In this document: in pieces, positions 1 to 35,368 of the stretch | Position numbering within the stretch: the stretch's first letter is position 1 | How the letters are laid out: the number at the start of each line of letters is the position of its first letter | Source: a virus | IMG/VR virus record: IMGVR_UViG_3300035038_000021 | Location: 1 to 35,368 of that record | Length of the DNA stretch: 35,368 nucleotides | Reading direction: 5' to 3' (one strand) | Made by a program: the position numbers and the translations under genes | Notes under the pieces: model-generated | What the model was told of the DNA's origin: nothing | The model's database searches: none | Seen by the model: the letters and a program-made list of their open reading frames with translations, nothing else

Positions 1-81
1 GACCATTACAGAAGGTTCTACGATCTCACCTGTAAATATGTCCCTGGAAATTACTTCACTTTGGCAGCGTGTATCTTCCAT
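1..81 (-). CDS. Hypothetical protein, truncated by the contig edge (MEDTRCQSEV...)
   Basis: ATG at 81 lies 2 nt after the boundary repeat carrying GGAGAGG; the frame is open to position 1. Confidence 0.35.
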   Translation of the reverse strand, partial: MEDTRCQSEVISRDIFTGEIVEPSVMV

Positions 82-83
82 GG

Positions 84-106
84 TTATGTCCTCTCCTTGT
101 CGGAAT
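84..106 (-). repeat. Gene-boundary repeat A (ATTCCGACAAGGAGAGGACATAA)
   Basis: 23-nt exact copy at 237-259; encodes SDKERT-stop plus an RBS. Confidence 0.9.
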
Positions 107-236
107 TCGCAATACATGTATAACAATCTGGAACAGGGGGGGTTGCCGGATGGACTTCAGAACAATTGATTAATATTCTGCGTTTCTCTTTTAGGCCTAC
201 ATCTTGAGGGCTATCAACTTCTACCAGTATCCACAT
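84..236 (-). CDS. Hypothetical protein, 50 aa (MWILVEVD...NSDKERT)
   Basis: Translated by hand; ATG directly follows the upstream TAA, and the stop lies within the boundary repeat. Confidence 0.5.
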   Translation of the reverse strand: MWILVEVDSPQDVGLKEKRRILINCSEVHPATPPVPDCYTCIANSDKERT

Positions 237-259
237 TTATGTCCTCTCCTTGTCGGAAT
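237..259 (-). repeat. Gene-boundary repeat B
   Basis: Identical to 84-106. Confidence 0.9.
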
Positions 260-485
260 CTGAACTCAGAAAAACATCTGCAAAAATATCTAGGAACGTC
301 TGTGTTTTGATTCCGTACCTTTCACAAACTGCTGCTATTTTTTTGTAATCCTTTGCTCCCTTGTATTTTGAAGATTCAACTTGGTCTATTGTAGTGTTCA
401 GCATGTCTCGCAAGTCATATAATCCCTGTACATCTTCATCAGAGGGGTTCATCAATATTGGGTATTCAAGTTCTTTCATACTCAT
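237..485 (-). CDS. Hypothetical protein, 82 aa (start refined to MSMKELE)
   Basis: AGGAGG RBS 8 nt upstream of ATG 485; ATGA overlap with the upstream gene. Confidence 0.65.
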   Translation of the reverse strand: MSMKELEYPILMNPSDEDVQGLYDLRDMLNTTIDQVESSKYKGAKDYKKIAAVCERYGIKTQTFLDIFADVFLSSDSDKERT

Positions 486-607
486 TCTGTTGTCCTCCTT
501 ATCCATTTCAAATAATATTCTTTCTCAATTTTCAGGTCCTCTAATCTCCGTACAGCTCCCGAAACTCCCACATATCGGTTACATTTGCCACATCTGTTGC
601 ACATTTG
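481..607. repeat. 127-nt exact repeat, copy 1
   Basis: Identical to 35242-35368; the flanking bases differ (480 A vs 35241 G). The length equals a common maximal assembler k-mer. Confidence 0.95.
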
Positions 608-667
608 CATACCTCCCCGAATGGGAAGGTAATCATGCCCCGCAACAAAACATATCATGCGTTTCAT
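482..667 (-). CDS. Small Cys/His zinc-binding protein (DUF1660-like prophage protein)
   Basis: C-x4-H...CxxC pattern (CFVAGH...CNRC); ATGA coupling on both sides. Confidence 0.55.
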   Translation of the reverse strand: MKRMICFVAGHDYLPIRGGMQMCNRCGKCNRYVGVSGAVRRLEDLKIEKEYYLKWIRRTTE

Positions 668-957
668 GTTGTTCTCTCTATGATGTATCCAGAGTCATTT
701 TCATAACCAAATTCATCAATTGCATCGTTCCAACAAGCAATTGCCATATATGTGGTCCCATAATCTATATCTCCCCACACGTCTTCATAGCGATACCCAG
801 GATGGCATTTTGTGGGATCATACCCGCATTCCATACACTCAACATATATATCACAACAGTCTACACCGGAACGGATTGATTGTACATCAAAAACCGTGCT
901 ATTTCCACAACTGGGGCACGGACGTGCATATTTTTTATTTTTCAATATTGCTTTCAT
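664..957 (-). CDS. Lar-like restriction alleviation protein (Zn ribbon)
   Basis: PCPSCG...YVECMECG...AIACWN matches the Lar family pattern. Confidence 0.6.
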   Translation of the reverse strand: MKAILKNKKYARPCPSCGNSTVFDVQSIRSGVDCCDIYVECMECGYDPTKCHPGYRYEDVWGDIDYGTTYMAIACWNDAIDEFGYENDSGYIIERTT

Positions 958-973
958 TCCTCTGTCCTACCTT

Positions 974-991
974 TGTCCTTTATTTGTCGGA
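974..991 (-). repeat. Gene-boundary repeat C (TCCGACAAATAAAGGACA)
   Basis: 18-nt exact copy at 1866-1883; begins immediately after the MTase stop codon. Confidence 0.9.
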
Positions 992-1858
992 TTAGGTTAG
1001 TCTTTCAGCAATACTTCGTATGACTGAAACAGTTACAGCATTTCCCAAACACCTATATCGTGCAGTGTCACTTACTCCTGCTGTCCAGTTATCTGGGAAT
1101 CCCTGTAATCTTTCACACTCTATAGGAGTTAGTCTCCGGATATTTTCTTTCTCCGGTATTATTGTCATATCAGAATGAAGGCCACCGGAATGACCTCCTC
1201 CTGTAAGACAACGTGCAACATCTGGTACAAAAACATATGAACCGTTCCATGCTGCATATCCTCTTTTTGTTAAGGTTCGTGCAATGTCGTGTACTTGCCT
1301 TGTTTTTTGATTACATGTTTTTTCATTTTGTCTGATAGGAAATACTTGTCTTCCACCTGATCCTCTAAGATGTCCGACAATGAACACCCTCTCCCTATTT
1401 TGTGGGACTCCAAAGTATTTGCTGTTAAGAACCTGCCATTCGACATCATACCCCAATTCATCCAGGACAACGAGTATTTTTCCGAATGTCCTTCCATTGT
1501 CATGTGAGAGCAAGCCTTTAACATTTTCGAGGAATAATGTTTTAGGTCTTTTCGCTTCACACACCCGGGCAATCTCATAAAAGAGCGTGCCTCGTGTGTC
1601 TTTGAATCCTCCTCGTTTCCCTGCGAGTGAGAAGGGCTGGCATGGAAATCCTCCAACGAGCATATCAATGTCGGGGATTTGTTCCGCTTCGATGTTTTTA
1701 ATGTCTCCATATAATGTTTCACTCCCGAAATGGTTCTGATAGATTGTTCTGGCTGCTTTGTCTATTTCCGATGCAAATACTATTTCAGAAGAAGGGATTG
1801 CTTGTTTAATACCCAGATCAAACCCCCCTATCCCTGCAAAAAGTGACGCAATCCTCAT
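992..1858 (-). CDS. DNA cytosine-5 methyltransferase (solitary)
   Basis: Motifs I FAGIGG, IV GFPCQPFS, VI ENV, VIII QNRER and X GNAV; no cognate endonuclease adjacent. Confidence 0.95.
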   Translation of the reverse strand: MRIASLFAGIGGFDLGIKQAIPSSEIVFASEIDKAARTIYQNHFGSETLYGDIKNIEAEQIPDIDMLVGGFPCQPFSLAGKRGGFKDTRGTLFYEIARVCEAKRPKTLFLENVKGLLSHDNGRTFGKILVVLDELGYDVEWQVLNSKYFGVPQNRERVFIVGHLRGSGGRQVFPIRQNEKTCNQKTRQVHDIARTLTKRGYAAWNGSYVFVPDVARCLTGGGHSGGLHSDMTIIPEKENIRRLTPIECERLQGFPDNWTAGVSDTARYRCLGNAVTVSVIRSIAERLT

Positions 1859-1865
1859 GATAATC

Positions 1866-1883
1866 TGTCCTTTATTTGTCGGA
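1866..1883 (-). repeat. Gene-boundary repeat D
   Basis: Identical to 974-991; ends 7 nt upstream of the MTase ATG. Confidence 0.9.
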
Positions 1884-1888
1884 ATCTG

Positions 1889-2788
1889 TTATGCTACACA
1901 TCTGGAATAATCTGCAATGTCACAACTCCAGAATGCCCACTTGCGATTAGCCCATCTTTGCAGTTCCTTTATTCGTTTGCTTTTCTTATGATCCACGTTG
2001 AACATCACAAATGGATTGCAGTTCATTTTCTTGAGTTCTCTGCACCTATACACTCCTGTATTGTATTCCTGATCCGAATCAACATAGACATAGAATTGTA
2101 CCAGGGATTTTAGTTTTGATTTGCTGAAACCTGCCTGCTCCAATACTGCTATCTTCTCTTTGATTGTTTTCTCATCTCCTATATGATCCCATGCAAAGAA
2201 TATTGATTTCCAAATCCTCATTTTGAGCAATTGTTCTGCTATTTCAACATCAGTCAATCTAATATCTAATCCCTGTGTGAACCAGACGTTAAGTTTTTGT
2301 TCGATACACCAATCAGTGATTTCAAAGAACCATTCACGATCACCGAGGATATTATTATCCAGGAACATAATTTTATCAAATTCTGGATTGTGCCACTCTT
2401 TTGGGTGTTGCGTTCTTCTCAACTTCCCTTCCTTTCCAGGAACAATGCAAAAATGACACTTTCGGAAACAACCTCTTGTAGCAAATCCTATTGAGTAATC
2501 AATATCAGGATATAGACTATAGTCTGGTTTCATGTTCTCAATTTCATCAGGCAACTTCTTTGAAAGATCATAACCAGATCCCCCAATATCTATTTCTGCG
2601 TTCGGATAAAAGAATTTAAGGCCATCTACATGATGCTTATTTTTCCTGAATATCACAGATGCATAGATTTTGTCAGGATCAGATATACAGAACCCTACAT
2701 CGTGTCCTTTTTCTTTGTAGTATGCAGACAGTTTCATTAATGCCAGATTGGGAATTTTACTGTCCACATCTATAAGCAAGATCTTCAT
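1889..2788 (-). CDS. Radical SAM protein with short N-terminal cobalamin-binding-like segment
   Basis: CxxxCxxC (CFRKCHFC), MFLDNN, and N-terminal PNLALMKLSAY...GHDV. Confidence 0.85.
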   Translation of the reverse strand: MKILLIDVDSKIPNLALMKLSAYYKEKGHDVGFCISDPDKIYASVIFRKNKHHVDGLKFFYPNAEIDIGGSGYDLSKKLPDEIENMKPDYSLYPDIDYSIGFATRGCFRKCHFCIVPGKEGKLRRTQHPKEWHNPEFDKIMFLDNNILGDREWFFEITDWCIEQKLNVWFTQGLDIRLTDVEIAEQLLKMRIWKSIFFAWDHIGDEKTIKEKIAVLEQAGFSKSKLKSLVQFYVYVDSDQEYNTGVYRCRELKKMNCNPFVMFNVDHKKSKRIKELQRWANRKWAFWSCDIADYSRCVA

Positions 2789-3006
2789 TTTTCCACTCTC
2801 CTGTACACGTATGTGTTGCCAATTCTGCGTCTGTCCAGTTTGCCCTTGTCAAGCAAATCTAACAGATAGTTGCGGGCCACAGATTGAGTAACATCAAACC
2901 TTTGAGAAATATCTCGCGTGGTTTGATAGCCGTCATCTACGGCCTGCAGTACCTCTTCATCTGTCGCCCTTCTGACAATTCTTCCTGTATTTTTATCTCG
3001 AATCAT
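2785..3006 (-). CDS. Winged helix-turn-helix DNA-binding protein, 73 aa (start refined)
   Basis: TTRDISQRFDVTQSVARNYLLDLLDKGKL followed by a beta-wing; GGAGAG RBS before ATG 3006; divergent from the early plus-strand block. Confidence 0.7.
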   Translation of the reverse strand: MIRDKNTGRIVRRATDEEVLQAVDDGYQTTRDISQRFDVTQSVARNYLLDLLDKGKLDRRRIGNTYVYRRVEK

Positions 3007-3117
3007 AATTACCACTCTCCATTTATGCCTGCAACATATATATACCTTATTCCTATTACCAATATTGGAAGTAAGCATAAGGTATATATAATATGCAATC
3101 ATACACAGTAGTATCGA
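3007..3117. promoter_or_regulatory. Divergent promoter region
   Basis: AT-rich gap between divergent genes with two TATATATA tracts. Confidence 0.5.
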
Positions 3118-3369
3118 GTGATGAAGATGAGCAACAAATACACAAATCCAAACCAAGACTACATGGAAAGCAGGCCAGATGGATCTTTTCTAATCTGGGA
3201 AAACGAACCATTGATGGATGCGCTTCTGTATAGTTTTCCAGGAAAATACACTCCTATGACGGAGGAAGCAAAACTACAGCATGATGCTATTGTGTTGTGG
3301 GAACGGGAATGCGACAACCAAATACCAGACCCGACTTATGAATTGTCTCCAATATCAATGGAGGCTTAA
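3118..3369 (+). CDS. Hypothetical protein
   Basis: First ORF of the plus-strand block; no recognisable motif. Confidence 0.55.
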   Translation: MMKMSNKYTNPNQDYMESRPDGSFLIWENEPLMDALLYSFPGKYTPMTEEAKLQHDAIVLWERECDNQIPDPTYELSPISMEA

Positions 3370-3378
3370 TTTCTTTTT

Positions 3379-3481
3379 GCCGGAGTTGGGAACATGTGCA
3401 TACTCCATTCTATCATTTCCTGTTGGACTCCCTCCAATCAAACACTCCTGCACATTGTGGGTTCAACTCCCGCATCCGGCG
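3379..3481 (+). ncRNA. tRNA-like element (acceptor stem and T-arm, no canonical D or anticodon arm)
   Basis: GCCGGA (3379-3384) pairs with TCCGGC (3475-3480); T-arm GTGGG-TTCAACT-CCCGC (3457-3473); internal stem ATGTGCA/TGCACAT; intergenic. Confidence 0.45.
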
Positions 3482-3533
3482 TAACCTGCATCAATCCAGT
3501 TGGTGTAGGGATATTATCTAAGGAATGATATGT

Positions 3534-3902
3534 ATGGAAAAATTAAAACAAGAAGAATATTTCGAAATGAAAATGTCTGCGATTCGGAGCCTACAGGCGA
3601 AACTTGCTGACGCATGTGCAGACATCGACAAACAGATAGAAGAACTTATGCAGCGGCGCAAGGAAATTGCAAGTCCAATTGAAGATAAAATAGCATACGA
3701 AGAAGAGCAACTCAAAAAAACCGCACTCGGCTACTCTCACTCCTACAAAGGTGAACTGGGGGAGATCAAATACAGGAAGGGCTACGAAAGGAAATCCTGG
3801 GATACAAAGAAACTCGAAGGCTACGCAGCAGACCATCCTGAAATTATGCATTTCCAGAAGATCACGCAGGTTTCCCCAAATGTTTCTATCAAAATATACT
3901 AA
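3534..3902 (+). CDS. Coiled-coil protein, Gam/Gp157-like
   Basis: Long N-terminal coiled coil followed by GEIKYRK...SWD; directly upstream of Bet; start moved to the ATG with an AAGGA RBS. Confidence 0.45.
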   Translation: MEKLKQEEYFEMKMSAIRSLQAKLADACADIDKQIEELMQRRKEIASPIEDKIAYEEEQLKKTALGYSHSYKGELGEIKYRKGYERKSWDTKKLEGYAADHPEIMHFQKITQVSPNVSIKIY

Positions 3903-3914
3903 GGACTGATACAC

Positions 3915-4664
3915 ATGTCAGAAGAAATCGAAAAATTAACACAAGACCAGAGGTTACAAGTCATGAACCTCATGGAACAAGAAGAGATATCCAAGGACAA
4001 GGCCATTGCTCGTGTCGTAGGTGAGCCGTACACTCCTGATATGGAGACTATCGATGTAAGCCAGCCGGCAGAAGAACCAGAACCAAAGCAGGGAAGTAAT
4101 ACAGAGGTTGCAATACAACAAAACAACCAGATACTACCGGAAAGGCAGGTATCAGAAATCACAATGGGAGATATCAAGGACTATATTTGCCCACAGGCCA
4201 CAGAAAAGGAAGCGTACATGTTCCTCAAACTGTGCCAGGCAAGGAATCTTAACCCATTCACAAAAGAAGCATACCTCCTGAAATATGGTGGCAAAGATGC
4301 GACTATGGTTGTGGGAAAGGATGCATTCACCAGACGTGCCGAAGAACATCCACAGTTCGATGGATTTCAGGCAGGAATTATAGTTGTGAACAATCCTTCA
4401 GGCGACATAGAGAGACGTGAGGGAACTTTCACATTACAAGATGAGGTAATAGTAGGAGGATGGTCTAAAGTCTACAGGAAAGACCGCTCTGTGCCTTATG
4501 TGAATGAAGTATCAATGCATGAGTATGATACAGGCAAATCCTCATGGGCAAAGATGCCAGCGACAATGATACGAAAGGTTGCACTTGTCCAGTCTTTGAG
4601 AGAGGCATTCCCCAGTGAACTTGGAGGATGCTACGATTCCAGCGAAAGGGGCGTGGAGTTGTGA
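3915..4664 (+). CDS. bet: Single-strand annealing recombinase, Bet/RecT family
   Basis: FLKLCQARNLNPFTKEAYLLKY, GKDAFTRRA and W...PATMIRKVALVQSLREAF. Confidence 0.9.
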   Translation: MSEEIEKLTQDQRLQVMNLMEQEEISKDKAIARVVGEPYTPDMETIDVSQPAEEPEPKQGSNTEVAIQQNNQILPERQVSEITMGDIKDYICPQATEKEAYMFLKLCQARNLNPFTKEAYLLKYGGKDATMVVGKDAFTRRAEEHPQFDGFQAGIIVVNNPSGDIERREGTFTLQDEVIVGGWSKVYRKDRSVPYVNEVSMHEYDTGKSSWAKMPATMIRKVALVQSLREAFPSELGGCYDSSERGVEL

Positions 4665-4882
4665 GGATCACAATAAAAGAGGATTCCGAAATCCTCCCTC
4701 TTTCAGTTTTCAATATTAAAGACTGGTTCTGCGAGAAAGAGGAAATCAAAACCAGGGAAGCAACTATCGAACACGAAACCGAGAAAGCATACCTGTTCAA
4801 TGTCGGCGAAGAACAGCAATGGATTCCAAAATCAGTATGTAAAGAAGTGAAAACAGAAACGGCAAATCTGGCACAATTCTAA
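4661..4882 (+). CDS. Small beta-rich hypothetical protein (GTG start)
   Basis: GTGA overlap with the bet stop; ETEKAYL...WIPKS motif. Confidence 0.6.
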   Translation: MRITIKEDSEILPLSVFNIKDWFCEKEEIKTREATIEHETEKAYLFNVGEEQQWIPKSVCKEVKTETANLAQF

Positions 4883-4893
4883 GGAGGCACACA

Positions 4894-5121
4894 ATGGCAA
4901 AACAAGAGAACGTATTCTACGTGAATGACAGCACCGATCCAGAAATACCTGCATCGAAACTCTACAGCACTCCGTCAATGGAGTCAGTACTCGGTGAATC
5001 TTACTCCTTCAATACGGACAACGGACTGGTTGAACTTATCGGGCTTGGAGTAATTGAATATACCGACACTTCCCGATTAGTAGAGGAAGCAAACGCCCGC
5101 ATGTTGAGGCTTGGTATCTAA
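4894..5121 (+). CDS. Hypothetical protein
   Basis: AGGAGG RBS; in operon. Confidence 0.65.
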   Translation: MAKQENVFYVNDSTDPEIPASKLYSTPSMESVLGESYSFNTDNGLVELIGLGVIEYTDTSRLVEEANARMLRLGI

Positions 5122-5297
5122 TGTCAGACTCAGACAATATCGAAGGGCTTTGTGATTGTATCTGCCGACAGGTTGCAGAAATCAAAGTAAACGTGCAAGA
5201 CATATCCCGAACTGATGAAATAAGAATATGTCAAGCACAAGAAATACTTGCTGAAGTAGTGGGCGAAGTATCTCCAATTACATGGAGTGATGACTGA
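5121..5297 (+). CDS. Hypothetical protein, 58 aa (not in ORF track)
   Basis: Translated by hand; TAATG and TGATG 1-nt overlaps at both ends. Confidence 0.6.
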   Translation: MSDSDNIEGLCDCICRQVAEIKVNVQDISRTDEIRICQAQEILAEVVGEVSPITWSDD

Positions 5298-5572
5298 TGG
5301 GAGATAAAAAGGAGAAACAACCCCGGCACCCATTTTTAGAAGTTAATGGGTTTGCGTGCTATGCTGACTCAATGTCATACACACTCAATCATCCCAATGG
5401 TAGAACCACATATTACAACTCAATTGAAAACATGTTCAAAAGCCTTGATGCAGCAATACTTCGTGACAAACTTCGCAACCCTTCTAATGAAACCAGCGTT
5501 TCGGCATTAGTAGATACTATCAGAAAGCACAATGCTGAAATGCAAGAAATATTGGGAGGTTTGAAGGTATGA
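5297..5572 (+). CDS. Hypothetical protein
   Basis: Coupled overlaps at both ends. Confidence 0.65.
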   Translation: MGDKKEKQPRHPFLEVNGFACYADSMSYTLNHPNGRTTYYNSIENMFKSLDAAILRDKLRNPSNETSVSALVDTIRKHNAEMQEILGGLKV

Positions 5573-5661
5573 GAGCCACAGCCGGAGAACTTCGCAAGAG
5601 AGTGCCAGCATACCGCATTCGCCAGATACGCAACATGCTTACGGTGTATGGGTGGTCGTGA
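5569..5661 (+). CDS. Basic 30-aa peptide (not in ORF track)
   Basis: ATGA and TGATG overlaps exactly fill the gap; GGAGG upstream. Confidence 0.5.
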   Translation: MRATAGELRKRVPAYRIRQIRNMLTVYGWS

Positions 5662-6341
5662 TGGGCAAAACCAAATCCCATTATGAATATGCAGCCGAGA
5701 TAGAGGAACTCTGGAATGCTGGTGAGACTGGAGACAAACTATGGAGAAAGGTTGAGAAATGGGCAGAGAGAGTGCCACTCCACTTTTTTGTAGCATCAAA
5801 TGAGCAGAAACCCTATACTGCCGAGGAATTAGGTTATCCCTGCGAATCCATGCCTCTGAAAAAGGAAACTGGCGTACAGCAGACAGGAGACTATCATTGC
5901 TATCTGCCTGACTATGACTGCCATACCGGTCTAATCTGGGAGAGAAAGGAACTATCCGATTTCTATTCCACCCTGGTACATGGCCGGGACAGGTTCTTCA
6001 GGGAATGTCAGAGAGCCGTGGACAATCCCAGCATCGACTATATGATGATTGGTATTGAGGGCACAAGCGAGAAGTTCATGAAGTACAAGCCTGCAGGAAA
6101 TCCAGGGGCACATCCGGCAGCCAGAGCAGGAATGGTTGAATGCCTACAAGCCCGATTTGATTATAGAATAATCCCCAGATGGCATGGTGGCAGAAAATAT
6201 GCCATAAGGGGATTAATTAAGCAGAATAGATTATGGATAAAATATCATTTCGCAAGTGTACTGAAACTAAAAGGTCATGAAAATGAAGGAGTTATAAGAA
6301 ATGAATACCGCAGCGAAGAGGCATCCATTTCCACCACATAA
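5661..6341 (+). CDS. ERCC4/XPF-family structure-specific nuclease
   Basis: SNEQKPY, TGDY and ERKELSDF...RFFRE match the ERCC4 catalytic motifs. Confidence 0.8.
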   Translation: MGKTKSHYEYAAEIEELWNAGETGDKLWRKVEKWAERVPLHFFVASNEQKPYTAEELGYPCESMPLKKETGVQQTGDYHCYLPDYDCHTGLIWERKELSDFYSTLVHGRDRFFRECQRAVDNPSIDYMMIGIEGTSEKFMKYKPAGNPGAHPAARAGMVECLQARFDYRIIPRWHGGRKYAIRGLIKQNRLWIKYHFASVLKLKGHENEGVIRNEYRSEEASISTT

Positions 6342-6552
6342 TACTACACAACGTAGATATATTAATGTATCGGGCTCGGTCTATACAATTTCAGAAGCCG
6401 AGAAAATAACTAATGTCTGTAGAGATCAGATAAGAGTTATGATCCGCCACGGCAAAGTGGACACGGTCACAATACCAGGTGGATGGGAGAGGATTCCTGA
6501 AACCGAAATATGTAAAATCAAAACACAACATAATAAATTTGCCTGCCGCTAA
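6301..6552 (+). CDS. Excisionase/MerR-like HTH DNA-binding protein
   Basis: YTISEAEKITNVCRDQIRVMIRHGKV...GGWERIPETEI. Confidence 0.7.
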   Translation: MNTAAKRHPFPPHNTTQRRYINVSGSVYTISEAEKITNVCRDQIRVMIRHGKVDTVTIPGGWERIPETEICKIKTQHNKFACR

Positions 6553-6958
6553 CCTCGGACATTTTATCGGTTTGCGGCTCGACAAATACTAACTTTCTAT
6601 TTTTTGTGACTGTAATGTTGAGGGCATGGTTGCCGTTTTCTCTATGGATCCACGCAGTACCAAACGCAAGATGGCTATCCCAATCCCTAACATCTCCCTT
6701 TAGGGATTCGGCGAAGTCATCACAGTCATATATTGTTTTTTTGTATTGCTTTTTGTCAATCTGATTCCAGGCAAGGAAATAAGATAGTGAGGGTATATCA
6801 GCAAGTTTGAACCTGCTATCTGCAAGGAATATGTCTGCTTCGGATGTGGAGTATATCTCCAGAAGTCCTCTCAATTCCTTGCTGGTTATCTCTGCTTCTG
6901 CTTCCTGTTGTGGCATGAATGCCGATACCAGCCCATTGATAGCGGATATTAGACTCAT
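6518..6958 (-). CDS. Papain-like cysteine protease (MOA agglutinin C-terminal-like)
   Basis: YDCDDFA...HALN...FVEPQ gives a Cys-His-Glu triad; last gene of the tail operon; start refined to MSLIS. Confidence 0.7.
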   Translation of the reverse strand: MSLISAINGLVSAFMPQQEAEAEITSKELRGLLEIYSTSEADIFLADSRFKLADIPSLSYFLAWNQIDKKQYKKTIYDCDDFAESLKGDVRDWDSHLAFGTAWIHRENGNHALNITVTKNRKLVFVEPQTDKMSEVSGRQIYYVVF

Positions 6959-6959
6959 A

Positions 6960-7736
6960 TTACACCCTCGCAAACCCGATGAAATCTATACTGATAGTAT
7001 TTGTCGTGCCTGTCGCCTTCTCGGCTACTATGCGGATCGTATCACCTACGTCATCGGCTGCTACTGTGATTGTGCCGGATTCGTAGAGTGCATAGTCTGC
7101 GGTTAGCGTCTTTGTGGTGCTGCCTATACTGGTACTGTCGGTCTGATTGTACATTTCCAGTTTCAGGTCATCGGCTACCTGTGCGGTATCCTTTGCCCGA
7201 ACAAAAACCTTGTAATCACCCTCTGGAAGTGCAAAGTCTGATTGCGTGACCTCGGTATATACGTCATCATATTGCGTAGATAGTTGCGTGGCCGTACCAC
7301 CCGAAGCATCGCTGTCAGATACATCCACCTCACCCGTGCCCTGCACATCTTCGGCTTCATAGGCAAGGTCAGATATGGCTCTACCCGATGCCGTGATGGT
7401 TGCGGAAACCGAACTAACCCCTGATTTGATGCGGTTAGTTTTGACGTTTGTAATATTCCCATATACTGCGTCATGCTCACTGCCGAGAACCAGCAATACT
7501 TCAGAATTAATGGCGTTAAGATACTCCAATTTCCTACGTTTTGTCAATTCATCTGTCGTGAGTTTGCCCGTCAGGCTGTATTGCGTAGGCTTGACATACT
7601 TGGGATAGGATTTGATTTGGCCGGTTTGGATTGATGCATATTCAGCCACATCGCTTGCGTGCGCTATCGGAATTTTACGGAGACTGTCTATGAAAACTTC
7701 TACACCTCTACCGTGTATATAATTGAGATATTTCAT
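6960..7736 (-). CDS. Putative tail-tip protein with C-terminal carbohydrate-binding-module-like domain
   Basis: Downstream of the tape measure; beta-rich C-terminus GDYKVFVRA...ISIDFIGF. Confidence 0.5.
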   Translation of the reverse strand: MKYLNYIHGRGVEVFIDSLRKIPIAHASDVAEYASIQTGQIKSYPKYVKPTQYSLTGKLTTDELTKRRKLEYLNAINSEVLLVLGSEHDAVYGNITNVKTNRIKSGVSSVSATITASGRAISDLAYEAEDVQGTGEVDVSDSDASGGTATQLSTQYDDVYTEVTQSDFALPEGDYKVFVRAKDTAQVADDLKLEMYNQTDSTSIGSTTKTLTADYALYESGTITVAADDVGDTIRIVAEKATGTTNTISIDFIGFARV

Positions 7737-7740
7737 ATAA

Positions 7741-8337
7741 TCACACCATTGGCAAAGTTACTGAAAGGTCGGTGCTGTTGCGTGATAGTTCGAGAATTGA
7801 ATCACTGTTGTACAAATCGGAGTTATCTTCTACATACCCCGTGGCCTCTACTCTCAATGCGATCCTTTCGCCTACTGATATTTTGAAGTCCTCCACAGAT
7901 TCCCAAAATAAGAATCCAAATGTGCTGGCAGATGATCCTACTTTCTTTGTGCCGCTAAATATAGTAGAGGATACCATACTCCGCTCAACTCCACTCGAGT
8001 CAATAACAAATACCTCCACTTCTATGCCAGTTAGGTATGCATAGAAAATACTACCAGACCCACCTTCTCCTCCTTTGATAGTTACCACGACAGAACCGCT
8101 TGCAGTACCGTCTACCATGCTCACAAAATCAATAGCTTGAGGGAATACAAACATTTCCGAGAAAATAGTAGAGTTGGATTCTGGTAATGTATAGTGAATA
8201 TCAGACACCGCAACCAAATCGCTTGCCGAATCTCCTGATTTTATTAGGATGTTTTGATGATTATTGCCTGCCCATTCGTATGACGCATCACCATAATGTT
8301 GCCCAGCGAGCGTCAGGTATGTTCTCATTTGCACCAT
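7741..8337 (-). CDS. Putative tail-tip/minor tail protein
   Basis: Immediately after the tape measure; beta-rich, Ser/Val-rich. Confidence 0.5.
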   Translation of the reverse strand: MVQMRTYLTLAGQHYGDASYEWAGNNHQNILIKSGDSASDLVAVSDIHYTLPESNSTIFSEMFVFPQAIDFVSMVDGTASGSVVVTIKGGEGGSGSIFYAYLTGIEVEVFVIDSSGVERSMVSSTIFSGTKKVGSSASTFGFLFWESVEDFKISVGERIALRVEATGYVEDNSDLYNSDSILELSRNSTDLSVTLPMV

Positions 8338-8339
8338 TA

Positions 8340-9920
8340 TTATATCCCCGTGATTGTGTTGCGATAGCCAGTCATGCCAGCAAACCCTCTTATATTTTCA
8401 TTGTCTTTGACTTCCCTTTCAGATGGAGTGCTTGACGAGAATCCGCCGCCACCACCTGCCCCGTTGACATTGACAATGATTTCCAAATTGTTAATTGATT
8501 TATTGATAGTATTTAGTTGATTCATCAAGCGAGAACGGAATGAACTGTCTGCCGATTTCATAGAATTGACTGCATTAGTTGTTGATTTTATTTCCGATGA
8601 TTTGCTGCGGGTGCTGCCCGGCTTTATGTTTGTGGATTTCGGATTAGTCGCCTTTACCCCAAGTTCCTTTGCAGAGACATACTCTCCATCACCGGAGAAA
8701 TATCCGCCTTGTGTGGCCAGTATTTCTTTGTGTCTGGCTGCTCTGGCTTCTTCTATTGATGGTTTGGCATCATCGCTTGCCTGTGCCATCTGCTCCATTG
8801 CTGCGGCGTATTGGTCGGCTGCCTGCTGGGTTCCTTTCGCGGTCTGTTTGGCTGCATCCTCTGTACTTTTGAAGGAATCCATAGAGATGTGTTCGAGTTT
8901 TTCAAAATCATACCCAAGTGCATTAAGAACAGGACGCAGGCGATTTATCATGTCTGCCCATGTATTATAAAGCCGGATTAGTGCCTTTTGTAATGGTTCA
9001 ATTATAGGTTCGATTGCCGAGAATGCTGCCTTGAGTCCTGCAATTGCGGGAGTAAGTGATACTTTGATTACTTTTGCAGCCACTTTGAATCCTGGAATTA
9101 GGTAATCATTGATTGCAGGAATAAGGTATTTGTTAAGGACTGGAATTAGGTCTACTGCAACCCGTGTGCCAAGTGCCTGCATTTGTTCTTTCAGTTTTTC
9201 TGTGCTTTGTCTGAATTTGTTAGATGCGTTAATGTTTTCTTCCGATAGCACCATACCCATTTCGTGGGCTTCCTCTTTGGCTTTTCGGATACCCTCCTCA
9301 CCCATTGCGAGAATTGGCAGCATTGCCTCGGTGTTCCTGCCGAATAGTTGAGAGGCGTAGGCATTCCGCTTGGTTGTGTCCTCCATACCTGCAAGTGATG
9401 ATTGCAACTCAGGGAGCATATCTTCCATGCTTCGCATCTGGCCGTTTGCACCATAGACTTCTACACCGAGTTCCTTGAGAACATCTACGGTTCTGCCTGT
9501 GCCCTGCTCGGACTCGATTAGTTTCCGGTTGAATACCTCAATCCCTTTGGTGAATTGGTCGTATTCCACTCCTGCCTGTGATGTGACGTGCTGATACTCC
9601 TGTAGAGTGTCCAGAGCCAGTCCAGTACGCTCATGGAGGTCGAGCATCTTGTCAGCCATGTTGCCTGCATCAGTCACGAGTTTGTATGTGGCTGCTCCGG
9701 CTGCTGTAAGTCCTGCTGCAAGTGGAAGGGCAACGGCAGATAGCCTCGCTGCTGCACCACCTGCCATTCCCATGCTGGCAGCCATTCCACCACTTTGTGA
9801 GGTGGTTCTGCCCATTGTAGATGATAGTTTGCCCATCTGGCCGTTTGCCTGTTTCACATCCTTGTTTAATGTGGATTTCAAGGACAGGTTGGCATATAGA
9901 TCGGCTATCTTTGTTGCCAT
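8340..9920 (-). CDS. Tail tape measure protein (526 aa)
   Basis: Long Ala/Gly-rich helical protein after the chaperone pair; typical TGL...LQEY, FGR and LLP...G motifs. Confidence 0.9.
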   Translation of the reverse strand: MATKIADLYANLSLKSTLNKDVKQANGQMGKLSSTMGRTTSQSGGMAASMGMAGGAAARLSAVALPLAAGLTAAGAATYKLVTDAGNMADKMLDLHERTGLALDTLQEYQHVTSQAGVEYDQFTKGIEVFNRKLIESEQGTGRTVDVLKELGVEVYGANGQMRSMEDMLPELQSSLAGMEDTTKRNAYASQLFGRNTEAMLPILAMGEEGIRKAKEEAHEMGMVLSEENINASNKFRQSTEKLKEQMQALGTRVAVDLIPVLNKYLIPAINDYLIPGFKVAAKVIKVSLTPAIAGLKAAFSAIEPIIEPLQKALIRLYNTWADMINRLRPVLNALGYDFEKLEHISMDSFKSTEDAAKQTAKGTQQAADQYAAAMEQMAQASDDAKPSIEEARAARHKEILATQGGYFSGDGEYVSAKELGVKATNPKSTNIKPGSTRSKSSEIKSTTNAVNSMKSADSSFRSRLMNQLNTINKSINNLEIIVNVNGAGGGGGFSSSTPSEREVKDNENIRGFAGMTGYRNTITGI

Positions 9921-10211
9921 TTATTTTCCTCCGATAATTGCATTCATCCCCTCTATATACTGCATTTGCTCTTCTGGAGTTTGTTCTTTCTTTTCTTTCC
10001 CCGGAGAAAACACCATGAAGTCCTCAATATCCAGATCGGGATTATCGCCCCATGCAGAAGCCATTATGAAAGATAGTTGTACCCTCTGCATATCATAACC
10101 CCTTTCCAGATCGAGTCTTGCTTTCCTGACCTGCTCAAATTCCTTGAGAGTCATGGAGTACAATTCATCCGGTGTTAATCCGCATACTCCATACGCATCT
10201 GCAGCAATCAT
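9921..10211 (-). CDS. Tail assembly chaperone C-terminal extension (lambda gpT-like), probably reached by -1 frameshift
   Basis: Lies in the -1 frame of 10232-10594 and is open from the slippery site. Confidence 0.75.
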   Translation of the reverse strand: MIAADAYGVCGLTPDELYSMTLKEFEQVRKARLDLERGYDMQRVQLSFIMASAWGDNPDLDIEDFMVFSPGKEKKEQTPEEQMQYIEGMNAIIGGK

Positions 10212-10214
10212 ATC

Positions 10215-10244
10215 GACTATCTCATCGATAGTCAGCAGTTTCCC
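10215..10244 (-). promoter_or_regulatory. Programmed -1 ribosomal frameshift signal: G GGA AAC plus 7-bp hairpin
   Basis: In-frame X XXY YYZ heptamer at 10244-10238; GACTATC-GATGA-GATAGTC stem-loop 4 nt downstream. Confidence 0.8.
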
Positions 10245-10594
10245 GAACCATCTCCGGCATTGTCGGGATCATCGGCCGGTTCAACTGTAGCAAACCCGGA
10301 TTTGATGAGTGCATCCGTAACTATTTGTGTGAGTTGAGTTACGTCTCCGTTAGATTTGTCAATCCAAGCCTGTGCAATCTCACCGGCTTTTTGTGGGCCT
10401 GCTGCACCGAGTTGCTTATCCTCGTGTTTGAGACCTGCCCACAAAAGAGCACGAAGTCCAGAAAAGGAGATCATGCCGGTTGCCAGCAGTTCCATCAGGC
10501 TCTTGCCATATACCTCTTCAAAGTCCGCCATAGCGTTTATGTCAAAGCGCAGGTTGCGCATTTTATCAAGTTCAATAGGAATAGTCTTACTCAT
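10232..10594 (-). CDS. Tail assembly chaperone (lambda gpG-like)
   Basis: Position between tail tube and tape measure; carries the slippery site at its 3' end. Confidence 0.8.
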   Translation of the reverse strand: MSKTIPIELDKMRNLRFDINAMADFEEVYGKSLMELLATGMISFSGLRALLWAGLKHEDKQLGAAGPQKAGEIAQAWIDKSNGDVTQLTQIVTDALIKSGFATVEPADDPDNAGDGSGNC

Positions 10595-11307
10595 GCCTCA
10601 GCCCTCGTAATATTGATTTTATATATTTTTGGAGATTTGTTCGCTTCCTTTACAACAATATATACTCTTGTTGTAGTTCCAGCATCGCCAAGCGTGATTG
10701 ATTCTCCGCTTCCGCTTGCCGTCTCTGCACCGTTCACATAGATAGTGCCTGCTGCTGCCGTTGGAGTGACGGTTACGGCTGTATCGAGATTATCAGCAGT
10801 AGCGGAGTATAGATATGTAGAACCACTTGCTGCAGGAGATGGAGATATACTTCCTGAATTATTGCCGGATAGTGAGAAGTATGGAGTAGTCAATCCTCCG
10901 GATCCGTTCGCTTTGATGAGCGTAGGCTTGCCGGATATTTTCAGAGTTGCGGAGAACCTAATTATGCCATCCATTGGCTGACTTGTAGCGTAAGATTTCA
11001 CATAAGCATCGAATTCCCACGCAGAATTAAGGCTGTTCGGGAATGCAAAAATGAAGTCCTGCAAAGTCCCGGCATTGTAATCTGTCAGGAGACCTTCCTG
11101 TGCATCATCTCCATAGAGGTTGCCTGTGATCTCCAATTCTCCGCCATCGACCATTCCGGGAAGGTACTCACGATATCCCACATCGGAATCGTAGTTGGTC
11201 ACTTCAAGGTCATCCACCTCTGTAGCCATCTCACCGATAGCCGTGAGTTCCCCGATCACATCCTTAGCTCGTAGAATACGAGTGTAAAGAGTATTGGTGG
11301 CAGTCAT
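10591..11307 (-). CDS. Tail tube protein paralogue 2 with C-terminal cadherin-like/Ig beta-sandwich
   Basis: N-terminal about 130 aa aligns with 11322-11720 (DGGE, DYNAGT, FDAYVK, ATLK.GKP); Thr/Ala-rich C-terminus VTVTPTA...IYVNG...YKINITRA. Confidence 0.8.
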   Translation of the reverse strand: MTATNTLYTRILRAKDVIGELTAIGEMATEVDDLEVTNYDSDVGYREYLPGMVDGGELEITGNLYGDDAQEGLLTDYNAGTLQDFIFAFPNSLNSAWEFDAYVKSYATSQPMDGIIRFSATLKISGKPTLIKANGSGGLTTPYFSLSGNNSGSISPSPAASGSTYLYSATADNLDTAVTVTPTAAAGTIYVNGAETASGSGESITLGDAGTTTRVYIVVKEANKSPKIYKINITRAEA

Positions 11308-11321
11308 AAATTACCACCTAC

Positions 11322-11720
11322 TCATGCGAATACTGGCTTGCCTGTGACTTTCAGGGTGGCTGTGAATCCGACCTTTCCATCAATAGGTGTCTGGGTAGCA
11401 AAGCCCTTGACATAGGCATCAAAAGTCCATGTGCCTATACTGCCCGGAAGCGTAATAATGGCCTCACGAGAAGTGCCTGCATTGTAATCGCTTATTAGAT
11501 TCGACTGGCCTGTATCGGATGGATAAAAATTGCCTTCGACTTCAACCTCTCCGCCATCCTTAAGCCCCTGGATATATTCCTTGTATCCGTCTGTGCTCTG
11601 ATAGTCCGTGACCTCAATGTCGTCTGCGGATGTATCAAGGTCGCCTATACTCGTGACTTCATTTACGGTTGTGCCGTTCCAACTGATTGTTGTGCCGACT
11701 GCTGCGCTTGCGTTTGACAT
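11322..11720 (-). CDS. Major tail tube protein (lambda gpV-N/TP901-1-like)
   Basis: DDIEVT...YKEYIQGLKDGGEV...WTFDAYV; position after the tail terminator gene. Confidence 0.85.
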   Translation of the reverse strand: MSNASAAVGTTISWNGTTVNEVTSIGDLDTSADDIEVTDYQSTDGYKEYIQGLKDGGEVEVEGNFYPSDTGQSNLISDYNAGTSREAIITLPGSIGTWTFDAYVKGFATQTPIDGKVGFTATLKVTGKPVFA

Positions 11721-11768
11721 GTGTATATACTCCGTATATTTCCTTTATATTGTATTTATAGTTCCTGA

Positions 11769-11781
11769 CTATTTATATATT
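11769..11781 (-). promoter_or_regulatory. Putative late promoter TATA motif AATATATAAATAG (tail tube)
   Basis: Exact 13-mer also at 21232-21244 and 26246-26258, each upstream of a structural operon. Confidence 0.6.
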
Positions 11782-12160
11782 AGGTTCTGGCTATCTGGTA
11801 GTTCTGTTTGAGAGTAATCCGCCGATTGTCATCATATCCGCCTGCCTGGAACGGTGACTGTCTGGCAAATATGTACAGATACTTGCTACCGTTGATAATT
11901 TCGTTTGAGAGTCCATGAAGTAATGTTTGTATTTCTGTGATTTTCTGGTATGCTGTCTGGTAGTTTGTACTCCTGACGTTGACCTGGATTGCCGGGTACT
12001 GAATATTGTCCGCTACCCCTATCGGTTCCCCGGCATAATCGTACAATGCCACACAGGCGCCTACATTATCCGGCATGTATGAAACATATACGACATCATC
12101 TGCACTGCCTATGCCATTATTCTCCAGATAGATTGCTATGTCTGTGGCCGGAGCGCTCAT
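11780..12160 (-). CDS. Tail terminator/completion protein
   Basis: Canonical position; P..QVNVR...AY...I...LHG pattern. Confidence 0.75.
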   Translation of the reverse strand: MSAPATDIAIYLENNGIGSADDVVYVSYMPDNVGACVALYDYAGEPIGVADNIQYPAIQVNVRSTNYQTAYQKITEIQTLLHGLSNEIINGSKYLYIFARQSPFQAGGYDDNRRITLKQNYQIART

Positions 12161-12516
12161 ATTCTCACTCCTTTAATGGCTTCAACTATTCGCTTTTCGA
12201 TGTTGCCCATGTTCTCATTGACAGGATCCTCCAAGAACTTTGCTTTGCCTTTCGGATGGTTTGCTGACAGGTTTTCGTGGACATATATCGCATATTTGGT
12301 GTTATAGCCGATTGCTACCTCGATAGATGTGTTGGAATCCGTGGTTTTCTCGACAGTACCAGACCTGCGAAGTGTGCCAGTATCAACCGGACATTGTTTG
12401 ACAGATTTGGAGAGCATATCGTTTGCACCGTCCAAAAGTGCCTGCTTTGCTGCATCCCAGCCCTTATCTTCCCACCGTGTGAGATTCCTCTCAAACACCC
12501 GCTTGCCTTCTATCAT
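12157..12516 (-). CDS. HK97 gp10-like neck/tail completion protein
   Basis: CPVDTGTLRRSG...YNTKYAIYVHE...AKFLE. Confidence 0.85.
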   Translation of the reverse strand: MIEGKRVFERNLTRWEDKGWDAAKQALLDGANDMLSKSVKQCPVDTGTLRRSGTVEKTTDSNTSIEVAIGYNTKYAIYVHENLSANHPKGKAKFLEDPVNENMGNIEKRIVEAIKGVRI

Positions 12517-12818
12517 AATTTGACCTCGCAGTACACAAAGTTGCCATCAAAATCATGTACATGAGATATTGCCAGAATAGAGATATCTTCCTCGCCGTCA
12601 ATGATTATCTTATCATTGTAATCAATATCTGCAGCAACGTAAACGGTTGATTCAGAGACCACTTCTCTTCCCTCTGCATCCTTGACCATGTCTATTTTTT
12701 CCTGAATCCTTGCAGGATATTCTGTTGTTGCTCCGTAGGAATATGCACCGTACCTGTCACGACTGCCTGCTTTGGCAACCTCGATTGTCTGGTTGAGCAT
12801 GTGCGAGATATCAGTCAT
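12513..12818 (-). CDS. Head closure protein (SPP1 gp16-like)
   Basis: Canonical position; size and beta-rich pattern. Confidence 0.7.
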   Translation of the reverse strand: MTDISHMLNQTIEVAKAGSRDRYGAYSYGATTEYPARIQEKIDMVKDAEGREVVSESTVYVAADIDYNDKIIIDGEEDISILAISHVHDFDGNFVYCEVKL

Positions 12819-13266
12819 AGAGATTTGCTCCCGTTATGTCCACATCGTTGGAGTCATAAGGCACGTAGTTGCCAGACCTGTCCGGCATCACTCCCTGCAT
12901 GGTAGCATCCGCTCGCATTATTCCGCTTGATGGTTGACTCCCTGCGGATTTGTTGCTTGTCTGGAGTATTTCTTCATACATCTGCTTCCATTGCGTTTTC
13001 ATCGGGTTGGCTTTCTTGTAGGATACGTCTCCTATCTTCTCGCTTTCCCTGCCTGCAGATGCTTTCATTCGCTCGACATAATCTGCCACCAGGTAGATGA
13101 CTGCCCTGTCATAGAACGTGCTTTGTATTCCGTCTGTGTTTGCATGTACTTGCGCCCATTCATGCAATATGTCAAAGGTATTGATGCTGATAGAATCCTC
13201 TGCATCCTCACCGACTGTGTATAGGTTGCCTGTGACCATGCCGAGCATGTCTGCTGTTGCTGTCAT
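12811..13266 (-). CDS. Head-tail adaptor protein
   Basis: A..YLVA...ESEKIGDVSY...W motif; first of the four connector genes. Confidence 0.7.
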   Translation of the reverse strand: MTATADMLGMVTGNLYTVGEDAEDSISINTFDILHEWAQVHANTDGIQSTFYDRAVIYLVADYVERMKASAGRESEKIGDVSYKKANPMKTQWKQMYEEILQTSNKSAGSQPSSGIMRADATMQGVMPDRSGNYVPYDSNDVDITGANLYD

Positions 13267-14312
13267 TGTTCCTCCTGCATATCTAATGCCATTATGAAAT
13301 CGTCATGTGTTATCTTGCGCCTCTTGCCTGTCTGTAGTGTTTCCTGTAGTGGGATGTATGCTGCATTCTCACATAATGCCGATATATCCGCTCCGCTATA
13401 CCCTTCTGTCAGCAATGCTAGTTCTTCTATATCCACATCACTTGCTACAGGTCGTTTTTTTGTATGGATTTTGAGGATAGCCGCCCTGCCTATCTGGTCT
13501 GGCAGGGGAATGTAGATGTGTCTGCCAAATCTGCCGTGTCGCAGGAGAGCAGGATCAAGAATATCAAACATGTTGGTTGCTGCCATTACGAGAATGTTCG
13601 AACAATCGCTATCAACTCCATCCATCTGTGCAAGGAGTTCATTGACAACACGTTTTGCGAATGGTTCTGCGCTTGCTCTGTTGCTTGCGATACTGTCAAT
13701 CTCGTCAAAAAAGATTATGGCCTTTTCTTCCTGTCTTGCCTGCTCGAATACTTCACGGATCTGTTTTTCTGCCTCGCCTACATACCTGCTGACAATGTCC
13801 GAGGTCTTAACGTTGTAGAATTTTGCATCGCATTCTCCTGCTGTGGCCTTTGCTATCATTGTTTTGCCACAACCAGGAGATCCGTGCAGAAGAATGCCAC
13901 CGCCGGCATTAATTTGATAAAAGTCATAAATTTCAGGATGTGTGAAGGGATGAATAATCATGTTCTGGATTTGTCGTTTTGTAGATTCCAATCCGCCAAT
14001 GTCCGCAAATTTAATATTGCTTGACGTAGGATTGATAATTATACGTTCTGTATCTTCGCCAGATGAGAGCGTGTGTGTCTTTCGTAGAGGTGTGCATAAG
14101 TTGCTTGCCATCGCTTCGAAGTGTTGCGACATAGCCTTACAGGATTCAGCCTCTTTCGCCGAGGGCGCTGATTGTGCAGCAGTTTGGAAGCATTTAGCAC
14201 TTTTTCTATACGCCTCCACGGCCTTAGCCCTGTTTTCATTATCACAAAAAGATTTAGCAGCATGGGCATATCCTCTGCCCCGTGCTGCCATTGCGGTATA
14301 GTTTGCACTCAA
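13263..14312 (-). CDS. vps4: Vps4/CdvC-like AAA+ ATPase with N-terminal MIT-like domain (TTG start)
   Basis: Single AAA domain: Walker A GSPGCGKT, pore loop SRYVG, Walker B IIFFDE, SRH AATN...LDPALLRHGRF. The N-terminal three-helix segment RGYAHAA...AVEAYRKSA resembles archaeal Vps4 MIT. The AAA call is secure; Vps4 orthology is less so. Confidence 0.75.
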   Translation of the reverse strand: MSANYTAMAARGRGYAHAAKSFCDNENRAKAVEAYRKSAKCFQTAAQSAPSAKEAESCKAMSQHFEAMASNLCTPLRKTHTLSSGEDTERIIINPTSSNIKFADIGGLESTKRQIQNMIIHPFTHPEIYDFYQINAGGGILLHGSPGCGKTMIAKATAGECDAKFYNVKTSDIVSRYVGEAEKQIREVFEQARQEEKAIIFFDEIDSIASNRASAEPFAKRVVNELLAQMDGVDSDCSNILVMAATNMFDILDPALLRHGRFGRHIYIPLPDQIGRAAILKIHTKKRPVASDVDIEELALLTEGYSGADISALCENAAYIPLQETLQTGKRRKITHDDFIMALDMQEEQ

Positions 14313-14902
14313 TCAACCAGCTCCTCATCCATATCCGCAAACTCATTCATGCCCTGCTCGCTCTGTATTTCAGCGAGTAGTTCATCCTGAAGTTCATCAT
14401 TGTCGAGTTCTACGCTTCCCGACATTGCCACATCCATAGAGGTATTGAAAAGTTCTGACGCTTTGTCAACTTCCTCCATGCTTGTGCGGATATTGCCTGC
14501 AACCTGCTCGATCTCATCAATGTCTATCCCCAGATTCTTCTGAATATCGGTTAGGCTCTCGCCTATTTCCATTATTTCAGAAACGTTCTCTTGAAGGTCG
14601 ATGGTATCTTTCATCTTGGAATACTTCTCTTGCATTCCGTTTGTAGTATCCAGTTGCTTCTTTAGCATCTGGAATCTACGAGAATGAGATTTGTACCCCT
14701 TATCGTCTCCCTTTTTGAGAGCGGTCTTTGCTGCTTCCCTGGTCTGCTGGAGTTGCTTATTCAGCGTTTTCTCCTTGCCATCCAGTTTGGCGATAGCAAA
14801 TTCAATCTTGCGGATAGTCTTTTGTTTGTCGATAGGTTGCGGAGCTGGCGGTTCGGATTTCCCCAGGCTCTTATTTACGAATCCTTTAAGTTTGTCCATC
14901 AT
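14309..14902 (-). CDS. snf7: ESCRT-III (Snf7/CdvB-like) protein
   Basis: N-terminal amphipathic helix, basic helical hairpin (AAKTALKKGD), GIDIDEIEQ and ELDNDELQDEL motifs and an acidic tail, collinear with Snf7/CHMP4. Confidence 0.8.
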   Translation of the reverse strand: MMDKLKGFVNKSLGKSEPPAPQPIDKQKTIRKIEFAIAKLDGKEKTLNKQLQQTREAAKTALKKGDDKGYKSHSRRFQMLKKQLDTTNGMQEKYSKMKDTIDLQENVSEIMEIGESLTDIQKNLGIDIDEIEQVAGNIRTSMEEVDKASELFNTSMDVAMSGSVELDNDELQDELLAEIQSEQGMNEFADMDEELVD

Positions 14903-14924
14903 TCCGCCACTCCTTCTTCCGGAT

Positions 14925-15239
14925 TTACTTTGACAGGCTTTTCTTTTTTATGGCGTTCTCAACGCCCTTGTAGATTTCTTCTTTCTGCTCGGGTGTTATG
15001 CCATCCTTGCGAGCATCAGCAATTTCTATCTGCTGTTTGGCTCTCATAATGGTACGAGAAAGGTCATCAACGTCAGCATTGTCAATAATGTTGAGCGCTT
15101 TGCCTGCGGGATCCGCCCGAGCAAGCCTTTTGGCAAGTACCAATATGTTCTTGTTGTACAGCCCTATCAATACAAAAAACAAAACCAACAGTTCGGGCCC
15201 GACTGTCAGTACGGATTCTACAATTGTAGCAAATTCCAT
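14925..15239 (-). CDS. Single-pass membrane protein with cytoplasmic helical tail
   Basis: Hydrophobic stretch LLVLFFVLIGLY...ILVLA followed by a charged helical region; GGAGG RBS. Confidence 0.75.
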   Translation of the reverse strand: MEFATIVESVLTVGPELLVLFFVLIGLYNKNILVLAKRLARADPAGKALNIIDNADVDDLSRTIMRAKQQIEIADARKDGITPEQKEEIYKGVENAIKKKSLSK

Positions 15240-15280
15240 ATATTTTCCTCCATAGTTGTTAAGACTGGCTATTTGCCTGC

Positions 15281-15311
15281 CTATATAAGATATAGTTGCA
15301 GACTATATAAA
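15281..15311 (-). promoter_or_regulatory. Tandem archaeal TATA boxes upstream of the membrane protein/ESCRT genes
   Basis: TTTATATAG (15311-15303) and TTATATAG (15288-15281) on the coding strand. Confidence 0.45.
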
Positions 15312-15315
15312 TGTG

Positions 15316-15561
15316 TTATGACATTTTCGCTAATTTTAGAATCTTATTAACCCAACTATTCGCAGTTAGCCCAAAAAAGAGTGCAGCATACCAACTGGAA
15401 TCGGGGAATACTGCGTCATAACACATGGCTGTGATGGTCATTGCAATCATGAGAACGGATAGGTAATGACTATTGTAATGTATATCAGGTTTCTTCTTTT
15501 TGGCTATACGATACCCTATTGTGTGATAGAGCAATTCCCCGAAAAGCGCAACGTAGAACAT
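15316..15561 (-). CDS. Small multi-pass membrane protein (holin-like)
   Basis: 81 aa with 2-3 hydrophobic segments and a basic C-terminus; TTTTATATAT 24-33 nt upstream of the ATG. Confidence 0.6.
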   Translation of the reverse strand: MFYVALFGELLYHTIGYRIAKKKKPDIHYNSHYLSVLMIAMTITAMCYDAVFPDSSWYAALFFGLTANSWVNKILKLAKMS

Positions 15562-15686
15562 AAATATATATATGCCTCAAAAGGATATATAAAAGTATAG
15601 TCGATGTGGCTAAGGCTTGATACACGTCAGACTGGTTTGCAGAATAGAATTAAAAGGGTGGTGGGTTGCACTTCCACCTTATTTTT

Positions 15687-15971
15687 TTAAGAATAGTTAG
15701 GATAAATATAAATGCTGTCGGTTTCTCCCCGCCATTCTCCTGATCCTGTGGATATCAATGCCTGCATATAGTAAGTGCCTGATTGGTCTAGGTCATCTTC
15801 TGCAAGTGTGTATTTGAGTTTTGTTTCATCATATACGTTGGTATCCCACTCTACTTTTGTGCCGTCGGGTTTGCGGACAAGTATTTTTGATGTAGTAGCC
15901 CCTTCTATATCGCTGCCTGTGTCGATAATAATGTTTGTTCCTGTTTCCCCTACGTAATGCTTGCCCGCCAT
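15687..15971 (-). CDS. BppU N-terminal-like small structural protein
   Basis: ILVRKPDG...W...LKY...DLDQSGTYYMQA pattern. Confidence 0.6.
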   Translation of the reverse strand: MAGKHYVGETGTNIIIDTGSDIEGATTSKILVRKPDGTKVEWDTNVYDETKLKYTLAEDDLDQSGTYYMQALISTGSGEWRGETDSIYIYPNYS

Positions 15972-16267
15972 TATTGTGTTTCCTCCAAGTCGATTGGTGA
16001 ATTGAGATTTATTTCTTTGTGGATTTGTGAGATTAGTTCTATTATTTCCCTGCGGATATTATCTGATATGCTGTACTGCGCAAGTATTTCCCCCATGACA
16101 CGTGCGCTGTAATATGATGACATGTTGGATTTGAGTAGTGCATCATATTGTGCTGCTGCAGATTTTTGCAGTTGCACGTCCGTCAGTGCAGAAAGTAATT
16201 TTTGCACAATCTCGGCTGCGGTTACCTCATTCAATGTACATCTGTTCAATTCACATCCGTTTAGCAT
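15971..16267 (-). CDS. Hypothetical protein
   Basis: In operon with a 1-nt overlap. Confidence 0.6.
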   Translation of the reverse strand: MLNGCELNRCTLNEVTAAEIVQKLLSALTDVQLQKSAAAQYDALLKSNMSSYYSARVMGEILAQYSISDNIRREIIELISQIHKEINLNSPIDLEETQ

Positions 16268-16281
16268 ACGTTTTCGCTCAG

Positions 16282-16596
16282 TTAATCCAAATCTTCTTCA
16301 TTTATCTTCGTTGCTTTAGCAAAATTCAAAACTTCTGCTTTGTTTTGATTAATGTATGCTCGCAACTTGTTTTTTGTATCAATTGTAACAGTCACTCCGT
16401 CTGTACTTGTATATTCCTTTGGGAAAGTCCACCAGAACGCAGTCTCATCGTATTTGTATATCGTCTGTTCTTCTTCGGTCATCTCGTCAATGCGAGTGAC
16501 GGTTTCCAGATTCCAGCGGACGAGCAATCGAGCACGCCCGTTCTTAATTTTGTCAATGTAAATTTCCTGTGGTTGTATTGTTGATTGTACTTTCAT
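16282..16596 (-). CDS. Hypothetical fibre-associated protein (start refined to MKVQST)
   Basis: AGGTGA RBS; directly follows the fibre gene. Confidence 0.6.
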   Translation of the reverse strand: MKVQSTIQPQEIYIDKIKNGRARLLVRWNLETVTRIDEMTEEEQTIYKYDETAFWWTFPKEYTSTDGVTVTIDTKNKLRAYINQNKAEVLNFAKATKINEEDLD

Positions 16597-16608
16597 AATA
16601 ATCACCTA

Positions 16609-18396
16609 TCATGGGATAAACTCGAAGCGAGCGCCGAGACTCCGATTCGAATACGAAGACCCGTTAGCCGAATTCAGAGAACCGACCCCCGCAAGCGACC
16701 CGTCAATCCAAGTCCCGCCGGAGAGCAGAATGTTTGTTTCTCCTGCATCATGGACATAGAAGTAGTCGCACAAATACGTTGAACTACTGCCTGCGGTCTC
16801 TGAACCTATCATTAGATATTGAAGCAGATTTTCGGTCTCTACATCGGATTGATACCCATCTCCAGCGGTTGGGGGAGTAACGATACTTGCTTCGTATTCT
16901 CCTGCGGCAAGGTCACCTGCCAGAACACCCGTGCCGTCTCGTTTGCTGATTCTGTATTCTGCATCGACTGCTGTATATCCAATACAGAATTTCCACACAT
17001 TTCCCCAGAGGTTCTCCAATCCACGATATGCAATCGGAGTATATCCATCTGAGCCTGTGCCGGTGCCTGTACCATTAATTCCGACATTCGAATCTATGGA
17101 GTCTGCCCCTGTCAGTTCGCCGGCAAACCCAGTACCAGCATCTAAATCTACTACACCCCTGCCAAGTGCGGTTTGACTGTCCAAACTACCCATTTCAGTA
17201 TAGAACAATAACCGGATTGCAGACATTGTCCAGATATTCATACACCCGTATCCGCTACCGATATTGTTTGCATACAATTCAGCGTCATCTATCGTAAATC
17301 TGCCCGAGTTTGGCAAATCAGGGTAACCGACATTGCCTGTAACAGGTTGTTTTCCTGTAGCGGATTGTAGTTTGAATGTGGTATCCAGAATTCCTGATGC
17401 TTCATATGCAGAAATGAACATTTCCGGTACTTCTACTCCACCTCTCATACGTGTATTTGGGAATCTCTCAAATCCTGACAATCTTACAGGTGATAACCAA
17501 ATCCTAATGTATCTACTATCTGCATAATATTTAACATCAAATGCAGGCAACCTTACCATTACATTACCAGATGCACCTGTAAGGTCAAGTCCATCGCCTC
17601 TAGGATTGCTTCCATAAGTAACTTCACCTGTTGCAGGATCAATTACACACCGCCAAATATTTCCCCATATAGCATGGTTATCAAAAAATGATGTATCTGG
17701 ATTGATGGTATTACCATTAATATCAATTTGCCTCAATGACGGTGAACTACTGTCCCTATCCCATTCAAATCCAACAGGCATCATACTCTGGAGTGTTCCA
17801 ACATCATCCATTGTAGCAAAGGGATTGGTACTTGATGGAGTATTTGCACCACTTAATGCTGCTTTTTCATCAGGAGTAGGATCATTTGCATTGGTATGAT
17901 GATCTGTTGCACCGACATTAATTAAATCAGTATGAGAACCACTGAAGTAATTATGAGAAGCATTAGTAGCGTGATTTGTATCTCCATTTATTGCGGTGAT
18001 TGCTTCACTATCGGTATATTTAGCATGATGGGCATCAGTAGCGGAAATATGAGAGTCTATTCGGGGATTAATTCCGTAAGTTGGATCTTCAAACGTGCCT
18101 GCAGTGATAAGTAGCGCCACCATATTTCCTGCCGGATGGCTCGTGTCGGGTGTTTCTTCTTTGCCTCTTGTTACAGTGAGTGTATCTGTGGATTTCGCGG
18201 TTACTTCCACGATCTCAGCGTTGGGATCATCACCGGGAGATGAATGTATATCATAATCCCATATCGTCACCCTGTATGGAAATGAATCAGGAAATAGTAC
18301 CCCTTCTCCTGCTGCTAATGTGACTGTACTATCTCCGGTATTCACATCTGATGCGAGGTTGGATACGGCGTTGTTTGTATAGTGGAAAGGGGTCAT
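16609..18396 (-). CDS. Fibre/receptor-binding protein with C-terminal FGE-type C-type lectin domain
   Basis: GLENLWGNVWKF...GGTW...GARF C-terminus typical of CLec DGR targets; His-rich stalk. Confidence 0.75.
   Translation of the reverse strand: MTPFHYTNNAVSNLASDVNTGDSTVTLAAGEGVLFPDSFPYRVTIWDYDIHSSPGDDPNAEIVEVTAKSTDTLTVTRGKEETPDTSHPAGNMVALLITAGTFEDPTYGINPRIDSHISATDAHHAKYTDSEAITAINGDTNHATNASHNYFSGSHTDLINVGATDHHTNANDPTPDEKAALSGANTPSSTNPFATMDDVGTLQSMMPVGFEWDRDSSSPSLRQIDINGNTINPDTSFFDNHAIWGNIWRCVIDPATGEVTYGSNPRGDGLDLTGASGNVMVRLPAFDVKYYADSRYIRIWLSPVRLSGFERFPNTRMRGGVEVPEMFISAYEASGILDTTFKLQSATGKQPVTGNVGYPDLPNSGRFTIDDAELYANNIGSGYGCMNIWTMSAIRLLFYTEMGSLDSQTALGRGVVDLDAGTGFAGELTGADSIDSNVGINGTGTGTGSDGYTPIAYRGLENLWGNVWKFCIGYTAVDAEYRISKRDGTGVLAGDLAAGEYEASIVTPPTAGDGYQSDVETENLLQYLMIGSETAGSSSTYLCDYFYVHDAGETNILLSGGTWIDGSLAGVGSLNSANGSSYSNRSLGARFEFIP
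16615..16734 (-). other. DGR-type variable region (orphan)
   Basis: 40 consecutive codons with no third-position A at the CLec C-terminus; no template repeat or RT seen in the window. Confidence 0.6.
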
Positions 18397-18405
18397 GAAA
18401 TCACC

Positions 18406-18885
18406 TCAGGAAGATTCGGCAGATATCTCGAACTGCAAGTCGGTGTAGCCGAGTGCGGAAGCATCCACGGTTCTGCGTATCCAGATTGCCTGGTATTCGT
18501 TCTGTGCAAGGTTGCCTATACTCAGAGCATTGCCGTCTGCTTTTGCGGTTGGCTGGACATACGTAAGGCCTGTGCCTTCGTCTGTTTTCGTGCCTGCATC
18601 CGTCCCAAGTGCTATGCCGATGTGTACATCGTTGTTGCTGGAATCCTGCCCGCTACTAATCCACGATATTACGCCGTTCCAGGTATCAGCGTTTTCGTTG
18701 CGAATGAAAATCTTGCGGTATTCTACGTCACCGGATTCTCGCTCTGCGTTTGATACATCGTCAAAAATGTTCTGGTCTGCACCGCTTGTTATCTCGCTTG
18801 CGGTGTCAATATCTCCGCCGTGAGTATCTCCCTCTGTCCATGTGGTACATTGATACCACTTGATGAGTGCTGGGTCAATCGCCAT
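18406..18885 (-). CDS. Putative virion structural protein
   Basis: Directly after the capsid gene; GG...NIFDDVS...G...YRKIFIRN motif. Confidence 0.55.
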   Translation of the reverse strand: MAIDPALIKWYQCTTWTEGDTHGGDIDTASEITSGADQNIFDDVSNAERESGDVEYRKIFIRNENADTWNGVISWISSGQDSSNNDVHIGIALGTDAGTKTDEGTGLTYVQPTAKADGNALSIGNLAQNEYQAIWIRRTVDASALGYTDLQFEISAESS

Positions 18886-18895
18886 ATTATTACCT

Positions 18896-18910
18896 CAAAA
18901 AGAAGAAGGG
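18896..18910 (-). terminator. T-rich archaeal-type terminator after the capsid gene
   Basis: CCCTTCTTCTTTTTG 16 nt after the stop. Confidence 0.4.
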
Positions 18911-18926
18911 TTAGGACTTAACCCGC

Positions 18927-19778
18927 TTATGTGGTGTCAAGTCCTGTCAGTACGTAGCAAGCCTTGTTGGTGTCGCTGTCGGTCTGGTGGATGTTGCCCT
19001 TGACCTGTCTCCAAACATCGATCTGGTAGACTTCTCCACCGCTCATGAGGTCTTTACGGCGGGCTTTTACTGGACCCATACCCATTACGAGCCCCGGTGC
19101 ATTCTGAGCGACTACTACGGCTGCTTCATCAGAGATGTTGTCGTCAATTTCCTCGGATACGTAGATTGGAATGTTGTAGCCCGGGACTACTGCGGTTGCG
19201 TTCTCAAATGCAGAGATGTTTCCTGCTCCAAAGTTATTGATGCTGGAGTTTGCCACATAGTTGCCGAATGCTACAGTACCCATTGCGATTCCTGTTGCCC
19301 TGAATGGCCGGATTGCACTTACTGCGGTTGCAATGTCTGCAAGCGGATTGTTGTCTCCTCCCCAGTCTGCTCCTGCCGAGGTCTGTGGATCGGTGTTGGC
19401 TGCGGAGACGATCTTTTTCATTGCGAGTTGTGCGAGTCTGTCAGATGCTCCACTAATCTGCAATGAGAGTGGATCTCCTGCTCTGCTCTTGTAGCGAGAT
19501 TCATCAGTCACGGCTACTTTGACACGGTCTTTTTTCAGGCTGAATTCTACATCTGTGAATTCACTGCCGTCTATTTCAGATTCTTCAAGCGGACCGAGGT
19601 CTTCGTTTCCGGCCGGTATTGAGTATACCGGAATGGTTGCTGTTAGTTCGGGCACCTGTGCTGTTTGACAGAGGGGCATAAGATCAGTCATCTCTATGCT
19701 ACCCTTGATCACTCGCATTGCGATATTTTTTGCGTCAAGTGAACCTGATATGTTTTGTGGTGTTGTGATTCCTGGCAT
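18927..19778 (-). CDS. Major capsid protein (HK97-fold expected)
   Basis: Position after the scaffold/protease and decoration genes; 283 aa; E-loop/spine-helix-like pattern. Confidence 0.75.
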   Translation of the reverse strand: MPGITTPQNISGSLDAKNIAMRVIKGSIEMTDLMPLCQTAQVPELTATIPVYSIPAGNEDLGPLEESEIDGSEFTDVEFSLKKDRVKVAVTDESRYKSRAGDPLSLQISGASDRLAQLAMKKIVSAANTDPQTSAGADWGGDNNPLADIATAVSAIRPFRATGIAMGTVAFGNYVANSSINNFGAGNISAFENATAVVPGYNIPIYVSEEIDDNISDEAAVVVAQNAPGLVMGMGPVKARRKDLMSGGEVYQIDVWRQVKGNIHQTDSDTNKACYVLTGLDTT

Positions 19779-19793
19779 GTTTCATCATCTCCT

Positions 19794-20171
19794 TTACCTT
19801 GCGAGCCCTACCCATAGTGTGCCAGTTCCGCCACTGGGTATTGCTTCCATTACTGTCCCTGCTACTTCTGCGTTTGCAACAAAATCTGCTGCTGCAATCT
19901 TTCCGCTTGCTCCGGCCATTGCGAGTGCGCCTTTGTCTATTGCGGAGTCTGTAGCTGTGACTTCTACCCGGCCCCAAAACACGGCATCGATTGTTTCGTC
20001 CGCTGCGCTTGCTGGTCCGATTGCTACCGCAAATTTGCCAGTGTCTGCATCTGCTACAGGATCCCATTTTCCGTCTGCTTCGAGGTGAATGAGTTGTCCT
20101 TTTGCGATTGCTGCTCCGCTTGTGACCGGAATCACTACGGCCTCTTCGCCTTTGATATCGCCTGCTGCCAT
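19794..20171 (-). CDS. Capsid cement/decoration protein (DUF2190-like)
   Basis: Ala/Gly-rich, AIAKGQLI...AIDKGAL...G; located between scaffold and capsid. Confidence 0.75.
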   Translation of the reverse strand: MAAGDIKGEEAVVIPVTSGAAIAKGQLIHLEADGKWDPVADADTGKFAVAIGPASAADETIDAVFWGRVEVTATDSAIDKGALAMAGASGKIAAADFVANAEVAGTVMEAIPSGGTGTLWVGLAR

Positions 20172-20173
20172 GA

Positions 20174-21217
20174 TTATTCCTCCACGTCAATGCTGATTCC
20201 GAGGTCACTCATTTCTTTTTCAAGTGCAGAGTTACCGGAAGTGTTTGAGAATTCGTTGCCTTCCCTGTGTGTTTCAGGTGGCCTTTCGGCATTGGCTTTT
20301 GCGACTTTCATCCAAAACTGGTCTTTGTCGGTGTTGTAGAGTTCTCTCATACTGGACTCTTTAGATTCGTCGGCAATCATGCCAGGAGGGATGTAGTTAT
20401 CTTTGATGTTCTGCCACTGCCTGTTCTCTTCTGCGTTTGCGAATTCAGTGAGCTGCTTTTCGGCCTGCTCGAGTTTTGCTTCAACCTCGGACTTTTCTGT
20501 GTTGAGCCTTTCAACTGCGGTTTCCAGTTCGGAGACCTTTTCATCTTTCTGCTGTACCTCGGTGTTCATTCTCTCGATTGCTTTTTCCTTATCGGAAAGG
20601 TCACGTTCGAGGGTTGCCATCTTCACAGCTGCTTCAGTTTCGGACATGTGCTTGTTTTCCTCCGTATTGTTGTGTGATTGATCACGTTCAGAATTTAGGA
20701 ACATCGTGAGTTTGTCACGAGGGTTGGCGGTATTTTTGTCGAATGCCAGAACGTATGAAGGCATTACTGGCGATTGTATCTGGTTAGTGCCTGGAGCAAG
20801 AAAAGATGTAGAAATCTGGATTTCTCCGGCCTTTATCCTTTCGTCATATTCGGCATTGGTGATCGCGGCTTTGGCCTGCAATCTCCGCTGACCTTCCTCC
20901 ATGATTTCCGGTTCCTGGATATTACCGATTGGAACTGCGTCATATTGCTGGAGTGCAGTTTCAGGATCCGCGTTGAATTCATCCACCGGTATATGTCTGC
21001 CATCGGGAACATATACCAGAGGAATTCCCTGCCACCTCTCTATGCTATCCTTGAAACTATCTGCAGGATAGTAGACCTCGGCATCTCCGTACTGCAATGC
21101 CTGGTCTAACCCTTGCAGGATTACGTCATGTATTCCATTCTCATAAGAATTGAGGACTACCGCCGAGTTAGTCCTTTCGATATACCCTGTGCTATCCTCG
21201 TCTGCCATCATATCCAT
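20174..21217 (-). CDS. Capsid maturation protease/scaffold fusion (DUF2213-like)
   Basis: YYPADSF...WQGIPLV...H N-terminal domain plus an acidic coiled-coil C-terminus. Confidence 0.7.
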   Translation of the reverse strand: MDMMADEDSTGYIERTNSAVVLNSYENGIHDVILQGLDQALQYGDAEVYYPADSFKDSIERWQGIPLVYVPDGRHIPVDEFNADPETALQQYDAVPIGNIQEPEIMEEGQRRLQAKAAITNAEYDERIKAGEIQISTSFLAPGTNQIQSPVMPSYVLAFDKNTANPRDKLTMFLNSERDQSHNNTEENKHMSETEAAVKMATLERDLSDKEKAIERMNTEVQQKDEKVSELETAVERLNTEKSEVEAKLEQAEKQLTEFANAEENRQWQNIKDNYIPPGMIADESKESSMRELYNTDKDQFWMKVAKANAERPPETHREGNEFSNTSGNSALEKEMSDLGISIDVEE

Positions 21218-21231
21218 TTAAGAAACTACCC

Positions 21232-21244
21232 CTATTTATATATT
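21232..21244 (-). promoter_or_regulatory. Putative late promoter motif AATATATAAATAG (head operon)
   Basis: Exact 13-mer repeat. Confidence 0.6.
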
Positions 21245-21294
21245 CCTTTAAATAGTCCACGAATTGCAAGTATATCCACAAACAAATGTTAGGA

Positions 21295-21530
21295 TAACCT
21301 GCATTTCTACTGGAGATAAAAATCTCTCTATAACTCTCTCTCTATACCTATATTATATTATATTATATTATATAACTAATATATATACTTTACTAAGAGT
21401 TAATATAAGAGAAAGAGAGAGTATAAATAAGAAAGAAAACCCTTATATAGTAATAATATATTATAATATAATATGGAAAAAGAGAGAACCCTTTAGAGGT
21501 TTTTTCTGGTTCCAGTTGAAATGAGGGTTA
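21295..21530. other. Putative replication origin 1: inverted ORB-like boxes flanking an AT-rich unwinding element
   Basis: TCCAGTAGAAATGCAGGTTA (21314-21295, minus) and TCCAGTTGAAATGAGGGTTA (21511-21530, plus) flank 196 bp of AT-rich DNA with (TATTA)n. Confidence 0.7.
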
Positions 21531-21548
21531 AAGTAGAAAGGTCAGAGA

Positions 21549-21950
21549 ATGCCGTCCGGGAAAGTACACGAAGTTGTCAATATCGCCGCAATCACGTACC
21601 TGTCTTTGTCAGACGCGTTCCCCACCGATTGTACCACCACCAGAGCGATATTCCTTATGACGGGCATCCTCGGCACTTTCTACTTGTCTCCTGATCTGGA
21701 CACGCCATACTCCAAGCCTCGCACTCGCTGGGGGATGTTCGGTTTTGCCTACCGGGCATTCTCCCACCGAGGTGTGCTACACAATCCTATTCTTGCACCA
21801 ATTCTCTTATCACTCCCATTACTCCCACTCATGATAGCAACATTCACCCTTTTTCCCTCACGACCTGTATATACAGGTGCTATACTTGCGGCTAACATGT
21901 TACAGTGTGAACTTCATGTATCGCTGGATTACATCAAAACACTTTTATAA
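21549..21950 (+). CDS. DUF2227-family putative membrane metal-binding protein
   Basis: MPSGKVH...LSPDLD...RWG...HRGVLH...H pattern with hydrophobic helices. Confidence 0.75.
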   Translation: MPSGKVHEVVNIAAITYLSLSDAFPTDCTTTRAIFLMTGILGTFYLSPDLDTPYSKPRTRWGMFGFAYRAFSHRGVLHNPILAPILLSLPLLPLMIATFTLFPSRPVYTGAILAANMLQCELHVSLDYIKTLL

Positions 21951-22311
21951 GTTAGAACTTTAAATTAGAACTAGGCGTAAGCAACACGGTGACTCCTTTC
22001 ACGAAAGACACGGGACTATCTAAGGCGAACTGGAACTAGCTGTCACCAAAAGTTCCATATCTGGCATATAACTTTTTTACCGTGTTGCTTAATCTTTCCT
22101 ACTGCGGACATCAACTATCCTTGAATAATCTATTCTCCTGTAATTCCCGCACCGAACCCAACAAGCAACTGCTCTGCAAAAACAACTACAACCGGCTGCA
22201 GGATGCGTTCTCATTCGTAGGCCAGAAGTTACAGCCTCCACATTACGAGAAGCCGGAACCAAAAAAAATAAGCGATAAAATAAAAGGATTGTTGGGTGGG
22301 AAATAACCCAC

Positions 22312-22443
22312 TCAGTCTTTTTTTTCGTCTCTTACAAAATAGATGTAAGCCGTTTTGCCAATATGCTCACGGCCTACGTAGATGTCTCCTGATTTCCTCA
22401 CCTGTTTGATTAGGTGAGGTTCAAAATGAGTAGGTTCTGTCAT
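22312..22443 (-). CDS. DUF2080/AbrB-like small DNA-binding protein, 43 aa (start refined)
   Basis: KQVRKSGDIYVGREHIGKTAYIYF swapped-hairpin pattern. Confidence 0.5.
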   Translation of the reverse strand: MTEPTHFEPHLIKQVRKSGDIYVGREHIGKTAYIYFVRDEKKD

Positions 22444-22447
22444 TGGA

Positions 22448-23233
22448 TCACCATGTGTGGTATCGTACTGTTTTTGTGGTGCCGTCGGGCATTGCATATT
22501 CTATAATTTCATCAATATCGCATGATTCTTCTGGATCGTTGCATTCTTCGTGTGTCTTTGACAATATCTGCTTTTCTCCTGTCTGTGTAGCCTTCTCCAT
22601 CATTGCCTGTCTTTCTTTGTTGTCTTTCTCCTTCTTTTCCTCTTTCTGTTCTACTATTGAGTTGTATATCTCCATCATTTCATCGTTTGATATCTCGAAC
22701 CATCCGGCAGGTGTATACAATCCAGTGTCCCTTTCAGAATGTGCGCTCTTTTCTGTGAGAGCATCAATCAGATTTCTTTTATTTTTCTGAATTGTCTCCT
22801 CGATTTCCTTCAGGTCTGGCCTGAATTCCGTGTCTACATCTGCGGATACATATAGTTGATGTGTGTCTCCCCCGATTGCCCAGTACCATTTTTTGACGGT
22901 TTGTTTCTGTGCGTCGTCCTTCAGTTCGTTGATTTTCTCTTCCGCTGTGCTCCTGACATACTCCAATGCGTCTTGTGGAAGTGAAAACAATACAGATTTC
23001 TTAGAATTCAGTTTTTTGGCAAGATCGCTGAATTTTGAGAATTGAATTCCTTCTATCTTCTCTCCATTCCTCATATCGTAGGACAACATGTTGCTGAAAA
23101 ACGTTGTCTCAATTTCGAATGGTCTTGAGACTCTCAGAGAAAACATTGGAACGCTCTCTCCGTTTGTCTTTGCCATACGGTTGTACTCAATCTCAAAATC
23201 TTTCTTTTCTGTGTTGTACTCCATTTCAAACAT
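22448..23233 (-). CDS. Hypothetical protein (261 aa)
   Basis: Long ORF with its own promoter/operator-like upstream region. Confidence 0.75.
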   Translation of the reverse strand: MFEMEYNTEKKDFEIEYNRMAKTNGESVPMFSLRVSRPFEIETTFFSNMLSYDMRNGEKIEGIQFSKFSDLAKKLNSKKSVLFSLPQDALEYVRSTAEEKINELKDDAQKQTVKKWYWAIGGDTHQLYVSADVDTEFRPDLKEIEETIQKNKRNLIDALTEKSAHSERDTGLYTPAGWFEISNDEMMEIYNSIVEQKEEKKEKDNKERQAMMEKATQTGEKQILSKTHEECNDPEESCDIDEIIEYAMPDGTTKTVRYHTW

Positions 23234-23242
23234 CTCCTGTCA

Positions 23243-23265
23243 CAGGGCGTATATCTCACGCCCTG
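23243..23265. promoter_or_regulatory. Inverted repeat CAGGGCGT-N7-ACGCCCTG, operator-like
   Basis: Perfect 8-bp arms between a TATA tract (about 23291-23302) and the ATG at 23233. Confidence 0.45.
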
Positions 23266-23332
23266 CTTCTACTCTACTATACGCACGCATATTATATATA
23301 TGTTTGCACGCACATAATTACAAAAAAATAAT

Positions 23333-23734
23333 TCACTCAAGTTCTTTGTATTCGATACTTATTTCCTCAAATACCGGATCGTATTGTCCGACAACAAGTT
23401 CTCTTTGTGTCTGGGTTTCATATATCCGGGTATATACTACATCATTACCTCCAGTTTCCTTTTGCAGGTAGTTCGTAGCATTATAAACCAACTCTTCTGC
23501 CTGATGTGTTGTTATTTCGTATGGATCCACAAACACAACTATGGACATGCTGTTTTCGTGATATTCCACACCAGTATATGAAATGTTATTTGTTGCAAGA
23601 TATTCTCTTGTGTACTGCTCGATCTGTTCTTTTTCTGTCGGGCCGTCCGGTGCATCTTCACCGAATATCAACCCAATCATAGAAAGTGCCAGAAAGGCAA
23701 CCACGACAACTATCAGTATTGTTTTACTATTCAT
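23333..23734 (-). CDS. Membrane-anchored or secreted protein
   Basis: N-terminal hydrophobic segment ILIVVVVAFLALSMIGLIFG followed by an acidic domain. Confidence 0.75.
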   Translation of the reverse strand: MNSKTILIVVVVAFLALSMIGLIFGEDAPDGPTEKEQIEQYTREYLATNNISYTGVEYHENSMSIVVFVDPYEITTHQAEELVYNATNYLQKETGGNDVVYTRIYETQTQRELVVGQYDPVFEEISIEYKELE

Positions 23735-23748
23735 GTTCTAATCTCCTG

Positions 23749-24372
23749 TTATTCATTATTATTATTATCAACCACTGCGACCTTAACACACCTGCAGTTA
23801 GGCTCTCCCAGGCTTGGCGCATCCCGGATATTGTACACCTGTCCGTGCCTATCCGCATGACTTGACCGGACTCTCTCATCTTCTGCAGTTATCCATTGCA
23901 CTTTGTCTACTCCTTGCTCTTCCAATCTGCGAGTGTTTGCGATATCCTGAATCTTTGCCGTTTCTGTCCGGGCAACCATCTCTGCATGACGCTTACGCTG
24001 CCTGAAATATTTGCGTAAGGGCTTCTTGATATCATCAATGCTCTTTCCTTCACGGATTCCAGTATTAATCATGTCAGCCACTTCTTCCCTGGCTTTCTGG
24101 TTTGCTTCCTGAAACCATGGCTTAAAAATAAGGTTTCCGTTTTCCACGACATAACCTCCGCCCTGCTCTACAAGGAGCCGTTTGTACTCTGCTGCGTAGT
24201 CTTCTGCAGCCTGCTTAACAAGATTAAAACTCAACTTGACACCTACTTGCTTTTGTGCGAATAAGTCTCCGGCAATGTAGGCCTTTGTGGCTGTATAGGT
24301 CAATGCAGAAGCCAGCCCCGTTTCAAGTTTATCCATCGCATTGCTGATTTGTTGCGAAGTCTGCGGCTTCAT
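23749..24372 (-). CDS. Minor head morphogenesis protein (Mu gpF/SPP1 gp7 family)
   Basis: ARTE...WITAEDERVRSSH...PNCRC. Confidence 0.9.
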   Translation of the reverse strand: MKPQTSQQISNAMDKLETGLASALTYTATKAYIAGDLFAQKQVGVKLSFNLVKQAAEDYAAEYKRLLVEQGGGYVVENGNLIFKPWFQEANQKAREEVADMINTGIREGKSIDDIKKPLRKYFRQRKRHAEMVARTETAKIQDIANTRRLEEQGVDKVQWITAEDERVRSSHADRHGQVYNIRDAPSLGEPNCRCVKVAVVDNNNNE

Positions 24373-24484
24373 TGTACACCTCCCTCATCTCTTTCCGGGC
24401 ATTGATGCGCCCCATTACATAAGATGCAGAGGATATAATCACTCCAAAAAATACTCCCATCAAAACGGCTATTACCTCCATCAT
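24329..24484 (-). CDS. 51-aa single-pass membrane peptide (not in ORF track)
   Basis: Translated by hand: MMEVIAVLMGVFFGVIISSASYVMG...; ATGA overlap with the RyR gene stop; overlaps the gpF 5' end. Confidence 0.45.
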   Translation of the reverse strand: MMEVIAVLMGVFFGVIISSASYVMGRINARKEMREVYNEAADFATNQQCDG

Positions 24485-24861
24485 TGTATTTCCCCCTCGT
24501 CTTGTACATTATATGTATCCCACAAAGATAGAGCAATTTTGCGGACAACATTATCCATAATATCTTTTCGTGCTTCCTCCTCGGGCAAGCATTCAAAAGG
24601 AATCATATCAGGGTGTGTTTTTTTCACAAGGTCTTTTGTAGTTCCATATTTCCATCCGTCTGCAATTTTTTTCCGCATCCAGTTTTGATGATTTTCCTCA
24701 GGTGTTGCCTGAGGGAAATTCATGAAGAAATGTACTCCATCGATAAGGGATTGCATCTGTTCTTTAGAGGGAATTTCGTTATATTCTTGCTTTGTACCTA
24801 TTTGATAGCCCACCCATCCCGCATGGCACATCATGGCTATAAAATATTCCTTAGTTATCAT
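24481..24861 (-). CDS. RyR-domain protein
   Basis: H..WM..KIADGWKYG...KKTHPDMIPFECLPEEEARKD. Confidence 0.8.
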   Translation of the reverse strand: MITKEYFIAMMCHAGWVGYQIGTKQEYNEIPSKEQMQSLIDGVHFFMNFPQATPEENHQNWMRKKIADGWKYGTTKDLVKKTHPDMIPFECLPEEEARKDIMDNVVRKIALSLWDTYNVQDEGEIQ

Positions 24862-26213
24862 ATTTCCTCTCCCTCCACGGCCTCAAGGATGTCCTCGGCT
24901 ACATCTCGCCATATATCCTTCTGCTCTTTCTCGCTCATCTTCTCGGATTGCCGGAGTGTAGGTTTCTCCTCGGTATTCATGAGTTGAGACATGTTAGGGA
25001 GTTGCTGCGGTTCGGGCTGCAGGTCGGCAAGATACTGGCCTTCCAATTCCTCGTCTGCAGGAAGTCCGAGCCATTCTCTGTACTCGTTCGCTTTGATTGC
25101 ATGAGGCATCTGTTTGCCAGCCATAGCCCTCTTGATATTCAATTCAGACCTGTCCACCTCTGGTTGAGGGATGTCTATATCAATGCTATATCCCTCATAG
25201 CCATTTCCATCAAGATACGGCTGCAATAGTTCCTCAAACGCATTCTCAAGCCACTCATGAACTGAACTGACATATCGCAATAGTAGCCCCATCTCACTGG
25301 CAGAACTTCCCCCGATCATAGTGCCATCCTTTGATATCAGGCTGGCAGGACTCCAATAGTCTGCAACTAACTTTGTCAGGAAGTCAAGTGTCTCCAGGGC
25401 AGAACCGCTCTCATTCTGATACGGATCGACTATCTCCATATTGTCCCGGAGAGGCATGGTGACATCCTTGCTGGCATTCTGCAGGAACATCTGCGCATAT
25501 TCTTCATCAGACACATAGCCATTTCCCTGTGCAGCAGGTTGTGGATCATTGATGCGCACCCACGGGACTGGCGCACCTATCCGGTTGACTTTCTGCATCT
25601 GGGAATTGAGAGAGAATTTGATTGCTCCGATGATAGGCAGAATAGGCAGGGATATAGGCCGCCCTGCAACATAAGATGACAAAGGATCCTTCAACATCCA
25701 GATGTTTGTAAGTTCTTTCACCTGCCCATTGTAATCTTCCTGGAAATATCTAACCTTACCATTCCTATCTACACCAATGCCCTCGAGTATATCACCAGCA
25801 ACTACCAAATCTGCTGTGGGAATTGCACCAAAAGATTCAGCAGGTAGATGCCGGAGTTCTTTCAGGATATACTCGTTTTCCTGATATCCCCATATAGGAT
25901 TAAATAGTCCTGCACCAAAATCGAATACACTACCCCATCCCATCTGAATCTTAGCCCACAAATTAACGGACTTTGACAGGCACATCTCACGTAGCCGGGT
26001 GGTTTCATCTTCTGCAGCCTCTCCATTCTCATCATAGACCGTAATTGTGGGAGGATCGGAGAATAAGAGGTTGCGCTGCTCATTTTTAACTTTGTTATAA
26101 AAGTTATTACTGTAGGAATAGTCTGCTATCTTCTCCGCACTCAACTCTGGAGTTGTGTAAGTGCCGGAGTGAGAGACGTAGACCACTCCCTGCTTTGCCG
26201 ATTTGCTTGCCAT
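24858..26213 (-). CDS. Portal protein
   Basis: 451 aa, upstream of gpF-like gene; INEYREWLGL-type C-terminal motif (ANEYREWLGLP). Confidence 0.8.
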   Translation of the reverse strand: MASKSAKQGVVYVSHSGTYTTPELSAEKIADYSYSNNFYNKVKNEQRNLLFSDPPTITVYDENGEAAEDETTRLREMCLSKSVNLWAKIQMGWGSVFDFGAGLFNPIWGYQENEYILKELRHLPAESFGAIPTADLVVAGDILEGIGVDRNGKVRYFQEDYNGQVKELTNIWMLKDPLSSYVAGRPISLPILPIIGAIKFSLNSQMQKVNRIGAPVPWVRINDPQPAAQGNGYVSDEEYAQMFLQNASKDVTMPLRDNMEIVDPYQNESGSALETLDFLTKLVADYWSPASLISKDGTMIGGSSASEMGLLLRYVSSVHEWLENAFEELLQPYLDGNGYEGYSIDIDIPQPEVDRSELNIKRAMAGKQMPHAIKANEYREWLGLPADEELEGQYLADLQPEPQQLPNMSQLMNTEEKPTLRQSEKMSEKEQKDIWRDVAEDILEAVEGEEI

Positions 26214-26245
26214 ATATACACCTATATAATATTGTGTGTCTGTTG

Positions 26246-26258
26246 CTATTTATATATT
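26246..26258 (-). promoter_or_regulatory. Putative late promoter motif AATATATAAATAG (portal operon)
   Basis: Exact 13-mer repeat. Confidence 0.6.
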
Positions 26259-26383
26259 GGTTATCTGCCAGATAGCCTTGGCGCAGGGGATACACGTGCA
26301 TATATCCGGTGTTTGCTTCCAGAAATGCACCTATGAAAACTCCTGCTGGCATTCTGGGCATTTGAAATAGTTGCCATCGGTCA

Positions 26384-27037
26384 TCAGTACCACCTCTGCG
26401 AAGTCCTGACGTGCTGTTCCACCCATTGCGCATCGTTCTCATGAATGATATGCGCATTCTCTATGTAATGCCTGTATGCGCCCATCTCCACGCCTACCTG
26501 CTCGGCTATATACTCTTGCAATCTACGGAAGCCGTAAGCATCTGCCGGGAATGCTCCCACAACATCATTGCTTCGCATCATCAGAGTCATATCCAGACTA
26601 TCATCGACTATTCCCAGGTATATTTGGGTAGCACATGGCACTTCCTTGCCCTCGCTGGCTTTCATCATGTCAATAGACTTGTAGATATTCAGAACTGCTC
26701 GTCTTGTATCTGGATTAACTTTTAGTTCTTCAATTGCAATAGGTAGCGCATACTGAGTGCGTATTCTCTGGCCATAGGAATACTCAAACTTCTCCCACAT
26801 ATCCCATGCGGTATCCTCGTCCAGCAGACCTTTAGCGAACTCGTCTCCAAATCGCTTTGTGGTAGGCCCGAATCCAGGATATGTAATGTCCGGCTGCACT
26901 ACCTCGACCACTACGTTGCGTAGTTCGCTGATTGTATTGTCACGCTGGTCTGTGCGCTTCTTACCCTGCCACCAGACAGAGCGGACAAGTGCATCGTAGG
27001 CTGCAGGTATATTGCGTCTGGTTATGAGGGTAGTCAT
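26384..27037 (-). CDS. Thymidylate synthase-family enzyme, possibly a dCMP (hydroxy)methyltransferase
   Basis: TRRAV, catalytic VPC, MRSND and NAHI motifs; FPAD places Asp at the Asn177-equivalent position. Confidence 0.85.
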   Translation of the reverse strand: MTTLITRRNIPAAYDALVRSVWWQGKKRTDQRDNTISELRNVVVEVVQPDITYPGFGPTTKRFGDEFAKGLLDEDTAWDMWEKFEYSYGQRIRTQYALPIAIEELKVNPDTRRAVLNIYKSIDMMKASEGKEVPCATQIYLGIVDDSLDMTLMMRSNDVVGAFPADAYGFRRLQEYIAEQVGVEMGAYRHYIENAHIIHENDAQWVEQHVRTSQRWY

Positions 27038-27528
27038 TTGTTATCCTCCAACAATTCTGGATTTTCGTAAATATTGCCGACAACAGTCAAATATTCAGTT
27101 TTTAATTCTTCATCCTCTTGGTCATATATCGGAATCCAGCGTCTATCATCCGGATGTATCAGTTCAGGGAACATGGGGGTTATACCCGAACATCCATACT
27201 TCTCTTCTACAAAATATAAGAAGGGTTTGATACTACCATTGACTTTTATGCACCCTTCTCTATCTCCATATATTTTTTCAACAATGTCACCCTCATAAAT
27301 TTCCTTACCGTTACTATCGTTCAGTCCGGTGTACTGCCCGATTGTTTCAAGCTTGACTATATGTTTTACAGTACCAACAGCCAATGACTTTGTATTGTCA
27401 TTATCAATAAGCCATGTGTTATGGGGATCTTGTAGTACTCCTGTACCGTACAACATTTTACTGCTAAATTTATAACTCCCGAAATCTTTCGGTGGTTTCG
27501 TCATCGCTCTGAACTTAATTTCTCTCAT
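27034..27528 (-). CDS. YopX-family protein
   Basis: MREIKFRA...QYTGLND.NGKEIYEGDIV...VVGNIYENPELL. Confidence 0.9.
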   Translation of the reverse strand: MREIKFRAMTKPPKDFGSYKFSSKMLYGTGVLQDPHNTWLIDNDNTKSLAVGTVKHIVKLETIGQYTGLNDSNGKEIYEGDIVEKIYGDREGCIKVNGSIKPFLYFVEEKYGCSGITPMFPELIHPDDRRWIPIYDQEDEELKTEYLTVVGNIYENPELLEDNK

Positions 27529-27842
27529 TCAATCATCCCCTTATCCCTGTAGTATCTCTCAACTGCTGCTTGCATCTCATCAGCATCAACCCCCTCTGTA
27601 GTATCACCGTTGGGAAAGTTAATATTGAGCCCACCCTTACCATCTGGAAGAATAGAAACAACATCCCTGGTTGATTCAATGTAGTGGTCCTTTAATCCCT
27701 GTAAGGTATGAATAGTGCCCTGTAATCTTGCTTCTTGCCTTTCGTTTAGGGGTATGTTGATTATTGGGCCACTTACGAACTGCTTTAACTTCTGTGCATC
27801 TGTGATAAAATCATCTATGTCGCTCACGAATTCCTGTATCAT
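27525..27842 (-). CDS. Hypothetical protein
   Basis: Coupled overlaps at both ends. Confidence 0.65.
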   Translation of the reverse strand: MIQEFVSDIDDFITDAQKLKQFVSGPIINIPLNERQEARLQGTIHTLQGLKDHYIESTRDVVSILPDGKGGLNINFPNGDTTEGVDADEMQAAVERYYRDKGMIE

Positions 27843-28006
27843 CTGTGTGTCTCCTTTAGCCTTCTCGAAATTGTACTCTTGTCTATATGATAAGGCAAAA
27901 CAGCAGAGTAATACTCCGCCATTTCTGCCTGTGTATATCCCTCATCCAGCAGGGTTGCCAATCCCTTAATGTCGTGGAGAGGGATCCACTTTTCAGGCCG
28001 TGGCAT
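27839..28006 (-). CDS. 55-aa HTH protein (not in ORF track)
   Basis: Translated by hand: GYTQAEMAEYY...IDKSTISRRL; fills the gap with an ATGA overlap. Confidence 0.6.
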   Translation of the reverse strand: MPRPEKWIPLHDIKGLATLLDEGYTQAEMAEYYSAVLPYHIDKSTISRRLKETHR

Positions 28007-28373
28007 CGTTGCCCTCTATCAACTCTGGATTCTCGTAGATGTTGCCGATTACTTGCACTTCGTTTCTCGAAAAATATCCACCTGGGCAGGAATCTAATGT
28101 GACAAAATCACCGTTGCCTACTTCTACTGCCCATCTTCCACATTCCCATACAACATGTCTGATACACATTGGTTTGTCATGGCGGTTCAATGCTATTTTC
28201 ACAACATCATTCTCGTAAATCTCCTTGCCGTTCTTGTCATACAGTCCAGTGAACTGCATTACATTATCATTATCAAATCTTTGAAGTATATCACCTGCAT
28301 CAAGACCAAATACATCAGTGCTCGAATATTCCATCAGACCTTCATCCCATGCTCTAAACTTAATCTCTCTCAT
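27993..28373 (-). CDS. YopX-family protein (second paralogue)
   Basis: MREIKFRAWD...QFTGLYDKNGKEIYENDVV...VIGNIYENPEL. Confidence 0.9.
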   Translation of the reverse strand: MREIKFRAWDEGLMEYSSTDVFGLDAGDILQRFDNDNVMQFTGLYDKNGKEIYENDVVKIALNRHDKPMCIRHVVWECGRWAVEVGNGDFVTLDSCPGGYFSRNEVQVIGNIYENPELIEGNDATA

Positions 28374-28594
28374 ACAGATACCTCCTTAACATCCAAATAA
28401 TCAACATCTCCGTCAATCATATCCTGTGCAAGTGTAACTACATCAACCGGACAGTCTGCATAATCTCCGCTCTCGTCTGCTGGGCAGTGAGTAGCCCTAC
28501 AAATGGAGCACAGTTGGTCGACAGCGTGGTCGATAGGTCTATCGCCGGGTATATCCGACTGGCTACATCCGGGAGGTAAGTTTGATAGCATCAT
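28370..28594 (-). CDS. Hypothetical Cys-containing protein
   Basis: SNLPPG...IPGD N-terminus; coupled overlaps. Confidence 0.6.
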   Translation of the reverse strand: MMLSNLPPGCSQSDIPGDRPIDHAVDQLCSICRATHCPADESGDYADCPVDVVTLAQDMIDGDVDYLDVKEVSV

Positions 28595-28848
28595 GCTTGC
28601 TCACTCCATCCAATGCCCACCAGCATCTTGCCGAGCAATTCGCCCAGACATGTAATGTCGATTACTTTCCTTGTTATATTGTCCCTGGAATTGCTGCATG
28701 TCAGGTGGATGTAGTCGGGATTCTCCTGCGTGAGTTTGTCGTAATCTTCCAAATCCATCAATCTGACAGTATAGTTCTTACTGTCTCTTTCCTTGCCGAA
28801 ATGATAAGGTGTGCTCTTGAGGAACACACAGTTGTTTTCTACGTGCAT
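28591..28848 (-). CDS. Possible ASCH/PUA-like protein
   Basis: F...E....K.YTVR pattern; weak. Confidence 0.4.
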   Translation of the reverse strand: MHVENNCVFLKSTPYHFGKERDSKNYTVRLMDLEDYDKLTQENPDYIHLTCSNSRDNITRKVIDITCLGELLGKMLVGIGWSEQA

Positions 28849-28866
28849 TTGCCTTAGTCTCCTTTA

Positions 28867-29145
28867 TTATACTACGTTGCCTGTCCTTTTTTCCCATTCT
28901 GAGAGCTGCTTTATGTAATCCTTACTGCTGCCGTGCAACCCATTATTCCAAATATTCAAGTCTCTTGTTAGACTGACTTTTGCATTCCCTTCCTCATCAA
29001 GTATATAATAAAGTCCTGTTTTCCTGTCCTTCATAAACATTATAGAAAATCTGTTTCTTTCAACAATTCCGCCTTCTGTTCTTGCAGGGACTATTTCTAT
29101 ATCTGCTACATTTCCGTAATCTTTCTCGAACATTCTTGAATCCAT
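28867..29145 (-). CDS. Hypothetical protein
   Basis: AGGAG RBS; first gene of the small-ORF cluster. Confidence 0.6.
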   Translation of the reverse strand: MDSRMFEKDYGNVADIEIVPARTEGGIVERNRFSIMFMKDRKTGLYYILDEEGNAKVSLTRDLNIWNNGLHGSSKDYIKQLSEWEKRTGNVV

Positions 29146-29238
29146 GATTTATAACTCCTGCAAGCATCCTTTGCCTGCAATACACACTATGTCGTGCATA
29201 TTATATATAGTTTTGCACATAGACAACGAATAAAAAAG

Positions 29239-30486
29239 TTAGAATATTGGTTTGCTTGCGTTGCCGAAGCCACCATATCGTGCTCTGGCTGCCTGGACTT
29301 TTGGAGATACCCTTTTGGGTGCTTCTGTCTGCATTGAGAATATACCATACCTGCATGCATCGAGGATATGGTCAAAGGCTTTGACGGGTTCATCCAGCAC
29401 GTTGCCGTTCTTGTCCTCTTTGTACTTGTAGTTCTGGACTTCTTTCTGGATGCTGGGACTGCATGTGGCATCGACATGAACCTCGTGCGCCTTGACATAA
29501 TCAATTCCGGCTTTAACATCCTTTTTGGCAGGGTGAGCATTGAATCCAGCATTACATATCTCTTCAATACGGTCAGGTTCGGCAGAATCACAAAATATAG
29601 TTGTCTGTCTACCCATACTCTCTTTTTGCATCCAGCGAATCAGATCACCGTTTGTCATTCCACTTTCGTATAACCGTTCACGCAAATAGAATCTATCCTC
29701 ATGACACCATACCTCAACCACAGCCATAGGCGCATTATAACCAAAATCAATCCCAATTGCATGACTGCCATTCTCAAATATGGAATGTCTCCAGTTCTTT
29801 GGATCCTCAAATTTGAAGTGGTTGTATATCTTGTTCTGCAGGACTCCCGGTTCTCCCAATGCATAGATGCGATAGAAGTTCTCATCTACATCCATCAAAT
29901 GCTTAATTTCATTGACGTAAGAGTCCGGCAAGAACTTGTTATTTTTGAAAGTGGAGTGACATATAGCCATCTCGTTGGCCGGCTGGTTTACGAGATCGGT
30001 TATGATCCAGTGATATGCATCAACCGGATTAAATGTGAGATATATCTTATTTTCCTCGGTTGGATTGGATGCACGCAATCGCAGATTGATCTGCATGAAA
30101 TCTTCTTTGCTTATGTCGGTTGCTTCCTCTACCCAGACATAGTTAAGAGAAAGAGATTTTATTTTCTCGGAATCATCCAGGGATTTAAACAGTATTTCAT
30201 TTCCGTTAAAGGTAACTTTCATTTCACTTTTGTTATGCCTATATGGAATATTCATCTCATTAAGCGTATCCATAATCATCTGATAGGCCGTGATACGCAG
30301 AGACGGCAGGGTTTTCCTTGTGACAAGTATCTTTACCCCCTTCCCCTGAATGAATTTAAGGCATATCTCCTGTGCAGTAGCCACAGATTTACCCGATCCA
30401 GCCCCCCCATATATAACAAGGATACGTTTTTTGAGATGGTTTTTAAAAAAAGTAGAGAAATGTTTAATCCTCTTCACGGTCTCCAT
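29239..30486 (-). CDS. terL: Terminase large subunit (PBSX/Terminase_3 type)
   Basis: GGAGSGKS, WVEEA, TFNP, IDFGY and DHILDACRY. Confidence 0.95.
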   Translation of the reverse strand: METVKRIKHFSTFFKNHLKKRILVIYGGAGSGKSVATAQEICLKFIQGKGVKILVTRKTLPSLRITAYQMIMDTLNEMNIPYRHNKSEMKVTFNGNEILFKSLDDSEKIKSLSLNYVWVEEATDISKEDFMQINLRLRASNPTEENKIYLTFNPVDAYHWIITDLVNQPANEMAICHSTFKNNKFLPDSYVNEIKHLMDVDENFYRIYALGEPGVLQNKIYNHFKFEDPKNWRHSIFENGSHAIGIDFGYNAPMAVVEVWCHEDRFYLRERLYESGMTNGDLIRWMQKESMGRQTTIFCDSAEPDRIEEICNAGFNAHPAKKDVKAGIDYVKAHEVHVDATCSPSIQKEVQNYKYKEDKNGNVLDEPVKAFDHILDACRYGIFSMQTEAPKRVSPKVQAARARYGGFGNASKPIF

Positions 30487-30916
30487 CCACCTCCTCGACC
30501 TGCACGGTTATTCCTCCGGAGTGTTTATTGTTCATGTCGATTGCATCCTTTCTGCCGAATTCTGCAGGATATCTACGCTCCAGTATCCATGCGGATGCCT
30601 GCCATGCACCTTCCTTGCTGGCCTTGGTAATCATTGCAAGGTTGTTGCGCATCCCTTTTGCTTCTGCTTCTTTTATAGCCTCCACAAAATCCACGTATTT
30701 CTGTTCATTTTTTCTAACAGTTGCTTTAGGATTTGCAGAAACCCGCTCGATTTCATCTTCGCCTCGTATCATCCAGTTGCGATACGTAGAATAACCTATT
30801 CCTGCGGCTGCACAAGATTGTCTATACGGCATCCCCAGAGTGATATTGTCGCATAGCATCCTAACTACATCTGGGCTCAACTTTGTTGGCTGTCCTGGAC
30901 CTTCTCTTTTTGGCAT
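30464..30916 (-). CDS. terS: Terminase small subunit (start refined to MPKREG)
   Basis: G.PTKL...HTH...WQASAWILERR; immediately upstream of terL. Confidence 0.75.
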   Translation of the reverse strand: MPKREGPGQPTKLSPDVVRMLCDNITLGMPYRQSCAAAGIGYSTYRNWMIRGEDEIERVSANPKATVRKNEQKYVDFVEAIKEAEAKGMRNNLAMITKASKEGAWQASAWILERRYPAEFGRKDAIDMNNKHSGGITVQVEEVDGDREED

Positions 30917-30917
30917 A

Positions 30918-32132
30918 TTATTCACCTTCCCATGTATATTTATCACCGTTGCGTATTATTTCATTATCGCCTGTGAAATTTACATATCTCTGAATTATTA
31001 CGTCACAGTATTTGGGATTAAGTTCCATCGAATAGTTAGTTCGGCCTGTTTGTTCGCATGCCATCATAGTACTTCCCGAACCTCCGAATAGGTCGAGTAC
31101 AAAGTCTCCTTTCCGAGAACTATTCTGCAATGGATACGCCACAAGTTCGATAGGTTTCATCGTAGGATGATCCTGACTGGAAGTAGGGCGATTGAACTCC
31201 CACACCGTGGTCTGCTTCCTGTCAGAATACCAATTGTGGCCTGCGGTGGGCTTCCACCCGACCAATACCGGTTCATGCTGCCAGTGGTAATCCTGCCTAC
31301 CCATTACCATTGAATTTTTTACCCAGATACAGCACTGGGCTAATTTGTACCCCGAATCGATCATGGCTTTTCGGAAATTGATGCCTTCTGTGTCTGCATG
31401 GAATACGTATATACCAGCACCATCATTCGAAAATTCATATAGATTAGAATATACTTTTAATAAAAATTTATAGAAATCCTCGTTACTCATTTCGTCATTC
31501 TCAATAGTCAACCCATCCGCTGTTTTCCCCACATAGGATACATTATAAGGTGGATCGGTTATAACCAGATTGCATAGTGCTCCATCCATCAAATTGCTCA
31601 CGTCTGCCGTGTCTGTGGAATCTCCACACATAAGCCTATGATTACCCAGTTGCCAGATATCCCCTATATGTGTGATTGGTTCATTTTCCTCATCTGCCTC
31701 CGGAGGTTCATCTTCAACAATGTCCTCCTGCATTCCTGCTTCAATTCCGGATAGCAGTTCGTCTATTTCATCTTCGCTGAATCCAATCGCAGTATATAGC
31801 CCTGAATCTATCTCTTGCAAAAGTGATGCCAACTGCTCGTCATCCTGCTCGGCTATTTCCGCAAGCCTATTGTCTGCAATTACGTAAGCCACGGCCTTTT
31901 CATACGGCAGCCCGATATTAATTACAGGAACTTTCTCAAATCCGAGTTGTTTCGCTGCTTCATATCTCCCATGTCCTGCCACTATCATGTTATCTTCGCT
32001 TGTCAGGATAGGATTAGTCCATCCGAACTCCTGCATAGATGCTTTTATTCGCTCAAGTTGCGATTCCGGATGTTTTTTCGGATTTCGGGAGAATGGTTCT
32101 AAATCTCCGAGTGTCAGATATTCAACTTCCAT
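30918..32132 (-). CDS. ParB/Srx N-terminal domain fused to amino (N6-A/N4-C) DNA methyltransferase
   Basis: NPKKH...FGWTNPIL...AGHGR; motif IV DPPY; motif I LDLFGGSGS; typical location upstream of terS. Confidence 0.9.
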   Translation of the reverse strand: MEVEYLTLGDLEPFSRNPKKHPESQLERIKASMQEFGWTNPILTSEDNMIVAGHGRYEAAKQLGFEKVPVINIGLPYEKAVAYVIADNRLAEIAEQDDEQLASLLQEIDSGLYTAIGFSEDEIDELLSGIEAGMQEDIVEDEPPEADEENEPITHIGDIWQLGNHRLMCGDSTDTADVSNLMDGALCNLVITDPPYNVSYVGKTADGLTIENDEMSNEDFYKFLLKVYSNLYEFSNDGAGIYVFHADTEGINFRKAMIDSGYKLAQCCIWVKNSMVMGRQDYHWQHEPVLVGWKPTAGHNWYSDRKQTTVWEFNRPTSSQDHPTMKPIELVAYPLQNSSRKGDFVLDLFGGSGSTMMACEQTGRTNYSMELNPKYCDVIIQRYVNFTGDNEIIRNGDKYTWEGE

Positions 32133-32160
32133 GTGTGTTTTGCCTCCAAAAAAATAAAAA

Positions 32161-34257
32161 TTAATTGACTGCTACAAAGCAGCCGCCATTTTGCCTCATA
32201 ATGTCTCCTGTTCGTGCCATCTTGTGCAGCACTCTCTCGACTATATCCTGGGCTATGCCTGTGCCCTGGGCAATATCAAGAGCATTCACGGCAGTACCCA
32301 TGTCAACTATATATTCGTGGATTGTATGTATATAGTTTCTGTCCTGCGAGGATATTCCAGCTTCGATGTAGTCTATACCATACCCTCCATTATCCTGAAT
32401 GACGCCCAGATTGCGCATACAGCCGTCAAGCAGGTCTATTGCGACCTGTGCATCGTGCTGCTCTACGTAATGACTCAGACGCATTCTTGCGCTTGCCTGT
32501 GCCATCCTCACGAGGCCTTCGAGATACCTCGCATTCAAGGATATGGTGTCTTTGCCCTGATTCCTAATTCCAAGATAATAATTTTTGATTAATTTCAGGG
32601 AATCTTCGGTCATATCTGGATGCACATTACTTTTTGCATACGCCACATACTTGCGAAGGAGGGGGATATCTATTGCAGGAGTGGACATATCTTCGAACTC
32701 ACTTGTATGCATCCGCAAGATGTGGTCGCATACGGCCTCGTCTTTCTCTGCATCCGGAGTATCCTGCATAATAAATATCAGGTCAAATCGTGAGATGAGC
32801 GCAGGCTGCATGTTTATTTGGTCGGATATTGCCTCGTTCGGATCAAACCTCCCGAATTTAGGATTAGCTGCACCGAGCAAAGCGCATCGTGTGCGCAGAC
32901 TTGTATTAATTCCGGCCTTGTGGATGTGGAGTGTTTGCTGTTCCATGGCCTCGTGGAGAGCACTCCTGTCTTCATCATTCATCTTGTCGAGTTCATCCAC
33001 GGCACACACTCCACCGTCAGCCAGTACCATTGCACCACCCTCTACAGTCCATCTGTCCGAATCCAGCCCGTCTTTCACGGCAGCTGCGGTCAATCCTACG
33101 CCAGAGGTAGATTTACCTGACGCATACACTCCCCTGGGGGATATCTCCGCGAGGTTGCGAACCATCTGTGATTTGGCTACGCCAGGATCGCCTACTGTCA
33201 GGATGTGGATATCACCTCTCAACTTTGTGCCATCAGTATTTGACTGGCTGACTCCGGAGAATAGTTGCAGAGCCATTGCCATTTTGATGTTATCATATCC
33301 ATACACAGATGGTGCTATACTACCCACGATTTGCTCTTTCAAATCTTCCCGGGCAGATAATCGCATTATTTCCTCGTATTCCTCGTCAGATATTTCGAGT
33401 GATTCGTAGGAATTGTCATCCACCTCGATATTAATTGCATCAATTACGTAGTTGTATGTCGTGGATTTGCCGTCACGGTTGCTGCGTTCATTCTCAATCT
33501 CCAGAATGCCTGTAACCACAATCTGCTCACCTGTAGGCACATTAGCATCACATAGGTCGTCATATACCCGGATGACTATGTTGCGTGGCTGTTGCCCTGT
33601 CAGGCTGTCCGGAGATTCCTGTATCTCCAACAATTGAAAATCTGTATATGTTGATTTGTCGTAGAGCATCTTGAATGGGCCTCGTTTCCCACATGACTCA
33701 TCCTCACATTCTCCCGGCTCGACCATTTTTTGGTCTGGTTGCGGTACATAATTGAGGTGCTCGCAGCGCATACATTGGAACACTGCCTCCATCAGTTTTG
33801 GTTTGACAGATGTAGCCCGGCGAACTATACCCTCGATGGATACCATTTTGCAGATTTGGTCTTGTGTGATGTCCCTTATTCGATTTCTTTCAGGATATCC
33901 TCGCAGCCGGATATGGATGACGTTTTCGGGATTGCGCATGTCCTTTTCCGGAGCAAAAGCCAGGAATTCATTGCTTGCTAATTCCCGGACTGCCGTCTCT
34001 GCAATCTTCAAAAACTCTTTAGGGTTATCTGCTATCCAGATGCCTACACCATGTCCGATGTTGGCTTCCAGATGGTTCTCCAGCGTGACATAATCAATTA
34101 TCAGACTGGTAGATTCAGGATAGTTCTGCAAAAAATGCGCTGTCTTGTCGTGCCAGATACCTTTTATGTGTGTGCCCTTTCGGGATCCTTGTTTCCTTTC
34201 GTAGTGTCCGTATAAGAATTTCTTTATGCCTTCGGCTATATCTTCTTCTCGATGCAT
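32161..34257 (-). CDS. mcm: Archaeal MCM replicative helicase
   Basis: Zn finger CMRC...CEDESC, Walker A GDPGVAKS, Walker B DELDKM, SRFD arginine finger, C-terminal winged helix; no intein-sized insert. Confidence 0.95.
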   Translation of the reverse strand: MHREEDIAEGIKKFLYGHYERKQGSRKGTHIKGIWHDKTAHFLQNYPESTSLIIDYVTLENHLEANIGHGVGIWIADNPKEFLKIAETAVRELASNEFLAFAPEKDMRNPENVIHIRLRGYPERNRIRDITQDQICKMVSIEGIVRRATSVKPKLMEAVFQCMRCEHLNYVPQPDQKMVEPGECEDESCGKRGPFKMLYDKSTYTDFQLLEIQESPDSLTGQQPRNIVIRVYDDLCDANVPTGEQIVVTGILEIENERSNRDGKSTTYNYVIDAINIEVDDNSYESLEISDEEYEEIMRLSAREDLKEQIVGSIAPSVYGYDNIKMAMALQLFSGVSQSNTDGTKLRGDIHILTVGDPGVAKSQMVRNLAEISPRGVYASGKSTSGVGLTAAAVKDGLDSDRWTVEGGAMVLADGGVCAVDELDKMNDEDRSALHEAMEQQTLHIHKAGINTSLRTRCALLGAANPKFGRFDPNEAISDQINMQPALISRFDLIFIMQDTPDAEKDEAVCDHILRMHTSEFEDMSTPAIDIPLLRKYVAYAKSNVHPDMTEDSLKLIKNYYLGIRNQGKDTISLNARYLEGLVRMAQASARMRLSHYVEQHDAQVAIDLLDGCMRNLGVIQDNGGYGIDYIEAGISSQDRNYIHTIHEYIVDMGTAVNALDIAQGTGIAQDIVERVLHKMARTGDIMRQNGGCFVAVN

Positions 34258-34282
34258 TGTGCCATAACTCCATGTGTGCCTT

Positions 34283-34753
34283 TCACGCCTTAGCCTCTAA
34301 TGTCGATTCAATTAATGCTCTGATTTCTTCTTCGCTTGCCTGGCGTTCAACGAAATCAGTAATAGTATCTCTTGATACCCCGTATTTTTCCGAGAGATGG
34401 GTTACCCTCATTTTGTTAATACGAGGTTCAAATCTGGATTTGCGAATAAAATTAGATATGTCCTCAACAGCTATATTTACTCTTTCCTGCTGCTGTGATT
34501 GGATTGCGTCACGTTCTTCTTGCTCGGCATCAAGCCTGACGATCTTTTCCCCGATTACATCCAACCGGGCATCTATGGAATCCCTCTCGCGTTTCAATTC
34601 TTCGAATTCACGCTTAAGAGTCTCCAAGTCATTGCTGGCTGCACCCAACAGGACATCCAGCCCAGTGTTGAATGCTTCCGAGAAGGTATATCCTGACGAT
34701 TGTATCTTTGCCATCTTGTCAGGATTGCCTGCAACTGTGGTGGTTCTTTTCAT
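34283..34753 (-). CDS. Coiled-coil protein with possible N-terminal ribbon-helix-helix
   Basis: Heptad-rich centre; co-oriented between the origin-like element and mcm. Confidence 0.7.
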   Translation of the reverse strand: MKRTTTVAGNPDKMAKIQSSGYTFSEAFNTGLDVLLGAASNDLETLKREFEELKRERDSIDARLDVIGEKIVRLDAEQEERDAIQSQQQERVNIAVEDISNFIRKSRFEPRINKMRVTHLSEKYGVSRDTITDFVERQASEEEIRALIESTLEAKA

Positions 34754-34845
34754 TTCTTACAACTCCCATAACTATTTCTTAGTATTATAGTATAATATAT
34801 TACTCATATATATGCTTTGTGTATATTATCATATATATAGCGTAT

Positions 34846-34960
34846 ATCTCTAAAATCTCTCTCTATATCTCTCTCTATAAAGATATAATATAATATAATA
34901 TAATATACCATCTTAGAGAGAGACTCTAAGAGATATTTATCTCCACTTGAAATAGAGGTA
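34846..34960. other. Putative replication origin 2 or ORB-containing control region
   Basis: (CT)n tracts, (TAATA)n and TCCACTTGAAAT at 34942-34953; inverted homologue of part of 21303-21375. Confidence 0.6.
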
Positions 34961-35089
34961 TATATTGTATATCGAACTATGTCCTATTTTGCAGCACCTC
35001 CGGTCAAATATGTCATAGAATAATCGCAATTCAGGATGAGGTATAAGCGAAAACAAAAAATATGTCGGACAATATAGAATTGTCCTCAT

Positions 35090-35191
35090 TTAGGGGGAAT
35101 CGGAATCTAAAAAACGATTCAACTTCTGCTTTGCTTCCCTTGCTCTAATGTAATCCCTGATTACAGGTAAGTTCTTTATAAAATCAAACAT
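35090..35191 (-). CDS. 33-aa peptide (MFDFIKNLPV...)
   Basis: GGAGG RBS; translated by hand; followed by a degenerate boundary repeat. Confidence 0.4.
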   Translation of the reverse strand: MFDFIKNLPVIRDYIRAREAKQKLNRFLDSDSP

Positions 35192-35241
35192 TTAGTTTCC
35201 TCCCAGTTCAGTATATTTCGCCATCTTCTGTTTCCATTATG

Positions 35242-35368
35242 CTCATTCTGTTGTCCTCCTTATCCATTTCAAATAATATTCTTTCTCAATTTTCAGGTCC
35301 TCTAATCTCCGTACAGCTCCCGAAACTCCCACATATCGGTTACATTTGCCACATCTGTTGCACATTTG
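35242..35368. repeat. 127-nt exact repeat, copy 2 (contig end)
   Basis: Identical to 481-607. Confidence 0.95.

Follow-up and report, generated by a model that had tools for sequence, protein, structure and literature searches.

The window, a stretch of 35,368 nucleotides of viral DNA (IMG/VR virus record IMGVR_UViG_3300035038_000021, positions 1 to 35,368), carries a gene cassette that has the orientation of the structural genes and is coupled into the morphogenesis gene block. Its features, in the order in which they are read on the coding strand, are as follows.

15316..15561, minus strand: 81-aa small membrane protein with hydrophobic segments; first gene of the cassette.
14925..15239, minus strand: 104-aa predicted single-pass membrane protein with an N-terminal transmembrane segment (about residues 3-37) and a helical cytoplasmic tail.
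14309..14902, minus strand: 197-aa ESCRT-III (Snf7 family) protein, by Pfam Snf7, profile comparison with PDB and AF2 fold.
14309..14312, minus strand: TTGA overlap, the ATPase start codon TTG over the ESCRT-III stop codon TGA, read from the sequence.
13263..14312, minus strand: 349-aa Vps4-like ATPase with an MIT domain, a linker, one classic AAA cassette and a lid (PF00004, AAA_lid_3).
14094..14306, minus strand: MIT-type three-helix bundle, ATPase residues 3-73, by profile, fold and Pfam.
12811..13266, minus strand: 151-aa protein joined to the ATPase by an ATGA overlap; its position is the sole ground for calling it a putative head-tail adaptor.

Both central open reading frames, ESCRT-III (14309-14902) and ATPase (13263-14312), were present on the minus strand where an earlier sequence-only reading of this DNA had placed them, and the TTGA and ATGA overlaps that it described were genuine when read directly. 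The TTG start of the ATPase has GAGGAG 8 nt upstream. Two further observations support this start: relatives have an ATG at the equivalent position (within TAATG), and the seven residues ahead of the internal ATG are conserved (MSANYTAMAAR versus MAETYTTLAAR). The ATGA overlap, with GGAGGA upstream, joins the ATPase gene to that of the 151-aa protein. Start and stop codons of the pair overlap in every viral lineage, the ESCRT-III/ATPase junction being TAATG in L002 and L003 and GTGA in L013; in the cellular loci, a spacer of 4-64 nt separates the two genes instead. Judged from the sequence, the TTGA overlap is a translational coupling of the ESCRT-III and ATPase genes. Co-orientation and coupling with the structural genes bear out the earlier statement that the pair lies inside a tailed-virus morphogenesis block.

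The 197-aa protein is an ESCRT-III protein of the Snf7 family. It matched Pfam Snf7 (PF03357) at an E value of 3e-7 and a score of 30.7 bits (GA, 27.3), with its residues 29-187 aligned to profile positions 2-157 of 171. Within the subfamily, Snf7 was matched independently by 19 of 44 members, and any other family by one member at most. A family profile compared with PDB retrieved yeast Snf7 (7e-5) and then Asgard ESCRT-III, with nothing else at E < 0.02; the best sequence and structure matches overall were yeast Snf7, Loki CHMP4-7 and Heimdall ESCRT-IIIB. All of the motifs quoted in the sequence-only reading were found, namely MMDKLKGFVNKSLG, KTIRKI...AAKTALKKGD, GIDIDEIEQVAGNIR, ELDNDELQDEL and an acidic tail. 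Together with the Pfam match above GA and the profile comparison, they confirm the Snf7/CHMP4 plan that had been proposed for this protein. Net charge is divided between the halves, at +10 (pI 9.8) for residues 1-110 and -23 (pI 4.05) for residues 111-197. The N-terminal helix (residues 3-12) was predicted at a pLDDT of ∼62 and has a hydrophobic moment of 0.51. The subfamily consensus at the N terminus is M..(L)F.KK..P.E, an LFGKKxPxE-type motif that we take to resemble CHMP N termini. Conservation within the subfamily is highest in the C-terminal helix, L[RK]xEL[ML]AE[IL], which in many members is followed by an ELExKI[KR]K tail. One member, P0052, ends in IDARLKDL, which is MIM1-like; the tail of the window protein, F.DM.EELVD, fits neither MIM1 nor MIM2.

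The AF2 model of this protein (pLDDT, 80.6) has helices at residues 3-12, 26-64, 67-124, 129-159 and 169-196. Its hairpin superposed on the Snf7 core at Z 9.3-9.6 (rmsd, 1.9-2.0 Å; 102 residues) and on Asgard ESCRT-IIIB at Z 8.9 (rmsd, 1.8 Å; 103 residues), where a Z of 8-10 is also reached by unrelated long-helix proteins, so that the fold counts only jointly with the sequence evidence. The Foldseek list consisted mostly of ESCRT-III proteins, at weak E values (best, 6e-3), and the top matches of both Foldseek and VIA were ESCRT-III cores. In these terms, the model has the α1-α5 fold of ESCRT-III rather than that of a generic coiled coil. PspA and Vipp1 ranked lower in the fold lists (Z 7.7-7.8), and Pfam scans of the protein and its subfamily gave no match to the PspA family; an identity as PspA or Vipp1 was rejected on these two results.

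[quoted passage not shown] Its profile retrieved from PDB the MIT domain of Calpain-7 (4e-6), VPS4A (9e-5), VPS4B (3e-4) and CdvC (0.08). AF2 predicted three helices at pLDDT > 90, and Foldseek superposed the domain on the VPS4A MIT at an rmsd of 1.0 Å over 66 residues and on that of Sulfolobus solfataricus CdvC at 2.0 Å over 72-73 residues. Pfam MIT matched the window copy at E 0.02, as its second-ranked family, and ranked first in L012, L011 and L014 (9e-6 to 9e-5), all below GA; the N-domain of the L013 ATPase had no Pfam MIT match. The MIT profile found all of the ATPases that adjoin the Snf7 subfamily, including five outside its build set (E 1e-17 to 1e-22), and matched none of ∼110 Cdc48-like proteins.

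The ATPase as a whole is predicted to join this MIT domain to a single AAA module, which is the Vps4/CdvC architecture, and to have intact catalytic motifs. PF00004 matched residues 140-270 (E 1.7e-43) and AAA_lid_3 matched residues 292-331, with a single cassette. Walker A (GSPGCGKT), Walker B (FFDEID), sensor-1 (TN), SRH residues R258 and R261 and the YVG region of the pore loop are conserved, and the catalytic-motif residues fall mostly in invariant columns of a 12-sequence family alignment. Pore loop 1 reads SRYVGEAE in the window ATPase and SKWLGESE in L012. The window ATPase ends 18 residues past the lid, whereas its cellular homologues extend by 30-40 aa; Vps4_C (PF09336) matched neither the window ATPase nor the C-terminal extensions of the homologues. 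Up to residue 347 the protein aligns colinearly and without an insertion to p97 D2, and the β-domain of eukaryotic Vps4 is absent. This insertion is not known to be universal among archaeal CdvC proteins.

By score, the AAA cassette is nearest to Cdc48 D2 and PAN unfoldases (PAN, 265; CDC48, 260; CdvC, 197). The NCBIfam CdvC model (NF041006) aligned end to end but at 197 bits against a cutoff of 650, and relatives scored 205-248 bits, with L011 at 252 for CDC48 versus 248 for CdvC. With a score so far below the cutoff, we rejected the assignment as a CdvC orthologue and call the protein Vps4-like instead. In the ATPase tree, which compared the family with Cdc48 D1 and D2 rather than with canonical Vps4 or CdvC sequences, all family members fell into one clade distinct from both (support, 100/99); within it, the viral copies formed a group (93/60) whose sister was the cellular copies. 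A homologue search with the whole ATPase was dominated by partial two-domain Cdc48 proteins and gave no ranking of Vps4 versus Cdc48. The single cassette, the MIT N-domain and the 100/99 separation from D1 and D2 led us to reject Cdc48/p97/VAT, or a fragment of Cdc48, as the identity of this protein. Of the earlier Vps4 label, the MIT domain and the intact AAA cassette stand; the Vps4 C-terminal helix and the CdvC cutoff do not support it.

The pair occurs in at least two diverged tailed-virus lineages and in chromosomal archaeal loci. Linkage of the two genes is preserved in related viruses and cells, with the ATPase gene following the Snf7-like gene in 10 of the 10 loci, viral and cellular, that had room for both. 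The second tailed-virus lineage, L013, is a 33.7-kb contig with Mu-F, HK97-type capsid, gp10-like, terminator and tail tube genes, and the pair occupies the same site there (identities, 32% and 48%). In both lineages, this slot has the capsid genes on one side and the head-tail connector genes on the other. The Snf7 tree did not settle a sister relationship between the two viral lineages. Single-protein and subalignment scans of IMG/VR, for which the full family alignment was too divergent to serve in pattern scans, turned up a single further contig, identical to L003; GenBank phage records held no match to either viral Snf7 lineage, and scanning genomes with the cellular homologue P0013 gave no match. 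The cellular system was present in 4 of 301 sampled genomes. Its loci adjoin NOG1, GcvH and HflX and share no virion genes with the window, and the immediate neighbours of the chromosomal pairs had no Pfam matches, with no conserved cellular partner identified. The virus has one ESCRT-III paralogue, compared with two in the cellular locus L014 and four in G167.

Two small membrane proteins precede the viral pair. The 81-aa protein has a strong hydrophobic segment at residues 33-53 and two weaker ones, and TTTATATA lies upstream of its gene on the coding strand (15586-15593). A copy in L013 is 45% identical and in the same place, and L002 and L003 have one too; searches of Pfam and other families gave no match. 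A second TTTATATA (15304-15311) lies 72 nt ahead of the ATG of the 104-aa protein. A single-pass membrane protein always comes before the viral ESCRT-III gene: in L002, L009, L010 and L013, the gene immediately ahead of the Snf7-like one encodes a protein of the same architecture, which shares the motif A[ED][NR]AD[VP] and ends in a basic KKK tail. None was seen adjoining the cellular ESCRT-III/ATPase pairs. An Atlas search with the 104-aa protein returned neighbours only at the noise level (0.79), one cluster of which was automatically named "putative phage holin." We regard this protein as a candidate membrane anchor or nucleator for ESCRT-III, or a candidate holin-like protein. No holin or VAP family was detected in family searches of the window or in the Atlas search with the 104-aa protein.

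On the other side of the pair, the 151-aa protein is 38% identical to its L013 counterpart and is followed by genes for a 101-aa protein and for gp10-like, tail-terminator and tail-tube proteins. The name head-tail adaptor given to it earlier fits its position before the gp10-like and tail-terminator genes; the protein had no family match of its own. The tail module closes with a domain of papain-like cysteine protease type (6518-6973; Agglutinin_C, above the Pfam cutoff) that could, from its sequence, be a lysin. The proposal that the ESCRT pair acts instead of a canonical holin-endolysin system is weakened by this protease and by the two small membrane proteins, and the virus may have lysin and holin-like proteins alongside the pair.

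A host among the Methanosarcinales, as had been suggested, found no support. The nearest relatives of the viral MCM were Thermoplasmata metagenome-assembled genomes (MAGs), a weak pointer, and the cellular carriers of the Snf7 subfamily had no mcrA match. The Snf7 subfamily was absent from five Thermoplasmata genomes, no provirus with the portal of this virus was present among 301 genomes of the phylum of Thermoplasmata, and its capsid gene was not found in the five genomes tested.

ESCRT-III and Vps4 form a conserved membrane-scission machine of archaea and eukaryotes that viruses hijack, and a few viruses carry ESCRT-III look-alikes. Sulfolobus CdvB and CdvC act in cell division, vesicle formation and virus budding, and Sulfolobus viruses, STIV and STSV2 among them, make use of the host ESCRT in place of a system of their own. 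The viral system is like CdvB/CdvC of the Thermoproteota in pairing ESCRT-III with an MIT-AAA protein whose MIT domain superposes on that of S. solfataricus CdvC at 2.0 Å. It differs in that CdvA is absent, ESCRT-III has neither a wH domain nor a proline-rich MIM2, and the score with the CdvC model, 197 bits, is far below the equivalog cutoff of 650. With the eukaryotic and Asgard Snf7 (CHMP4)-Vps4 systems, it shares the basic and acidic halves and an MIT domain resembling those of VPS4A/B, and the subfamily consensus has the LFGKKxPxE-type motif, but identity is ∼20%, the ATPase is without the β-domain and the C-terminal helix, the ESCRT-III tail is not a canonical MIM, and there are no ESCRT-I/II or ubiquitin components. 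The non-TACK ESCRT systems of archaea include a Vps4 (arCOG01307) and ESCRT-III and are patchily distributed, with minimal forms of ESCRT-III and Vps4 only described in Thermoplasmata (Makarova et al. 2024, PMC11188069). The cellular loci L014 and L061-L063 resemble these euryarchaeal/non-TACK systems, and the viral pair is like them in that an ESCRT-III gene lies directly upstream of a gene for an MIT single-AAA ATPase related to Cdc48 D2. Unlike them, the viral pair is on a tailed-virus genome, has a single ESCRT-III paralogue, is translationally coupled and is preceded by small membrane proteins in place of wH or adaptin-type partners; the viral ATPase has also lost the C-terminal extension of its cellular homologues. 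Among viruses and other elements, herpesvirus pUL51 (10.1101/810663) and the ESCRT-III-like proteins of Borg elements (PMC12660748) are precedents for a self-encoded ESCRT-III fold used in membrane remodelling, the Borg proteins being mentioned with no Vps4. The present system differs from both in being a full ESCRT-III and ATPase pair carried by a nonenveloped tailed virus. To our knowledge, pUL51 has no dedicated ATPase and serves the envelopment of an enveloped eukaryotic virus.

We conclude that the virus-borne minimal ESCRT module is genuine. It probably forms a functional ESCRT-III/Vps4-type machine that remodels the host membrane late in infection. The virus would have acquired the module by capture of an archaeal cellular ESCRT system, and would express it together with the late genes. 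With its basic N-terminal half, ESCRT-III would polymerize on the host membrane from the cytoplasmic side, where the upstream membrane protein is a possible nucleator. The MIT domain of the ATPase would then engage the conserved acidic C-terminal helix of ESCRT-III, and ATP would be used to remodel or disassemble the polymer so that the membrane is deformed or cut. Because there is no canonical MIM, no C-terminal extension and no Vps4_C match, the MIT-to-tail interaction and the assembly of a hexamer are only proposed. As the leading specific role, we tentatively suggest virion release, by membrane rupture or scission with the help of the small membrane proteins and the papain-like protease; this is a possibility toward which we lean with caution. 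A role in lysis or egress is proposed because of gene position only. Canonical ESCRT-III scission buds the membrane away from the cytoplasm. This topology gives naked tailed virions no obvious release and speaks against egress, as does the papain-like protease, which could be the lysin of the same virus.

The viral pair could instead repair or stabilize the host membrane during infection, by sealing the entry lesion, preventing premature lysis while virions accumulate, or patching pores made by abortive-infection effectors. It would then be comparable to the ESCRT-III of eukaryotes, by which pores of gasdermin and MLKL are mended, and to PspA and Vipp1, which protect membranes. Repair, unlike lysis, follows the normal ESCRT-III topology, a separate candidate lysin is present, the fold of the 197-aa protein also matches PspA and Vipp1 at lower rank, and membrane repair is tied to the ESCRT-III/PspA superfamily as its proposed ancestral role (Makarova et al., PMC11188069; PSP survey, PMC11237479). 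Yet the cassette is within, and coupled to, the late structural genes and not early or antidefence genes; PADLOC gave only generic AAA matches in the window (IetA and TRIP13) and no link to defence or antidefence, and nothing indicates pore-forming defences in the host. We consider membrane maintenance or counterdefence unlikely. Native topology, budding away from the cytoplasm, would also suit a module that drives outward vesicle budding, with receptor shedding for superinfection exclusion, decoys, or export of virions or DNA in vesicles as variants, or one that interferes with host division. ESCRT-dependent vesicle budding is established in Sulfolobus (PMC10117752; 10.1101/2021.02.09.430445), and the cellular homologues come in multiparalogue sets typical of vesicle and division systems (two in L014, four in G167). 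The virus, however, has a single paralogue, and family searches recognized no wH or ESCRT-II-like cargo or adaptor genes near the viral pair. The rarity of the cellular system (4 of 301 genomes) means that the host may have no ESCRT to interfere with, and we hold this explanation to be improbable.

The slot between capsid and connector genes, the ATGA coupling to the putative adaptor gene and the closeness of the AAA cassette to Cdc48 D2 and PAN unfoldases are what one would expect if the ATPase unfolded capsid, scaffold or connector proteins or helped in their assembly, with the helical protein as its adaptor. The same pair nevertheless has chromosomal copies, in loci with none of the window's virion genes, the partner of the ATPase belongs to the Snf7 family, the N-domain of the ATPase is MIT, an ESCRT-III-binding module, and membrane proteins are conserved upstream, all of which make a morphogenesis chaperone very unlikely. 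Least credible of all is a chance resemblance, in which a generic coiled coil stands beside an ordinary AAA ATPase with no ESCRT kinship. Helical proteins do obtain middling structural scores against many folds, the Foldseek E values were weak (6e-3 at best), and the Pfam MIT match of the window copy itself was at E 0.02 only. Against this, Pfam Snf7 exceeded its curated cutoff with nearly the whole profile aligned, Snf7 was the sole family common across the subfamily, and nothing other than Snf7 and Asgard ESCRT-III was retrieved from PDB at E < 0.02. The MIT assignment was reproduced by three methods. On the Snf7 matches, the MIT assignment and the strict linkage of the two genes, we rejected the generic coiled-coil reading.

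The sequence-only reading had been aware of no such arrangement in a head-tail virus. We found no description of a complete ESCRT-III and ATPase core on a nonenveloped head-tail virus in the literature or in GenBank phage records. A 2024 review calls the machinery by which head-tailed archaeal viruses leave their hosts completely uncharacterized (PMC10791045). It is conceivable, if somewhat doubtful, that some tailed archaeal viruses exit by means of a self-encoded ESCRT machine composed of a membrane anchor, ESCRT-III and a Vps4-like ATPase. If true, this would be a third egress system of prokaryotic viruses, beside holin-endolysin lysis and virus-associated pyramids. With those two it may share a functional analogy, as late small membrane proteins together with an effector that breaches the envelope; there is no homology to either, and the proposed effector is instead an ATP-driven polymer system. 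It would also be the first case known to us of a virus that brings the whole ESCRT-III/Vps4 core rather than hijacking that of its host. The very small ESCRT-III/Vps4 pair could serve reconstitution work. The compact cassette of three to four genes is a concrete candidate for the egress of archaeal head-tail viruses that can be tested in vitro, and it adds virus-borne, mobile copies to the picture of the patchy spread of ESCRT among archaea.

The two open reading frames of the pair lie where the sequence-only reading placed them, one of 197 aa at 14309-14902 and one of 349 aa at 13263-14312, both on the minus strand, and the overlaps it described hold as well. The TTG start of the ATPase gene sits on the TGA stop of the gene upstream (GAT TGA / TTG A), with GAGGAG 8 nt upstream of the TTG; the ATG of the next gene sits on the ATPase stop (ATGA) and is preceded by GGAGGA. 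The gene caller began the ATPase at an internal ATG, giving 342 aa. TTG is the better reading, since in relatives of ~70% identity an ATG (TAATG) takes precisely this position and the residues preceding the internal ATG are conserved among them.

The 197-aa protein scored 30.7 bits against Pfam Snf7 (gathering cutoff, 27.3), with residues 29-187 aligned to profile positions 2-157 of 171. Searched exhaustively with HMMER, 1.84 billion representatives yielded 52 clusters. Among 44 aligned members of this subfamily, 19 matched Snf7 independently (best E, 4e-40), and each other Pfam family was matched by at most one. When a 31-member profile was compared with PDB sequences, only yeast Snf7 (7e-5 to 4e-4) and Asgard ESCRT-III (0.01-0.02) stood ahead of noise. 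The AlphaFold2 model, built from the subfamily alignment (mean pLDDT 80.6), begins with a short helix at the N terminus, continues as a long alpha1/alpha2-3 hairpin and ends in alpha4 and alpha5. Its Foldseek matches were nearly all to the ESCRT-III superfamily, with weak E-values. The top match in an all-against-all structural search was the Snf7 core (Z 9.6; rmsd 2.0 A; 102/102 residues), followed by Asgard ESCRT-IIIB, CHMP2A/3, Shrub, CHMP3 and Loki CHMP4-7 (rmsd 1.8-2.8 A). BAR-type helical proteins reached similar Z scores, but at rmsd 5-13 A; structural scores by themselves are not decisive for a helical protein such as this one. Net charge is +10 over residues 1-110 and -23 over residues 111-197, the classic ESCRT-III polarity. 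Jointly, the sequence and structural evidence is decisive, and we assign the 197-aa protein to ESCRT-III, of the Snf7 type proposed earlier.

The 349-aa protein contains a single AAA cassette of the classic type (PF00004, E 2e-43), and with it an AAA lid. Conservation covers Walker A, Walker B, sensor-1, the pore-loop-1 region and the SRH arginines, and most of these residues are invariant in the family. The MIT-like N terminus claimed for it is supported by both profile and fold. A profile of eight N-domains matched the MIT domains of Calpain-7 (4e-6), VPS4A (9e-5) and VPS4B (3e-4), with lower matches to yeast Vps4, spastin and CdvC. The AF2 model of the N-domain is a three-helix bundle (pLDDT >90) that superposes with the MIT domains of VPS4A (1.0 A, 66 residues) and Sulfolobus CdvC (2.0 A). 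Matches of isolated N-domains to Pfam MIT itself were nearly full length but fell below the cutoff: it was the top match for three relatives (9e-6 to 9e-5) and the second match for the window ATPase (0.02), and the ATPase of L013, a diverged tailed-virus lineage, had no Pfam MIT match. Judged by profile and model, the first 75 residues are an MIT domain.

The AAA cassette scored highest against the PAN (265 bits) and Cdc48 (260 bits) models. Against the CdvC equivalog it scored 197 bits, for a cutoff of 650, with the model aligned end to end; in one relative, Cdc48 (252 bits) and CdvC (248 bits) were level. A C-terminal extension of 30-40 residues present in cellular homologues is absent from the window ATPase, and Vps4_C had no match in it or in the homologues examined. 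We therefore describe the protein as Vps4-like by architecture and reject its reading as a CdvC orthologue. In a maximum-likelihood tree comparing the family with Cdc48 D1 and D2, the MIT-AAA family formed its own clade (100/99 support) apart from both. The 591-aa protein P0074, from a 253-kb NCBI contig, carries AAA cassettes in tandem, two in number, that both fall inside the MIT-AAA clade and not with Cdc48; this looks like a lineage-specific duplication.

The pair stands in a linear record of 35,368 nt, with an estimated completeness of ~70%, in which the minus strand carries almost every gene. Features elsewhere in the record are as follows.

992-1858, minus strand: C5 cytosine methylase, an ordinary accessory gene
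6518-6973, minus strand: 151-aa protein with an Agglutinin_C (papain-like cysteine protease) domain (Pfam E 2.2e-9, above cutoff), at the end of the tail module
26384-27037 and 27034-27528, minus strand: thymidylate-synthase homologue and YopX, ordinary accessory genes
29239-30486: large terminase
30918-32132, minus strand: ParB-N6/N4 methylase fusion, an ordinary accessory gene
32161-34257, minus strand: archaeal-type MCM

The MCM and terminase genes share the record with genes for a tape measure protein, a tail tube protein of the lambda type and a Mu-F-like head protein, and on this gene content the record comes from a tailed virus (Caudoviricetes-type) whose replication gene is archaeal. 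The nearest relatives of the MCM come almost entirely from Thermoplasmata/Thermoplasmatota MAGs (35-45% identity), a weak hint of a Thermoplasmata host that runs contrary to the Methanosarcinales host assumed from the sequence alone, for which the analysis gave no support. mcrA had no match in the four genomes that bear the cellular system, and no related provirus was found among the genomes tested. The papain-like cysteine protease domain marks a candidate virion-associated or lytic peptidase and weakens the earlier suggestion that the module is used instead of a canonical holin-endolysin.

Seven metagenome contigs with relatives of ~70% identity share the gene order of the window: 81-aa membrane protein, 104-aa membrane protein, Snf7-like protein, ATPase, 151-aa protein, 101-aa protein, gp10-like protein and tail terminator. 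On the 33.7-kb tailed-virus contig L013, the Snf7-like protein and the ATPase are 32% and 48% identical to those of the window. The pair occupies the equivalent slot, with an HK97-type capsid gene on one side and connector and tail genes on the other, and its start and stop codons overlap as GTGA.

Homologues also occur in non-viral settings (loci L011, L012, L014/L015 and L017). In L014/L015, two Snf7-like paralogues and the ATPase adjoin an NOG1 GTPase and an S8 peptidase; on the 6-kb contig L011, two diverged pairs, each a Snf7-like or 198-aa protein with an MIT-AAA ATPase, lie head to head (416-3982). Of 301 genomes sampled within the phylum to which the Thermoplasmata anchor belongs, a profile search detected the subfamily in four, and the chromosomal copies in those four adjoin GcvH or HflX and have no virion genes in common with the window. 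One of the four, a 5.5-Mb genome, has on a chromosomal contig (locus L062, G167:C175, 4400-8270) four tandem Snf7-like paralogues and then an MIT-AAA ATPase, the largest version of the system among the loci seen.

A Snf7-like gene followed by the ATPase (38-48% identity) was present in 10/10 loci with room for both, so the proposed linkage of the two genes extends to all of these relatives. The MIT profile recovered every ATPase of those 10 loci and 0 of ~110 Cdc48-like proteins. The viral ATPases cluster (93/60) as sister to the cellular ATPases (96/86); the Snf7 tree did not settle whether the two viral lineages are sisters. The simplest reading of these sequences is that a cellular archaeal ESCRT-III/Vps4 system was taken up by an ancestor of these tailed viruses and has since stayed at a single site within the structural block.

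In every viral lineage examined, the gene directly upstream of the Snf7-like gene encodes a single-pass membrane protein (93-105 aa) that has its TM segment at the N terminus, a common A[ED][NR]AD[VP] motif and a basic tail, KKK. Conservation extends to the 81-aa membrane protein (45% identity in L013). Family searches placed neither the 81-aa nor the 104-aa protein in a recognisable family. A TTTATATA box shortly precedes each of the two small membrane-protein genes on the coding strand (15304-15311 and 15586-15593, minus strand), and the window has 6 copies versus 1.9 expected by chance. The boxes are therefore possible archaeal promoters; the cassette may have promoters of its own and at the same time be transcribed on into the connector genes. 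Between the capsid gene and the cassette, large proteins that are fibre-like or contain a Laminin_G_3 domain are encoded at 16609-18396 (minus strand) in the window and at 2205-4477 in its relative L002; the head-to-connector interval looks like a hotspot of accessory genes.

What might such a module do? Its architecture, intact catalytic motifs, strict linkage, conservation in two virus lineages and late-gene position are observed; its functions we infer throughout. From what is established for ESCRT systems, the ESCRT-III protein would attach to the membrane on its cytoplasmic side, through its basic N-terminal core, and polymerise; nucleation or anchoring of the polymer may fall to the upstream membrane protein; and the MIT domain would dock the ATPase on the acidic C-terminal region, so that the polymer is remodelled with ATP. 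The most conserved stretch of the subfamily is a C-terminal helix, L[RK]xEL[ML]AE[IL], followed in many members by an ELExKI[KR]K tail; in the homologue P0052 there is IDARLKDL, which is MIM1-like. This helix and these tails fit an MIT docking site. In the window lineage an acidic F.DM.EELVD takes the place of such a tail, so that docking of its ATPase there is putative.

Among possible roles we tentatively rank egress first, because of its place among the late genes, the holin-sized membrane proteins next to it and the lack of any known egress machinery in head-tailed archaeal viruses (PMC10791045). A role in membrane repair, lysis timing or counter-defence seems rather unlikely, and one in vesicle production or interference with division less likely again. 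That the pair acts as a chaperone away from membranes we regard as very improbable.

The archaeal ESCRT core has been defined as an ESCRT-III and MIT-AAA pair (PMC11237479). A 2024 catalogue of diverse euryarchaeal versions includes minimal Thermoplasmata ones and does not discuss virus-encoded systems (PMC11188069), which are not mentioned in PMC10791045 or PMC12134362 either. Element-encoded ESCRT-III-like precedents are herpesvirus pUL51 (10.1101/810663) and proteins of some Borg elements (PMC12660748). To our knowledge, neither pUL51 nor the Borg proteins have a dedicated Vps4-like ATPase, and neither herpesviruses nor Borg elements are tailed viruses. Within an incomplete coverage of the literature, we found no report joining Vps4, ESCRT and Caudoviricetes, and no virus-encoded ESCRT system was apparent in titles and abstracts on ESCRT, head-tailed viruses and archaea. 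Neither viral Snf7 lineage had a homologue in GenBank phage records, and one other contig was found in IMG/VR. For these reasons we rate carriage by a tailed virus as new. The ESCRT-III/Vps4 machine itself is known; what appears to be new is its complete, streamlined core on a non-enveloped tailed virus, with a membrane partner of its own.

Follow-up and report, generated by a model that had tools for sequence, protein, structure and literature searches.

The tail-fibre gene of an archaeal virus ends in a stretch that resembles the variable region (VR) of a diversity-generating retroelement (DGR), and no retroelement stands next to it. Is the stretch a genuine DGR target, does the virus as a whole lack the machinery that would rewrite it, and is the target frozen or still rewritten by a template carried in another genome? 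We addressed these questions in the 35,368-nt sequence of IMG/VR record IMGVR_UViG_3300035038_000021 (hereafter the window), starting from an earlier note that had been made from the sequence alone, and compared the locus with related viruses. The features discussed are collected in Table 1.

Table 1. Features of the window at and around the fibre gene, and the terminal repeat of the genome
Feature	Position	Strand	Basis
Tail-fibre/receptor-binding gene P0001, DGR target protein	16609..18396	minus	ORF and translation, 595 aa
N-terminal fibre module, aa 1-202, exchangeable	17791..18396	minus	Matches to tail-fibre PHROGs 6427/8469/30299
C-terminal Mtd/TaqVP-like C-type-lectin (FGE-type) domain with the VR at its end (predicted)	16612..17790	minus	Profile and Foldseek
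DGR variable region (VR), 110 nt, identified by comparison	16622..16731	minus	Match to the TR of relatives and A depletion
Invariant 3' VR block and last codons, putative IMH location	16612..16636	minus	Identical in 17/17 VRs
Empty cassette site, 12-nt spacer with GGTGAT ribosome-binding site	16597..16608	minus	Between target stop codon and next gene
Downstream 104-aa gene, cassette-less ("clean") allele	16282..16596	minus	Orthologue (70% aa) of a gene that the RT precedes in L006
Terminal redundancy, one full turn of the 34,761-bp genome	478..607 = 35239-35368		99.2% identical repeat

An A-Poor Fibre Tip Matches the Template of Related Viruses

The last 40 sense codons of the fibre gene (AAC...ATC, 16734-16615) were claimed in the earlier note to lack A at the third position, and this was borne out: the count is 0 of 40, compared with 31.2% in the other 554 codons of the gene, and the chance of such a run, (1-f)^40, is ~3e-7. 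Within the fibre gene, the second-longest run free of third-position A has 17 codons, and genome-wide, runs as long or longer are found only in antisense frames with a low frequency of third-position A (0.09-0.12). The 110-nt core contains 13 A, whereas the coding-strand mean for the genome is 34.7 +/- 6.6 per 110 nt. The alternation of fixed and NNY codons described in the note is also real and agrees with the template found in relatives, where the variable codons are AAT, AAC, TAT, and ATC. The A-poor NNY pattern is real and lies far beyond chance.

For comparison, we used an initial set of nine related loci from IMG/VR, which pattern scans enlarged to 17 distinct VRs at the DNA level. In the relatives L006 and L007, a second, AAT/AAC-rich copy of the stretch lies ~470 nt downstream; an RT is adjacent to it in L006. 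The window VR differs from the template repeat (TR) of L006, L007, and L031 at 22 of 110 positions, and 21 of these are among the 33 adenines of the TR (hypergeometric P 3.6e-13); the single difference outside adenines is the first base, with 76 of the 77 non-A positions identical. The sequence of the window VR is that expected from adenine-mutagenic reverse transcription of the sister-virus TR. Outside the adenine positions, all 17 VRs are near-perfect copies of the TR. The C-termini of the relatives vary at the codons of the window's VR while their scaffold residues are fixed, and variation at these same codons is seen both in the 17 VRs at the DNA level and in dozens of cases at the protein level within 90% clusters. 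The diversity of third codon positions drops from 0.3-0.4 upstream to 0-0.01 within the VR, with a sharp edge that is retained when only the genomes without a cassette or its remains (the "clean" genomes described below) are considered, and synonymous third positions within the VR are invariant across genomes whose flanks have diverged by ~20%.

Because 21 of the 22 differences from the relatives' TR fall on template adenines, we identify 16622-16731 as a genuine DGR variable region from these sequence comparisons, in line with the target signature that the note had recognized. The interval 16615-16734 given there holds for the codon run free of third-position A, but the core homologous to the TR is narrower.

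The 3' end of the VR belongs to a block shared by all copies (Table 1), and the TR departs from this block immediately after ...CTTCGAG. In Bordetella phage BPP-1, the IMH is at the 3' end of the VR and is followed by a stem-loop. The invariant block of the window may similarly function in homing. The block contains only a 4-bp CTCG/CGAG mini-hairpin. No hairpin is conserved downstream of the VR in either cassette-bearing or cassette-less copies, and a search of the window gave no convincing downstream hairpin, in agreement with the note, which had seen none.

The Fibre Is Modular and Carries a Predicted C-Type-Lectin Tip

Residues 203-595 of the fibre protein P0001 matched PHROG 5302, annotated "tail protein" (E 1.4e-51), and residues 1-185 matched tail-fibre PHROGs 6427/8469, while Pfam called no domains on the protein. 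We found 390 homologues of P0001 in a large protein collection, many of them with the Pfam domain Mtd_N (PF18454) of the Bordetella phage DGR target. This domain is present in the 430-457-aa homologues and in the target protein of L006 but absent from P0001, the N terminus of which is formed by another fibre module. A profile of the C-terminal domain matched one solved structure, PDB 5VF4, and a Foldseek search with an AlphaFold model of the domain (pLDDT 76, pTM 0.86) gave TaqVP as the best hit (3e-11), followed by Mtd (4e-4), FGE, and TvpA. The C-terminal domain is accordingly modelled with the CLec/FGE-type fold of DGR variable proteins, the VR lying in its C-terminal part, and the best structural matches are those expected from the FGE-type CLec fold that the note had proposed. 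The note had also looked to A-avoidance in non-DGR homologues as evidence against its reading; this comparison does not apply, since those homologues, too, are targets of DGRs.

The remaining genes of the window are those of a head-tail archaeal virus and include an MCM helicase, a terminase, and a tape measure. Distant homologues of the fibre domain are found on contigs assigned to Methanoculleus sp. UBA77 (L040), a Methanomethylophilaceae MAG (L038), and Methanogenium cariaci (L042), and in both L038 and L040, a TR-like copy with adenine-specific differences lies near the VR. The presence of fibre-domain homologues on methanogen contigs points to methanogens as the hosts of this virus group.

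As a separate observation, two forms of the fibre coexist in one population, the 595-aa form of the window and a 430-aa form (P0005), and the two differ in their N-terminal modules. Assembly breaks recur inside the fibre gene at ~17623-17873; this seam is 251 nt long and is 92% identical between the fibre forms.

The Genome Is Complete and Lacks the Retroelement

The IMG/VR record classes the window as linear, with a CheckV completeness of ~70%. Nevertheless, the window is a complete, circularly permuted genome of 34.8 kb. This follows from the repeat at its ends (Table 1), from a second, independent contig of this virus (35,057 nt), which comes from another sample and has the same 34,761-bp period with both of its ends inside the fibre gene, and from contig L049, which physically joins 968->478 to 35368->34343 and thereby bridges both window ends. 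As the genome is complete, the lack of an RT and a template applies to the whole virus.

This lack was apparent in all searches and agrees with the earlier note, which had seen no RT, accessory gene, or TR. A six-frame search of the window with RVT_1 gave no match at E values up to 1, and tblastn searches with the L006 RT and with the small ORF of L006 found no homologue of either. A TR was found neither with a generic repeat finder nor with an adenine-tolerant scan of both strands; the latter detected only the VR itself, the next best site having 42 non-A mismatches. An RT is also absent from the whole records of five relatives. Two complete relatives with direct terminal repeats, G001 and G004, contain one VR each and neither TR nor RT, and the whole records of L002 and L009 have terminal repeats and a single VR without TR or RT. 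The note had suggested searching for the template in the metagenome and in host genomes. No match to the exact pattern was found in 185,579 species genomes, and a protein-guided host scan retrieved only more distant homologues on Methanomethylophilaceae, Methanoculleus, and Methanogenium contigs and on some further contigs that are probably mis-binned; the TR was found in sister viruses instead. Of the components of a complete DGR, the window has the VR and the fold of the variable protein only, and RT, TR, and accessory gene are missing. The term "orphan" is thus literal for this VR, a target without a retroelement in a complete genome.

Apart from this, we noted that positions 1-477 of the window have no counterpart one period later (34762-35238) despite the circular permutation. 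The slot is polymorphic in the population and is occupied in other contigs by a phage integrase (L050) or by small genes beyond a 61-aa zinc-finger-like gene (482-667).

Sister Viruses Show the Cassette Intact, Scarred, and Absent

In L006, the target gene with Mtd_N (3133-4485) is followed by a 101-aa ORF (4499-4804), the TR (~4831-4940), and the RT (4983-6119). RTs of the DGR clade carry the motif [I/L/V]GxxxSQ and a YxDD box; the L006 protein matches RVT_1 (1e-18) and has the hallmarks IGNYLSQ and YCDD. The small ORF is in the position of avd but had no match in Pfam or NCBIfam and is not recognizable as Avd; it may represent a new kind of DGR accessory protein. In L006, L007, and L031, the small ORF, the TR, and the RT occupy exactly the space that separates the fibre gene from the orthologue of the 104-aa gene, and the interval that corresponds to the 12-nt spacer of the window measures ~1.6 kb in L006. 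No remnant of the small ORF or the RT is found at the window junction, and the junction of L037 is identical to it.

The 17 VRs fall into three classes by the state of the cassette: it is present in three (L006, L007, and L031), has left independent deletion scars in three (L009, L008, and L002), and is missing with a clean junction in 11 (the window and ten others). In the scar of L009, codons 1-19 of the small ORF are fused to codons 360-378 of the RT, while L008 retains small-ORF codons 1-46 and L002 just the first few; L031, a sibling of L002, retains the 1.57 kb that L002 has lost. In the clean genomes, the 110-nt core and the start of the next gene are 23-29 nt apart, and in 10 of the 10 that reach this start, the encoded protein begins with MKVQSTIQ... 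(MVQSTIQ... in L005). Cassette-bearing and scarred genomes have another 5' allele, ...ESTIEP..., which is ~40% diverged from the clean allele in the first 30 nt. Because the 5' allele of the next gene is common to all ten, the clean junction is one old allele and not many fresh deletions. The comparison of these junctions indicates an on-and-off presence of the cassette across the group.

The 104-aa gene itself shows a further regularity in that its 5' alleles (16561-16596, with starts in 15 loci) track the history of the cassette exactly, while the remainder of the gene is mosaic. Its single family match is a weak S1-like Pfam hit below the threshold.

The Window VR Is Probably Frozen

We then asked whether the VR still changes. 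The consensus assemblies compared, which cannot reveal minority variants, show no VR differences within the window strain: the same VR is present in the five members of its 90% protein cluster, in L011, and in another five contigs drawn from five runs, all ~100% identical to the window. Among the cassette-less or scarred protein clusters with at least two members each, the VR is invariant in 6 of 7; P0010 and P0195, for example, share one VR although 21 differences separate them elsewhere. As a positive control, L006 and L007, both with the cassette, have identical flanks but differ at eight adenine sites. Other protein clusters are hypervariable, nearly every member having a different VR. The exception among the cassette-less clusters comprises P0026, P0132, and P0135, the scaffolds of which are identical (0 differences outside the VR) while their VRs have 7-11 differences; their junction is presumed to be of the clean type from the protein ending ...IPQR.

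Considering that the window-strain assemblies all have the same VR, that most other cassette-less lineages are static, and that cassette-bearing strains vary between samples, we regard it as probable that the window VR is now frozen and that the cassette has been lost or swapped out. The earlier note had offered a relic and a target diversified in trans; these were the right alternatives, and the data favour a copy that is now frozen. The VR would have received its sequence in an ancestor or recombination partner that carried the cassette, after which the genome would have acquired or retained the widespread cassette-less junction allele, and the fibre tip would now be an ordinary, fixed receptor-binding surface on a C-type-lectin fold. 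In the group as a whole, the cassette would be a dispensable module that is deleted or swapped in and out via recombination around the VR.

The VRs of the clean genomes suggest a more dynamic past. The 11 clean-junction VRs differ among themselves at ~70% of the variable adenine sites but have only 0-3 mismatches to the TR at the 77 non-adenine positions (0-2 when the variable first base is excluded). Being TR-like yet diverse beside an old allele, they were written from this template well after the clean allele arose and thus were not frozen at its origin. Two routes fit such later writing: cDNA may have homed in trans when viruses co-infected a cell, or the conserved ends of the VR may have served for recombination with genomes that carry the cassette. 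Recombination is common in the group, and the trees of the upstream and downstream segments are discordant; used as a record of the order of events, these trees gave mosaicism only and no clean order. Furthermore, a linkage test between retrohoming and recombination does not discriminate, as the upstream flank is itself not coupled to the downstream one (Mantel r 0.06). P0128, a protein with the clean-type ending, differs from the L006 target by just two residues outside the VR. Over a longer time scale, fresh VRs must have reached the cassette-less genomes from the pool of genomes with the cassette.

Alternative Explanations

Under the main alternative, the VR is still a live target and is occasionally rewritten in trans by a co-resident cassette-bearing relative or provirus, the RT and TR RNA of which would provide mutagenized cDNA that homes into the VR, with the invariant 3' block kept for homing. 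We consider this unlikely for the window. Several patterns are those that homing in trans would leave: VRs beside the old cassette-less allele are TR-perfect off the adenines and near saturation at the adenines, the edges of the conserved island are sharp and coincide with the TR ends, and 16 of 33 adenine sites differ between the window and L037 despite a 25-nt junction that is identical in both. However, with the flanks uncoupled, recombination at the conserved ends of the VR can explain the pattern without cDNA. The three proteins of the P0026 cluster, identical outside the VR and different within it, also agree with rewriting in trans, although their junction type is read from the protein ending. 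The means could be at hand, as cassette-bearing relatives are present in same-series sample numbers and in laboratory work, avd-TR-brt acts in trans from a plasmid (Wu et al. 2018, PMC5758913), but no hairpin is conserved downstream of the VR, the window-strain VR is identical in every assembly from several samples, and six of the seven cassette-less clusters are static. A related and, to us, doubtful proposal is that the DGR cassette acts as a shared good among these methanogen-associated viruses, such that a minority of genomes carry RT and template while cassette-less genomes keep a homing-competent VR that is rewritten in co-infection; if true, most lineages would gain receptor-binding diversity without the cost of the retroelement.

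The remaining explanations are far less probable. That the RT and TR are located in virus sequence outside the window has in its favour the classification of the record as linear and incomplete, but we consider it highly improbable: two independent contigs have the same period and different break points, a third bridges the ends, RT and TR are likewise missing from the complete genomes of the relatives G001 and G004, and the cassette of relatives always directly follows the target gene. On the strength of the period of the second contig and the L049 bridge, we reject an incomplete genome as the explanation. We give practically no credence to the idea that the A-poor stretch is unrelated to DGRs and stems from the local composition or from selection on codons within a lectin fold. 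Loops rich in Gly, Ser, and Ala do tend to be A-poor, and nothing further speaks for it; the relatives have a real TR with the differences concentrated at its adenines, and synonymous third positions within the VR are invariant across genomes with diverged flanks, and these observations refute the idea.

Template Adenines Between C and G or C Correspond to G in Nearly Every VR

The TR-VR comparisons revealed a further regularity. In the L006-type family, template adenines in the context C-A-G or C-A-C correspond to G in 147 of 153 VR cases, and in four further independent TR-VR pairs (L038, L045, L046, and L047), in 22 of 22. For adenines in C-A-A, G was found in 0 of 6 cases, and other template adenines remain A about half the time, with all four bases occurring. 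One of the affected sites is synonymous, with GCA in the TR and GCG in every VR across four template lineages, and protein selection alone was rejected as the cause on the basis of this site. Effects of the 3' neighbour are known for the BPP-1 bRT, but with only ~30% misincorporation (PMC12875486). Possible causes include an RT-specific, near-obligatory insertion of dC in the C-A-G/C-A-C context, T:G repair at CpG in the cDNA/VR heteroduplex, and tolerated G-to-A decay of the template at CpG. The rule bears on the error choice of DGR RTs and on the integration of the cDNA.

Implications

We conclude that the receptor-binding tip of this archaeal virus tail fibre carries a genuine orphan DGR VR, as judged by its relationship to the sister-virus template, and that the VR is at present most likely frozen. 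The locus provides a clean natural example of a DGR target outliving its retroelement in a complete archaeal virus genome, and at the same site, sister viruses have the whole cassette, one of three distinct deletion scars, or the old allele without a cassette. With cassette-bearing strains varying between samples and cassette-less ones not doing so, the group is a natural experiment in which the costs of targeted hypermutation can be set against its benefits, and a concrete place for asking whether DGRs act between co-infecting viruses. For annotation, A-poor, NNY-patterned C-termini of Mtd-like fibres can be taken as DGR footprints even without an RT.

Comparison with Known Systems

In the open-access text of the literature, we found no report of cassette-less viral genomes with VRs matching the template of a sister virus. 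Among the closest studied systems is the DGR of Bordetella phage BPP-1 (mtd VR - avd - TR - brt), whose mode of action the system shares. The two share a C-terminal VR on a C-type-lectin fold in the tail fibre, and the relatives of the window have the same gene order of target, small ORF, TR, and RT with adenine-specific differences; moreover, homologues of P0001 contain Mtd_N, and Mtd is among the structural matches. Unlike BPP-1, the window holds the target only, with another fibre domain as its N-terminal module, the small ORF of the relatives is not a recognizable Avd, no stem-loop follows the VR, and the host is archaeal. The fibre protein groups with the Mtd/TaqVP variable proteins. The best profile and structural match, TaqVP of Thermus aquaticus (PDB 5VF4), also has the VR at the C-terminal end of the CLec fold, but the identity is 16-17%, and TaqVP is a cellular protein with a DGR of its own.

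In the TvpA paralogues of Treponema denticola, which are remote targets, the VR likewise matches a TR located elsewhere, and action in trans is in principle established; however, these targets share a genome with the RT, whereas the TR matching the window lies in other viruses and the window VR looks static. For phages, Wu et al. (2018, PMC5758913) expected DGRs to be without remote targets, which would not be co-inherited. DGRs occur in viruses of methane-cycling archaea, as exemplified by the ANME virus ANMV-1, and adenine-mutagenized VRs at RT-less loci of Nanoarchaeota were read as fossils or remote targets (Paul et al. 2015, PMC4372165). The window VR resembles these nanoarchaeal fragments in being adenine-mutagenized at an RT-less locus, but they belong to cellular genomes that hold other DGRs, while the window is a complete virus genome without any RT, and its missing cassette is visible, whole or scarred, at the same site in its sister viruses.
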